A DNA stretch of 64,000 nucleotides, from positions 42,630,902 to 42,694,901 of the forward strand of contig NC_057718.1 in assembly GCF_004010195.1 (NCBI RefSeq), in the 5' to 3' direction. Positions 1 through 64,000 of this stretch are shown piece after piece. The notes under the pieces are model-generated. The model worked only from the letters and a program-made list of their open reading frames with translations. It did not search any database and had not been told where the DNA came from. The position numbers were made by a program, and so were the translations under genes. The stretch's first letter is position 1. Every line of letters starts with the position of its first letter. Origin of the DNA: Chiloscyllium plagiosum. Taxonomy: Eukaryota.

Positions 1-1197
1 TTGTTCCACAAGTAGCCAGTATATAGTCAAGACACATCCTTGGGAGCAGGTTGCTGAGATTATCAATTTTCTTAGTGGACCTGATATTACTGAAGAGTCA
101 TTGATGGTCTACAGAATGGAAACAGGCGCTATAGCCCAACCTGTTCATGCTGCCCAGTTTTCACAGTTAAGCTAGTCCCATTTACCCTGAAGCCATCACT
201 CAAACCGTCACTACCTTCGTCATCATTGAAGCCACCACATCGCTGCCATAGCCATGAAGAACAAACTGGAACCACCATGCCCCCACTGCAGAAACCAATG
301 CACCGCAGTCAGGAGGAACATACCAGACCCAACAAGTCACCGACGATGAAGCCTTCACTCAAGCTGTGGCCACCGTGGCACAGAAAGGACATCGGGATCC
401 ACCACACTATCGCCACTGCAGTAGGCCCTCACAACAGCCTTCCTCCACTGTAACTGCAGAAAAGAAGAACAGGTACATTTTGATACAAAAGAGCCTTAAC
501 ACTTCCTACCCTTCCACTGCCATCTTGAATTAATTTAAGGAGGAATTAGTTCTCTACATTATGGGACCAGAGGACAGAGCCCCTGGCATTCGTATTGCTG
601 AGAACATTGAGGATAGTGATCCTGCCTTATGTCTCTTTTCAAATCCGAGCATTTCCTAATCCTGGTATCTGGCATGATAAACCAGCTGCCGAGAGTGTGA
701 CCATACACACTTGATTTCCACTTCACCCAAAACCTTCCCCTTCTGATTTCCAGCTTTCAGACACAGAATATCCAAAATAAACAGCAGGTTATAGTATACA
801 ACTTAGGATGAGAATCTTCAGGTGACCTTCACAGCCATAAGCTCAGATACTGCTCATACCTCGAACACAAGTACATAGTTCGGGATCTGCATGTAGTAAG
901 TCACCAGAAACCATAGACCGCAGCAGAACCAGAGGAAAAGGAGAGTCTGTATGCCAGCTCATCAGAGCGGGAACTTACAAATGATTTCTGCTCCAGAGGT
1001 TCTGATAAGGACATTGATATGTGATGGCATACAGGTAAACATTGACAATGCTCACCAAGATGCTTGATATATTGGCAGGGCTGATAGAAAGTGTCCTGTC
1101 ACTATCAAGTGATTATTTAAATTGATTTTCTTTAAGTTCTTATTTAAATTATGCGAAGTTACAGACCTCTGAGATGCAGAGAGATTAGGGTGTCCTG

Positions 1198-2665
1198 ACT
1201 CTGGGGGAAGCTAGGGAAGTGAGTACTGGGCCCCTTGTTGAAATATTTGTATCATCAATAGTCACAGGTGAGGTGCCAGAAGACTGGAGGTTCAATAACA
1301 TGGTGCCACTATTTAAGAAAGGTGGTAAGGAAAAGTCAGGGAACTATAGAACGGTGATGGGCAAGTTGTTGGAGGGAATCCTGAGGGACAGGATTTACAT
1401 ATATTTGGAAAGGCAAGAACTGATTAGGGATAGTCAACATGGTTTTGTGTGTGGGAAATCATGTCTCATGAACTTGATTGAGAATTTTGAAGAAGTAACA
1501 AAGGGGATTGACGAAGGCAGAGCGTGGACGTATATGGGCTTCAATAAGGCATTCGACAAGATTCCTCATGGTGGACTGGTTCGCAAAGTTATATCATATG
1601 GAATAGAGGGAGAACTAGCTATTTAGATATAGAACTGGCTCGAAGGTGGTGGTGGAGGGTTGCTTTTCAGACTGGAGGCCTGTGATCAGTGGTGTGTCAC
1701 AAGGATTGGTGCTGGGTCCACTGCTTTTCGTCATGTATATAATTGATTTGGATGTGAACATAGGAGGTATAGTTAGTAAGTTTGCAGATGGCAGCAAAAT
1801 TGGAAGTGTAGTGGACGTCAAAGAAGATTACCTCAAAGTACAACAGGATCTTGATCAGATGGGCCACTGGGTCGAGGAGTGGCAAATGGAGTTTAATTTA
1901 GATAAATGTGAAGTGCTACATTTAGGAAAGGAAAATCGGGACAGGACTTATACACTTGATGGTAAGGTCCTGGGAAGTGTTGCTGAACAAAGAGACCTTG
2001 GTGTGCAGGTTCATAATTCCTTGAAAGTTGAGCCACAGGTAGATAGGATCGTGAAGAAGTTATTTGGTATGCTTTCCTTTATTGATCAGAGCATTGAATA
2101 TGGAGTTGGGAGGTCACATTGCAGCTGTACAGGACTTTGCTTAGGTCACTTCTGCAATATTGCGTGCAATTCTGGTCTTCTTCTTATAGGAAGGGTGTTG
2201 TAAAAGGGTTCAGAAAAGATTTCCAAGGATGTTGCCAGGGTTGGAGGGTTTGAGATACAGAGAGAGGCCGAGTAGGCTGGGGCTGTTTTCCCTGAAACGT
2301 CGGAGGCTGAGGGGTGACCTCACAGAGGTTTATATAATCATGAGGAGCATGGATAGGATAAATAGTCAGTCATTTCCCTGGATTGGGTGACTACAGAATT
2401 AAAGGACATAGATTTAAGGTGAGGTGGGGAAAGGGATCTAAGGGGCAACGTTTTCACGCAGAGGGTGGTGCATGTAGAGGAAGTAGTGGAGATTGGTACA
2501 ATTACAGCATTTGAAAGGCATCTGGATGGATATATGAATAAAAGGGTTTAGTGGGATTTAGGCTAAGTGCTGGCAAATGGGACTAGATTAACTGGGGATA
2601 TCTAGCCGGCACTGATGAGTTGGACTAAATGGTCTGTTTCCGTACTGTAAATCTCTGAGACTACG
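1198..2665 (+). mobile_element. CR1 (HER1-like) LINE, 5'-truncated, frameshifted RT
   Basis: ORFs 1219-1626 and 1646-2203 carry VPEDWR, SQHGF, KAFDK, GVSQGLVLGP and KFADG. CR1 3' tail at ~2570-2665. Confidence 0.92.
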
Positions 2666-3290
2666 ATATGTGAATCTCAAAACATTAGTATGCAGGGACA
2701 GCAAGTGATTAGCAAGATAAATGGAATCCTGTTGTTAATTGCAAGGCGAATGAAATGTAAAAATAGCAATGTCTTGCTGCTGTTGTACAGGATATTGGTT
2801 AGTAATATCTGGAGTACAGTGTACAGTTTGAATCTTCTTAATTCAGAAAGGACATAAATATATTAGAAGCAGTTCAGCGGAATTACTTGACTGATAGCTG
2901 GAGTGGTAATTTTATGAGGAAGGATTGAACAGGCTACATCTATGTACACTGAAGTTTAAAAGAATAAGAACTGATCTTAACGAAGTATATAAAATCCTGC
3001 AGACACTCAATGGAATGAGTGCTGAAAGGGTGTTTCCCCTTCTGGGTGAGACTGGAACGAAAAGACCCAGTTTAAAAATAAGAGTTATCCGATTTAAAAT
3101 GGAAATTAGGAGAATTTGCTTTCTCATGTAAGGTTAAGGGTCTTTGGAACTCTCTTCCCTAGGCAATAGTGGAGACAGGATAATTGGATATTTATAGTTG
3201 TAGGTTCTTGGCTAACAAGAGAATCAACAGGTATTATGGGTTAGGTGGAAATGTGGAGCAGCAGTCTCAATCAGATCAACCATGATCTTT

Positions 3291-3959
3291 TTTTTTTGTT
3301 TTTTTTCCCCCTGTTTTTTTTTTCCTTTTTTTTTATTTTAACCCCCACACTACCGCCTAACTGCAGTAGTGCTTATTTTTCCCCAGCACCCATGGTATGT
3401 GTGTGTAGGTGTGAGACACAGTGAAAGACACAAAGTGCACGAATCTTTATTCAATTTCCACCACCAGGAAGATAGGAAAACACCCGAGTGGCCAGTGACA
3501 AACACTGCCCTTGACATCAAAGGGCAGTGCTGTGTGATCAAAACAGTGAAGGGGAGGGTAGGGACTAAATCAAAATAGAGTTGGAGGGAGAAATGATGCA
3601 CTCCACTCCCTGCAGTGCCCACCTCTCCCTGAACAACTCCAGGGTGTTGGTGGACACCACGTGCTCCTTCTCCAAGGACACCCGGGCCCTAACGTAACCG
3701 CAGGCAGTCGGCCCTAACGACCCCCTCCACGGCCCGCTGCATCGACCTGTTGATGGCCAGTTTGGCCAGGCCCAGGAGCAGACCCACGAGGAGGTCTTCA
3801 GACCTGCCCTCCCTCCTCCGTACCGGGTGCCCGAAGATCAGGAGCGTGGGACTGAAGTGCAACCAAAAGCAGAGGAGGAGGTTTTTCAGAAAATCAAAAA
3901 GGGAGTGCAAACGCCCACACCCAATATATACATGGTCCACGGACTCCACAGCGCCACAG
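3291..3959 (-). mobile_element. 5'-truncated Tx1/L1-clade LINE with poly(A) tail and 12-bp TSD
   Basis: T-rich tract at ~3288-3340. ORF2 C-terminus CGAVESVDHVYIGC...LLLGLAKLAINRS. Direct repeat accatgatcttt at 3279-3290 and 3960-3971. Confidence 0.85.
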
Positions 3960-4051
3960 ACCATGATCTTTATTAAATGATGGGTCTGGATTGATAAGAC
4001 AAATGATCTACACCTTTTAATGCATGCTTGTAATAATAAGGGAACAGGAGA

Positions 4052-4170
4052 GGGACATTTTGTGGTACAGTGGTAGTGTTCCTTCCCATGGACCAGGAGG
4101 CTCAAGTTCAAGTTCCATCTGTTCCAGAGGTATGTAAGAACATCTCTAAACAGGTTGATTAGAAAAATAG
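4052..4170 (+). mobile_element. Short tRNA-derived SINE-like element; a second partial copy at ~4243-4310
   Basis: Box A-like tggtacagtggtag and box B-like agttcaagttcc. ggaccaggagg...gttca...ctg.tccag...aacatct.t.aacagg recurs at 4243-4310. Confidence 0.5.
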
Positions 4171-7100
4171 CATGAATTAAGAAAAAGGAAACAGCGCTGA
4201 GGGAAAAGAAGTAAGTAGGAGAGAGTCCTCATATGGTACATGTGGACCAGGAGGCCTGGGTTCATGTCCCACCTGCTCCAGGTAACATCTGTGAACAGGC
4301 TAGTTCGAAATAGGTTATATTAACAAAACTTAGCAGGAAGAGCTTCACTCCATCTTGATAATGGGTATTGTGCACATTTTAGAGGCTTCTGTCACAAGCA
4401 ATGGATACCTGAGAACTGAATACTACATGGGCTATGCCAGAAACAACTGGAAGAGGCAGCATGCCTTATTTGGATGACATTAACATTATAGATGTGAATT
4501 TCACACTAATAGACTTCTTGTCCTTCATGTATAAAGTGAGGTTGAGCAAAGGAGGGAAGGGTGTTTGAGGAGTTTAACTTCTGTAAGCCATCCCTCTTCA
4601 GCCTCTAAAAGATATAATAACATTTTTATTTATAAGGGTATTAAAATTTTCATTCACTTGGAAGGTGATGAAAATAAATGTAACAAATGTTAGTTGTTAA
4701 CAGCCTGTAGCATGTGATCTGTTCTAAAATGCATTTCAAGAAAGCTGTTATATCATGAACACTCTTTTGTCAATGTCACAATAAACAGTCTTGTGCATCA
4801 AGGGCATGGTAGCAGTAAAGATCACACACAAACTCTATAAAGGTCCACAAGCTAAAACGTATTTAAAAAATGAAAAATACCAAAATATACATTATTGTAA
4901 CATAATCTCAAGGTTCTGCCAGAGCTCAAAAATAATTTGTGCAGTCCTCTCAATTTTATCATCTAAACCTCTTAAATAAGCTGGAACCTATATCTCATTC
5001 CCAGATATCCGTTGCTCTCTATGTAAATTCTGTATTTCCAGAAACCATAATTTGTAATGGAATACTTTCATTGTTTCTTACATAAGCTGTTTATAAAATC
5101 TAAGACTAAAATTTTCAAACATTAACTTTCTATTTTTATAGTCACTGCATAAACTAGACTTGGATTTATATCACAACACTCAATTTGTTTTGTTCTAAAG
5201 TTGATTTACTTTAAAGCCACATCAGCATAATTGTGAATTTAAAACCATAAGATGTTAATGAATCCTGTTTTACTTTTTAATTGAAGTGCATTTTGTGTGT
5301 GCTGTAGTCAAAAAAATCCCAAACTGGGACTGCACCAAAGTTTAGATTTACATGGCGAAAAGACAAGTCTCTCCAATGCAGCCCAACATGGCTGAAAGCA
5401 ATGCAACACAAAGAGGGATATTTGAATCCTCTCCATTTATAGAAATGAACTTTGGACCTGTTGCAGCTGCTTTGCGAACAACAGTAAGCAGTTACTCTGC
5501 AACTTTGAGAATCAGACTCAACTATTTATCTTTTCACCCAATTCCTTCCCCAGAATTGCTATGCACTTCAGTGGCCTACTCAAGTTAACTTATTGGGCAA
5601 CTTCATGCTACCCATTATTTCAGCCGGACACAGTGAGAAATATGACAACCAGGTGCACTTAATTGTGGGTGAGATCCAATGTCAATCCTGATTAAGTAGG
5701 ATGGCAGTCAACGCTGATGTAAGGTTTCTGGCCATTTGTAGCAAGTTATCAATTAAGTTCATTAATGAGCCAATTGACAACCATTATGCCTGACCCCACT
5801 GCAAATGAATGATGGTTTCTGGATTGAATGGGAACTGCACAACTTTCCTGTGCCTGTGAAATGGCTGATACCCACAGTGTACTCAATTGAGGAATCCAAC
5901 ATAGGGAAGGGCAATGGCCACTGAAAGCTACACATCCCCCCCCCCCCCCCCCCCTTAACTCAGACTTCCACCCAACCCATGACCCCTTCTCATCTATAGC
6001 CAACGTTGATTTGGAGTCTCAAAACACTCCTGGGTCACTGATGGGTGCAGTGTTATATAATCCCTTTATCATAGGGCTAGATTAGGGAGTATTCTTCATT
6101 TGTTGTTTCAATACCAATGATGCTTGTGTCAATGTCCTCACATGATTCAACATAACTTTTTGCAGAGTCTGTTGTAACTTTACATTTTTACATATAATAA
6201 CCATGAACTGAGAGGAAATTCTGTGATGAGTTTGTGAAGAACTTTTGGATACCATTTTTTATAACCATTCAGGTGAGTCTTTTACCAAATTATCAATCAG
6301 AGCTGCTACTGGTGCTACAATAATCAGTTACCATGCACCTGAAATAGTTCTGTTGGTCTAATGTCTGTTTCAAAGAAAGTAGTGTGAATTGAACACGGCC
6401 AATCACCTGTACTGAGATGGCCCCATTCTGTACATCCTTTGGCAAAGCAAGTTTATGATTTAAAGTGAAAGACATTTTTTGGCAATTGATTGCTGCCTAA
6501 AAGATTCTTGATGGACTTTGATGCTGCAAGTTCATAGTATTTGCATGATTTGAGGCAAGATCAACATTAAGTTTTCTCAATTTTTTTCTTATTTTTGAAG
6601 CTAATGCAATTAAATGTACTATTTTCTTGGAGGCTTCTAATGACCATTTATTAGAAAGGAGCAGTAAGAATGGTGGGACGTATGAGTCAGGCATGAATCT
6701 CCAAGAGTAAGCTCAGCTGAAAAGGAAAGGTTGGGCATCTGCTCCATTCTATATTTTTGATGCCACGGTAGTCCATGATTCATTTTCTGGCAGTATTAAG
6801 AAACCAACTAACTTGCGAAACAGTTGGTAAAGAACCATATTTAAACATAGACTTTAAAGGATCAGTAAAGTTCTGTTGAAGTTCTGATTACTTAATTTTT
6901 TACTTATCAGTAGGATGCAACTGCCTGAAATTGTTGAACATTTTCAGTGGAAATTGAGGTAAACCTTCAATCAAGGTGCTTTCTGTTGTGACAGTTCATC
7001 TGTTACTTTCTGTTACAATCGATTTATGGCTTGTAGTTCTGAAAAGTAAATAAAGTTCAAATTTAAAATATTGTTATCTGCTTGTATTATGCAGTAGAAT

Positions 7101-7499
7101 ATGTGGTTTTCTACTCTCTAGTTTGTATATACAGTTATGTAAAATACAAAGTAAAAGAAAAAGTTTAAGAAAGGAATGTATGAGATTTTTAGAAACCTCT
7201 TTTGCCACTTATCACATGAAGTATCATGCTGTTATCATATCTTCCTGATACCTTGGGATAGAAATTCATCTCCGGCAATGGTGCAAAGCACAGTACTGAA
7301 TTGGCTGCTGTTAGATGTTGTGCCTGATCTTCAGCTCCATTGCTGCTGCACAGAATGGAAGGGGGGCAGAGGTGCTGATCTGACAGAACTGTGTTGTGCC
7401 TCATAACCTCTGTGATATGTTCTGGTCTCAAAAAACTTGCTCTTCTGTATGAGCAGGCACACAACAAGCACACGTTGACACAGGAACAGTTGATACTGA

Positions 7500-7850
7500 G
7501 CTAGACAATTGGAACATTTCAGCATACAACTTGATACTGTCCACACAGCCGAAACAATAGTAAAACGTTTAGAGAGAATACAGCGAAGATTCACTCTGGC
7601 ATTGTCTGCTCTGCAGCTATGCAAATGCAAAGAAATAATTTTAGAAATTAGAACAAGGACTACTAGAAGATGTGATTATCAGTGTTTTAAGACAATGGGA
7701 GGATGGTATGCAGAAGGATGTTTATATTGGCAGAAATTTCTAGAACAGGCTCATGGATGCAGGATCAACAGCAATAAGTTTAGAAGAGTGAGCAAGAATA
7801 AGTGGTGTAGAGAAAGTTTTAAAGTTGCAGAATTACTTTCAAAGTTTCTG
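7500..7850 (+). mobile_element. Very old CR1-like LINE relic
   Basis: Frame contains LERIQRRFT and downstream weak GHxxKI-like residues. Confidence 0.45.
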
Positions 7851-10165
7851 ATTCAATCACAGTTCTTGTCACTTTACTTTTGAATAATCTAATAAAAATG
7901 CTTGTACCAACAAAAATGAGAATTTGTATCAAAATATGTGAGTGAACCTAAATTAACATATGATTTGATATTAGCAGATGAAATATTGCATTTGCTGTTT
8001 GACTGCATCTACTGGAGTTAATCGAGTTTCTTTGTCTCTAATGATTTGGGATTTTAACATTTAAAAAAAAAACAAGCATTTTTTCAGTCATACATAATCT
8101 GTACTTTTTCCGTTATAAAATGATCAACATTTGGGGACGGATTTACATCTTGGGAGGTAGGGTTTGGAAGATTTCCCAATGGCACAATTTCGTTCCCTGA
8201 CTAGCAGTACCCACTGATGCTATTTTCTGTGGAGGAGTATGGGACAAGCTGAAGTTAGCCAGCATGTCTGAGGTAATGAAAAAGGCAGGCCAGTACTGAG
8301 GCCATTTAAAACCTTGGCTTAATTTAAAGAGATGTTGGCTCCATTCCAGAGATGAGTGCAAGGCTCTCTAACTCTCAGCCCCACAACCACTCAGCATCAT
8401 GCAGTATCCACTATAAAGAGAATGCACAAGACCCATAACGAGATCAAAAAGTCTTTGAGAAGCTTATACATCTGTCAAAATAAGCAAATATTACTTGAAA
8501 ATAATCCTCTTAGCCGCTTCTGAATCTGTATTAAATAACAAAGCTCATGTTCCATTGACATCTGTGTCAACAATACCTGCTGAGCAGAAGCCATTCATGG
8601 ATTGGAAGACACCAAGTATCCTCGAATCGGGTCCTGCCCACCGTTCTTAATTTCTGCTTGACTCACTTCAGCTCCGCATTATGCTGGGAGTACCAATTCC
8701 TGGGTGTCTCCTGGAATCAAGAGCATAAGCTTTTAATTAAAAGACTGCTTCTACCATGTATTAAGATAAAATATAGGGTTCACCATTAAAATGTATCTAA
8801 TATTAGTATCTAATAAGTTGTGAACATCCAAAATGATGTGATAACACAGTGTTATTCTGTTTAATCGCATTTTAAATGCAGATTTTAACTATAATAAGTA
8901 CTACTTTTACAGAGCTAAAGTTGTTGCACTTTGTGTACTTAGCTAGTTTTAAAGTGTTGGAATGTAACTGTGCTTGTATTTAATGCAAAAAATGTCATTT
9001 TGCTCAATGCATTTGGCAATGCAATATAATTTGTGTTTGAAAAAAGAAATCTGTAACTTTTAAGCATTTCGAAGATTTTTTTATAGCTTATAGATTTTAT
9101 AGATTAATTTTAGCTGAACAGTAATTCCTCACACCTTTTACAAGCTAAACAGCTGTTTTTGAGACAGAATAACAAGTTATCAAGCTAGTCTAAGGACAGA
9201 AATTCTCTTGAGCTAATTGGAGCTGTAAAAATATATGCTGCTTATTATGTGTTGTTTTGAAAAAAGAATGCAGATATCTCCACTGTTATTTTCCATGACT
9301 GGTAGCTTTCATGAAGGCACTTTTTTAGGCTAATAGTGAGTGCTTATTTTAGTTCAGGGATGTCATATCCCAGTCATTATGTGTGAGAGGAGAGTTTAAC
9401 TTGCATGTCAGCTAAGGAACCTATGATGTGGGTTGAACCACGATATGGACATTGCTTTAACTGAAATATACTTGGTTAAATTTTTGACTGTTTAAAAAGT
9501 GCAACATTGTTTGAACGTATATAATTATTATTTAACTATGTCTTCTAAACCATAAATTGCTGAAACTCACGAGTAACAATTCTAATAATGCATGAGAATT
9601 TCTAATAAGAATCCATTTCATACCATGCACACTATATTTGTGACCTCTTTTTAAATTTTTTGCAACTAATTGGTTTTCCTTGTGTTTCAGAAGTATTTGG
9701 CCACAGCATTACTGATTACTCACATATTATGTCTATTTCTACCTATTATGTAACAATTCCTGGATTTGCCCTTTGTTTTGCATGTTAAATGCAAATTCTT
9801 CTTTTAGAACCAAACTGCCATGAGATATTTTGAATCAAAGTGAGAGATTGAATCCAATGATATAAATATTCAGTGTTACCCCGCTAAAACTGCAGGTGGT
9901 TGGGATGCTGACTGATGAGACAAAAATCCACTCACAGTTTGTTTGTCAGCAAAAATTAAATTCAAGCCCTATATTAGTCGTCCTAAAAATCATTTGACCT
10001 GGGATTTCTACTATAAAAAATAATACAAGAAGGAATCTTATACCCTCCTGTTGCAACTCTTACAAATTTGGAGTCAGGAATGCACTTAATCAACTGAGAT
10101 GTTTCTGGCTAGAGACCCTGCCATGTTTCCAAATTAACCCTGATTAAGTCTCCAATGCAGAGATG

Positions 10166-10584
10166 TGTGGGTGAACTTTCTTCCCCCACCGGCAATTGAT
10201 ACCCTTAGCTGAACGATTACTGCCTACTTTGCAAACTTCTAAAGGACAACCTGACATGTGGAAAAGGGAGACTTACTGAAAGCCTATCCCCTACACCTGC
10301 CAATACTTTATTTCATGACAACAAGCCCACACCCCCTCATCCCAGCTTCATTTAAATCTTTACAGCAACCATCACCTACCCAGTGGCGTGGCTGGTCATT
10401 AGAGCTGCAGACCCCTGACTGACAGCAGAACCTCTGTCCTCATGGCCCTTGATCCTGGGGGAAGCCCCACTGTTGTCAAATCCACGTTTCTGTTGGCTTT
10501 CTTTGAAAGATTTGGTGCAAGACACTCACCGATTCTCCAGCTTGTGGCTGACATTTGTGTCGCCTCTGCAAAAGTTCACCCACA
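10166..10584. mobile_element. MITE-like non-autonomous DNA transposon
   Basis: Perfect 14-bp terminal inverted repeat tgtgggtgaacttt (10166-10179) / aaagttcacccaca (10571-10584) around a GC-richer non-coding interior. Confidence 0.5.
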
Positions 10585-12084
10585 GTATCCTTATACATTT
10601 CTAAAATAATCATGGCATGGTGAACTCTTAAATTTTATTCTGATATAGTGTTATATTGTTCTATTCCAGTACATTTTCCAGCCACAGTTTCAGTGAAGCT
10701 AATTTTGAAGTAAATGATTTGTGATGAATGGCATGTCTCCTCCCAGCTGGAAAAAAAAGTTCTTAGCCCTATTGATTTCCTCTCCTTTTTCACCTGTACC
10801 TCCCTTTTTCAATATCAAATGTTTTTGCACTTAACTAATTTTAAGAAATTGACATGGATCTATTTAAAGAGTTGGGCAGAATGAAAAGCCAAATTTGCAT
10901 TTAGTTTAAAATGTTGCAGGTTTACACACAGACTGAAAAATTATGAACCAGGTAATGATAATCAGTATAACTAATGAATGCTGTGGATAACAAAGCAAAT
11001 TATTTTGATCAGTGAAGCTAGCTCATTTTAATCCCAGAATATGTGCAGTTTGTCTCCAGACACAATGTTCCCCCTCCATTCAAGACAGCTCCATTAGCAG
11101 TAACAGATTGCAAACTTTAATAATCACAGGGCAACAGCAATTACAGCATATCTGTTCACCTTTACACCTCATGATGTGCTTCATCAAACAGAAACATTGG
11201 CTAAAAAGGTAGATTACAGACTGGTCCTAGTAAAATACTGCCTATATATTCAGCCTCCAGATTTCAAGAGAAAAGAATACAAAGACAGCAGAAATGTTTG
11301 TGAATTGATTTTAAGCAAAACGTGATCTATTAATAGCAAGCTATGCTTACTATTTCATTTCTTTAAGAGTCCATTGGTGCACGTATTATAATGTGAAAAG
11401 TGTCGGTTTTGCATGAATTTTGTTTTTTTAGTATTTGCAAAACATAATGGAAGCAAAAGAATATTACAAAAAAAACTAGTGAAGTGAGGAGCATTTTTAC
11501 AATATGATCGTATTTCAATACATTGTACATTCTGAATTCATATTTACCCACTTGCCAAGTTATAAAGCAGAGAAAAAAAAATCTCTCCAGAGCCAGATAG
11601 GAGAACTGGAAGAGCATTCCAGTATTGTTGAACCTTAGGTATCCCTCTTGTGGGCAATTATAATTTTGGTGGTAGAAAACTATGTCCAGATTTCTGACAT
11701 CACCCCTTTCTCTTCTGTCAGAGATTATTGTATTGCGTTAGAAATGGCTCAGTCAAGAAAAGATGTAACAAAAAAATCTACATGTTAAAGGAAGACGTAT
11801 CTAAGAATGACAAAAAAAAAGGAAGAATATGAAAAAGAAATGGTTAGAAACAATTGGGAAAACAAAGCTGGTTAATTCATTGTAAAATGATAAAGAATTG
11901 AGGATATTGGTGAAAATAACAATGCTAAAATAGATTAGTATGATAGTCAGTACTTATAGCATTTGTGGTGACACATCACAGATCACTTTGGCCAAGTTGC
12001 TGTGCAACATCATTTTTGTTTTAACAAGTATGTGATAGTTTGGCTGTATGAACACTCTATGGTAGAAACTCCAACTATCTTTAC

Positions 12085-12860
12085 ATGGACCACAGCACAG
12101 GAACAGGCCCTTTGGTCCATTGTGCTGGTGCCAGTCATGAAGCTAATCTAAACTAATCCCATCTACCTGTACATGATTCACATCTCTCTATTCTCTACCT
12201 GATCACATGTCTGTCGAAATATATATTAAATGTTGCCATTGTATTTGTTTCTACTCCTCCTCTGGCAGTTTGTTCCAAGCACCTCTACTACTGTGTGTAA
12301 AGAACTTGCCTCCCATACCTCTTTTAAATGGTCTCCCTCTTACATTAAACCTATGCCTCCTAGTATTTGACATTTCCACCCTACGATAAGGACTCCAAGT
12401 CTCCACTCTATCCATGCCTCTCATAATTTTATGTACTTTTATCAGGTTGCCCCTCAGCCTCCAGTGTTCCCCAAAAGCAATCCAAGTTTGTCCAACCTCT
12501 CCTTAGGGTTAATACGCTCAATCCAGGCAACTTTCAAATAAACCTCTTTTGCACCCTCTCCAAAGCCTGCACATCCTTCTTATCATGTGGCAACTGGAAC
12601 TGCAGACAATACTCCAAAGGTGGCCCAACTAGTTTGACGCAGCTGCAACATGATTTGCCAACTTTTATACTCTATGCTCTGACCAATGAAGACAAGGATG
12701 CCATACACCTTTTTTAGCATCTTACTCACTTGTGTTGCCAGTTTCAGGTAGCTATGGACTTGCATTCCAAGACCCTCTGTTTATCAAATCTCCTAAAGGT
12801 CCTGCCATTTTATGTATACTTGCCTCTTGCATTTAATCTTCTAAAATGCATCGTCATTTT
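12085..12860 (-). mobile_element. CR1 LINE 3' fragment
   Basis: ORF 12583-12765 (QVHSYLKLATQV...IEYKSWQIMLQL) and a CR1 3' tail at ~12090-12190. Confidence 0.85.
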
Positions 12861-13694
12861 TGCCTTTCCTTCCTATTAGCATACCTCAATCCAGCTACAT
12901 TCTTCATCTCATTTTTGTACTTCTCAAATATTTTGCAACTTCCTTCCTGTAGCTAGCAAATGTTTGATGGCATCTGCTTTGTGGGTTTCAACCCTTCAAT
13001 CTGTTTGCTCTATTCTACTTCTCCTAACAATGTCACTGCTGTTATTTGGTAAACCCTCCGTACATATTCAGTAGTTGAGTCATTCTTTGTCAGTGTCATT
13101 TAGACCCATTTATTTCTGGCTGACAACGTGAGTGATTCCTTTGTCTTCAGAAAGGTCACTTTCTAGGTTAACTGTAACCCCAGCACATAAATATGAAATT
13201 GACTCACATGCTGATATTATTGTCAAAATTTCATTTTCAAATTTGGCATAACATTGTTCCATCTCAGTGAGTGATCTCAAGGCATGGTAGACAGGTCTTT
13301 GCTTTCCATTTTCCTACATTAGGAAATGACTATCAGACCAATTCTGTTGAACATGCATCAGCTGCTGCTGTTCTCAATGAATGTGCTAAGATTGAGTTTG
13401 TCAAAAACGTTTTCCTGGTTGATATTCCAGCCCCATTATTAAACGCCACATAGTGATTGTATCAAAGGTTCACTAACTTCTTTAAAGTTTGGTATGTACT
13501 TGCCTTTTTGATTCACTTACCCAAAGAATCTTTGAAGTTCTGAGATGTCCCTCGGCATTAAGAGTTTTATAATAGCCTAGCTTGCTGAGAATCTAATATT
13601 ATTAATTTTTCATTGATATTGAGCCTAAGAATTTTTGTTCTCTGTTTTTTAAACTTGCACTTCTCGTGCAGTGTCAGGCCTGTATTAGAAAGAG

Positions 13695-15521
13695 GCGAAA
13701 GTGAGGTCTGCGGATGCTGGAGATTAGAGTCAAAGAGCACAGCAGGTCAGGCAGCATCCGAGGAGCAGGAGAATCGACGTTTTGGGCAAAAGCCCTTCAT
13801 CAGGAATGAGGCTGAGCGCCGAGGCAGTGGTGAGATAAATGGGAAGGGGATGGGGCTGTGGGGAAGGTAACTGAGCGTGTGATAGGTAGATGGAGGTGGG
13901 GGTAATGGTGTTAGATCAGAGACAAGGATGGAGCAGATAGGTGGGAAGGAAAATGGACAGGTCATGAGGTGGTGCAAGTTGGAAGGTTGGAACTGGGATA
14001 AGATAGGGGGAGGGGAAATGAGGAAACTGGTGAAATCCACATTGATGCCGTAGGGTTGGAGGGTCCTGAGGCAGAAGATGAGTTCTTCCTCCAGGCGTCG
14101 GGTGGTTAGGGAGTGGCGATGGAGGAGTCCCAGGACCTGCATGTCCCTGGTGGAGTGGGAGGGGGAGTTAAAGTGTTCGGCCATGGGGCGGTGGGTTTGG
14201 TTGGTACCGGTGTCCCGGAGATGTTCTCTGAAGTGCTCTGCAAGTAGACGTCCTATCTCACCAAAATAGAGGACACCGCATCGGGAGCAACGGATATAGT
14301 AAATGACGTGTGGAAGTGCAGGTGTAACTTGATGGATGTGGAGAAGGCTCCTTTGGGGCCTTGGACGTAGGTGAGGGGGGAGGTGTGGGGCAGACTTTGC
14401 AATTGCTACGGTGGCAGAGGAAGTTGCCAGGAGGGGAGGGTATGTTGGTGGGGGCGCGTGGACCTGACAAGGGAGTCGCAGAGGGAATGGTTTTTACGGA
14501 AAGTGGAGAGGGGTGGGGAGGGAAATATGTCATTGGTGATAGGTGACAGAATGGGAGGATGATGCGATGTATACAGAGGTTGGTAGGGTGGAAGGTGAGG
14601 TCCAGAGAGGTTCTGTCCTTGTTGCAGTTGGAGGGGTGGAGTTCGAGAGCAGAGGTGCGGGTAGTGGATGAGATGCAGTGGGGGGGCATCATTAACCAAG
14701 TGGGTGGGGAAATTGCGGTCTTTAAAGAAGGAGGCCATCTGGTGTGTTCTGTGGTGGAACTGGTCCTCCTGGGAGCAGATGTGGCAGAGGTGAAGGAATT
14801 GGGAATAAGGGATAGCATTTTTACAGAAGGCAGAGTGGGAGAAGGTGTAATCTAGTTTGCTGTGGGAGTTGGTGGGTTTGTAGAAAATATCAGTGTAGAG
14901 TCAGTCACCATTGATAGAGATGAAGAGGTCCAGGAAGGGGAGGGAAGTGTCTGAGATGGTCCAGGTCAACTAAAGGTCAGGGTGGAATGTATTGGTGAAG
15001 TTGATGAACTGTTCACCCTCCTCATAGAAGCACGAGGTAGCGCCGATACAGTCGTCAATGTAGTGGAAGAAAAGGTGGGGAGTAGTGCTGGTGTAACTGC
15101 AGAAGATGGACTGTTCCACGTACCCGACAAAGAGACTGGCATAGCTGGGGTCCATGGCTACCCCTTTCATCTGGAGGAAGTGGAAGGATTCAAAGGAGAA
15201 ATTATTGAGGGTGAGGGCCAGTTCAGCCAAACGATTGTGTGTGTCAGTGGAAGGATACGAGTGGGGTCATCAGGTGAGGAAGAAATAGAGGGCTTGGAGG
15301 CCCTTGTCATGGCAGATTCATGGCGGAAGAGTTCATCAGCTTCTTCCTTTCGCACTCTCGACAACCCCAATCCCCCCCAGTCGCAGCCCCACCACCCTCC
15401 CATTTATCTCACCTTGGCTCACAGCCTCATCCATGATGAAGGGCTTTTGCCCAAAACATCGATTTACCTGCTCCTCGGATGCTGCCTGACTTGCTGTGCT
15501 TTTCCAGCACCACACTCTTGA
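13695..15521 (-). mobile_element. Penelope-like element (Neptune-type): RT, Cys-rich linker and GIY-YIG, 5'-truncated, ending in an inverted pLTR copy; 15-bp TSD
   Basis: RT motifs QMKGVAM and FFHYIDDC (14970-15230), linker CHRSNCKVC, and GIY-YIG remnant (AEHFNS...RRLEEELIF). 15390-15521 is an inverted copy of ~13730-13860. TSD ctgtatt(a/t)gaaagag at 13680-13694 and 15522-15536. Confidence 0.88.
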
Positions 15522-16548
15522 CTGTATTTGAAAGAGTCTCAAGATTGTGACTGGGACTGCACTCAGACATAGCGGGAAGGAAAGGAAGATTTTCTGAGGG
15601 CACGTGAGTGGCACAGGGGATATTTCATTGTAAGTACTTTCTCTGAATAGTCCATATGTTTCACTTTTCAACACCAATGGGAGGAAATGTAATTTTAGTC
15701 TCAATTACAAGACTGAAGATACTAGCCATCCTTGGCACGGCATGATGTTTTATGGTCCAAGCTATGAAGTGAGCAGCTTAATAGCCACATGCAAGCTATG
15801 GGACATTGGAAAGTGATTGTGGCTTTGGCAAGTAAAATTTCCAGACCCCAAACCAATGCTTTTGCCTCTCAGCATAAGGTTCATGTACCGTACTTTATGG
15901 TCACAGATATCTTTCACCTGTACACTGTCTCTTTCATGCTGTTTTTTTATTTCAAAAATATACTTTATTCATAAAATATTTTGATGGTCTCTACAGTTGG
16001 TCACCTGTCTCTTTCATGCTGTTTTTTTTATTTCAAAAATATACTTTATTCATAAAATATTTTGATGGTCTCTACAGTTGGTCATGCCATACATACACAA
16101 ACATTCCATTTCTTTGCATACAGAGATCAGAATTTATCATTTGTATGTACAGGTCTGTACGTTTATCAATCATATATCCATATATTTAGCTGAGGCGTCA
16201 GCAGAGCCCAAATGACTGCGTGGGCCCCCTGTTCTTCTTAGGCAGGCAGATGTTACATGGTGGTCTTTCCCCACTTCGCCATGGCGGCAGCTACCCCAAG
16301 CTTCAGCGTATCCTTCAGCACGTGGTCCTGGACCTTGGAATGTGCCAGTCTGCAACACTCAGTCGGGGTCAACTCCTTCAACTGGAAGATCAACAAACAT
16401 TCCATTTCTTTGCATATAGAGATCAGAATTTATCATTTGTATATACAAGTCTGTACATTTATCAATCACATATCCATATATTTAGCTGAGGTGTCAGCAG
16501 AGCCCAACTGACTGCGTGGGCCCCCTGTTCTTCTTAGGCAGGCAGATG

Positions 16549-19500
16549 TTACATGGTGGTCTTTCCCCACTTCGCCATGGCGGCAGCTACCCCAAGCTTC
16601 AGCGTATCCTTCAGCACGTGGTCCTGGACCTTGGAATGTGCCAGTCTGCAACACTCAGTCGGGGTCAACTCCTTCAACTGGAAGATCAACAGGTTTTGGA
16701 CCGGTACCAGAGAGCATCCTTCACCGAGTTGATGATCTTCCAGGCACAGTTGATGTTCGTCTCAATGTGCGTCCTGGAGAACAGGCCGTAGAGCACGGAG
16801 TCCCACGTCATGGCGCTGCCCGGGACGAACCTTGACAAACACCACTGCATTCCTCTCCAGACTTCCTCTTCATAGGCACATTCCAGAAGGAGATGTGTGA
16901 CGGTCTCGTCCCACCCGCAGCCCCTTCGAGGGCAGCATGCGGTGCGGCTTGAGAGTCTAGGCGTGCATAAAGGATCTCACAGGCAGAGCCCTTCTCACCA
17001 CCAGCCAAGCCATGTCTTGGTTCTTGTTGGAAAGTTCTGGCGATGAGGCATTCTGCCAAATGACTTTGATAGTCTGCTCAGGGAACCGCTCGATAGGATC
17101 CGCCCTCTCCTTTTCCCGAAGGGTCTCAAGGACACTACGTACTGACCACTTCCTGATGGACTTGTGGTCAAAGGTGTTTCTCTTCATAAACGTCTCCACG
17201 AAGGACGGGTGATATGGAACGGTCCAACTACTCGGAGCGTTCCGCGGCAGCGAGGCCAGGCCCATCCTTCGCAACACCGGGGACAGGTAGAACCTCAGTA
17301 TGTAGTGACACTTGATGTTTGCGTACCAGGGATCCACGCACTGCTTGATGCAGCCACACACAAAAGTGGCCATCAGGGTGAGGGTGGCATTGGGTGTATT
17401 TTTATCCCCGTTGCCCAGATCTTTATACATTGAGTCCCTTCGGACCCGGTCCATCTTTGACCTCCATATAAACTGGAAGATGGCCCGGGTGACTGCAGCG
17501 GCGCAGGTTCTGGGAATAGGCCAGACCTGTGCCACGTATAACAGCAATGACAGTGCCTCACACTGATGACCAGGTTTTTTCCCACGATGGAGAGTGACCG
17601 TTGCTTCCATCTGCCCAGTTTCTGCCTCACTTTGCTGATACCCTCCTCCCAAGACTTTGTGCACGCCCCAGCCCCCCCCGAACCAAATACCCAGCCCCTT
17701 CAGGTGGTCGGTCCTGACGGTGAAGGGGATCGAGGATTGGTTGGCCCAGTTCCTGAAGAGCATGGCCTCGCTCTTGCCTCAGTTTACCTTGGCCCCCGAG
17801 GCCCGTTCGAACTGGTCACATATGCACATGAGTCTGTGCACGGACAGCAGCTCCGAGCAGAAAATGGCGACATCATTCATGTACAGGAAGGCCTTAACCT
17901 GCAGGCCTCCACTGCCAGGATTAGTCACCCACTCAGGCTCGCATCCTTCCTGATGGACTCGGCAAATGGCTGTATGCAGCACACAAACAAGGCAGGAGAG
18001 AGAGGGCAGCCCTGCCTGACTCCAGATCTGACTGGGAAGCTAAGATTCCCACCCATTGATTGAGACTGCACTGACAATGTTGGTATAGAGCAGTCTGATC
18101 CAATTTCAGATTCCATCCCCAAAGCCCATTTTGGAGAGAACATCTCTCATATATGTATGTGATATCCTGTCAAAGGCTTTCTCCTGGTCCAGGATGATGA
18201 GGCAGGTGTCCAACCCTCTGTCCTGCATGTGGGCGATCGTATCCCTGAGAAGTGCGAGACTCTCAGCGATCTTCCTGCCCGGTACAGCACAGGTTTGGTC
18301 AGGGTGATTCACCGACCCCAGAGCAGACCTGACCGGGTTGGCGATAACCTATGAAAGAGTTTTGTAATCCGCATTCAGTAGTGAGATTGGTCTCCAATTT
18401 CTGAGTTCCTCCCTCTCCCCCTTCCACTTGTGGATGAGGGTGATGATGCCTTTCCTCATGGATTCACTCATGGTACCTGCCCGAAGCATACTGACATACA
18501 CCACCAACAGGTCCTGGCCAATCAAGTCCCACAGAGCAGAATAGAGCTCGACCGGTAAGCCGTCGCTTCCGGGAGTTTTATTCTTTTCGAAGGACGCGAG
18601 GTCCTTGGTCAGCTCGTCCAGAGATAGCGGCTGGTCCAGCCTCTCCCGTGTTCTGTTGTCTAAGACCTCCGTGGTAGAGGACAGGAATGACTGGGAGGTT
18701 GGCTTTGCATAATACAGACTGGCTTAGAAGGATTTGCAGATCCTCATGACGTTAACCTGAGATGACGTTATCGAGCCATCTTCTTCCTTCAGGCTGCTGA
18801 GCACGGAACTCTCTTCGTGCATCTTCTGGAAGAAGAAACGTGAGCATGTTGCTCCACCAAGTGGACCCTGGACCGGAAGATTATCTTGGAGGCCTCCAAG
18901 GCAAAGAGCGAGGCTTGCTGGCATCGACCCCCATTGTCTGCAGCAGGAGCAGGTCCTGCATATTTTCCTGGAGCTGGGACAGTTTTCCCCGCCTCTCTCA
19001 TGCCTCCTGATGCTGAAGACGTCGTGCAGCTTGGCATCTTTTACCATTTCCATCAGGGCTCTGGATGTGGCGTCCAGCTTACTATCCCCCTTGCCGGACT
19101 GTCCATCTGCATCAATGAAACAGTTGAAGTCTCCGGCCAGAATGACCGGCCTGGACGTAGCCAGCAACAGTGGAAGCTGCTGCAGGACGGCCAAACGTTC
19201 ATCTCACCCACTGGGGCGTATACATTAATCAGTCTCAGGGGAGCATTCCTGTACATGACGTCGGTGACAAGGAGGCGCCTGCCCACCACCACCTTAACCT
19301 CGGAGATGGTGAAGTTGCCTCCTCGCAACAGGATACCCAGGCTGGATGCACGGCTATTGTTGCCCCGCAACCAAACTGACAGCCCATGGGCCCACAAGCT
19401 CGACCATCTCCTGTAGCTGCTGAGGTGTGGTATCCCACACTCCTGCAGAAACAGGATGTCGGCTTTAATGTTGGCCAGGAAGGCCATTGTAGAAACACAT

Positions 19501-19550
19501 CGCGTAGCCGATTTGATGCTACGCACATTGCTGGCAATTTTTATCCCCAT
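16549..19550 (-). pseudogene. Tx1 ORF2 (endonuclease-reverse transcriptase), disrupted by frameshifts and deletions
   Basis: ATG at 19550 (MGIKIAS...). ORF pieces 19053-19559, 18724-19194, 18106-18312, 17925-18143, 17779-17982 and 16957-17763. Stop TAA at 16549-16551. Confidence 0.88.
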
Positions 19551-19568
19551 TTTTAACAATTTACGAGG

Positions 19569-21006
19569 TTACCAGTGTCTATTTTGCTGCTGGTCTTGCC
19601 TCTCTGGGGTAGCTATGTGCATCCCTGTGATGACGGCAAACTGCTGGACCTTCCCAGGGCTGAGGTAGCTGTCCGGCTCCACGCTGGGGCCATTTCCCCG
19701 CTCTGGTGTCTTCAGGTCGGGCGCAGGGTCCGCATAGTCCAGTTCTCTGTCCGACAGCGGGAATGTCACAGGACCACTGCTCCCAGTTACCTGGAGCTGT
19801 GTGGCGGTGGGTACCTCGTGGTTCTCCCCGGATGGGGGGAGGTCTTTACCCATCCCCTCAGAGGGATCATCTTTTCCTGTTTGGGTGGTGCTGCCCTCCT
19901 TTTTCCCCGCGGTACTCTGTCTCTTCCTCTGGTGACGACCCTCCTTACCATCCGAAGAGCTGCCTGTATCCTTGTGTAGGTGTCATTTCCCCCTTTTCCT
20001 GGGTGGCTTTGGGGGACTGGCGAGGTTTCCTCTTCCTGATTTTGACAGTAATCCAATCCTCTGCCTCCTTTGTTCCCTCCTCTTCCATTTCCTCCGTCTG
20101 TCTTGAAGGAGCTTAGATAGACTGCTGCGCCTCCCTGCTGTCTGCCGTCTGCTGCGTTCCAGCCTGCCCTTCCTTCTGGGCGCCACCATACACCGTTCCC
20201 ATGCTGTTTTGTGGTACCTTGCTGATCTTATGCAGTCCATGGCTCGTGCTGCCACCTCCGGCCATCTGTGCAAAGGTGGCGGCCCCTCGTCTTGGGCAGG
20301 TCTTGTACATGTGGCCTGCCTCTCCGCACAGATTACAGTTCTTGGCCTATTTACATTCCTTGGTCAGGTGGCTTTCCTGCTTGCAGTTTCGACAGACCTT
20401 ACAATCTGCCGCCATGTGGCCTGACCTCCCGCAGGTTCGGCACACTTTCGGCTGCCCTGTGTTTGTCAGGTAACCTCTGCTTCCTCCGATGGCAAAGCTG
20501 GAGGGTGGGTGGAGGATGTTCCCACTGGCATCGACCCTCAGGGTTACCCTGACCTCCTGCTTGCTGGTCCAGAACCCGAAAGGATCGACCACACCTGTGC
20601 TTTCTCCCTCGACCTGGACATATCTTCTCAGGAAGGTCAGGACATCCATTGCTGGGACATGGGTGTTGTACGTATGGATTGTAACAACCCGACCCCTCTG
20701 CGCAGGAAGCACACACAATGGGACTGCTGACAAGATGGAGAACAGAGGTTCCCCTTCCTTCTCCTTGAAGACCTTCAGGAGTTGTTTGCAATTCTTCACA
20801 CTCCTGAAGGTCACATCGAAATAGTCTGCCACAGGGAAATCCTGTAGGCAGTACACGTTCGCTGCTTCAAAGCCGCAGCACTCCAGCAAAATCTTCTTGA
20901 CAAACACCGTCCGATCAACCGGTGTACGCTCATCCACCTTCTTCACAGTCACCCTGACTGTGTTGCGAATGCCCTGGCCTGGGCTGTGAGCGGCTGCTGA
21001 GGCCAT
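19569..21006 (-). pseudogene. Tx1 ORF1 (RRM-like region plus three zinc knuckles), ZCCHC3-like
   Basis: ORF 20347-21069 reads ...VDPFGFWTS...HPPSSFAIGGSRGY...GQPKVCRTCGRSGHMAADCKVCRNCKQESHLTKEC. After an in-frame TAG it continues CNLCGEAGHMYKTCPR. Confidence 0.85.
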
Positions 21007-21332
21007 AGCTCTGAGGTTGGCTGGTACCTGAATTGGCGTTAGGCCGAAGCCATCATAAAGATCCACCAAGAGCAGGTCAGCACAACCAAACGAACCTCCA
21101 ACGTCCTATCATGGGCTGGTACCTGAATTGGCGTTAGGCCGAAGCCAGCATAAAGATCCACCAAGAGCAGGTCAGCACAACCAAACGAACCTCCAACGTC
21201 CTATCATGATCCAGCTATGATCTCCAGCAGCTCCGACGACTCGCAACACGACCCCCGTGGTATCTCCCCTGCCAGCACACATCCGCTGCGTTGAACCTGC
21301 AGCACTCGAGCAGAATCTCTTCCTCTGGTCCT

Positions 21333-21367
21333 CAGAAACTATGCATATTCCGAGCCAAAAGGCTGAG
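21333..21367 (-). ncRNA. Diverged U2 snRNA 5'-end-like sequence (U2 nt 8-42) at the Tx1 5' terminus; not a functional U2 gene
   Basis: Minus strand ctcagccttttggctcggaatatgcatagtttctg versus vertebrate U2 CTCGGCCTTTTGGCTAAGATCAAGTGTAGTATCTG (recalled): 26/35 ungapped identities. Confidence 0.7.
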
Positions 21368-21854
21368 TCTTCCCCCCGAAATAAATTCATTCACGGGCTG
21401 TGGGCATCACTGGCTAGGCCAGCATTTTCATTATACCAAAGTGGAGCCCCCTCCCTCAAAGACTGAAGGATTTATTCTGCTCCATACAAGTGTAGTGACA
21501 GCCATTTTCATCTCCATTGAGAACTTGCGATTTGGATGACAATGGAAAGAAACAGTGGTTGTATTTATTGAGTGAGGCATAGACTTGGTCTCTTCGTTTA
21601 GGTGACCCCACCCTCCCAAATTTTCATATTCCCTTCTTGGTTGCTGTCCTGTCACTCCAGCTTTCCCCACTTACCCACCCAACCGCATTTATTTAACTGT
21701 TAATCCACTTCAACCTCAGATCCTCAGGCACACTGCTTCAACATGCCAGGCATAGCAGTGCACTATCACCCCTACAAAACCAGGGTTGGGAGTGAAGGTA
21801 ACTATCAATGATCCACCTCACCACCTGCATTGCCCCTTCAATTGGAAATTAGGA

Positions 21855-22760
21855 TCAAGGTTTGTGTAATTATTTGTAGCTTGGGTGCCAGTTGTCGTAG
21901 TTGTGGGTATGTTTGCCAAGATGGGAAGTTGATTTGCAGATGTTTCATTCCCTCTCGAGGTGACATTTTCAGTGCTTTGGGGCCTCTTGTGAAGCACTGC
22001 TGTACTGTGTCCTCTGTAATTTATTTGGTTCCATTCCTGCTGCTTCCGGTTGCTGGTTCCAGTTGTTCGTTGTACTGGTCTGTATATTGGGTCTAAGTCT
22101 ATATGCTTGTTGATGGAGTTTGTGGATGAGTACCATGCTTCTAGGAATTCTTTGGCTGTCCTCTGTTTAGCTTGTCCTATGATCATTGTGTTGTCCGAGC
22201 TCAATTTGTGGTCCCAGTCATCTGTTTGTATGGCTACTAGGGACAGCTGGTCATGGTGTTTAGTGGCTAGTTGGTGTTCATGGTTCCAGATTGTTAGTTG
22301 TCTGCCTGTTTGCCTGATACATTGTTTCGAGCAATCTTTGCATGGAATCCTGTAAATTACATTAGTCTTGCACATGTTGGGTGTAGGGTCTTTTGTCCTG
22401 GTGAGTTGCTGTCTGAACGTGCCTGTTAGTTTATGGGCTGTCATGAGTCCCAGTGGTCGAAGATGTCTGGTTGTTAGTTCCAAGACGTTATTTTTGGAAG
22501 GTAGCATGGCTAGTGAGTTAGGTCATGGAGGTCCTCGTCATGCTGTTTGTCTGTTAGGCATCTGCAGATGAAGTTCCTGGAATATCCGTTCTTGGCAAAA
22601 ACTCTGTAGAGGTGTTCCTCTTCCCTTTGCAGGTCGGGTGTGCTGCTTTGCATTGTAGCCCTTTTGAGTAGGGTCCTAATGCAACGTCTCTTGTATGCGT
22701 TTGGGTGGTTGCTGTTGTAATTCAGGATCTGGTTGGTGTGTGTGTGACTTTCCAGTACAC
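21855..22760 (-). mobile_element. Penelope-like element (Penelope/Poseidon-type), RT C-terminus plus GIY-YIG
   Basis: NVIYRIPCKDCSKQCIRQTGRQL...HEHQLATK (ORF 21818-22507) and upstream KVTHTNQILNYNSNHPNAYKRRCIRTLLKRA. Degenerate hammerhead-like core at 21939-21972. Confidence 0.85.
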
Positions 22761-22856
22761 ATTCCTGATAAAGGACTTATGCCCAAAACATCGATTCTCC
22801 TGCTCCTCAAATGCTGCCTGACTTGCTGGGCTTTTCCGGCACCACACTGTTTGACT
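22761..22856 (+). mobile_element. Single pLTR arm of the Neptune-type PLE family
   Basis: cctgataaaggacttatgcccaaaacatcgattctcctgctcctc...gctgcctgac closely matches 15430-15521 and 61187-61270. Confidence 0.8.
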
Positions 22857-23024
22857 GCAGGACAACCCAGCCATCTATTTGGCTATTTGAAATTATTGAC
22901 GTTTGTATGAACGTTTGGATATTTCAAAAGTCTTCATGGACTCTGTTGAGTAGGGTTTGTTTATTCTTGTGTCCTCAGAATGTCTGTTTGATTGCTTGGT
23001 TTTCTTCTCATCAACAACGTTAGA

Positions 23025-23215
23025 AGTCACTTGTAGACGAGGATGACTCTCTTCCACTCTAAGGATGAGTCTGTAGGTGGCTGTACAGGCGATGAGGCTT
23101 CCACAGGCTCTGTTATACTTGGGGTAGAAGGTGGTCACAGAAAGGGATGGATGAAGCGTTGATGTGGCAGTGCACTGCTTTTGCTGTTTTCACCTGGCTT
23201 CTGATTTTGCCTGAT
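23025..23215 (-). mobile_element. RTE-clade LINE 3' end relic
   Basis: TTFYPKYNRACGSLI resembles the RTE C-terminal CPxCxRxCxSRIGL motif. Confidence 0.5.
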
Positions 23216-23490
23216 GGTAGGAAGAGATCTTGATTAGTAGGAATAGGACTGAGAGAGCAGGAGATTGATCTAATGGATGATGAGTTTGAAGAGAGCATGA
23301 GGGGAGATGGAGGGGAAGAAGATAAAGAATTGGGTTTAGGGTTAAGACAGATGAAGGCCATGGAGGAAGCTCAGCCTTGTGGGCTTTTTGAGGGAGGGGA
23401 GTGGTAGAGGCAGCTGTTTGGGTAGTTCAATCTTGGTCATTAAAGCAATCCATGAGATTCTCATGCTCCCTGTGGGTTAGAGCGGACGAC
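23216..23490 (-). mobile_element. L2-like LINE relic
   Basis: atggattgctttaatgaccaagattgaa... resembles the L2 MDFFVTKIE segment, followed by Ser/Pro-rich LS..IS...CSL.PIP. Confidence 0.45.
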
Positions 23491-23854
23491 ATAGGAAAGG
23501 AGCTTAAATAATTGGTTTTCATTCGAAAAAATTCCTCGAGTCACCTTGCATTCCAGGATAATCCTATGGTGATGAAGTCTACATTCCTTCAATTTTAAGA
23601 TAAAATATCCAAATTTCCAAAGAATAGTCATACTAGACTCAAAATATTAACTTTCTCTCTCCATAGACACTACTAGGCCAGAAGCTTTTCTCCAACAAGT
23701 TGTGTTTTATCCCAAAATTGCTCTATTTTGGTGAAATATTGTCAACAATGCTGATAGTAAAATTCATGCCTGTATTTACAGATGGTATAATATAAATGAA
23801 GAGTGGGCAGAAAAGTGTACTCTGTAGCTCATGCTTTGGCATCATAAAATGTCT

Positions 23855-24178
23855 ACAGTGTGGAAGCTCATCAAGTACACACCAATCCTCCAGAGAGATC
23901 TGATCCAGACCCACCCCCTCATCTTTTCCCCATAACCTTGCATTATCCATGGCTAATCAACCTAGCCTGGACACTAAGAGCAATTTAACATGGCCAATCC
24001 ATGTAACCTGCACATCTTTGAAATATGGCATGAAACCAGAGCTTCCAGAGGAAACCCACGCACACACACAGAGAAAACGTGCAAACTCCATACTGACAGT
24101 TGCCCGAGGCTGGAATCGAACCTGGGTCCCTGGTGCTATGACACAGCAGTGCTAATCACGGAGCCTCCGTGGCACCCC
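23855..24178 (-). mobile_element. HE1-type tRNA-derived SINE (older copy)
   Basis: tRNA-like head (ggttcgattcc box B) and conserved core gtttgcacgtt.tc...gtgggtttcct. Confidence 0.85.
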
Positions 24179-25050
24179 AGAAATATTATGTATCCATATT
24201 TAATTGTATTCATAAAAATAGACACTGAAATTGAACTGACACTTTTCAGCATTTTCATTGCATAAATAGAATTCATACGTGTGTCACAAGGACTGTATTT
24301 TTGCAATTCACAACCTTGATTCATTCACTCATTTACTGACTCCTTTGTTGTGGGGTTAGGTCAGCTCATTTTATACAGCAAAGACACATGTTGTATCCTC
24401 TTATCAATTATTTTTATGAACAGTATTAGGTCAAGTAGATGGCAAATGACAAACAACAAACTCATTAAGAACGAGTGCCATTTTAGCAGAATTTCTTTTC
24501 TAACCTCATCAGTATCTGAATAATGTTAAATGACATCAGTATTCTGCAGGACATTCTGGTTTGGTAAACATTGTAACCTCTGGCATAAGACACAAAATAG
24601 GCTTTGATGTCTGACAGTGCAACTTCTGCAGATAATTGTTTAAGACAGCAATGCAGCAGCGTATCAGTTAAGACACTTGCCTCATAACCCATTAACCCAA
24701 GTTTGAGTCTATTGTCAATTGATGCCTCAGACCACAGTTCTGTAGTGATGAGCAGCTTTTATATAATTCTGAAAATATTTCTGTTTGGGACTATGTTTTA
24801 CACTAGAATATCTAGCTAGGAGATAATATGACAAGTGATAATTTCTTCTCTCTTAGAAACTGACTTGCTCGTGCAAAATAGCCCTCCACTTATACCCCAT
24901 TTACCACTAAGTTGACAGCAGCCTGTTCCCAGTCCTGTGCCTTTAACTGATAATAATAACTCATACTGGGATGATGTCAAATAAATTAATTTCACATCCC
25001 CCAGAAGCCATTGCTGAAGCTCTGCAATGCCCTGGTCAGTCTAAAATGAA

Positions 25051-25254
25051 TTAAAGCAAAATACTACAAATGCTGGAAATCTGAAATATACACAGGAACA
25101 CTGGAAAACAAAGCAGGTCTGGCAACATTCACGGAGAGGGAAATCATGTTAACATTTCAAATACAATATAGCTTAACTGAAGAAGAGCCTCACTGGACTC
25201 AAAATGTTAACTGTTTCTTTCTCCACTGATGCTGCTAGACTTGCTGAGTTTCAC
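25051..25254. mobile_element. Palindromic mini-PLE insertion (older family) with hammerhead-like core; 14-bp TSD
   Basis: Degenerate inverted arms. Core ctgaagaagagcctcactggactcaaaatgtta at 25177-25209. TSD cagtctaaaatgaa at 25037-25050 and 25255-25268. Confidence 0.75.
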
Positions 25255-26012
25255 CAGTCTAAAATGAAAACTGAATTAACCCCTAAAAGTTAATTATGTA
25301 GCCAGTGCTCAATATTTAGTTATAAGGAATAAGTTTATAATATGCTCAGCATCCTTAGCTTTGAAAAGTGACATCATAAAAGGTGATAAATCATCACACT
25401 TATACACTTATCAAAGTGTATAAAATAAACTAGATGAAGATAGTCAACTAAAATATTTCCACCTATAGATGTATACTAATGCAGCAAAAAAAGATAACAT
25501 AATTTGAACTAAGACAATGTACTCTTTTGGTATTCCAAAATAATGGAATAAAATGTGTTGAAGAATTCTGAGATCATTTTGTTGAAGAGTGAACTACCCC
25601 ATTCATTCGTCTTCTGTCCCAATGAAAAGTGCTTACTGCTCATGATGCATTCAAAATCTGTCATGTGGGTTAGGAGTTTAAATTGGAAAATATAAAGATT
25701 TTATTTTTCTTTTAAAATGGATAGTATAGAATCTTTGTAACAGAAGCTTTATTCATTGAAAGCATATGCACGAGGCAATTGTGGGGCAAGGATCACACCC
25801 ACGTGATATCTTTCTGCACACCGTATAATAATGTGAAATTACAAAATGAAGGAAATGCATTTGCCAGAAGTCAAATCGAAAAGGAATACATAGAATAGTA
25901 TTTGGTAGATCAGAGTAGTTTTAAAATAGTATTAGTTCTGCTATTTCTCCTTTGTGTCCTGCATTCAGACTGTTGGAATGAATGTCTCTTTCACTGCCAG
26001 CTCATCTTGTGG

Positions 26013-26335
26013 TAGATTAGATTCGATTACTTACAGTGTGGAAACAGGCCCTTCGGCCCAACAAGTCCACACCGACCTGCCGAAGCGCAATCCACCCAGA
26101 CCCATTCCCCTACATTTACCCCTTCACCTAACACTACTGGCAATTTAGCATAGCTAATTCACCTAACCTGCACATTTTTGGACTGTGGGAGGCAAACGGA
26201 GCACCTGGAAGAAACCCACGCAGACACTGGGAGAATGTGCAAACTGCACACAGAGAGTCGCCTGAGGCAGGAATTGAACCCGGGTTTCTGGCGCTGTGAG
26301 GCAGCAGTGCTAACCACTGTGCCACCGTGTCACCC
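26013..26335 (-). mobile_element. HE1-type SINE, well preserved
   Basis: Head ggtggcacagtggttagcactgctgcctcacagcgcc...gggttcaattcc, CR1-like 3' tail, and (tctaa)n end. Confidence 0.92.
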
Positions 26336-27489
26336 ACTTTTTTTTCTTTAACATTGTCCCATTCCCTCCTCATTTTTTTTTATAAAAAGCAAGTGACCCT
26401 CAAAATCCTTACCATATTCACCAAAATTACTTTTCAAAGGAAAACCTCCACTGTTTGTTCAGCATGCCCTAAGTAAAGGATAGCAATTCACATTGTGACA
26501 TGAAACTTAAGAACAGGCCATTCAGCCATGCAACCCCACTCCCTCTCTGCCCTATAATGCTTCTCTTTTTATATTAAATTAAAAGGACTTTATTTGAACT
26601 TGCCTATACTTTTTGCTGAGCTGCTGCTATCTGACGCCTTTCAATCCAATGAAATACTACTTACTCTCCTACCAACTGCATTTTCTCTACTCCTCCACAT
26701 TTACTTTTAGTTAGAAAAGTAGGGAGACACTACAGTGATGTAATGTTTGTGCCTTACACACTCCTTGACACCAAGCCCATGATAACCTGCTCTCCAGGGC
26801 AAGTGAAATGTACTTGTATTTCTTGTTAATGTTATAACCAAGGTTGGAGGAGTGTGCTGGCATTCCTAGTCCCACCATTCTTTGGTGACAACACCAATTT
26901 AAATGCTTTACCCTGGTACAGTTTGTCCAATTTTATACTTTGTTTAGAATAAAACAAATCATCAAGTTTCTAAAATTAATAATTATGTTGCTTATTAATT
27001 ATAAAACAATACTCATTTGACATACATGAAAATCAGAATGATACATAATTTGTAATGTAAAAGTATAATTATTTATCTTTTGAAATAACACCAACACCAG
27101 GAAAAACAGAAATGGGGTAAAAACAAGTTTTTTTTCTGCAGAGATGAAGTCTGGGGGAAAGAAATTGATAAATAATTGTTGGTTCTTGTATGAAAAAGGG
27201 ATAGATACGAAACGTTAAAAATGGCATTTAGCCAGTGACCTGGCACACACAGATGGGTGTCAGTAAATGCAGGAAGCTGTCTCTGGGCCCTGGATACATT
27301 TAGTTCAGGAAACACCGAGAAAAACTCTTTCAGAAGCTTTTCAAGAGAACAGCTGGATTTGTGTTATCAGACTGAACCCTCAAAAGTCCTTTCTCAGAAA
27401 CACAGAAGGTATGTTTGGCTATCTTCACTCTCAGCAGGCTGTACTCCAACAGATCTCAAACAATATCCAAATCAAAATCTAACTCCTAA

Positions 27490-28350
27490 CAGCCACAAAA
27501 ACAGAAATTACTCGAAAAGCTTAGCAGTTCAGACAGCATTTGTGGAGAAAAATCGGAGGTAACATTTCCGGTCAAATGAATCTTTCTCAGAACTGCTGGT
27601 AGCTAGGAAAATGTTGGTTTATATGCAGGTTGGGGGGACGGAGTAGGGAGTAATTGATAGATGGGGATAGAGCCCAAAGAGTGGACTGAGAAAGGTGTGG
27701 GTAATGATCTGGCCAGGAGGATAAATAACTGTCAGTGAGGACTGTTGGTGGCTAACAATCGATTGTGTGTAAAAGCAGACCATGTGATAACAAGGATATG
27801 GGTGGCACAGTAGCTCAGTGGTTAGCACTGCTGCCTCACAGCACCTGGGACCCGGGTTCAATTCTGTTCTCGGGCCACTGTCTGTGTGGAGTTTGCACGT
27901 TCTCCCCGTATCTGCGTGGGTTCTTCCGGGTGCTCCGGTTTCCTCCCACAATCCAAAGATGTGCGGATCAGGTGAATTGGTCATGCTATATTGCCCATAG
28001 TGTTGGGTGCATTAGTCAGGGGTAAAAATAGGGGAATGGGTCTGGGTGGGTTACTGTTCGGAGGGTTGGTGTGGACTTGTTGGGATGAAAGGCCTGTTTC
28101 TATACTATATGGAATCTAATCTAATCTAATCTAAGGCCTAAAGTATGGGGATTGGGGTAAGGACATGGGAGAGCTCAAACCTTAATTTTATTGGACTTGG
28201 CTGTAAGGTGAGTATCTGTGTTGAAGTGGCAGGCAACTGGAAGCTCAGGGTCTTTTTTGTAGACAGAATGTAGCTATTCTGCAAAGCGGTCACCCAATCT
28301 GCACTTTGTTTCCCCAGTGTAGAAGAGACCACATTGTGAGCAGCCATATA
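27490..28350 (-). mobile_element. Old PLE 3' fragment interrupted by an HE1 SINE
   Basis: Minus strand ~28270-28345 encodes CSQCGLFYTGETKCRLGDRFAE (GIY-YIG). pLTR with a degenerate hammerhead-like core at 27560-27590. Confidence 0.7.
27800..28134 (+). mobile_element. HE1-type SINE
   Basis: tRNA-like head, core gtggagtttgcacgttctccccg, and a (ctaat)n tail. Confidence 0.92.
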
Positions 28351-28391
28351 CCCAGCCAAGTAATATTCAGCAAATAGGTTCAGGGAATAGG

Positions 28392-28716
28392 CAGGACAAT
28401 GGCTCATTGGTTGGCAGTGCTGCCTCACAACATCAGGTTCCCAGGTTCGATTCCAGCCTTAGGTGACTGTGTGGAATTTGCACATTCTTCCTGTGTCTGT
28501 GTGGGTTTCTTCTGCATGCTCCAGTTTCCTCCCACAATCCAAAGATACACAGGTTAGATGGATTGCGCTGTAGTGTCCAGGGATATATAGGTTATTTAGG
28601 TTTGCCATGGTAAAAATGGGGATGAGGTGGGTCTGGGTGAGATGCTGTTTAGAGGGTCAGTGCGAACTCAATGTGACAAATGGGCTCGCAGTGCACTGTA
28701 GGGATTCTTTGATTCT
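28392..28716 (+). mobile_element. HE1-type SINE (older copy)
   Basis: Box B ggttcgattcc and core homologous to 27800-28134. Confidence 0.82.
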
Positions 28717-28924
28717 AAGATGATAATTATCTTAAGCCATGTGACTCCCATAAAGTGTCTTGGGGGAAGAAAAGGTCAAAATGTATCTTTTTTAATGACC
28801 CCTTTTCTGAAAAAAAGACTAAGTACCTCTTCACTCTTCCTAAATGAGCTGGTTCACAACCCTTTTAAGACAAGTCTGAAAAGAAAATGAAGCATCTTCA
28901 TAAGAACTAGTAACCCAGGGATCT

Positions 28925-29270
28925 GAAATAATAATCCAGAGGTCATGAATTTGAATACTATCAAGGTCATTTGAACATTTGTGTTAAATATTTGGAAATT
29001 TCAGAAAATTATATCTGTAAAAGTGATTATCAAAGCTCAGCTTGGCTTACTAACATTACTTAGTAAATGAAACCTGCCATCCTTTCCAGTCTGGCTTATA
29101 TGTACCTGCAGTCCCAAACTGCATGGTCAATGTTCTAACGACTTATGTGTCTACGAAAGCCACTCAGTCATAGCACGCCAATGATTTGAAGGACCCATTA
29201 CTACGTTCTCAGGGCAGCTACGGATCAGCAATAAATACTGGCCTTGAAAATGACACCACATGCTTAGACC
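28925..29270 (+). mobile_element. Ancient DeuSINE-like (SacSINE1-type) relic
   Basis: aaacctgccatcctt.ccagtctggcttatatgt resembles the recalled Deu core. The 3' tail cagcaataaatactggccttg is shared with the LINE at 53690-54170. Confidence 0.5.
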
Positions 29271-30712
29271 ATAATTTTTAAAATCTTAAACAAGTTCCAA
29301 GTAGACCAAATTCCACTAAACAAAAAATGTCAATTACTGCACTAAATTGGCACTCTGTGTTACAAACCTGGTCCACAAAATTCGTGGACACTGCAAGTAA
29401 AAATGTTCCACCATGCAGAAGAACACATTTCTCAAAAATTAACATTTGTTTAAAATTCTTCTGCCTATTTCTAATAAAAGCTTAAGAACTTTTAGGACAA
29501 AAAAAATCTCACTTCACTGTACACAGTATGCAGAGAAATCTTTCTCAATTTTACTTCAAATTAGTAGTAACTTCATTGTCAACCTACCTCTGAAGCAGTC
29601 AGTCCTGGTTCTAAGCCGAGTGAAAAAATGTTCCCTTTCCATTTATTAATATACTCCACCTGATTAACCATAGTAAATTAATCTGACAGAGGTAGTAGAG
29701 GTGATCTGTAATCTGAAGGGTACAGACATGCATGTACCATCATATTTGTCACTTAGATTTGGAGAAACTGCAGTGATAGTATTTACTGTTCATATCAATT
29801 TTTTTATCTCCTCATTTTGTTTTCCTTACCAGTATTTTAGCTATTTCCTCTAAAAATTGACTAGTCAATTTTAAGTTATTGAAAGAAAATCTTATTAATC
29901 ATTGTTAGCAAGAATGAAATCAGTTTATAACCATGTTAAAAACATGGAGCAATTTCATTCTTATCAACAATACCAATACGCCACGACTTCCATTAGTATT
30001 AAAACAGCCCTTTAGCCGTCTGTGGTAAGAATACTACACATTGTTCAGCTTCAATAGACAATGCATGAAGTTCACCATGGTAGGTGGACTGGATATGTTT
30101 CATAAACCAGTTAAGGTTTATTAGAGCAAATCATCTAAGCTCACCCAAAATTTGTAAAATGGAGGGGAAAGATAAAAATGTGATTTCCCAATGGTGGTTT
30201 AAGATTTTACTATTAAGTTCTCAGAACCTTTCTGGTAGATCAGCTTTCCTGACCTTCACTACTTTTGCATTCATTAGGCTGCCATGAATACTCATTAACA
30301 TCCCAGCCTGTCTCAAATAGATTCACAGGCAATTTGTTTACCAAAAGTAGAAAACAGATGTGTTCATAAGCTCAACTATGTCTAGTGGGGTAGTGTTCTT
30401 CACCAAGTCCCATGAGTACAAATCCCTTCCATTACTTGGCTCCTTCATAACCAAGTCATTTATTTGTAGAAATATTTATAATATAAATTGTGAAGCTTGA
30501 CCAAGTCAACCAGTTCATGAGGAGTTTCAGTCATATAAGGTCTTGCTTGTTGTAATTAAATGCTTACAGTAGAAGAGATGAAGCCTCTCTCTGTTAACAG
30601 ATTGTGAGAAATGCTTTGTCTTGTATGTATTAATTAAACACTCATGGTGCAAGAGGTAAAGGGCTGACCAGGCTCACTAACCTACACAAGCAAATATTTG
30701 CCCTCCTGCACC

Positions 30713-30975
30713 AATGGGTATTTCCAGGAGGCATGACTGATGACCCAGGTACAAAATCGTCAGGCAGACATTGAACAATTTTACAATGTTTGCTGGCCAT
30801 CCCCTAAGGTCATCATCAAACAAGCAACTGATCTTCTGGTGACAGACTTCTGTTGCCTGGAGCACTCGGGAGGAACACTCCACTAATTGTAGAACAGGGT
30901 CGATGTGTAGGGTCATCAATATGGAGTTATCCAAGGTTTCCTACACCCTGTACAACCTAGCTCTTGGACAAGGAA
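30713..30975 (+). pseudogene. PIF/Harbinger transposase C-terminal relic
   Basis: Translation NGYFQEA*LMTQVQNRQADIEQFYN...KVIIKQATDLLVTDFCCLEHSGGTLH*...TLYNLAL matches the Harbinger/HARBI1 pattern GY..WLMTP..E..YN..R..IE...G.LK.RF.CL..SGG.LQY..LHN. Confidence 0.72.
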
Positions 30976-31294
30976 GGGAGGGAGTCTGAAATAGATGTTG
31001 AGGTTCCAAAATTGATTGAGGATGCTGAGGCAGGAAGGGCCATTGTGAATTGAAGCAGACTGCCCTGAGAGAACTTGATAGGGGTTAAATTTGAGTTTGT
31101 ATTGACAAACGAAGATATTCAGAATTATGAGCTACTCGTTGCAATGGCATACCTGTCCTCAAGGCAGTCCTTGATTTTTAACTTTAAAACATTAAGCTAC
31201 TTTGTTTGGCATAAGTTTTAACTGTTCCCTTTGCACCAATGACCAACCTCCCACTCACTTTTTTAGCTAGACCATCAATATGGAGTTATCCAAG

Positions 31295-33180
31295 ATTACA
31301 TGGAACTGTACATAAAAATCAAAAGAGAAAAGATATAATTTTGCGAAGGACAATGGGAAACCAGAGGATTGGTAAGCTTACAAAGACCAACAGAGGGCAA
31401 CAAATAAAGAAATAAGGAGGGAAAGGTTAAGTATGAAGTCAGCCAGCCAGTAATATAAAAGAAGATTGTAAGAGTTTATTTCGATATATAAAGGTTAAAA
31501 GTGGGCATTGGACTGCTGGAAATGATGCTCTAAAGATAGTGGGTAATGAGGAAATGGCTGAGAAACTGAATAATTACCTTGCATCAGTCTTCATGGTGGA
31601 AGACACGAATAATATCCCAAAAATTCAAGAGAGTGAGGGGGCAGAGCAGATTATTGTGGCCATCACCAAGGAGAAGGAGCTAGAAAAACGAATGGCCTGA
31701 AGATGGATAACTCATTGGACCAAATGGACTCCACCCCAGAGTTCTAAGGGAGATAGCTAAAGAGATATTGGAGATGTTAGTGGTAATCATTCAGGAATCA
31801 CAAGAGACAGGAAGGGTCTCAGAGGACTAGAAAATCACTAATGTGACACCCATGTTTAAAATGGTAGTAAGGCAAAAAAATGGAAAATTACAGCCAGTTA
31901 GCCTGACTCCAGTCGTGGGTAAGATCCTATAATCCATTCTGAAGGATGAGATTTCTGAATATTGGAAGTGTATGGTAAATAGGGCAAAGTCAGCATGGTT
32001 TCATCAAGGGGAGGTCATGCCTGATGAATCTGGTAGAATACTTTGAGGAAGTAATGAGCAGATTAGACCAAGGAGAGCCAATGGACCTTATTTACCTGGA
32101 CTTCAAGAAGGCCTTTGACTAGGTACTGCTTTGGACGCTGCTTTAAGATAAGGTGTTCGAGGCAAGGTGTTGGCAGAAAGCAGACAGTGGGAATAAAAGT
32201 GTCTTTCTCAGGATGGTAGCTGGTGACAGGTGGTGATCAAGGCTGTGTTGGGATCACTACTTCACTTTATACATTAACAGTCTCGATGAAAGAACTGAGG
32301 ACATGCTGGCTAAGTTTGCAGATGATACAAGGATAGGTAGAGGGACAGGTAGCATTGAGGAGGCAGAGAGGCTTCAAAAGGATTTGGACAGGGTAGGAGA
32401 ATGTGCAAAGAAGTGGCAGATGGAGTACAAGGTGGGAAAACATGAGGTCATGCACTTTGATAGGGAGAATAAAGACATGGACAATTTTCGAAATGGGGAG
32501 AAAATTCAGAAGTCTGAAATGCAAAGAGACTTGGGAGTTCTAGTCCAGAATTTTGTCAAGGTAAACTTGCAGGTTGAGTCAGTAATTAGGAAAGCAAATG
32601 CAATTATTGCATTTATTTTGAGAGGATATAAAAGTAGGGATGTACTTCTGAGGCTCTATAAGACTCAGGTCAGACCATATTTGGAATATTCTGCACAGTT
32701 TTGGGCCCAATATCTCTGAGGAGGTTCATGAGAATGGTCCCAGGAATGAAAAACTTAATATATGAGGAACGTTTGAGGACTCTGGATCTTTAATCGATGG
32801 CGTTTAGAAGGATGGTTGGGAGGGGGGATCTAATTGAAACTTAGATCTCTAATACTGAATGGCCTGGTCAAAGTGGATGTTGGGGAGATGGTTCCAGCGG
32901 TAGGAGAGATGAGGACCCGAGGGGACAGACCTGGAGTAATGGGAAGCCCTTTTAGAATGGAGATAAGGAAGAACTTCTTCAGCCAGAGAGTGGTGAATCT
33001 AAGGAATTTACTGCCACAGAAGGCTGTGGAGGCCAGATCATTGAATATACTTAAGACTGAGGTAGATGGGTTCTTGTTTGTCAAGGGGATCAAAGGTAAT
33101 GGGGAGAAAGTGGGAGAATAAGCAAACTTGATGGGCTGAATGTCCTGATTTCTGCTTCTATGTCTTTCGGTTTTATGGTA
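31295..33180 (+). mobile_element. CR1 LINE, 5'-truncated
   Basis: KFADDTRIG...LQKDLDR...VRPYLEY (32303-32719), FFSQRVV, and a CR1 3' tail. Confidence 0.92.
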
Positions 33181-34314
33181 TTCATTTATCACAGAGATGT
33201 AGAGGGAATAAACCATGCTTATTGACTCGTGAAATCCAACCATCTAACTTCAGTTAGCTGGGAGAAAGGCATAATCATTATTTGCTTGACTCAGATAGGC
33301 AAGATTAGAAATCAGGGAAAGCACAGGAAAGTTTTAACTTGTTGATGCTAGCAGTTGGTGAAAAACTGAAGTTGTGCCTGTAAATAACTACTTGAGTGTA
33401 GTTTTCAGAGTCCGAGAGAGTCTGGATCAAGAACAAGAGGGTGTTGGACTTGAACAGGAGCAGTTGTTCACGCAGTCCTTGTCAGACAGGCTCTTGAGAG
33501 GGTATTTCAAGCCATATCAACAAAACTGAAGAATTATAATCCCTTGTGAAATTTGAGATTTAATAACTCACTGTGGAATTAATGTTAGGGATGGGGCTTT
33601 TGAAAAATCCATGGGATTTCTCAGGTATATCTCAGGTGTTCCATGAGATGTCCAGTCGCAGTATATCACCCTTGTTTGTTACATGTTAATTCTTGGTGCT
33701 AGAAATAAGTTTTACGTGTGTTAGAGATTATGCTACAGTTCTAACTTGTGTTATAAAGTGTTGTTTTTCATTCAAAATTATGGAATATTATGGCTTTATT
33801 CTCTTAGCCTACTGGATTTCAATGTATGTCACTTTAATAATAAAATGTTGCTGGTCCCTAACTATATCATTAAATAATTTGGTGGTCTTATCCAGGATCA
33901 CAGCATAAATTCGGCAGTCTGGCCAGATTACAGTATATTTCATATTCAGTAACATGTTGGAATGACATTCCAGCACATCTTTCAAATGAGACTTCTACTG
34001 AAATAAATGAGTGCCCTAATAGAAGTTCATGGTCTAGTAAACAAGTTTGTTTCACAGCACTCAAAATGAAAGTTTTCAGTTGTAACATTTTTAAAAATAA
34101 ATTGCAGCTCAGAAAGCTGCTTATAAGGCTCAGGCAATCAGCTGTCCTTTCTACATTCGCATTCAAGTTGAATGTTTAATCCAATATCCAAAGTAAGAGA
34201 TAAACGTTTACTTTGACTTGAATTTTGGGAAAAAATATATTTGAATGCAGCACATTACAGTGAGTTGAATTACAAAATCTCTTAATTTTGTGTCGGTTGG
34301 CATTAATATACAGT

Positions 34315-35040
34315 ACAGAATCACCCATTCAGCCCAGCCAGTCCATACAGGCATTTTTGTTTCATATGTGCCTTCTCCTGCCTCACCTCAGCTAAATCTA
34401 TTAGCTGTCCTAAGTGCCTCCATATTGAACACTTCAGCCATTCCCTGTGCTAGAGAACTCCCTATTCTCCTTACTGTTCAGGTAAAGATATTTCTTCTGA
34501 ATTCCTTACTAAATCTTTGACTGTTTCATATCAATGGCCACTTATTATGCTGTTACCCATAATTTGAAGCATTCTCCCTGTATCCACTCTATCAAAACCA
34601 TTTGTAATTTTAAACACGTCCATTAGGTCACCCCCCTCATCCTTTTTGCCAAAAAAAAAGAAATCAGGTCTATGCATCCTTTCCGATACATATAACCTCA
34701 TATATCCTGCAGCATTCTTGTAAATCTTCTCTACCCTTTTTCCAATGCCTGTGCACCCATTTTAAAATATGGCAACTAGAAATGCAACCAGTATTTCAAG
34801 TGGTGTCCAACCCATGTTTCAACACCAGTTTGGTATTATTTGCTTACGTTTCAGTTCTATCTCTCGAGAACTAAGCCTTGTTTGGTTTTCTTATCAAACT
34901 GTAGTGCAATTTTTAGTGATTAGTATCTTTTTACTTCAGGATCTCTTTGTCTACCTCAAGTAGACTCACACTGAACAAGTAATAAATTGCTTCTGAATTC
35001 TTCTTAAAAAAAATGTATTACCTCCCATTTATCAATGTCA
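34315..35040 (-). mobile_element. Old CR1 3' fragment
   Basis: Degenerate CR1 tail (ccattcagccc) and ggtgacctaat...gatagagtggata segments. Confidence 0.6.
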
Positions 35041-38000
35041 TTTGCTAATTATTCCTCTATTCTGCAAGTTTATTAATGTCATCCTGCAATTTGTTGCCAT
35101 CTTTCTCAGTATTGGCAAGCCCCTCCCACCCCCTACCCACTATAATTTGATGCCATCCACAAATTTAAAATTTATTATTTCGAATCCAATCCAGATTCTT
35201 GTGATATGTCATTATCTAACTTTTGTATTGTGACCAGTTACCTTTTGGCTCCACATTCAGTAGAATGTTTAGTGGAGAAAAAACATGGAATAAGCACGTA
35301 ATTGCACTGTGGTAACAGCGAATCCATTGCATACGTTTTCTGAGAAAGTACATGGGCGAGCTATAGATTACAAAAGGAATCCGCCATAGTATAAGAAACA
35401 GTAAAGGCTGTACCAAAAAAGTAATAACTGTGAAGACTTCCATTATGAAAATCTGCTCGTTCAATGGAAATTACAAGGTTGCCATTTAATTCTAAAGTGT
35501 TGTCATGGATTGTATATGCCAAAACCTGAACAATAAAAAGAGATCACTAAAATATACTTTAAAAATATTTTGCTTGCGCCGTAACAAAAATCATGGTTCT
35601 GTTCTTTATTGAAAATACAATATATTTTTGTACCTGGAAATAATTTATGTAGAAATGAATTTATGAGACAAATTTTAATTTACAGATACAATGATAAATT
35701 GATCATGGAGATTGATGAGGAAATCATCTCACACAGTAATGAAAGCAGATAAATGATTTCAGCATGAAAAACATTTACTGGAGCCTGGACAATTGATCTC
35801 CTTTGATATATGTGAAGTTGTGCGAATTTATAAGTGGTTAAAAATCAGTTTCATTTGGAATATAAACAATAGTTTACTTAATTAAATGTATTAATGAATT
35901 TTAGATATTCTAATTGAACTGTGTTTCTACACTAATTAACCACGAGGACAGACAGTTTGCAAAGTTTTTTTTACTAACTTTCGAGGGCTACAAATCTAAA
36001 AGAAGTTTGTGATTATTATCTTGAAATAAATGTTCATTATTGTTCATTCCAAATATTATACGATGATGCATACGTACCTACATTAAGATTTCATTAAATA
36101 TCAGTTTTGCCCTTTGAGCTACTAATTATGTGAAGGAAATTATTCAAGTATAATATAATTTTTTTGTAATGTAAATCTTGTTTTATTTCAATGATGCAAC
36201 AGAGTACCTTTTCCCACAGTGATTTCCCAATATGACTTTCCTTTCTCCCAGAATACACAATGAGTTCATCAGTACAACCTCATGTCAAGAGCATAAAGAA
36301 ATATGACATGTAGATTGCCTCATTATCCATCAACCGAGTTATCCTTTACAGTCACGCCACAGTGAAATCTCATCATATTTATAATAAGAAATGTTAAATG
36401 ATATTAAATACAAATACAAAATACCATAACTTGCTCAATCTACACATTCTCCATAAATGTTGAAAAAGTAAGATGACTGCTGATTTTGTCCAAGACTGCT
36501 AACAATGCTGTACTCTAATCTACCAACTGAATAAATATTTCAGTCTGTGTATCTATTCAGTATTTTGTTTTGTGCAGTAGATTACAGTGCACATTTTCCC
36601 TCTCCCTTTCCATTTTCAACATGCACATACACAAAACACAGCTAATTAGCACTTGGTTTGGAAATTGACTGAGTCATGCAACTCTGAATAATGGCCAACC
36701 CACTTTAGGGAGACTGATTTGCAGCATTTCTTATCTTAATATTCTGGATGCAGGCAAATTTATAACTGTATTGTCAACATAAAAAGCAACAAACTTATTT
36801 TGCTGTCTTTATATTTAAAGGGCATAATAATCACCTCGAAACATGAATCTGAAATAAGCTCATAAAGTCCTGATGAAACTCAATTATGATTTCCTCTCCA
36901 CTATATGATAAAAGAAGCAGTCATGCTTCCCTTTTCATTGAAATTTATTGTTCCTCACAGTGTTGAGATGGTTAACTCACACAAGAGCACTCCTGATTCC
37001 CAGTATATTATTTCTATCATGGAATATCTTCAGCTTGTCCTATTGCATATTAATTCTGGAGGGAAAAAAAATCAGTGCTAAAGTATTTGATTATATATGG
37101 AAACCATTTTTTATTTACTAAAGTAAACATGGCAAAAGCTAGCTCATCCTAGAATATTAATTCATTTTCTACACTTCATATAGATGTATTTATCTCAAAG
37201 TGTGGCATCATGAAATTTGTCTCTATACACATTTGCACAACTCTAAGCCGATCCTTATCCCACCCACTACAATAGTATTGAAATGCTCTAAAAATAGGTT
37301 TGTAGTTTGACTGACTCCAGTTGTTGATACTATTTCAGTCAACTTTTCTTTTCTCTTCTCATCATTCCACCTCCTCTCCATAGTTTTTAAGTAAAATTGT
37401 CATTCACTGGCCATATTCATGGTTAGCCAGCAAAAAGAGGCACTCTTTAATATTTGGTTTGAATTACTATATCTATTTTTATATTCATACTGATAATCTT
37501 ATAGGTCACAAAACATTTGTATACAGTTATTCAGTGAGAAATGTAATGCTTTACTGTCATCTAAAAATGAAATGAGCCATGAATGATGGATTAAGAAAAT
37601 AATTTCTATTTTTATGAATTTAGATTAGAAATAATTTAGCCAAGCGAAATAGTACACCCACTTCGATTGGACAGTAGTTACAGGCAAGATGCTGGCATTT
37701 ATTAGACTAATATACCTATATAGTACAAGCTAGTATTTAAAACTTGACATGGCTGAGAGAAATAAAAACTATTTTACATCCCCAAAAGGCAATTGATCAC
37801 ACGTTTTATAGTCATTTATGTAACTGCAGCAGTACTTGCAATTATATTAATGGTGTGATGTGATACAGCCGTAAGTATGCTCAACAGTAAATGTATTTCA
37901 TGTATTGTCAGAAAAGTAATTTAATGGTTATATTTATGAAAGTGAATGCTAACGTGGAATAAAGTCAAGAATATGGGAGGTAAATTGAACAATTTCCAGA

Positions 38001-39586
38001 AATTGCTTTGATTTGAAGGAACAAATAACTTTTTTTTAACTTTTTTTATTAATGAATAATTTTCAATTATGGCATTTGCCTTTTTTTTGCAAAGAGTACA
38101 CTGTTCAATTATCCAGCTTGCTTTATTGAGACGGAATGCAATACTTCAAAGGGAAGTTATGGTTTCATTTCTAGTTGTCTTGATTTATTCACTGAAGTCT
38201 ACACCTGATTTAATTGTAGTATTGAGATGCTAGTAATTCAATATAACTTTGTAATAAAACCAAGTATGTCAAAGATTACCTTCAATGTACTTACGTTTTG
38301 CAATTGCAATTTGGAAAGGTGGTATGGCAGATCTAAATTCCTGTGGGAACTAAACCTCAGGAGCACTGAAGAAAATAGAAAGTTCAGTTAAAGCTATATT
38401 CCATACAGGGTCTACAGCAGTAGGTTAACTTCTCAGTTGATGTATAGTTGCTTAATGAAATACAGTCTCCAATGTAACAGTTGTAATTTATTAACTTTAT
38501 AAAACTGGTTAACAATGGCATGTCATCAAAAAATCAAATTGAAACAATCTTATAAAAGGTAAAAGCAAAGTTTTAAAATAGAATTATAGGTGTAAAGGGA
38601 ATACCATGCAGTTTTCTCCCCAACTACAAAAGTTGCATTCACATTAGATTATTGAAGTGAAACTCAAACAATATAAATAAATGATACAGCATTTGTATGG
38701 CTTTTTTAAAAATTTCACTAATAGTAAGAAATCAGAATTGGCATGTAATGATTTTTTTTAGAATGATGTCTTTTAATGATGGTATGACAGTGAACATGAT
38801 TAATATTTTGTGAAAGGGCTAGTCAACAGTGTGAACAAGGGGAAGCACTCTCCCTCCACATGTTTTATAATATGCAACTGAAGAAAAGCATTGTGTCTAC
38901 CATGAGGTAATATGATTGTGAAACCTTAATTCAGCATGAAACATGCGTGAACTGCTCACCTTGCCACTATGGTGTAAAAAATGTATTGGTATATTCCACT
39001 AAAATGAGTCAGTGATACATATGAAAATCTCTTTTGCAGATATTTTTAGAGGAAAAAAATCTGTAGTAAGGTCATGAGTTTGTTTGTTTCTTGGCTAGAG
39101 AAAATATTGCTTGCATCTAAAATAGAAATTAGTTTGCAGGTACTGCAGGATATAAACTATCAACATGAAACATTAATTTATAACATAATTTTTCCTCACC
39201 TCTGCCCATCCCCCATCAAGCAAATGTTAGCTGCGCCACTTGGTGTATTAAATTAGATTTTAAACAAAGAATATATTTAACAAATATTATACAATTAAAT
39301 CCTTACATAAGACATTTTTTTTCAGCTCTAAATCACTATTTTGTGAAATATAAGGGTCACATTATTATTAAGCATCATTTTGAGATCAGGTGGTAGTTTT
39401 TATGAACTGCGTGAGATTTAATTTAGTTTTGTTTTTAAAACAGTAAGTTTGGAAAATTTAATTTAAAATGGTACAATGCCTTGATTAAGCAGTGACAAGT
39501 TATCATTTCCCAAGCATTTAATAAAATAGAAAATGTTTTTCAGGAATGGAAAATATTTGCCTAGTAATCTGTTATGTTGTGCTTTA

Positions 39587-39790
39587 GGCAAAAGTGAGGA
39601 CTGCAGATGCTTGAGATTAGAGCCAAGATTAGATGGTGCTGGAAATGCACAGCAGGTCAGGCAGCATCCAAGGAGCAGGAAAATCAATGTTTCGTGTAGG
39701 AGCCCTTCCCGAGGCCCCTTCAGCCCTCATTCCTGATAAAGGGCTCATGCCCGAAACGTTGTTTTTCCTGCTCCTCGGATGCTGCCTGAC
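39587..39790. mobile_element. Palindromic mini-PLE insertion with hammerhead-like core; 18-bp TSD
   Basis: Inverted arms ~39655-39710 and ~39735-39793. Core ctgataaagggctcatgcccgaaacgtt at 39733-39760. TSD ctgttatgttgt(g/t)cttta at 39569-39586 and 39791-39808. Confidence 0.85.
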
Positions 39791-40277
39791 CTGTTATGTT
39801 GTTCTTTACACTGGGCCTTACTTTGTTCCTTTAATTGTGTGGCACCAGAAAATTTAGATTTTCTGATACATACCAAAATAAGATAATTAGATTTAACAGT
39901 TTTGACTGAAATAAACACTTCAAACCTAAAAGACAAATAGCTTTCTAGCCATTGGAATTTTTGTCTTGCCAGCCATTTCTTCAAATATGAATATGATGAA
40001 TTTAAATGTTGTATTTTCTTTCCAACATGCAAAGAATTAAGAAATTTGTTCTTTACAAAAAGATAAAACAGGCAGCAGTTTTTAAAAAAAGACTCAACTC
40101 TTTCAACTCTGCTAGCATATTATATTTTGGTTGACTGCTGGCCTTTTCATTACTAGGAAAAGTAATCACTTCCATTGGTGGGATATAGACTATCTACAGA
40201 AAATCGCTGTATGTTTTTGCTTTCACAACCCTACTTGTATCACATACTTTTCTTAGCTTTTTTTTTTCCTTTTTCAG

Positions 40278-40345
40278 ATTGACACTCATGGGCCCGGTAG
40301 TAATGAGAGATTTGTCCATGTTTCCCTGGATCCCCATAACCAAGA
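40278..40345 (+). other. Candidate 68-nt internal exon of an unidentified host gene
   Basis: Long polypyrimidine tract ending ttttcag| and donor |gtgagt. Two frames are open (IDTHGPGSNERFVHVSLDPHNQ or LTLMGPVVMRDLSMFPWIPITK). Confidence 0.45.
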
Positions 40346-40404
40346 GTGAGTATCACTTAGATCAATAATTCTTCATTGTTACCAATGCTCTGATGTATTT
40401 ATTA

Positions 40405-42997
40405 GGCTGGTAGGTGTAGGGAATGCTGGATGACTAGAGAAATTGAGGTTTTGGTTAAGAAAAAGAAGGAAGCATATAGACAGGAGAGATCGCATGAATC
40501 CTTAGAAGAGTATAAAGGCAGTAGAAGTATACTTAAGAGGGAAATCAGGAGGACAAGAAGGGAATATGAGTTGGCTCTGGCAAATAGTGTTAAGGAGAAT
40601 CCAAAGGGATTTTATAAATACATTTGGGACAGAAGGGTAGCTCAGGAGAGAATAGGGCCCCTCAAAGATCAGCAAGGCAGCCTATGTGTGGAACCGCCAG
40701 AGGAGATTCTAAATGACTATTTTGCATCAGTGTTTACAGTGGAGAAGGACATGGAAGATATAGAATGTGGGGAAATAGATGGTGACATCTTGAAAAATGT
40801 CCATATTACAAAGGAGGAGGTGCTTGATGTCTTGAAATGTATAAAAGTAGATAAATCCTCAGGATCTGATCAAGTGTACCTTAAAACTCTGTGGTAAGCC
40901 ACGGAAGTGATTGCTGGGCCCCTTACTGAGATATTTGTATCATTGATAATCACAGGTGAAGTGCCAAAAGACTGGAGGTTGGTGACGTGGTGCCACTATT
41001 TAAGAAAGGTGGTAAGGAAAACCCAGGGAACTATAGACTGATGAGTCTGATATCAGGAGTGAGCAAGTTGTTGTAGGGAATCCTGAGGGGCAGGATTTAC
41101 ATTTATTTGGAAAGGCAAGGACTGGTTAGGAATAGTCAGCATGATTTTGTGCATGGGAAATCATGTCTCATGCACTTGATTGAGTTTTTTGAAGAAATCA
41201 CAAAGAGGACTGATGAGGGCAGAACGGTGGACGTGATCTGTTTGGACTTCAGTAAGGAGGTTGACAAAGTTCCTCATGGGAGACTGATTAGCAATGTTAG
41301 ATCTCATGGAAGACGGGAAGAACTAGCCATTTGGATACAGAACTGGCTTGAAGGTGGAAGACAGAGGATGGTGCTGGAGGGTTGCTTTTCAGACTGGAGG
41401 CCTGTGACCAGTGGTGTGCCACAAGGATTGGTGCTGGGTCCGCTTCTTCTCATCATTTATATAAATGATTTGGGTGTGAAAATAGGAGCTATAGTAAGTA
41501 AGTTTGCAGATGACACCAAAATTGGAGGTGTAGTGGACAGCAAAGAAGGTTACCTCAGATTACACAGAATCTTGATCAGATGGCCCAATGGGCAGAATAG
41601 TGGCAGATAGAGTTTAATTTAGGTAAGTATGAGGTGCTGCATTTTGGAAAAGTGAATCAGAGCAGGATTTGTACACTTACTGGGAAGGTCCTGGGGAGTG
41701 TTGTTGAACAAAGAAACCGTGGAGAGAAAGTTCATAGTTCCTTGTAAGTAGAATCACAGGTAGATAGGCATGCTTTCCTTTATTGGTCAGTGCATTGAGC
41801 ATAGGAGTTGAGAGGTCATGTTGTGGCCGTACAGGACGTTGGTTAGGCCACTTTTGGAATATTGTGTGCAGTTCTGGTCTCCTTTCTATTGGAAGGATGG
41901 TGTGAAACGTGAAAGGGTTCAGAAAAGATTTACAAGGATATTGCCAGGGTTGGAGGATTTGAGCTACAAGGAGAGGCTGAAAGTCTGGGGCTCTTTTCCC
42001 TGGAGTTTCGAAGGCTGAGGGGTTACCTTATAGAGGTTTATAAAATCATGTGGGGCATGGATAGTACAAATTGACAAGGTCTTTTCCATGGAGTGAGGGA
42101 GTCCATAACTAGAGGACATAGATTTACGGTGAGAGGGAAAGAATATAAGAGAGACCTAAGGAGCAACTTTTTCACAGAGATAGTGGTGCGTGTGTGGAAT
42201 GAGCTGCCAGAGGACGTGGTACAATTTTAGTATTTAGAGTCATAGAGATGTACAGCATAGAAATAGACCCTTCGTCCAACTTGTCCATGCCGACCAGATA
42301 TCCCAACCCAATCAAATCCCACCTGCCAACACCTGGCCCATAATCCCTCCAAATCCTTCCTATTCATATACCCCTCCAGGCGTCCTTTAAATGTTGCAAT
42401 TGTACTCACCTCCACTCCCTCTGGCAGCCCATTCCACACACGCACCACCCTCTGCCTGAAAAGATTGCTCCTTAAGTCTCTTTTAAATCCTTCCCCTCTC
42501 ACCCTAAAGCTATGCCCTCTAGTTCTAGACTCCCCCACCTCAGGGAAAAGACCTTACCTATTTACCCTATCCATGCCCCTCATGATTTTATAAACCTCTA
42601 TAAGATCACCCCTCAGCCTCCGACGCTTCAGGGAAAACAGCCCCAGCCTATTCAACCTCTCCCTATAGCTCAAATCCTCCAACCCTGGCATCATCCTTGT
42701 AAATCTTTTCTGAACACTTTCAATTTTCACAACAATCTTCCGATAGGAAGGAGACCAGAATTGCGTGCAATGTTCCAAAAGTGGCCTAGCCAATGTCCTG
42801 TACAGCTATAACGTGACCTCCCAACTCCTGTATTTAAAAGGTATCTGGATGGGTATATGAATAGAAAGGGTTTAGAGGATATGGGCCAAGTGCTGGCTAA
42901 TGGGACTAGGCTAGGTTAGGATATTTGGTCAGCATGGACGAGTTGGACCGAAGGATCTGATCCCGTGCTGTACATCTCTCTGACTCTGTGACTCTAT
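40405..42997 (+). mobile_element. CR1 (HER1-like) LINE, 5'-truncated, interrupted at 42237-42829
   Basis: ORFs 40430-40897, 41107-41610 (KFADDTK) and 41818-42018 (LEYCVQFWSP). (tgactc)n-type tail at ~42980. Confidence 0.93.
42237..42829 (-). mobile_element. CR1 3' fragment nested antisense in a same-family CR1; 7-bp TSD
   Basis: ORFs 42227-42538 and 42554-42793. gtattta occurs at 42230-42236 and 42830-42836. Confidence 0.88.
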
Positions 42998-44931
42998 CCT
43001 TCTATCCTTCCTGCTTTGAGGCCAAAATGTCAGAGAACCATGGATAAGTGTGTGACTGTTTTGCTTAAGCCAAAGGGTACCTCTCTGAAAAAGAAACAAC
43101 TGCCTAGATATAGTTGTTTGGCTTCAAATTACAAACATCTGACTTTATTGAACATGTTAATGGTGAATCAATCAACAAAGAAGGCAGGTTTCTTTATAAA
43201 AGTATATGAACAGCTCAAACCATATACAGTGTAATCAGTGCTGGCTCCCTTAAATAGTGAATTAATTGGTTACATTCACTAATGCCAAGACTCCAATGGA
43301 GAAGCGAAGAGAATGCATGTTGACTCACACATATGTAGCTCAAATCCTCATGATCATGGGATTGATAATTTTACCCTGCCATTTTAATTGAATCTGGCAG
43401 ATTAAGGCATGTAATACCCATATTAACATGAGGCAACTGGGTATGACCATTTAATGTTGCATTTTGTGATATGGAGTAGAATTTCTACTCAAGTTCCCCA
43501 ATCTTCCATCCGAAGATAATGCTAAGAAAAACCTCATCTTTGGATTTTCCACCGTTCCACTTTGAAGTTTTAGAAATCAATAGGAAGAATCCCTGAAATA
43601 TTTATGATGATTTTTAAGTTGTTACTAATTTTATTTTGAGCATTCATTTTCCTGGCAACTAAAAAACAATAATAGCTCTTTCGGTGTTCCATGAAGCGAC
43701 TTTTCAAGCATTTTTGAACAACCACCTTGGCAGTGGAAATTTTCAAGCTGAATGCTTGTTTGCACTCCAAATTAAAGTCATAAAAGAGTTAGTGAGAACT
43801 CTTAAATATCCCATAAAATGTACCATTAAATAACCAAAAACAACAATATAGCCTGGGGTTGCACTATTGTCGTGGTTATTTAATGGCCAAAATGCACGTA
43901 CTGGACTGCCATGTGATAGCACTTGTTCATAAAGATGGTGTTATTAAAATCTATCCCTTTACTCCGTAAACCTTTTCTTTTGCCCTGCAGCCTGGAAGGA
44001 CCGCAGTCAGGTACAAAGTACTGTGACCAAGAACTATTTGTGTCATGCCCCTGCATATGCAAGACTGTAGTTCTTTTTGTTTTACACCAAATGTTAGGAT
44101 ATTAATTGAGCAGTCCAATACACCTTGGCTTCTCATCAACTATAAAAGCAATTTATAATCAGCTTTCAGTCAATCTAACAAAACAGAACAGCTTTTGTAA
44201 TGGAATTTCAAAACTTTGCTTAGCTTGCTTACAGACTTTTTTTTCTCTTTAAAAACATATTTGTACATACGATAGTGAAATAGCTTAAAATCCATTTCCC
44301 TTACTTTGATTGGATCTTAAAATGGTTTGCCTGGGATGTTTATAAAGTTGGACTCTTAAAAGCTAGAAAATAGATTGGTAAAAAGCAATATATTTTGTTT
44401 TCTACCTACAGCATGGTATTAATATAATGTGCTAATGTTTAAATGGTTTGTAAAGTAAACATGAGAAAGTAATTTTATAAAAATAAATTCTGATCAAGTT
44501 TTAATTAATGCGTATTAGCTCAATTGGAATAGTGTGTGCTGCTTTTAAATCCAATCTTGTGGGTATAATTCTTGTACTGTCAGAGGTGTTTGGGAGCCTC
44601 CTTGTCTATTTGCCCCACTGTAGTTGAGCTATCTTGACAACTCAAGCTTGGCATTTAAAAATGCAAGTATCCTATTTTTAGTTAATTAAAGACTGGCAAA
44701 CAGCAGTTTGACTACTTAAGAAAAATTGTGATTCATAGGAGCCTGTTGACCACTTGCCTCAAGTTTTAGTATTTTATATTGTTCCTCTTCTAACCAATGA
44801 AAAGTCTTTGCAATGTTGATATGCCACTCCTTCTGTTGTGAAATAAAATTGTTCTGTTTGACAATGTACTGTTTAGTCTTAGAAGCTGCTGTTGACAGCT
44901 GTATTAAGACCATATTACAGGAGCAGATGTG

Positions 44932-45151
44932 CAGTCAGTTCTGCTATAATACGGTAGTTCTGTTCTTGTGCAATCCCATGTTATAAGAAAATCGTGTAAT
45001 AGCAGCATCATTTAAACTAAAGGGGCCGGAATCACATTTTAATCAATATTTGCTCTAAAACTTCACGCTTTAGAAACAGTGTCCCCAATTTGTCAATTGT
45101 GTAAGAGCGAATTTGTGTTAATGAAGCGCATGTTATTAGCAGAACAACCTG
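44932..45151. mobile_element. Tc1/mariner-pogo (Tigger-like) MITE
   Basis: Imperfect TIRs cagtcagttctgctataa / ttattagcagaacaacctg, flanked by tg and ta at the TA of the CR1 tail motif aagTAggcc. Confidence 0.65.
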
Positions 45152-46476
45152 TAGGCCATTCAATCCATCGAGTTTGCTCCAGCATTCAGTGAGATCATGG
45201 TTGATCTGATAATTCTAAACTCCATTTTCCTGCCTTTTCCTCTAACTCTTAATTCCCATACTGACTAAAAATCTGACTATCTTAGCCTGAAATATACTTA
45301 ATGACCATGCCTTGACAGCCCTCTGCGAGAAAGAACTCCACAAATTTATTACTCTCTACAAAAGAAATTACTCTACCTTAAGTCAGCGACCTCTTATTCT
45401 AAGATTATGCTGTCTGGTCCTGGATTCTGTCAAAAGGGGAAACAACCTTTCCGCAGCTATCCTGTCAAGTCCCACAGAACCTCATATGTTTGAAGAGGGT
45501 CATTGCTTATTCTCCTACTTTTAAATGAGTAAAAGCCCAATTTACTCAGCCTCTCTTCATAAAACAGTGCCTCTAAACCTGAAATCAGCTTTCTGAACCT
45601 TCTCTGGACTTCTCCAATGCCAAAAAATCTTTACTTAGATAAGGGGCCCAAACCCATTCGCAGTATTCCATCTGTGGCCTGATTAGTGACTTGTATAGTT
45701 TTAGCAAACCTCCCTAATTTTCTACTCCATTCCATTTGAAATGAAGGCCAACATTCCATTTGCCTCTCTATACCTGCTGAACCTAGCTGCTAGCTTATTA
45801 TGATTCATGCACAAGGACTCCCAAATCCCTCTGTTCTGGAGCTTTCTGCAGTCTTTTTTTCCATTTAAGTAATATTCAGCTCATACATTCTTCTTGCTAA
45901 AGTGCAAAACCTCATATTTTACCACATCATATTCCATCTGCTAGATTTTTGCCCACTTGCTTAACCAGACTGTTTCCATTTGCTGTCCCACCTATTTTTG
46001 TGTCCTCTGCACACTTGGTTATAACATTCACTTTCCTCATCCAAGTCATTAATATATATTGTAAATCATGGTGATTCCAGCCCTGACCCCTGAGGTACAC
46101 TATTAGTTATAGGTTGCCATTCTAAGAAAGCATTCCTATACCAACTGCCCATCTTCTATTACTTTGCCAATCCTCTATCTATACTAGTGTCCTATTTCCA
46201 ACACAATGGGCTCCTTTTTTCATTAAGTAGCCTAATGTATGGTGTCTTATGAAAATCCACCTGAATATCTAAATATATTACATCCACCACTATCCTGCTT
46301 GTTACCTCAAAGAATTGCTGTAAATTTGTCAGGCAAGATTTCCCCTTCATAAAGCCATGCTGATTTGACTTCTTCATTTTCTGTATTTATAATTGCTTTC
46401 CTATTACATCCTTTATAATAAACTCTAGCATTTTTGCAATGACAAACGTTAAGCCACCGGCCTAGAGTTATTACTG

Positions 46477-46702
46477 TAAACAAAAAACTGAAAGAACTGC
46501 GAATGTTGGAAATCTGAAACAAAAATCTGAAATTGCTGAAAAATCTCAACAGGTTTGGCAGCGTCTTGGAGACAAATCAGAATTCACATTTTGGGTCCAG
46601 AACTCTGAAGAACGGTCACTGGACCTGAAATGTTACTTCTGATTTCTTTCTACAGATGCTGCCAGGCCTGCTGAGATCATTCAGATGTTTCTGTTTTTGT
46701 TT
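46477..46702. mobile_element. Palindromic mini-PLE insertion (older family) with hammerhead-like core
   Basis: Inverted arms. Core ctgaagaacggtcactggacctgaaatgtta at 46605-46635. Probable ~10-bp TSD cta(g/c)agttat. Confidence 0.72.
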
Positions 46703-47096
46703 GCTACAGTTATCTGCTTTTGGCCTCCTCTTTTTAAGTAAAAGTGTTACAATCCTCTGAAAAGGATTTGTGAAAAATGACTACCAGTGCATCCAGTATC
46801 TCTGAAGCTCCTTTGTTTAATATCCTGGGTTGTATCCCATCAGGCCCAGTGGACTTATCAGTCTTTAGCCCCATTAGTTTTCCTGAGTACATTTTCTGTA
46901 GTGCCAATTATTGTATGTATTTCCTGTCCTCCATTTGCCCCTTGATTATTTAGTAACTTTGGGATGCTATTACTATCTTCTACCATGAAGACTGCTGCAA
47001 AAGTATTTATTTAACTCCTCTGTAATTTTCTGGTTCCCCATTATTATTTTCTGAGTCTCATTCTCTCAGAAGTCTATGTTCACTTTTGCTTTTTTT

Positions 47097-47124
47097 ATAT
47101 ATGTATATATATATATATATATAT
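47097..47124. repeat. (TA)n microsatellite
   Basis: atatatgtatatatatatatatatatat. Confidence 0.8.
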
Positions 47125-47769
47125 TTAAAGAAGGTGCCCAGCTTGAAATTACTTGTTAGAGTACCCGTGAAGCATACATTCTCTTTTCTTGATGATTTTT
47201 TAACCTTTTGTTGGTTCCCAATTCTCTGGCATATCACTAATCTTTGTCACTTTGTATGTTTTTTCTTTCAATTTAATGCTATCCTTAACTTCCTTCGTAA
47301 CTATGTGTGTCTTATGCCCTTCCTAGAATCTTTTTTCCTCGCTGAAATATATCTTTGCTGTGAGCTGCGAATTAGTTTTTGAAATGTCTGTCACTGTCCC
47401 TCAGCCATCTTTGCTGCTAAAATCCTTTCCAAGTTCACTCCAGTTAACTCTGATTCATTGCTTTGTAATTGATCTAGTTTAAGTTTCGCACAGTTGTTTC
47501 CAACTCCATTTCCTCCCTCTCAAACTGAAAGCTAAATTCTATCATCTTATGGTCACAGTTTCTAAGGGTATCTTTTACTCTCTCATCATCTGCCTCATTA
47601 CACATAACCAGATCCAAAATAGCCTAATCACTGATTCGATCCACAAAATATATTGTTATTTGAAACTATCCCAAATAGACACTGAATTTCTTCCTTATGG
47701 CTTTCTTTGCCAATCTGTCTATCCCAAATGGAGGTTAACATCAACTATGATTAATATAATATCTTTGGT

Positions 47770-50700
47770 ACATAGAACATTACAGCGCAGTACAGGCTTC
47801 GGCCTCAATGTTGTGCCAACCTGTGAAACCAATCTGAAGCCTATTTAACATACACAATTTCATTTTCGTCCATATGACTATCCAATGGCTATTTAAATGC
47901 CCTTAAAGTTAATGAGTCTACTACTGTTGCAGGCAGTGCATTCCAAGCCCCTACTACTCTCTGAGTAAAGAAACTATCTCTGACATATGTCCTATATCTA
48001 TTACCCCTCAATTTAAAGCTATGCCCCCTCATGCTAGCGATCGCCATCTGAGGAAAAAGGCTCTCACTATCCATCCTATCTAACCCTCTGATTATCTTGT
48101 ATGTCTCAATTAAGTCACCTCTTAATCTTCTCTCCAAGGAAAACAGCCTCAAGTCCCTTAGCCATTCCCTGTAAGACCTTCCCTCCATACCAGACAACAT
48201 CTTAGTAAATCTCCTCTGAACCCTTTCCAATGCTTCCTCATCCTTCCTATAATGAGGTGACCAAAACTGTACACAATACTCCAAGTGCGGCTGCACCAGA
48301 GTTCTGTACATCTGCAGCATGATCTCATGGTTTTGAAACTCAATCCCTCTGATAATAAAAGCTAACACCCCATATGCCTTCTTAACAACCCTATCAACCT
48401 GGGTAGCAACTTTGAGGGGTCTGTGTACCTGGACACCGAGATATCTCTGCTCATCTACACTACTAAGAATTTTACCATTAGCCCAGTACTCTTTATTCCT
48501 GTGTTTCTTCCAAAGTAAATCACCTCGCACTTTTCTGCAGTAAACTTCATTTGCCACCTCTCAGCCCAGCTCTGCAACTTATCTATGTAACCCTGTAACC
48601 TATAACATCCTTCTGCACTATCGACAACTTTACCAACCCTGGTGTCATCCACAAATTTACTAACCCATCCTTCTACGCCCTCATCCAGGTTATTTATAAA
48701 AATGACAAGCAGCAGTGGACCTAAAACAGATCCTTGCAGTACACCACCGTAACTGAACTCCAGAATGAACTTTTCCCATCAACCACCACCCTCTATCTTC
48801 ATTCAGCTAGCCAATTTCTGATCCAAACCGCTAAATCACCCTCAATCCCATGCCACCATATTTTATGCAATCACCTACTGTGGGACTTTTATCAAACGCC
48901 TCACTGAAATCCATAAATATCACATCAACCGCTTTACCCTCATCCACCTGTTTGGTCACCATCTCAAAGAACACAGTAAGGTTTGAGAGGCACAACCTAC
49001 CCTTCTCAAAACCGTGTTGACTATCCCTAATAAATTATTCATTTCTAGATGATTGTAAATCCTATCTCTTATAACCTTTTCCAACACTTTACCCACAACT
49101 GAAGTAAGGCTCACTGGTCTGTAATTACCAGGATTGTTTCTACTCCCCCTCTTGAACAAGAGAATAACATTTGCTATCCTCCAGTCTTCTGGCACTATTC
49201 CTGTAGACAATGACGGCATAAAGATCAAAGCCAAAGGCTTGACAATCTTCTCTCTGGCTTTCCAGAGAATCCTAGAATAAATCTCATCCGGCCCAAGGTA
49301 GTTATCTGTTTTTACACTTTGGGGAAATACTGACACTTCCTCCTTGTGAACCTCAATCCTATCCAGTCTACTAGCTTGTATCTCAGTATTCTCCTCAACA
49401 ACATTGTCTTTTTCCAGTGTGAATACAGATGAAAGATATTCATTTAGTGCTTCCTCTATCTCCTCTGATTCCACGCACAACTTCCCACTACTATCCTTGA
49501 TTGGCCCTAATTTTATTCTAGTCATTCTTTTATTCCTGATACACCTATAGAAAGTTTTAGGGTTTTCCTTGATCCTGTCTGCCAGTGACTTATCATTTAC
49601 TCTCCTGGCTCTTCTTAACTCTTTCTTTAGGCCTTCCCTGGCTAACTTGTAACTCTCAAGTGCCCTAGCTGAGCCTTCACATCTCATTCTAACATAAGCC
49701 TTCTTCCTCCTCTTGACAAGAGATTCAACTTCTTTAGTAAACCACAGCTCCAGCGCTGGACAACGTTCTCCCTGTCTGACAGGTACATACTTATCAAGTA
49801 CCCACAGTAGTTGTTCCTTGAATAAGCTCCACATTTCAATTGTGCCCATCCCCTGCAGTTTCCTTCCCCATCCTATGCATCCTAAATCTTGGCTAATGGC
49901 ATCGTAATTGCCTTTTCCCCAGCTATAACTCTTGCCCTGTGGTATATACCTATTCCTTTCCATCACTAAAGTAAACATAACTGAATTGTGGCCACTATCA
50001 CCAAAGTGCTCACCAACCTCCAAGTCTAACACCTGGCCGGGTTCATTACCCAGTACCAAAATTAATGTGGCCTTACACTTTGTTGGCCTGCCTACATGCT
50101 GATAGGAAATCCTCCTGCACACATCGGACCATCTAAATTGCTTGAACTATAGCATTCCAAGTCAATATTTGGAAAGTTAAAGTTCCCCTGAACAGCTACA
50201 CTGCACCCAGCCCCCCGCCAGCTTTTGCCATTTTCTGTGTTATTACTGAAACATCTAGATCCCGGAATCTGCAACAACCATTCCTTTCCCTGCTCTACCC
50301 ATGTCTCCGAATGGCCACAACATGAAAATTCCAGGTACCACCCTCCCTCCTGCACCATCCCTGTAGCCACGTGTTCAATTCTTCTCCCAATTCCTCACCT
50401 CACTAGCACGTGGCACGGGCAACAAATCAGAGATAACAACTCTCAGTTTGTCCAAGCTCTCAGCTTCCACCCTAGCTCCCTGAACTTCTGCCTTAAATCC
50501 ACATCTCTTTTCTTACCTATGTCATTGGTCCCTATGTGGACCACGACTTGGGGCTGCTCCCCCTCCCCCTTAAGAATCTTGAAAACACAATCCGAGACAT
50601 TGCGAACCCTGGCACATAGGAGGCAACACACCAACCATGAGTGTGTCTCATTCCCACACAACCTCTTATCTGTCCCCTAACTATGGAATCCTCAATGACA

Positions 50701-51430
50701 AATCCTCTACTCCTTTCCCCCCATCCCTTCCGACCAACAGGGACAGACTCTGTGCCGAGACCTGTGTCCCATTGCTTACCCCTGGTAAGTCATCCCCCTC
50801 AATAGTATCCAAAACAATATACTTGTTGTTGAGAGGAACAGCCACAGACAATCCCTGCACTGCCTGCCGATTCCTTTTCCGTTCCCTGATGGTAACCTAT
50901 CTACCTCCTTGTACCTGAGGTGTGACTACCTCCCTGTAATTTCTCTCAATAACGCCCTCTGCCTCCTGAATGATCCAAAGTTCATCCAGGTCCAGCTCCA
51001 ACTCCAATTCTCTAATGCGATTTTCCAGGAGCTGGAGTTGGGTGCACTTCCCGCAGATGCAGTCAGCAGGGATACTAGTGGTGACCCTTACCTTCCACAT
51101 TCTGCCCTAACCTCCATTCTCACAATTCTAAATTCCCAAGACTACTGTAAACTTAAAAAAAAAATTAGTCCACTGACCAATTCAGCGTATAGAACCTTTT
51201 ATTTTGGTTAGAGAAGGAGGAGGATGGGTGGGAGACACTACCCGAGTAGTGTTTCAGGTAAAGTAACCACCCAAATATAAAGCCTCACTTGCCCAGCAGT
51301 TCCATGTCCACTCCTGCTCAGCATGAGCTCCGCCTGTCCACGAGGTAAGTTTATGTACTTTAAACTTACCTTCCTGTCGGGCCTCTGGTCCTCGCTGTCA
51401 CTCCTCCCATTTCAATTGCTGCCGAGAAAA
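47770..51430 (-). mobile_element. Near-full-length CR1 LINE: ORF1 (Zn-finger/leucine zipper plus SGNH esterase) and ORF2 with an internal deletion in the endonuclease
   Basis: CICGKCTQLQLLENRIRELELEL (50897-51100) and VVVHIGTNDIG (50443-50661). ORF2 pieces 50092-50370, 48956-50122, 48455-48652 and 47889-48557. Confidence 0.93.
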
Positions 51431-51899
51431 AAATGAAGCAAATAATGCCCTCATTATCTTCTGATTTATTCTTTATCCAACCTTATAGCTATTATTAGAG
51501 GGCCTGTAGACTACTTCTACCAGTGTCTTCTTACCTCCATCCACATGATTCTATGTCTTCCTATCCAACATCATTTCTTGGTACTTATTCCTCCTGTACT
51601 ACCACCACTCTTCCTGCCTATAGTTTCAAACACATATCCCTGAATATTTTCTTCCCAACTTTGACCTCTTTATAATGATGTGCTGTTAATTAATTAATTG
51701 TTTTCTGAATACACGCACATTCAAATAAAGAACCATTAAACAATTAAAGGACTGTTCATGTCATTGGCCTAGTTTTCCTCTTTGGACCTTATTTATTCTA
51801 TTGACTTTATATATAGTTGCATAGAATGGTCTTAATGATTGACCAATGTTTTTGGACAGTATATAAAAACAGCATTTTCTGGAGTCAAGCAGAGAAAGA

Positions 51900-53680
51900 T
51901 TGTACTGGAGTGGGTTACCCAAGTAGCTGCGACCATAATATGATTAAATTTTGCATTCAACGTGATGGATGGGAATTGGGTTTCAGACTATTGCATTTAA
52001 ACTTAAATGAGGGCATGAAAGTAGAGCTGACCAAAGTGAATTGGCAAATTAAGTTGAAGAATAAAGTGACAGAGATGCAGTAGTGGACATTTAACGGGAT
52101 ATGTCAGAATACATAGATAAATTTAAATGCGTAAGAAAATTTTCAAGGAATGAGCCAACTATTGTGCTTAATTAGAAAGGTTTAACATAGTATCACACTT
52201 ACAGTAAAATTCATATAATGGTGCAAGACAGCTTGCTCATCAGAGGTTTTCACAGAATATTAAAAACAAGCAAAAAAAATCACTAAAACATTAAGAGAAA
52301 AAAATTGGAGTACAAGAGAAATAATAAGAGTTTCTAGATATATCTTTAAAAAGACAAGATTTAACAAAGTAAACAGTGGTCCTACAGAAAGTGAATGTGG
52401 AGAATTAATAACAAAAAGTATGGCTGATGAATTGAACAAATACTTTGCATCAGTCTTCGCAATGGAGGATACAAATAACATCCTAGCAGTAGCCTAAAAT
52501 TAGGAAATGGAAGGGAGGAAGGAAGTTGAGAGAGTTGGGGAAGAAGAGAAGTGGTACTAAGTAAATTGTTGGAACGGGGAGTTGACAAGTAGTCATGGAT
52601 GTCATCCTAGGATCTTAAGAGAAGTGACAAGTGAGTTAGTTGATCCATTGCTTTTTGTTTTCCAGAGCTCACTAACTTTGGGGAATGTCCCATTAGATTA
52701 GAAGATATCAAATGTAACTCCAGTATTTAAAAGGGAAGAACACCGAAAAGAGGACACTACAAGTTATTTAGCTTAACACCTGTCATAGGGAAAATGTTAG
52801 AAGCTATTACTAAAGCGTTTTAGTAGAGAATTTAGCCAAGTTCAAGATTTTCACAGTCAACATGGTTTTATGAAAGGACATTATGTTTATCCAATCTGCT
52901 GAAATTCATAGGAAGCAATACGTGCTGTGCTGTGGATAAAGGGAACTGACAAAGAAAACCAATGGATGTACTCAAACTTCCAGAAGGCATTTGATATGGT
53001 CCCACATTAGTGGGTATTGTGAAAAGTAAAAACTCATGGTGTAAGGGATAGCATATTGGCATGGATAGAAGATTTTGCTGATTAATGGGAAGCGAAGTTT
53101 AAGCATTAATGTGTCTTTTTCAAGTTAGCAGTTTGTAATAAATGGGTGTCATAGGGATTGATGCCAGGATCGCAACTATTTAAAATTTATATAATGGCTT
53201 GGATGAAAGGACAGTAGGTAAGTTTGTAGGAAAGTTGCTGATGACACACTGATAGGTAGAATTGTAAATTGTGAAGAGGACATAAGGAGGCTATAAAAAG
53301 ATGTAAACAGGTTAAGTGAATGGCAAAGATGTGGCAAATAGAGCGTAGTTTGAGCGTAATTTATGGAAACGTGAAAGTGTCAATTTTTCATTAAAAAAAT
53401 GTTTTATATAAATGGTGAGAGATTGCAGATATCTGAAATGCAGCAGTATCTGTGTCTCTGAGGAGTGCAAAAGGTTTGTATGCAAGCACAGCAAGTAATT
53501 AATAAAACTAGTAGGTTTATTGTTTATTGTAAGAGGAATTTAATACAAAGTAGGAAGCTTATTCTTCAGTTATACAGCGAATTGATGAGACCATATCTGG
53601 AGTATTGTGTGTGGTACCTTATTTAAAGAAGGGCATAAATGAATTGTGAGCACTTCAATGAAAGTTCACCATACTGGTCT
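51900..53680 (+). mobile_element. Old, heavily decayed CR1
   Basis: DHNMIKF, ADELNKYFASVF, cagtcaacatggttttatgaaagg and ADDT segments. Confidence 0.8.
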
Positions 53681-53689
53681 TAGTGTTTT

Positions 53690-54170
53690 TTTTTTAAATT
53701 CACTCATGGAATGTGGATTTCGGTTGCTAGGCCATCATTTGTTAACCATCCTTAGTTGTCCTTGAGAAGATGGTGCTAAAGTGCCTTCTTGAAGCGCTGC
53801 TGTCCCTCTGCTGTAGGGAGATCCACAATGTCTTTAGGGAGCAGACTCCAGAATTTTAGCCTTGCAACAGTGAAGGTCAGAATGGTGATTGGCATGGAGG
53901 GCAACTTGTCAATGGTAGTGTTCCCATGTATTTGGTGCTGTAGTCTTTGTAGGTGGAACCGATTGTGAGTTTGGAAGGTGTAGTCTAAGGAGCCTTGATA
54001 AATTTGTGCATATATCTTGTGCATGGCATACACTGGTGCTACTAAACACAGTGGAGGAGGGAGTGGATGTTTGTTGATGTCCTAATCAAGCAGACTGCTT
54101 TGGCCTGGATGATGTTGAGCTTCATAAAAGTTATAATTGCACTCATCCAGGCAAGTGGGAACTATTCCAT
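53690..54170 (-). mobile_element. 3' end of a second CR1-group LINE family
   Basis: FTVARLKFWSLLP...QRFKKA (53776-54033), then a 3' UTR and an A-tail. The same tail occurs at 21382-21425. Confidence 0.7.
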
Positions 54171-54589
54171 CATATTTATGAAATATATATGAAATGGGAA
54201 TGTGTATGTGAAACAGATCAGAAATGAATGGGACATTATATAGAAATAAAACATTAATAGCTTGCAATTAAATTGTAGAATCTTAGCAAATGAATATTTA
54301 AGCTATTTGTCTTGAATTGTTCTGTCCACTACCTTATTTTAACCTATTTATTTTAATTATGTCAATGACTATGTTAAATAACAGAATAGGAATTTCTAAT
54401 GAAAGCCTAAATGGTTTGTTCGCTATTAGCCCCCAGCAAAATTTCAAGGCTCAAGTGTGTGTTCTGTTTCAAACATATTTACTTATATTAATGCATTACA
54501 ATATTAATTTGCTGTTGAGGATACCTTTTGTAAAATGAACTCTCCTTGGACTCAAAATATCTATGTTTACTCAATCCTATTACTTTCTA

Positions 54590-56075
54590 GTATTCTAGCG
54601 AAGTTTGCCGATGATACAAAGTTAGGTGGCCAGGCAGGTAGTACTGAGGAAGTGGGGAGGCTGCAGAAAGATCGAGACAGTTTGGGAGAGTGGTCCAGGA
54701 AATGGCTGATGGAATTCAATGTGAGCAAATGCGAGGTCTTGCACTTTGGAAAAAAGAATACAAGCATGGACTACTTTCTAAACGGTGAGAAAATTCATAC
54801 AGCCAANNNNNNNNNNNNNNNNNNNNNNNNNNNNNNNNNNNNNNNNNNNNNNNNNNNNNNNNNNNNNNNNNNNNNNNNNNNNNNNNNNNNNNNNNNNNNN
54901 NNNNNNNNNNNNNNNNNNNNNNNNNNNNNNNNNNNNNNNNNNNNNNNNNNNNNNNNNNNNNNNNNNNNNNNNNNNNNNNNNNNNNNNNNNNNNNNNNNNN
55001 NNNNNNNNNNNNNNNNNNNNNNNNNNNNNNNNNNNNNNNNNNNNNNNNNNNNNNNNNNNNNNNNNNNNNNNNNNNNNNNNNNNNNNNNNNNNNNNNNNNN
55101 NNNNNNNNNNNNNNNNNNNNNNNNNNNNNNNNNNNNNNNNNNNNNNNNNNNNNNNNNNNNNNNNNNNNNNNNNNNNNNNNNNNNNNNNNNNNNNNNNNNN
55201 NNNNNNNNNNNNNNNNNNNNNNNNNNNNNNNNNNNNNNNNNNNNNNNNNNNNNNNNNNNNNNNNNNNNNNNNNNNNNNNNNNNNNNNNNNNNNNNNNNNN
55301 NNNNNNNNNNNNNNNNNNNNNNNNNNNNNNNNGAAAATTCATAAAGCCAAAGTACAAAGGGATCTGGGAGTGCTAGTTGAGGATTCTCTAAAGGTAAACA
55401 TGCAGGTTGAGTCCGTGATTAAGAAAGCGAATGCAATGTTGTCATTTACCTCAAGAGGGTTGGAATATAAAAGCACCGTTGTGCTACTTTATAAAGCTCT
55501 GGTTAGGCCCCATTTGGAGTACTGTGTCCAGTTTTGGTCCAGTTTTGGTCCCCACACCTCAGGAAGGACATACTGGCACTGGAGCTTGTCCAGCGGGGAT
55601 TCACACGAATGATCCCTGGAATGGTAGGTCTAACATACGAGGAACGCCTGAGGATCCTGGGATTGTATTCATTGTAGGTTAGAAGATTAAGGGGAGATCT
55701 AATAGAAACTTACAAGATAATACATGGCTTGGAAAGGGTGGACGCGAGGAAATTGTTTCCGTTAGGCGAGGAGACTAGGACCCGTGGACACAGCCTTAGA
55801 ATTAGAGGGGGTAAATTCAGAACAGAAATGCGGAGATATTTCTTCAGCCAGAGAGTGGTGGGCGTGTGGAATCCATTGCCGCAGTGTGCAGTGGAGGCCG
55901 GGACGCTAAATGTCTTCAAGGCAGAGATTGAAAAATTCTTGATGTCACAAGGAATTAAGGGCTACTGGGAGAATGCGGGTAAGTGGAGTTGAAATGCCCA
56001 TCAGCCATGATTGAATGGCGGAGTGGACTCGATGGACCGAATGGCCTTACTTCCACTCCTATGTCTTATGGTCTT
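54590..56075 (+). mobile_element. Young CR1 3' portion spanning the assembly gap
   Basis: AKFADDTKLGG...CEVLHFG, VRPHLEYCVQFWS, FFSQRVVGVWN, and tail atgtcttatggtctt. Confidence 0.92.
54807..55332. other. Assembly gap (526 N)
   Basis: Run of N. Confidence 1.
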
Positions 56076-56419
56076 GACACACTGTATGTGGCAGGTTTTT
56101 ATATGGCAAGAAAAGACAGTGTAGTAACTAACAACATTAGGACTTCTGAATAATATTCCATGGTAGCTCTGTAGATTCACCTCTCTTTTCCAAGCTTTTA
56201 AAAAATACAGGTAAAGTAAATGTCTCTCACAGTTTGGACTATCAAAATGTTAGTGTGACAATGAATTATTAGCTCTAATCTTAAGCAGAAGATCCTTATC
56301 TCCAATCTTACCAGTTGTTAGATAATTCTGGTATTTGACTTTCTTCTTACATTTTTAAATTTGTATGCTCATCTTTCTTGATATGTAATATATTTATCTA
56401 TAGTCATTTCGTAGTACAG

Positions 56420-56810
56420 AATTTGCATATTTCTGTAAAAAGACACACTTTGCCAAAGCTTTTTGCCTTGCACTTGCCACAATGAAGTGCAGAAAATGCC
56501 GAAATGGGGAGAACAATATTTGTACCATATGAGAGAAGGGTGCTGATTGGTTGGCAAGAGGACTCTGATTGGTAGAAGGACTACCATGGAGACTTCATCA
56601 TTTAGATGATGTTTGACAGTGAACTGCCAAGTTTTGTCTAACTTTTAAACCAAGTGAGTTAGCGTCTATCAGAGTCCACTTGCCAACCAATCAGCACTCC
56701 TCTCAAAGAATAAATGTTGTTTTCCCTTTACATTAGTATTCCTTGCAAATTATCTTGATAGATGCAATGTGAAAAACTTTGACAAAATGTCTCCTTTCAG
56801 TGATACCCAT
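56420..56810. mobile_element. Old palindromic non-coding element, possibly PLE-derived
   Basis: 30-bp inverted arms 56540-56569 and 56668-56697 (1 mismatch), with weaker inverted similarity extending outward. Confidence 0.6.
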
Positions 56811-58521
56811 ACTTGTGTTTAGCTGGCATATTAGACTTCTAAAACTTCAATTTTAATTTAACTGGAAAATTCTCAAATGTTTGAAGTTGGTAGCTTTAAA
56901 TATCACTTTTGCCACTTTGCATTTTGACTCCTGTTGCCTTGACTCCTGGTCCTAATTAGTCAGATTATTTTCAGAAATGTTAGTACTTTGGAAAGAAATT
57001 ATTCAAGTGATTATAGCCCAACAATTATCAATGGGAGAATTTAGGAAACAATTAATAAAATTTATTGTTATCTAAATATGTAATAAAGTACTGTTTAATT
57101 TTAAACTTACCCAACCTTAAAGATAGTTGGCATGTGCTGAAGATGCAAGCTCATCGATGTGTAACAATAAATGTCTCCAAAATGCAATAGTCTATTTCAA
57201 TTAACCAGGTGTGTGCAGTGATTTACACAGTACATATAATGACTGTATAGTCATCTTAGCAGTGACAAGTATAAACCAACACTGTTTTAAAAGAATGTCA
57301 TGATATCTAGTCTCCTCTACTGTGTTTTTTTTCCAGTTTGGTAATGTGCATTTTAAATCAGCAATGCACTTTTTATCTCCTTTTGACAGACTGTAATCCT
57401 GGCTGACTTTTTCATTCTAACAGCCAACTGGTTGTCATGGATCTTTTCCTCGCTCACAACTTTGGTCCTGTTTTGACACTTCAAGGCCTGTTTTGCTATT
57501 GTGCAGCTGATGTCCTGTCCATGTGTATATATTCCATATTGACAATGAGTGTTAATGCCAAACCCCAGCAACCATAGTCACATCTGTTTGTCTCCCAAGC
57601 ATAAGCTTGCATCTGGGGCTACTTGAGAACAGCTTTTTACCAGAGGATACCTTTTAACCAGACTTGATATGCTGACATACTGCTATTTGAAATTCCTTAC
57701 AAGAGGAAGACATGTTACCTTTGTGTTGCATTAAATGTTATCCTATTTGGCGTTATTTTGTTCAGTCCCGTAAGCAGTGCATCAAAAGTCAAGGTTTTAG
57801 GCAATGTAGTTGAAAGTTTTTTTTTTATTTTTGTCTGTGTAATCTTGTCTACTGCCTCTTTTGACATGCTTGAAAAGTATTTATAAATGATGCCTTGGAG
57901 CAGACAAGTAAATCTGGGAAGAAAAGGTTAAAAATTACAGTGAATAATTTTACGCTTCTTATTTGCAGAAATGTATTACTGATTATAACCTGACCAATTA
58001 AAGGTCAGATTGAACTCTATGCATGGAACACCCCAGTAAAAAATATCTGCATTAACTGCCTGAATTTTCAATTCGACTATTAATTTTTCAACTACATTTG
58101 GTCAAATACAATTTAGTGGTTTGCAAACAAATGAGAAAAGAGACAAAATGTGGTTTTGCTTTTCTGCATATTGCCGTATTTTGTTTTCTTTGTGAAAGGG
58201 AACTCTTAGGAGTTCTTCCAGTAAAAAAATCATTTAATCTAATTCTTTCACTGAAATTATTCCCTGAATAAAATCTCATCTGCAAACTCCTTTACTAATA
58301 TTATCAGGAAGGGTTCACTATCAATACATATGGTGTATTAACTGAAATTTTAGGTGGTTTCATAGAAAGGATAATCATATTATTTATTTTAACATAAAAT
58401 AATGATAAGCTTTGAATCCTCCAAGATGATGAACTTTCTTAAAAACAGCTTTATGTTTCCATTCGTTGCAGGATAGAAATTTGTTTGCATAGCACTGCTT
58501 TTATTGTTATCAATGAAGAAT

Positions 58522-59258
58522 TGTTATGATACAGTGGTGAACCCTTCTGTTAATTAAACCAAACACCCAGAATAGCTCACCTCACCTCGTAATCTGTTAA
58601 AGTACGAGTGACAGAAAACCTCCAAATTCCACTCTTTAAAGAAAAAATATCAATTTATTCTTTAACTCTAAAAATGAATACTACAACAACATCTATTTAC
58701 AACTCTAAGCCTCCTTTCTCTCAACTCCTTGTTATCTACCTCACACTCCATAACAATATACTGTTCTGATGAAAGCCCGCATTAAAATTACATCAACTTA
58801 ATTTCAAAACAACACATCGGCTGTTGTTGGTGTCTGCATCTCTCTGGCTGAAGATTTCCTTGGGTCGCCTTTGGTCTTTTTCTGCAAAGATGTTTCATAT
58901 GAAAAAGGTACCTTTGGCAGAGTGTGATGCTGGCAATTACTCTGGCAATGGCAGTTGGTCTCTGTCGAACAGACAAAATGTCTGCTTCTTTATACTCCCA
59001 ATGTTATCAAACCAATAAATTCAAAATCGATTGGTGTTTAGTATCCTGGGGCATAATTTAAACTGGTTCAATTTCAATTGTTGTAAAAATTGCAATGGAA
59101 ACTCAGGTATTTGTTTCACAGCCAAACGTTACTTATTTTCAATTTTCCAGTATACTTTGAGACTGCTGGTCAGACACATGACAGGTGCCTGCAATCTCTG
59201 TACAAAACAGCTTTCACTCTCTCTTAAAGGTACAATACACGTCTTCATCTTCATAACA
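58522..59258 (-). repeat. 3' LTR (737 bp) with adjacent polypurine tract
   Basis: Termini tgttatga...tcataaca (8-bp inverted repeat). PPT aaagggggaagg on the minus strand at 59259-59270. Confidence 0.85.
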
Positions 59259-61092
59259 CCTTCCCCCTTTAGAAAAAAATGAACCATCATGAAAAGATGG
59301 CTTAATTTTCTTTTTCTAATTCATAACCCCATTACAATGAAATACATAGGACATTAATCTAAGTTCATATTAATTTCTACAAGCATGTTTAACATAGGTA
59401 TCTGTTCGATCTTATCTATATCCATTAAATCCGCAATAACACATTCTTATGACTCGCAACATGTACAGTTTGTAAATTAGAAGTCTGTAACATAAAACTG
59501 CAACGAAATAGTCTCATATTCTTGACTTTAAATTGTTCCAAGACTTTAATAAGATGTGATCCATGTACGCAATTGTCTCTGACCTATTTTTCATCACATA
59601 AACATTAAGATATTGTAAGGCCAATACCAAACTCAATAATTCCTTTTCAATTGTAGAGTATTTTCTCTGGTGGATGTTGAGTTTCTTTGAAAGTAACCAA
59701 TTGGCCATTCAATTCCATCATCATCTTCCTGTGCAGTACAGTTTCAACTCCTATATCACTAGCATCGATCGCAGCTTTGCATGGTTTCAAAAGTGTGGTG
59801 TAGCTAAAACTGATAAAGTGTTAATACTGCTTTTAAGTTGTCAAATGCCTCCTGGCATTGTTCTGTCCACCAAAACTTTGTGCCCATCTTCAGTAAATCT
59901 GTTAGCGGTGCCACTACGCTACTGAAGTTTGGAACAAACTTCCAATAGAATCTGCATGGTCCCAAAAATCAAAGCACCTCTTTCTTCAGAGTTGGTTGTG
60001 GAAATTCCTCGATGGCCTTCGTCTTGACATTCCTTGTGGTAAACCTTCCATGACCAATGTTACGTCCCAAGAACATCACAGCTTATCACCAGTTTTACAT
60101 CTTTTAATCATTCAAAGAGCTCTGCCAACTGTACCATGTGATCTTTCCATGACTCACTAAAGATCCCTACATCATCCAGATAGACTGCACAGTTCGTTAA
60201 CCCAGCCACAGCTCTGATCCTGACTCTTTGGAATATAGCTGGTGCATTTTTCATTCCAAAGGGCATCACTTTAAAATGATATAGCCTATTTGAGGTTAAA
60301 ATTGCAGAGATTTATTTCACTTTCTCTGATAAAGGTACCTGACAATAACTACGCAGTAAGTCCAACTTTCTTCATACAGTTCTCCAATCTTGGTATTGGG
60401 TATGAATCTAATTTTGTTACAGCGTTGACCTTCCGATAGTTCTCACAAACTCATTGAGTCCCTTTAGGTTTGGGAACTAACACGATTAGCGAACTCCACT
60501 TGCTCTGACCCGGTTCGATAATATCTTTGTTGAGCATCACATCCACTTCTTTCTGGACCGATCTGGCTTTGAAAGAATTAAGTCCTTAGGGGTGTTGCTT
60601 TATTGGAACAGCATTCCTTACTTCTACCTCATGCATAATAATATTATTCCTCCCCATCTTATTCCTGCAGATGTGCTCATATTGCTGCAACAAACCTTTC
60701 AACTGGGTTCTTTGCTCCTGAGACAGAGAGTCCACTAACCTATCCTACTCCTCAAGGACTTCCTCATTGTTTACTATATTTTGAGGCACATCAAACTTGA
60801 CGACAACTGGATTTGATTCCTCACTTTGGCAGTAACAGTTTCTCCAGTTCTTTCTCTCTTATTATAATAAGGTTTCAACATATTCACATGACTTACCCGA
60901 TACAGTTTTTTCCTGTCCAGCATCTTTACCAAATAGTTTACCTGACTCAACTTTTTCACAATTTGATAGGGACCATTAAAGCTGGCTTTGAAATGATCTC
61001 CTACTACTAGTAGCAATACTAATGCATCATCCCCATAGGAAAACGTCCGAATTTCAGAGTTTTTATCTGCAACTTGCTTCATTCTATGCTGT

Positions 61093-61314
61093 GCTGAAAA
61101 TGTGTTGCTGGAAAAGCGCAGCAGGTCTGGCAGCATCCAAGGAACAGGAGAATCGACATTTCGGGCATAAGCCCTTCTTCGGGAAATTCCTGAAGAAGGG
61201 CTTATGCCCGAAACGTCGATTCTCCTGTTCCTTGGATGCTGCCTGACCTGCTGCGCTTTTCCAGCAACACATTTTCAGCTCTGATCTCCAGCATCTGCAG
61301 TCCTCACTTTATCC
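61093..61314. mobile_element. Young palindromic mini-PLE inserted in the Gypsy integrase region; 16-bp TSD
   Basis: 93-bp arms 61093-61185 and 61187-61279 with 3 mismatches, plus a 35-bp tail. TSD tcattctatgctgtgc at 61079-61094 and 61315-61330. Confidence 0.92.
61183..61225 (+). ncRNA. Minimal type I hammerhead ribozyme motif (PLE-type)
   Basis: CTGAAGA (61190-61196), stem II gggc-ttat-gccc, then GAAAC-GTC (predicted cleavage after 61217). Helix III is reduced to the palindrome ACGT. Confidence 0.75.
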
Positions 61315-64000
61315 TCATTCTATGCTGTGCCCTCTTCAGGTGCTGTTTAATTAACTCACCTCTGATATATAATCCAAGTGTGAGATCTCTGACCTTGGTC
61401 CTGTCAATTTCTCTCTAAATAATTTCAAAGGCTTTCTCACTTCATGTCAGAGTATTAACTCCAAGCAAGTAAACTGAGTAGATTCATTTTCGGACCTCTA
61501 ATGGCAAACAATAAAAATTGGATACTTTTTTCCCAATCATTCAGATAAGCTTGACAGTATGATCTCAACATGGTCTTTAGGGCCTGATGCCAACTTTCCA
61601 AAGCTCCTAGGATTCAGGATGATACGTACTTGATTTTTAAAGTGCTGTATACCTAACCTATTAATGACTACCTTAAACAGCCTAGCAGTAAAAGTAGACC
61701 CTAGGTCTGATTGAATCTCTCTGGGTAGCCCTTACTACGTGAAGAAAGCTACTAACTCCTCTACCACACTTTTTGTCTTAATACTTTGCAATGGAATTGC
61801 CTCTGGAAGTTGGTAGACACATCCATTATGGTTAGCAAGTACTGGTTCCCACTTTGTTTTCAGGAGGGGACCTACGCAATCATAACCCATGTGGAAGGTC
61901 CTTCGATTGCAGGAATTGGCAACAAAAGTGCTGGTTTTATTACTGCCTGTGGCTTACCTACCATTTGCATGTATGCCGCATATGGCAAAAGTTAACCATC
62001 TTTTTGTGCTTTCCAGACCAATAGAATTGCTTTTGTACCTGAGTCTGGGTCTTCCTTACACCTAGGTGACCTCCTACTGCCCATTTCTCCTCTGCACTGA
62101 TCTGCAGTGGTCTCCCTTTTCATCTTAGGATTCTAACTTTCAGATAATACCCTTCAGGAATATTACTTGACTCCTTTTCTGAATATGCATCAACATATAT
62201 ATCTTTTATTGTCTCGTCTTTCTGTTGTACCTCCATTAGCCTTTTCGGAGTAAACACTTCTGCCAGGCCCTCTGCCTGTTCAGGTGTTTCTGACACCCTT
62301 ACCTCAAACAGAGTATCCACTAACTGAACCTCAACTCCTTCATCTTTCTCTTTAGTTTTTGCTTCCTGCTGGGACTTATGATGTTGGGATCTTGTTACTA
62401 CACAGTATGGAAAAATTCCAGGGTATTTTTCGTTTAACTCCTCAGTTCCTTGGTCTTCCTTTGACTTCTCCACAAGAAGGGGTGTCGCTCCCACCTTGGA
62501 TCCCGCTAAATCGTTCCCAAAAACAAACTGTATTATTGGAACTGACACTCTGTTAATCACTCCCACTGTTACTTCCCCAGTCTTGAGTTGGCACTCCAAC
62601 CTGATCTTACATAGGGGAATGCTAAATTTCTGTCCATCTATCCCACAAATTATCACTCTCTCGGGTAACGGGTCAGGAAGAGTGAAAATATGTTCATCTC
62701 TTACTTTCAGTGACTGGTTAGATCCTGTGTCTCTCAAAATTATAACATGCCAACCGCACCCCCCATCCCCCCATCTTTCTGAGTAAACTTTACCCAGAGA
62801 GGTGAATTCTTTATCGAGATCAAGCAGTAACTCCATACCCAGCCCCTGCCTAGGCTGTGCACTCTTCTGTAGCTCCTCAGCTCTTCTTGGGGTTTCCTTC
62901 ACTACTTTCACGAATGCTGCTGGCTTAGCCTCTTCTACCACGTCTTTTCCCACAGTGCCTTTCTTTAACAGCCAGCATTGTGACTTTACGTGTCACATTT
63001 TACTACAATGGAAACACCTGAGGCCTTTCACCTCCTTTCCACCCCCTTGGGCTTCTTTTTAACCTGTGGTAATCAATTACCAGTGTGCTGTACTCTTTGT
63101 TTTGTACTATAAGATCTCCCCTTCTCCCAATTTCTATCCTTCACAAGATGAAATTCTTATCGGAAGCTAAACTTTGCCTTATGCACCAACGCATATTCAT
63201 CTGCCATCTCTGCTGCTCTTCTCACTTCTTGAACTTTCTGTTCATCCACATGAATTCTTAACATCTCTGGAAGTGAGTTTTTAAAGTCCTCCAGCAGAAT
63301 AATCTCTCTCAGAGCCTCATAGGTCTTATCCATTTTAAGGCCCGCACCCATCTGTGAAAATTACTGTGTTTAATTCTTTCGAACTTAATATAAATTTGAC
63401 CTGATTTCTTTTATGTTTTTGAACTGCTGTCTATACGCTTCTGGTACCAATTCATAAGCACTCAAAATAGCCTGCTTGACATCTTCATAATCTCTTGACC
63501 CCTTATCTGACAGTGCTGCAAATACAACACTAACTCTGCCTACCAGCTTAGTCTGAACTAACATTACCCACAAGTTCTCTGACCACTCCATCTGCCTAGC
63601 CAATTTTTCTAATCTTTCTCATCAAAGTGTGGCAGTGCTTTAACATATTTGTACATATCACTACCTTCTCTCTATATCTCCATCCTGTTAACTTGACCTT
63701 CCTGACTAAGACGCAACTTCTGAAGTTCAAACTCTCTCTCCTTTTCTCTTTCTTTTCTCTCCCTTTCTTCTCTCTCTCTCTCTTTGCTCAGCTAAGAACC
63801 TTCTCTCTTTTTTCCTCACTCTCTTTTTCCCTTTCTTTCCCTTACTTTTATCTTCTAACTCCATTTTCCTCAATTGTATTTTAAGTTTTTCTAACTCTAC
63901 TACACTTGTCTGTTTCTCTAACCCACACAAGTGCTTGACAAGCTCCCTTATAATTTCAGCTTTCCTTTTGCCCCTGGTTAGACCCAGTTCTAACCTTATT

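Follow-up and report, generated by a model that had tools for sequence, protein, structure and literature searches.

A dispersed LINE, apparently of the Keno lineage, with exchangeable snRNA-derived 5' heads in a shark genome

Keno is a Tx1 LINE that is specific for U2 snRNA genes (Kojima and Fujiwara 2004, cited in PMC4494074, PMC4640811, and PMC6136364). As described in PMC4494074 (Kojima 2015), crocodilian Tx1-Mar LINEs cluster with Keno, and four Tx1 families carry heads derived from snRNAs: U2 in Tx1-11_Crp and U1 in Tx1-2_Crp, Tx1-2B_Crp, and Tx1-4_AMi. The same account reports recurrent addition of heads to SINEU elements and treats the transcription of snRNA-headed retroelements as an open question, snRNA genes being without a known internal promoter. 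A literature search, with Repbase entries outside its scope, listed no paper on snRNA-headed Tx1 elements of sharks or on variants of U2 in these fishes. Here we describe a shark LINE that carries such heads. The surprise is limited, since the copy in the window is dead and U2-headed relatives of Keno are known.

The window copy and its U2-derived head

The window is a stretch of 64,000 nucleotides on contig C9 of the genome searched (3.56 Gb). It contains a dead copy of a Tx1 LINE, apparently of the Keno lineage, that runs from 21367 to 16022 on the minus strand (Table 1).

Table 1. Parts of the LINE copy and its flanks, in window positions
Feature	Position	Strand	Evidence
5' flank gggggg-aaga, outside the element	21368..21377	-	Not common to other copies, which have U2 nt 1-7 there
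U2-derived head, nt 8-42, vU2-B type; nt 1-7 missing in this copy	21333..21367	-	32/35 identical to vU2-B, 26/35 to canonical U2
5' UTR piece with homology to the insertion hotspot in the element's ORF1 (20849-20898)	21273..21321	-	39/50 columns identical
Embedded U1 snRNA nt 9-26	21258..21275	-	18/18 identical to the genome's U1 gene L257
5' UTR core, present with every head type; carries a 95-nt tandem duplication here	21019..21208	-	
ORF1, decayed; premature stop near 20347; lower end approximate	19560..21006	-	Pfam PF23057, PF23058, PF00098
ORF1 stretch ending in the self-insertion hotspot	20849..20898	-	48 A-tails run directly into the hotspot, control 0
ORF2: AP-endonuclease-type region, RT, zinc-binding region	16549..19550	-	tblastn with relative P0002, blastn against copy L060
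3' UTR, polyadenylation-type signal, A-tail	16022..16548	-	
81-nt tandem duplication of tail and flank	15925..16084	-	

The domains found in ORF1 by Pfam are two RNA-binding domains of the ZCCHC3 type and a zinc knuckle. ORF2 is interrupted by stop codons and frameshifts and has lost ~350 nt in a deletion; its RVT_1 and zf-RVT domains were found with Pfam in sister copies. The 3' part carries a 296-nt duplication (16097-16691), and the 95-nt duplication in the UTR was absent from the other copies aligned. The UTR is layered, with the vU2-B head followed by the ORF1-hotspot piece, U1 nt 9-26, and the shared core. Against the ORF1 hotspot, the 49-nt UTR piece scored 53 (maximum of 28 in 500 shuffles). 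The U1 segment is likely the relic of an earlier head, and U1-headed sister copies exist in the genome. As the preliminary description had stated, no U2 sequence follows the A-tail, and the tail and flank at 15925..16084 have no clear target-site duplication. Elsewhere in the window, 13700-15540, 21800-22900, and 47900-50150 hold decayed pieces of what we take to be other retroelements and tRNA-type SINEs, with no Pfam hit, and 49058-49636 weakly matches the RT relative P0002.

The preliminary description had proposed that the element begins with a captured and diverged piece of U2. The ungapped match on which this rested was reproduced: the 35 positions, on the minus strand, correspond to nt 8-42 of the canonical U2 gene L031 (190.6 bits with Rfam RF00004), and the 26 identities compare with 21 at the next best place in the window and a maximum of 23 in 200 shuffled queries. 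The proposed Rfam check, run on 21000-21800, did not detect U2, because a 35-nt piece alone is too short. This outcome, together with the lack of a clear target-site duplication, is what a chance match or a flank such as a U2 pseudogene target might leave, but that explanation is exceedingly improbable and is refuted by the other copies. Matches of the 5' region in the genome began at the head or a few bases from it (40 of 984 candidates scored). A pattern spanning the junction of head and body, with the diagnostic letters left free, had 90 exact matches in the genome and none in the control; all 90 were of the vU2-B type, though any letters were allowed there. The head is thus present in at least 90 copies at unrelated sites. 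We examined 52 distinct copies, most of them chosen with a head-containing query. The way these copies were chosen biases a comparison of head and body divergence, which was left out of account. U2 nt 1 was the start in 15 and nt 5 or earlier in 29, and upstream flanks were similar in 1 of 1,326 pairs. Target-site duplications of 9-21 nt enclosing the head were found in about 5 of 28 copies scanned. We concluded that the resemblance to U2 is genuine and that the head belongs with the element. The string gggggg-aaga, previously noted in front of the match, lies outside the element (Table 1).

The letters of the head point to a particular gene. The window head differs from the variant U2 gene vU2-B (L035) at G11A, T32C, and G33A, and the majority sequence of the 52 copies agrees with vU2-B at 41/42 positions. 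G11A, which had been taken for a compensatory change from G.U to A-U in stem-loop I, sits in a CpG, is present in 12 of the 52 copies, and is ascribed to CpG decay; T32C and G33A are present in one copy each. The alteration of the branch-point box noted earlier is therefore of two kinds: A38T is family-wide (49/52) and is vU2-B's own letter, whereas G33A is decay. Likewise, the copies are dispersed at mostly non-U2 loci, as had been predicted, but they do not share G11A, T32C, or G33A as a family. By these comparisons, the head was copied from vU2-B and did not diverge after capture.

Variant U2 genes and the exchange of heads

At least three variant U2 genes are present in the genome: vU2-B (L035:1501-1692), vU2-C (L033:1501-1692), and vU2-D (L034:1501-1691). 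The 300 nt upstream of each gene align with the corresponding region of canonical U2 (z of 8.8, 13.9, and 14.9, respectively), and the genes score 151-169 bits with the Rfam U2 model (151 bits for vU2-B). A motif 3' of them resembles the snRNA 3' box. Relative to canonical U2, vU2-B differs 6 times within nt 23-38, whereas its nt 1-22 are unchanged. The branch-point box is altered in two of the three genes.

The assembly contains one vU2-B gene. A 2,054-nt contig from one DNA run (run X6, record 4) reads from the gene into the promoter and on into the sequence downstream of vU2-B (L035:1200-2000), which suggests that vU2-B forms a tandem array of ~2-kb units represented once in the assembly; such an array, if real, could hide a source copy of the LINE. 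Two reads fell on vU2-B in about 2% of one RNA run and none in a second run, which speaks neither for nor against its expression. There are also vU2-B retrocopies (L076-L098), some of which run past the 3' end of the gene; 9 of the 15 scored are fused to a tRNA-type SINE, much like mammalian U6-L1 chimeras. Such retrocopies would imply germline expression of vU2-B. A set of vU2-D-like copies (L156, L157, L161-L163, L166, and L167) has a common, different upstream sequence in which no snRNA promoter match was seen; it is possibly a duplicated retrocopy.

Heads other than that of vU2-B were found with a head-blind pattern at the start of ORF1, which had 249 exact sites in the genome. Seventy of the first listed were read, giving 69 distinct upstream sequences. 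The most frequent head, beta (31/69), corresponds to nt 1-52 of canonical U2 but lacks 4 nt of the branch-point box. The alpha head, that of vU2-B, accounted for 22 and was partial in 2 more; this sample omitted seven alpha copies, so alpha is under-counted. One sequence had a vU2-D head and one a U1 head, 10 broke off within the UTR (one of these was moved by eye out of the U1 class), and 2 read as N. Further cases included an intact canonical U2 head on three beta bodies, U1 heads on six copies, and alpha bodies with heads of the vU2-C type (two) or vU2-D (one) at the same junction; single copies carried extra 5' extensions of U1 or vU2-D. Every head seen ends before the Sm site, and all U2 heads include stem-loop I. 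A head ending before the Sm site would leave an ordinary cap. We concluded that heads are exchangeable between vU2-B, vU2-C, vU2-D, canonical U2, and U1.

This exchange bears on the idea, raised in the preliminary description, that the hairpin was retained for a function. More generally, the head might be an autonomous 5' module under selection, acting as an internal promoter or as a stability or RNP hairpin, such that dispersed copies can themselves be sources. The beta head with its 4-nt deletion is common to more than one subfamily, and no full-length U2 with this deletion was found in the assembly (of 6 exceptions, none runs on into U2), which argues that this head was inherited through several source copies; the presence of stem-loop I in all U2 heads also agrees with a module. 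We nonetheless regard it as very unlikely. Heads are interchanged with one another and even with U1, the alpha head is undiverged from vU2-B, and the substitutions cited for the hairpin are decay, so nothing points to a retained function; moreover, as of PMC4494074, snRNA genes had no known internal promoter.

Insertion sites and copies inside snRNA genes

We determined what follows the tails of the family. At least 1,680 exact tails were found in the genome; 14 tails are followed by the octamer of the U2 site, and about 8 of those 14 by U2-like sequence; the tail patterns differ slightly between counts, so ratios are rough. The clearest case, L135, has a tail followed by vU2-B nt 38-205 at 98%, and resumption at U2 nt 38 is the Keno site as quoted in PMC6136364. 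Other octamer-site tails are followed by U2 nt 38/39-52 (two) or by nt 38-47 (four copies of one unit), and the remainder by 11 matching letters (one) or by sequence other than U2 (six). Among the aligned copies, all 3' flanks were non-U2 except that of L083. The flanks read had no common target apart from the element's own ORF1, where 48 tails run into the hotspot. This hotspot (20849-20898) loosely resembles the U2 target, and many copies are interrupted there. By the defining test for Keno, strict U2-gene specificity, the element fails, with ~8 U2-like junctions against at least 1,680 tails. No tail in the genome was followed by U1.

Counted from the gene side, promoter-bearing U2-type genes were nevertheless hit often, a strong enrichment. 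Among 12 loci with a promoter of the vU2-D type, 6 have a 5' part of U2 followed by the LINE and 2 an intact gene; another is interrupted at nt 93, and in the remaining 3 no U2 follows the promoter match. At 3 of 22 U1-promoter loci, a 5' piece of U1 is followed by the LINE. A complete case is L371, in which the promoter and vU2-D nt 1-38 are followed by an alpha element of 5.2 kb that is joined at the family junction, a tail, and vU2-D from nt 27. In this full-length copy, the host gene's own nt 1-38 occupies the same junction as the head in the dispersed family. At L372 and L354, too, the inserted element has U2 sequence on either side. The 3' flank begins at U2 nt 38 in L135, L136, L143, and the L140 group, and at nt 27, 41, or about 58 in other in-gene copies. 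A subfamily cutting U2 at nt 27 was considered and is not claimed, the nt-27 junction having been seen once, at one locus. We concluded that U2 targeting has been relaxed and not lost; the earlier claim of lost specificity was too strong. Intact U1 or vU2-D genes (L257, L258, L389, L391-L393, L396, L402, L359, and L360) also have LINE fragments a few hundred bases away, which suggests a regional preference for snRNA clusters.

We think it likely, with a probability of about 0.68, that the vU2-B head was acquired as source copies sit in U2-type genes and are read from the promoters of those genes, giving RNA from U2 nt 1. Source copies inside snRNA genes would be transcribed from the host's upstream promoter, and the transcript would run from U2 nt 1 to the polyadenylation signal of the element itself. 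For the alpha family, the source copy would have resided in a vU2-B gene absent from the assembly. Progeny, the endonuclease specificity having presumably relaxed, would land mostly elsewhere and be without a promoter; a copy landing in another snRNA gene would gain a new head. The layered UTR of the window copy (vU2-B, ORF1 piece, U1, and core) would be the product of several such rounds, among them insertion into the hotspot in its own ORF1. The fixed junctions, the starts at nt 1, the in-gene copies behind promoters, and the match of the head to a host paralog argue for transcription from host promoters. Other observations count against it: no source copy in vU2-B was found, the copies detected inside genes have decayed, and the U2 junctions vary (3' side at nt 27, 38, 41, and ~58). 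Promoters of vU2-B and vU2-C matched their own loci only, and no element lies behind either in the assembly. The vU2-D-headed copy left no detected progeny, its one match in the genome being itself.

Template switching to snRNAs is evident in the SINE-fused vU2-B retrocopies and the extra 5' extensions of single copies, so the founding junction itself could be a template switch. In the strong form of this alternative, a single switch from element RNA to abundant vU2-B RNA created the head, the founder used some other upstream promoter, and the insertions in U2 genes reflect residual targeting unrelated to propagation. In PMC4494074, SINEU heads are proposed to have arisen by template switching, and this alternative would need no source copy in vU2-B. 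It leaves unexplained, however, that dispersed progeny without common upstream sequence start at nt 1 and that an in-gene copy has host nt 1-38 exactly at the family junction, and we consider it unlikely. Under transcription from host promoters, the predicted intermediate is present: a full-length LINE in a promoter-bearing U2-type gene, joined to the 5' end of its host exactly as the family is to its head. The transcription question thereby becomes testable.

A broader scenario is more speculative, and we would rate it as rather improbable. A promoterless LINE lineage would hop between snRNA promoters (canonical U2, the three variants, and U1), taking host 5' ends as heads and scattering copies genome-wide; the variant U2 genes, which depart from canonical U2 in nt 23-38, a normally conserved stretch next to the insertion site, might have arisen or persisted as decoys or escape variants in this conflict.

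Relationship to Keno and other described elements

The RT was placed with the open RT stretch of copy L060 as the query for searches; its match to a horn-shark protein was 53%. The Keno reference was a metagenome locus, L269, which is fish Keno by its flanks: upstream sequence, U2 nt 1-26, the element, a tail, and U2 nt 38-191. Judged by this layout, which matches that of the in-gene copies of the shark element, L269 would likewise use an upstream promoter. In a quick tree of 185 rows, the shark element fell in a 36-row clade with L269 (SH-aLRT of 97). In a careful tree of 47 rows taken from the quick one, the element grouped with three proteins, two of them named amphibian (100/98), as sister to the clade holding L269; the joint 20-row clade had support of 91/96, its ultrafast bootstrap of 91 lying below 95. 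The trees comprise the query's nearest hits, with L269 as the one flank-verified Keno row and no Kibi, Koshi, or Tx1-Mar rows. The grouping with Keno expected in the preliminary description was thus recovered. The protein BAC82621 (P0028), presumably zebrafish Keno, was not used as evidence. Distant Tx1 relatives lie beside U2 or U1 genes at four metagenome loci (L272, L289, L294, and L297), and L289 starts with U2 nt 1-41.

The element has the features of the Tx1 clade: two ORFs, zinc knuckles in ORF1, an AP-type endonuclease, RT, and zinc-binding region in ORF2, and an A-tail. The start of ORF2 in the window copy aligns to the N terminus of P0002, which has PF03372; the decayed endonuclease piece of the window copy itself had no Pfam hit. 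On this sequence evidence, the element appears to belong to the Keno lineage and to work like Keno, without strict U2 specificity. It resembles Keno in being a Tx1 LINE with an AP-type endonuclease, in its RT clade with L269, in the resumption of U2 at nt 38 after some tails, and in the 5' piece of U2 in front. It differs in that it is not U2 specific, its junctions vary, and the 5' piece of U2 travels with dispersed copies.

The layered U1 and U2 pieces at the 5' end recall SINEU as described in PMC4494074. SINEU, however, is short and non-coding, whereas the shark element is about 5.5 kb long, with two ORFs, and is of the autonomous type. The weakening of U2-site specificity without its loss is shared with crocodilian Utopia, which, as described in PMC4640811, has a restriction-like endonuclease and forms a separate lineage.

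The closest likeness in heads is to Tx1-Mar. By the account in PMC4494074, these are Tx1 LINEs outside U2 genes that cluster with Keno and, in some families, carry U1- or U2-derived 5' ends, as the shark element does. Tx1-Mar prefers Mariner-N4_AMi or LTR elements (PMC4494074); the shark element, in contrast, has a hotspot in its own ORF1, continues to insert into promoter-bearing U2-type genes, and takes heads from variant U2 paralogs. U2-headed, Keno-related Tx1 LINEs outside U2 genes are therefore already known, in the form of Tx1-11_Crp (PMC4494074). What is new here is that whole elements are seen inside U2-type genes and that the snRNA heads are exchangeable and drawn from variant U2 genes.

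Follow-up and report, generated by a model that had tools for sequence, protein, structure and literature searches.

At 61 kb of the window, the whole 64-kb stretch of DNA that was analysed, lies an insert (61093-61314) in which a short end module, assigned below to a Penelope-like element (PLE), stands head to head with an inverted copy of itself. The left arm (61093-61185, minus strand, 93 nt) is the inverted, tail-less copy, a pseudo-LTR stub, and the palindromic part of the right arm (61187-61279, plus strand) is likewise 93 nt long. A single A at 61186 forms the centre. Contigs of the family show loose ends before 61186 and behind 61314/61315, and since family copies extend upstream from 61186, this A is counted as part of the plus arm. 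The direct copy spans 129 nt (61186-61314, plus strand) and starts 4 nt 5' of the hammerhead core. Its last 35 nt (61280-61314) are a tail found on this arm only, so the insert is not purely palindromic; the 3' end of the tail is common to hundreds of contigs per run. The unit is framed by a target-site duplication (TSD; 61079-61094 and 61315-61330, 16 of 16 identical), and the last 2 nt of the left repeat are common to the arm as microhomology. The TSD score of 16 compares with 2 of 992 random flank pairs from the window that score at least 12, the palindrome folds at -189.4 kcal/mol (z -24.7), and none of 200 shuffles was equally good; palindrome and TSD are therefore not due to chance. The 93-bp arms, 1-nt centre, three mismatches and 16-bp TSD given in an earlier sequence-only reading were measured as claimed, and its view of the unit as a retro-insertion agrees with the TSD that frames it. 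A MITE or DNA transposon was ruled out, since the inverted repeats do not reach both ends of the unit.

The arm mismatches lie at 61128, 61158 and 61181. Judged against other family copies, all three differences sit on the inverted arm, and one of them (61181 G>A) is the majority letter in four sequencing runs. With arms that are 97% alike, compared with 74-87% for its neighbours, the insert can be called young in this relative sense and no further. Its host is a decayed LTR-retrotransposon: the downstream side of the target (60774-61094, minus strand) is an integrase C-terminus with PF22938 at about 60870-60974, and the five codons of the TSD close the frame of the upstream flank and open that of the downstream flank. 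A contig of a related host copy in run X4 skips the insert, with a net difference of 235 nt (n=1). The integrase piece had no relatives at E<=0.001 among 190 candidates, so this search did not confirm the empty site at the protein level. Coding capacity had been denied to the insert, which is correct in effect, although a stop-free minus frame (60774-61274) crosses from the insert to the end of the host integrase, and 27 codons that start with an ATG at 61236 extend through the tail. Taken as a PLE N-terminus, the latter frame matched none of 272 proteins significantly (lowest E 3.5).

The plus arm carries a minimal type-I hammerhead (61186-61221). Its core (61190-61217) is intact, with CUGAAGA, one extra A, a 4-bp helix II (61198-61209) and GAAAC-GUC, and cleavage is predicted after 61217. 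ACGU at 61213-61216 supplies the palindromic positions 15.2-16.2 for a dimer helix III. The mirror core on the minus strand (61155-61182) has two substitutions, as had been seen before; they are U4>C and C15.2>U. The pattern CUGAnGA...GAAA...UH with a helix II is present on the plus arm only. Helix I is weak (2 bp, U.U and 1 bp, compared with 4-5 bp expected for the class), with a pair probability of about 0.02 in the arm alone, and a second palindrome spans the cut site and competes for dimer pairing. Searching Rfam gave no hammerhead hit; the six matches at E<=5 were miRNA-type hairpins far below gathering, and a miRNA reading was rejected because these are generic hairpin matches.

Where about ten related motifs had been noticed, 13 end-module arms were counted in the window (12 by BLAST at E<=1e-3, one weaker). 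Core letters are retained in two of the 10 arms tested, helix II is also retained only in the plus arm of the palindrome locus, and the remaining three of the 13 arms break off within the motif. The starts of the arms are concentrated around the 5' edge of the hammerhead, 9 of the 13 lying within about -12 to +20 nt of its core. Both arms of the 61-kb insert span the cut site; the template RNA was therefore uncleaved at the hammerhead. In folding computations, helix II has a probability of 0.91-0.94 in the arm alone, whereas the full palindrome gives 0.0 for either strand; the hammerhead is thus predicted to be unable to fold within the palindrome. In a read-through transcript of either strand, the antisense would be made first and would capture the ribozyme. 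The folding result bears out the earlier proposal that such a transcript folds back and buries the ribozyme; the "built-in off switch" attached to it is without support as a function and is a consequence of the head-to-head geometry. A dsRNA source is a plausible candidate role of the fold-back, and the accessible text of PMC3681739 already reports Penelope inverted repeats as such a source.

Four further head-to-head pairs lie within the window, three of them flanked by TSDs. With the 61-kb locus included, four of the five pairs carry TSDs of 14-18 bp and all five differ in their centre. Pair B (39569-39808) has the same family and layout as the 61-kb insert, a 17/18 TSD, an asymmetric centre and a tail-less arm that is shorter at its 3' end. 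A second end-module family makes up pairs E (25037-25268, 14/14 TSD) and H (46480-46702), both head to head; H has no TSD above chance (score 7), and none was found for arm D of the window. In B, E and H the arms are not nested, the extra centre sequence sitting on the tail-less arm.

Pair C (13680-15536, 14/15 TSD) consists of a tailed arm (13698-13858, minus strand) and an inverted tail-less arm (15384-15523, plus strand), and carries a 1.3-kb ORF remnant (13978-15317, minus strand) with a PLE RT, a CX4CxxC linker and GIY-YIG. The remnant is 75% like a carpet-shark PLE-type protein and is followed by the tailed arm; the arm is 78-86% like that of the 61-kb locus, which itself is without an ORF body. 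The end module lies 3' of RT and GIY-YIG on the same strand, which demonstrates its link to a PLE, and the PLE origin suggested by the sequence-only reading is upheld both by this link and by the match of the layout to published PLE insertions. Read from motifs, C and its relatives have the linker and two cysteines in the GIY-YIG core, which makes C a candidate for the Neptune/Nematis clade, whose marks are a CX2-5CxxC linker before GIY-YIG and a CCHH motif. The autonomous partner of the exact subfamily was not found, and the upstream sequence of that subfamily in the runs differs from that of C.

The same anatomy was demonstrated in unrelated families from metagenomes. A set of 33 loci was reduced to 18 that could be assessed, five being dropped as apparent chance hits, four as repeats of another locus and six for want of flank. 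Twelve of the 18 show the anatomy of the 61-kb insert and six do not fit the layout. Direct-repeat scores of at least 10 were reached by 13 of the 18 loci and by 10 of 306 mismatched flank pairs, and at 12 of those 13 one repeat directly abuts its arm while the other lies 44-70 nt past the end of the second arm. In total, 13 loci have 19 nt of microhomology at the tail-less end (P 1e-5 to 2.5e-3; no anchor was obtained for C, E and L030). Centres differ within families and are often near-symmetric, and in L005, L022 and L023 the tail-less arm holds extra centre sequence, as read by eye. None of the 33 loci belongs to the 61-kb family (arm scores at most 22 of 128), and the exact family pattern had no locus in viral genome contigs and none in prokaryote genome contigs.

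Each DNA sequencing run holds some 9x10^4 contigs that match the 61-kb stretch, mostly the element, in line with the very large genomic load that had been suggested. Many single-locus centre joints occur in three DNA runs. Two centres 1-2 nt shorter than the 61-kb centre recur in 11-18 contigs per run (18/15, 11/14 and 12/11 in X2, X4 and X11, respectively), with a summed depth of 1.2-18 thousand compared with at most 505 for the other joints listed. We read these as a truncation hotspot; an amplified subfamily or detection bias are the alternatives. No RNA dataset is among the matches listed for the 61-kb stretch. RNA run X21 has reads of the family in either orientation, but none of them can be placed at the 61-kb locus, and no pile-up of their starts or ends was seen in this polyA single-cell run, which is ill-suited to the cleavage question.

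It is very probable that the 61-kb hairpin is a severely 5'-truncated insertion of an endonuclease-bearing PLE, in which nothing but the hammerhead-plus-tail end module was copied, first in a tailed and again in an inverted, tail-less version, into a 16-bp staggered break in a dead LTR-retrotransposon pol, and that its palindrome was made at integration and is not a replicating unit. Published insertions of such elements have an adjacent inverted 5'-truncated copy, a tail of 30-40 bp at one end and a TSD (accessible text of PMC8557442 and PMC3846280). The hairpin is thus genuine but unremarkable, with a layout that has been described for PLEs before and that recurs at many places in this shark-like genome. 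Points against this reading are the two shorter centres that recur in the runs, the want of a clear TSD at H, the six metagenome loci that do not fit, the upstream sequence of the exact subfamily, which differs from that of C, and the Poseidon-clade origin of the protein studied in vitro, C having a Neptune/Nematis-type linker.

As to the mechanism, we lean slightly towards nicking and priming on two strands. A PLE protein, probably a dimer, would nick both strands of the target and use each 3'-OH to prime a cDNA, the first starting at the tail end and the second about 35 nt further upstream. Both cDNAs would stop at the hammerhead 5' edge and then be joined, the ribozyme probably being a passenger. 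A PLE protein has been reported to cleave and extend both strands in vitro, with two RT start sites flanking the tail and with uncleaved RNA (PMC11167929, accessible text). At six loci (B, E, H, L005, L022 and L023) each arm has sequence that the other lacks, as expected from two cDNAs; later deletion at palindrome centres could also yield such arms, which would count against a two-cDNA origin. The spacer lengths of 24 metagenome loci agree with a uniform model (P 0.46) and reject independent stops of two cDNAs (P 0.002), short spacers being commoner than under independent stops. This implies either a coupling of the two arm ends or a common stop site. A tentative extension is that the stubs are non-random: a short RNA, or an mRNA 5' end, at the front edge of the hammerhead would be primed twice at one break, and both cDNAs would run off the same RNA end. 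This is suggested by the arm starts near the core, the near-identical centres that recur in two organisms and the enrichment of short spacers.

A single nucleic acid could also have formed the mirror arm by self-priming or snap-back, with endonuclease resolution stripping the tail from one end. This keeps the identity as a PLE stub, so its likelihood concerns the mechanism and overlaps the identity claim above; we regard it as possible and rather doubtful. Snap-back has been proposed for palindromes at head-to-head PLE junctions (PMC3846280) and the tail has been attributed to endonuclease-mediated resolution (PMC8557442), both in the accessible text, and the near-symmetric centres, uniform spacer lengths and symmetry of the 61-kb locus to within 1 nt suit it. 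However, snap-back of a tailed cDNA needs a short arm wholly inside the long arm, which fails at the six loci with non-nested arms, and the extension of both strands in vitro also speaks against it.

The sequence-only reading had favoured an independently replicating mini family, that is, a palindrome transcribed and re-inserted as a non-autonomous unit whose fold-back regulates the ribozyme. This now appears improbable. In its favour are the trans mobilisation of other sequence of which PLE end repeats are capable (PMC3846280, accessible text) and the recurrence of near-identical centres, seen in three DNA runs from two organisms as well as in 2 of 31 RNA reads at 61184. Yet the recurring centres are three variants and not one, at about 0.01-0.15% of the family's summed depth (depth being no copy number), unrelated families show the same layout with locus-specific centres, and a hairpin of -189 kcal/mol would be a poor RT template. 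Unique centres in every copy, named beforehand as evidence against such a family, were largely what was found (all five window pairs, the runs and the metagenome loci), apart from the two shorter centres that recur in each run. Two separate insertions, a later local inversion or duplication, or an assembly fold-back artefact are very improbable sources, for although PLEs tend to insert beside existing copies (PMC6765202, accessible text) and no contig among those listed bridges either border of the insert, a single TSD frames the whole unit with its one-sided tail, the arms differ at three sites and are therefore not a fold-back copy, and the pattern recurs at four window loci and 12 metagenome loci.

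The single locus, a dead stub within an equally dead retrotransposon, matters little. Taken together, such loci offer a large natural sample in which to study the integration of PLEs and the origin of their inverted ends, and the TSD, one-sided tail, microhomology of 1-4 nt and non-nested arms are expected traces of two-strand priming. If the short-template reading is true, symmetric ribozyme palindromes would be the standard product of a dedicated route that leaves very many hairpins in shark genomes, and the genome would be an in vivo record of two-strand priming. These insertions suggest a far larger stock of minimal hammerhead motifs and long hairpins in shark genomes than has been counted in other vertebrates, with consequences for the annotation of repeats and for false calls of miRNAs or MITEs. 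No account of shark PLE hammerheads or of twin priming for PLE inversions was found in the literature, with thin coverage of subscription papers and Repbase; the supplements of PMC4209133 and PMC11167929 may list some.

Among known systems, the insertion units of endonuclease-bearing PLEs (Arkhipova 2013, PMC3846280; Craig 2021, PMC8557442; accessible text) share the inverted 5'-truncated copy at the 5' end, the head-to-head junction, the tail and the TSD. Here, both copies are reduced to the last 93-129 nt with no ORF body left, and the TSD is 14-18 bp compared with 8-10 bp in the rotifer examples. The PAc Poseidon element of Anolis (Frangieh 2024, PMC11167929) is alike in a tail set by two RT starts, a hammerhead upstream of the tail and the copying of uncleaved RNA. 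The protein studied in vitro is of the Poseidon clade, whereas the ORF linked here in pair C has the CX2-5CxxC linker of Neptune/Nematis; the accessible text of that study gives no explanation of the inverted arm. Non-LTR retrozymes (10.64898/2026.07.22.740005) are also small, non-coding, PLE-derived and equipped with a type-I hammerhead, but they are head-to-tail tandem units, in contrast to the head-to-head pair with tail and TSD described here; a retrozyme was ruled out, as there is no head-to-tail tandem unit at the locus. The minimal hammerheads of metazoan PLEs (Cervera and De la Pena 2014, PMC4209133), in an accessible text that does not name sharks, are alike in being type I without helix III, in the palindromic 15.2-16.2, and in the unpaired base before helix II and G10.1-C11.1. 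They differ from the present motif in its 4-bp helix II, a helix I of only 2+1 bp with U.U, and the second palindrome across the cut site. Opposite-strand pairs about 100-700 bp apart were reported there, and both there and here most motifs stand alone or form opposite-strand pairs that derive from truncated PLEs. The load here looks larger than the 4,000-9,000 motifs given in that text for coelacanth and Xenopus.

The insert at 61079-61330 is real, and it is a stub-sized Penelope-like element (PLE) insertion of an already known kind, with an inverted arm, a tail, a target-site duplication (TSD) and a minimal hammerhead. The palindrome was reproduced as the sequence-only reading had described it, with arms at 61093-61185 and 61187-61279 that differ at three positions (61128, 61158 and 61181), a 1-nt centre at 61186, and a 16-bp direct repeat (61079-61094 and 61315-61330, 16/16 matches). 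That description of palindrome plus repeat had missed a one-sided tail of 35 nt without a mirror (61280-61314), which separates the right arm from the right repeat. The palindrome has a predicted fold of -189.4 kcal/mol (z -24.7). An ATG in the arm at 61236 starts 27 codons running through the tail (61236-61316, plus strand); a comparison of this frame with 272 proteins gave no significant match (best E 3.5). The first 12-22 ORF codons have been reported inside PLE end repeats (PMC3846280).

The insert breaks up the decayed minus-strand pol of an LTR retrotransposon. The PF22938 integrase C-terminal domain was found in the downstream flank, and five codons of the duplicated 16-mer are both the end of the upstream-flank frame and the start of the downstream-flank frame. 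A related host copy without the insert is present in one contig of DNA run X4, with a net 235 nt skipped. The LTR-retrotransposon coding region (59400-64000, minus strand) contains many stops, and its translation places integrase-like sequence upstream of reverse transcriptase (RT)-like sequence.

The 64-kb window contains 13 arms, or end-module copies, from two families, and ten of these form five head-to-head pairs: the insert, B (39569-39808), C (13680-15536, with PLE coding remnants), E (25037-25268) and H (46480-46702). Duplications of 14-18 bp flank four of the five pairs (scores 16, 15, 12 and 14, where 12 was reached by 2 of 992 random pairs); the score of H is 7. The tail is confined to one arm in every pair, and each centre is distinct. 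In pair C, PLE coding remnants (13978-15317) precede the tailed arm and comprise reverse transcriptase, the CX4CxxC linker and the GIY-YIG endonuclease. They share 74-75% identity with a protein of Chiloscyllium punctatum, and sharks and rays supply their best named relatives, which makes a carpet shark the probable host. The linker hints at Neptune/Nematis, as these are described in PMC8557442.

Single arms were also observed. Arm D (22761-22857, plus strand) is tail-less, starts about 5 nt before the core and adjoins a PLE of another type in head-to-head orientation (minus strand; region 21860-22857); this PLE is 5'-truncated and has an RT end, a GIY-YIG domain without the linker motif and its own end module near 21900-21980. 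If this was a single event, it would have joined two different RNAs; a TSD around the two was sought and none was found. Arm G (second family, minus strand; region 27480-28357) has a GIY-YIG remnant upstream at 28208-28357, and its region is broken by repeat copies at 27807-27960 and 28396-28546 that we take to be SINE-like. Elsewhere, a 238-bp inverted pair (41982-42649; 84% complementary, 192 nt apart) adjoins RT remnants at 41077-41610 and presumably represents the 3' ends of two oppositely oriented LINEs. A 252-aa frame (20347-21105, minus strand) contains a zinc knuckle besides two ZCCHC3-like RNA-binding domains and is probably a LINE ORF1 remnant. Long ORFs spanning the assembly gap at 54807-55332 (526 N) are artefacts.

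Two head-to-head hammerhead cores were also found at 33 metagenome loci, none of them from the family of the insert; removal of five apparent chance matches and four repeats left 24, with spacers of 4-30 nt that vary within families. A direct repeat score of at least 10 was obtained for 13 of the 18 loci with both flanks, versus 10 of 306 mismatched pairs. In 12 of these 13, the repeat measures 11-18 bp, directly adjoins one arm and lies 44-70 nt past the other. Microhomology at the tail-less end totals 19 nt over 13 anchorable loci (P 1e-5 to 2.5e-3). This anatomy is therefore what PLE ends with a hammerhead produce in general. At two loci, L004 and L013, parts of the hammerhead close to the junction are internally repeated in short tandem duplications, which suggests that RT slipped on this motif.

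The insert shows a 16-bp staggered break and two outward-pointing end-module copies, one with the tail. Each nicked strand would have served as primer for a separate cDNA, started at the tail end on one strand and about 35 nt upstream on the other. Such priming would match in vitro work on a PLE (PMC11167929), in which both strands were extended and RT began at two sites. In a published alternative, self-priming followed by endonuclease trimming makes the inverted arm (PMC3846280). However, at six loci the tail-less arm carries extra centre sequence and neither arm contains the other (metagenome cases judged by eye), which simple snap-back cannot yield, barring later centre deletion. Independent random stops are rejected by the spacer lengths (P 0.002), and 9 of the 13 window arms begin about -12 to +20 nt from the core (by eye). 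A shared stop at the front edge of the hammerhead, where either the RNA begins or RT is blocked, would explain the near-symmetric insert as well as the centres that recur in the sequencing runs. Start-site clustering and two-strand priming, taken jointly, form a tentative reading, and they are what remains testable from this class of insert. A separately replicating hairpin, as initially proposed, is very improbable, since centres differ in all five window pairs and vary within metagenome families.

Sequencing runs were matched at 88% likeness to the window stretch. Three DNA runs from two organisms gave 89,884, 92,504 and 86,299 matching contigs, and summed depth, which is not copy number, reached about 2x10^7 in the arm, compared with 10^3-10^5 for the flanks. 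In that sense, the large genomic load anticipated from the window holds, and the repeat is very abundant. In each run, the element gives way to unrelated sequence at 61314/61315 in hundreds of contigs, marking a shared tail end, and 366-403 contigs run on upstream of 61186 in natural family sequence. Among the joints listed, those skipping the centre are many and different, with 1-2 contigs each. Centres shorter than that of the insert by 1 or 2 nt recur (11-18 contigs in each run), at a depth far above the other joints listed, and run against a reading of one-off integrations. About 2% of a polyA single-cell RNA run was sampled, giving 2,809 reads of the family, with both orientations represented; 97% of them continue into unlike sequence, and no pile-up of read starts or ends was found in this sample.

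The plus arm has a complete minimal type-I core, in which one additional base precedes a helix II of 4 bp, together with an ACGU palindrome and a predicted cut after 61217; the mirror carries two substitutions (U4>C and C15.2>U). The plus arm is the only one of ten arms tested to retain both core and helix II. Pairing in its helix I is weak (2 bp, U.U, 1 bp), and an Rfam search did not report a hammerhead. The predicted probability of helix II is 0.91-0.94 in the isolated arm versus 0.0 in the full palindrome on both strands. In a two-copy model, the ACGU dimer reaches -18.9 kcal/mol without helix I and is weaker than pairing through a palindrome that spans the cut site (-21.9 kcal/mol). About 30 nt of sequence upstream of the predicted cut are present in both arms, and therefore the copied RNA was uncleaved. 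Because head-to-head geometry places an antisense arm first in either transcript, silencing of the ribozyme would require no selection.

Published minimal PLE hammerheads are described as inactive as monomers and of low activity as dimers (PMC4209133), and an Anolis PLE hammerhead as cleaving only with its own protein (PMC11167929). Generation of siRNAs from Penelope inverted repeats has also been reported (PMC3681739). A retrozyme identity was rejected, as retrozymes are described as tandem units (10.64898/2026.07.22.740005) whereas the insert is not tandem. Minimal hammerhead pairs on opposite strands, 100-700 bp apart, were noted in 2014 (PMC4209133), and the typical PLE layout is described as an inverted 5'-truncated copy beside the 5' end, with a 30-40 bp tail at one end (PMC8557442, PMC3846280, PMC8969392, PMC2377424).
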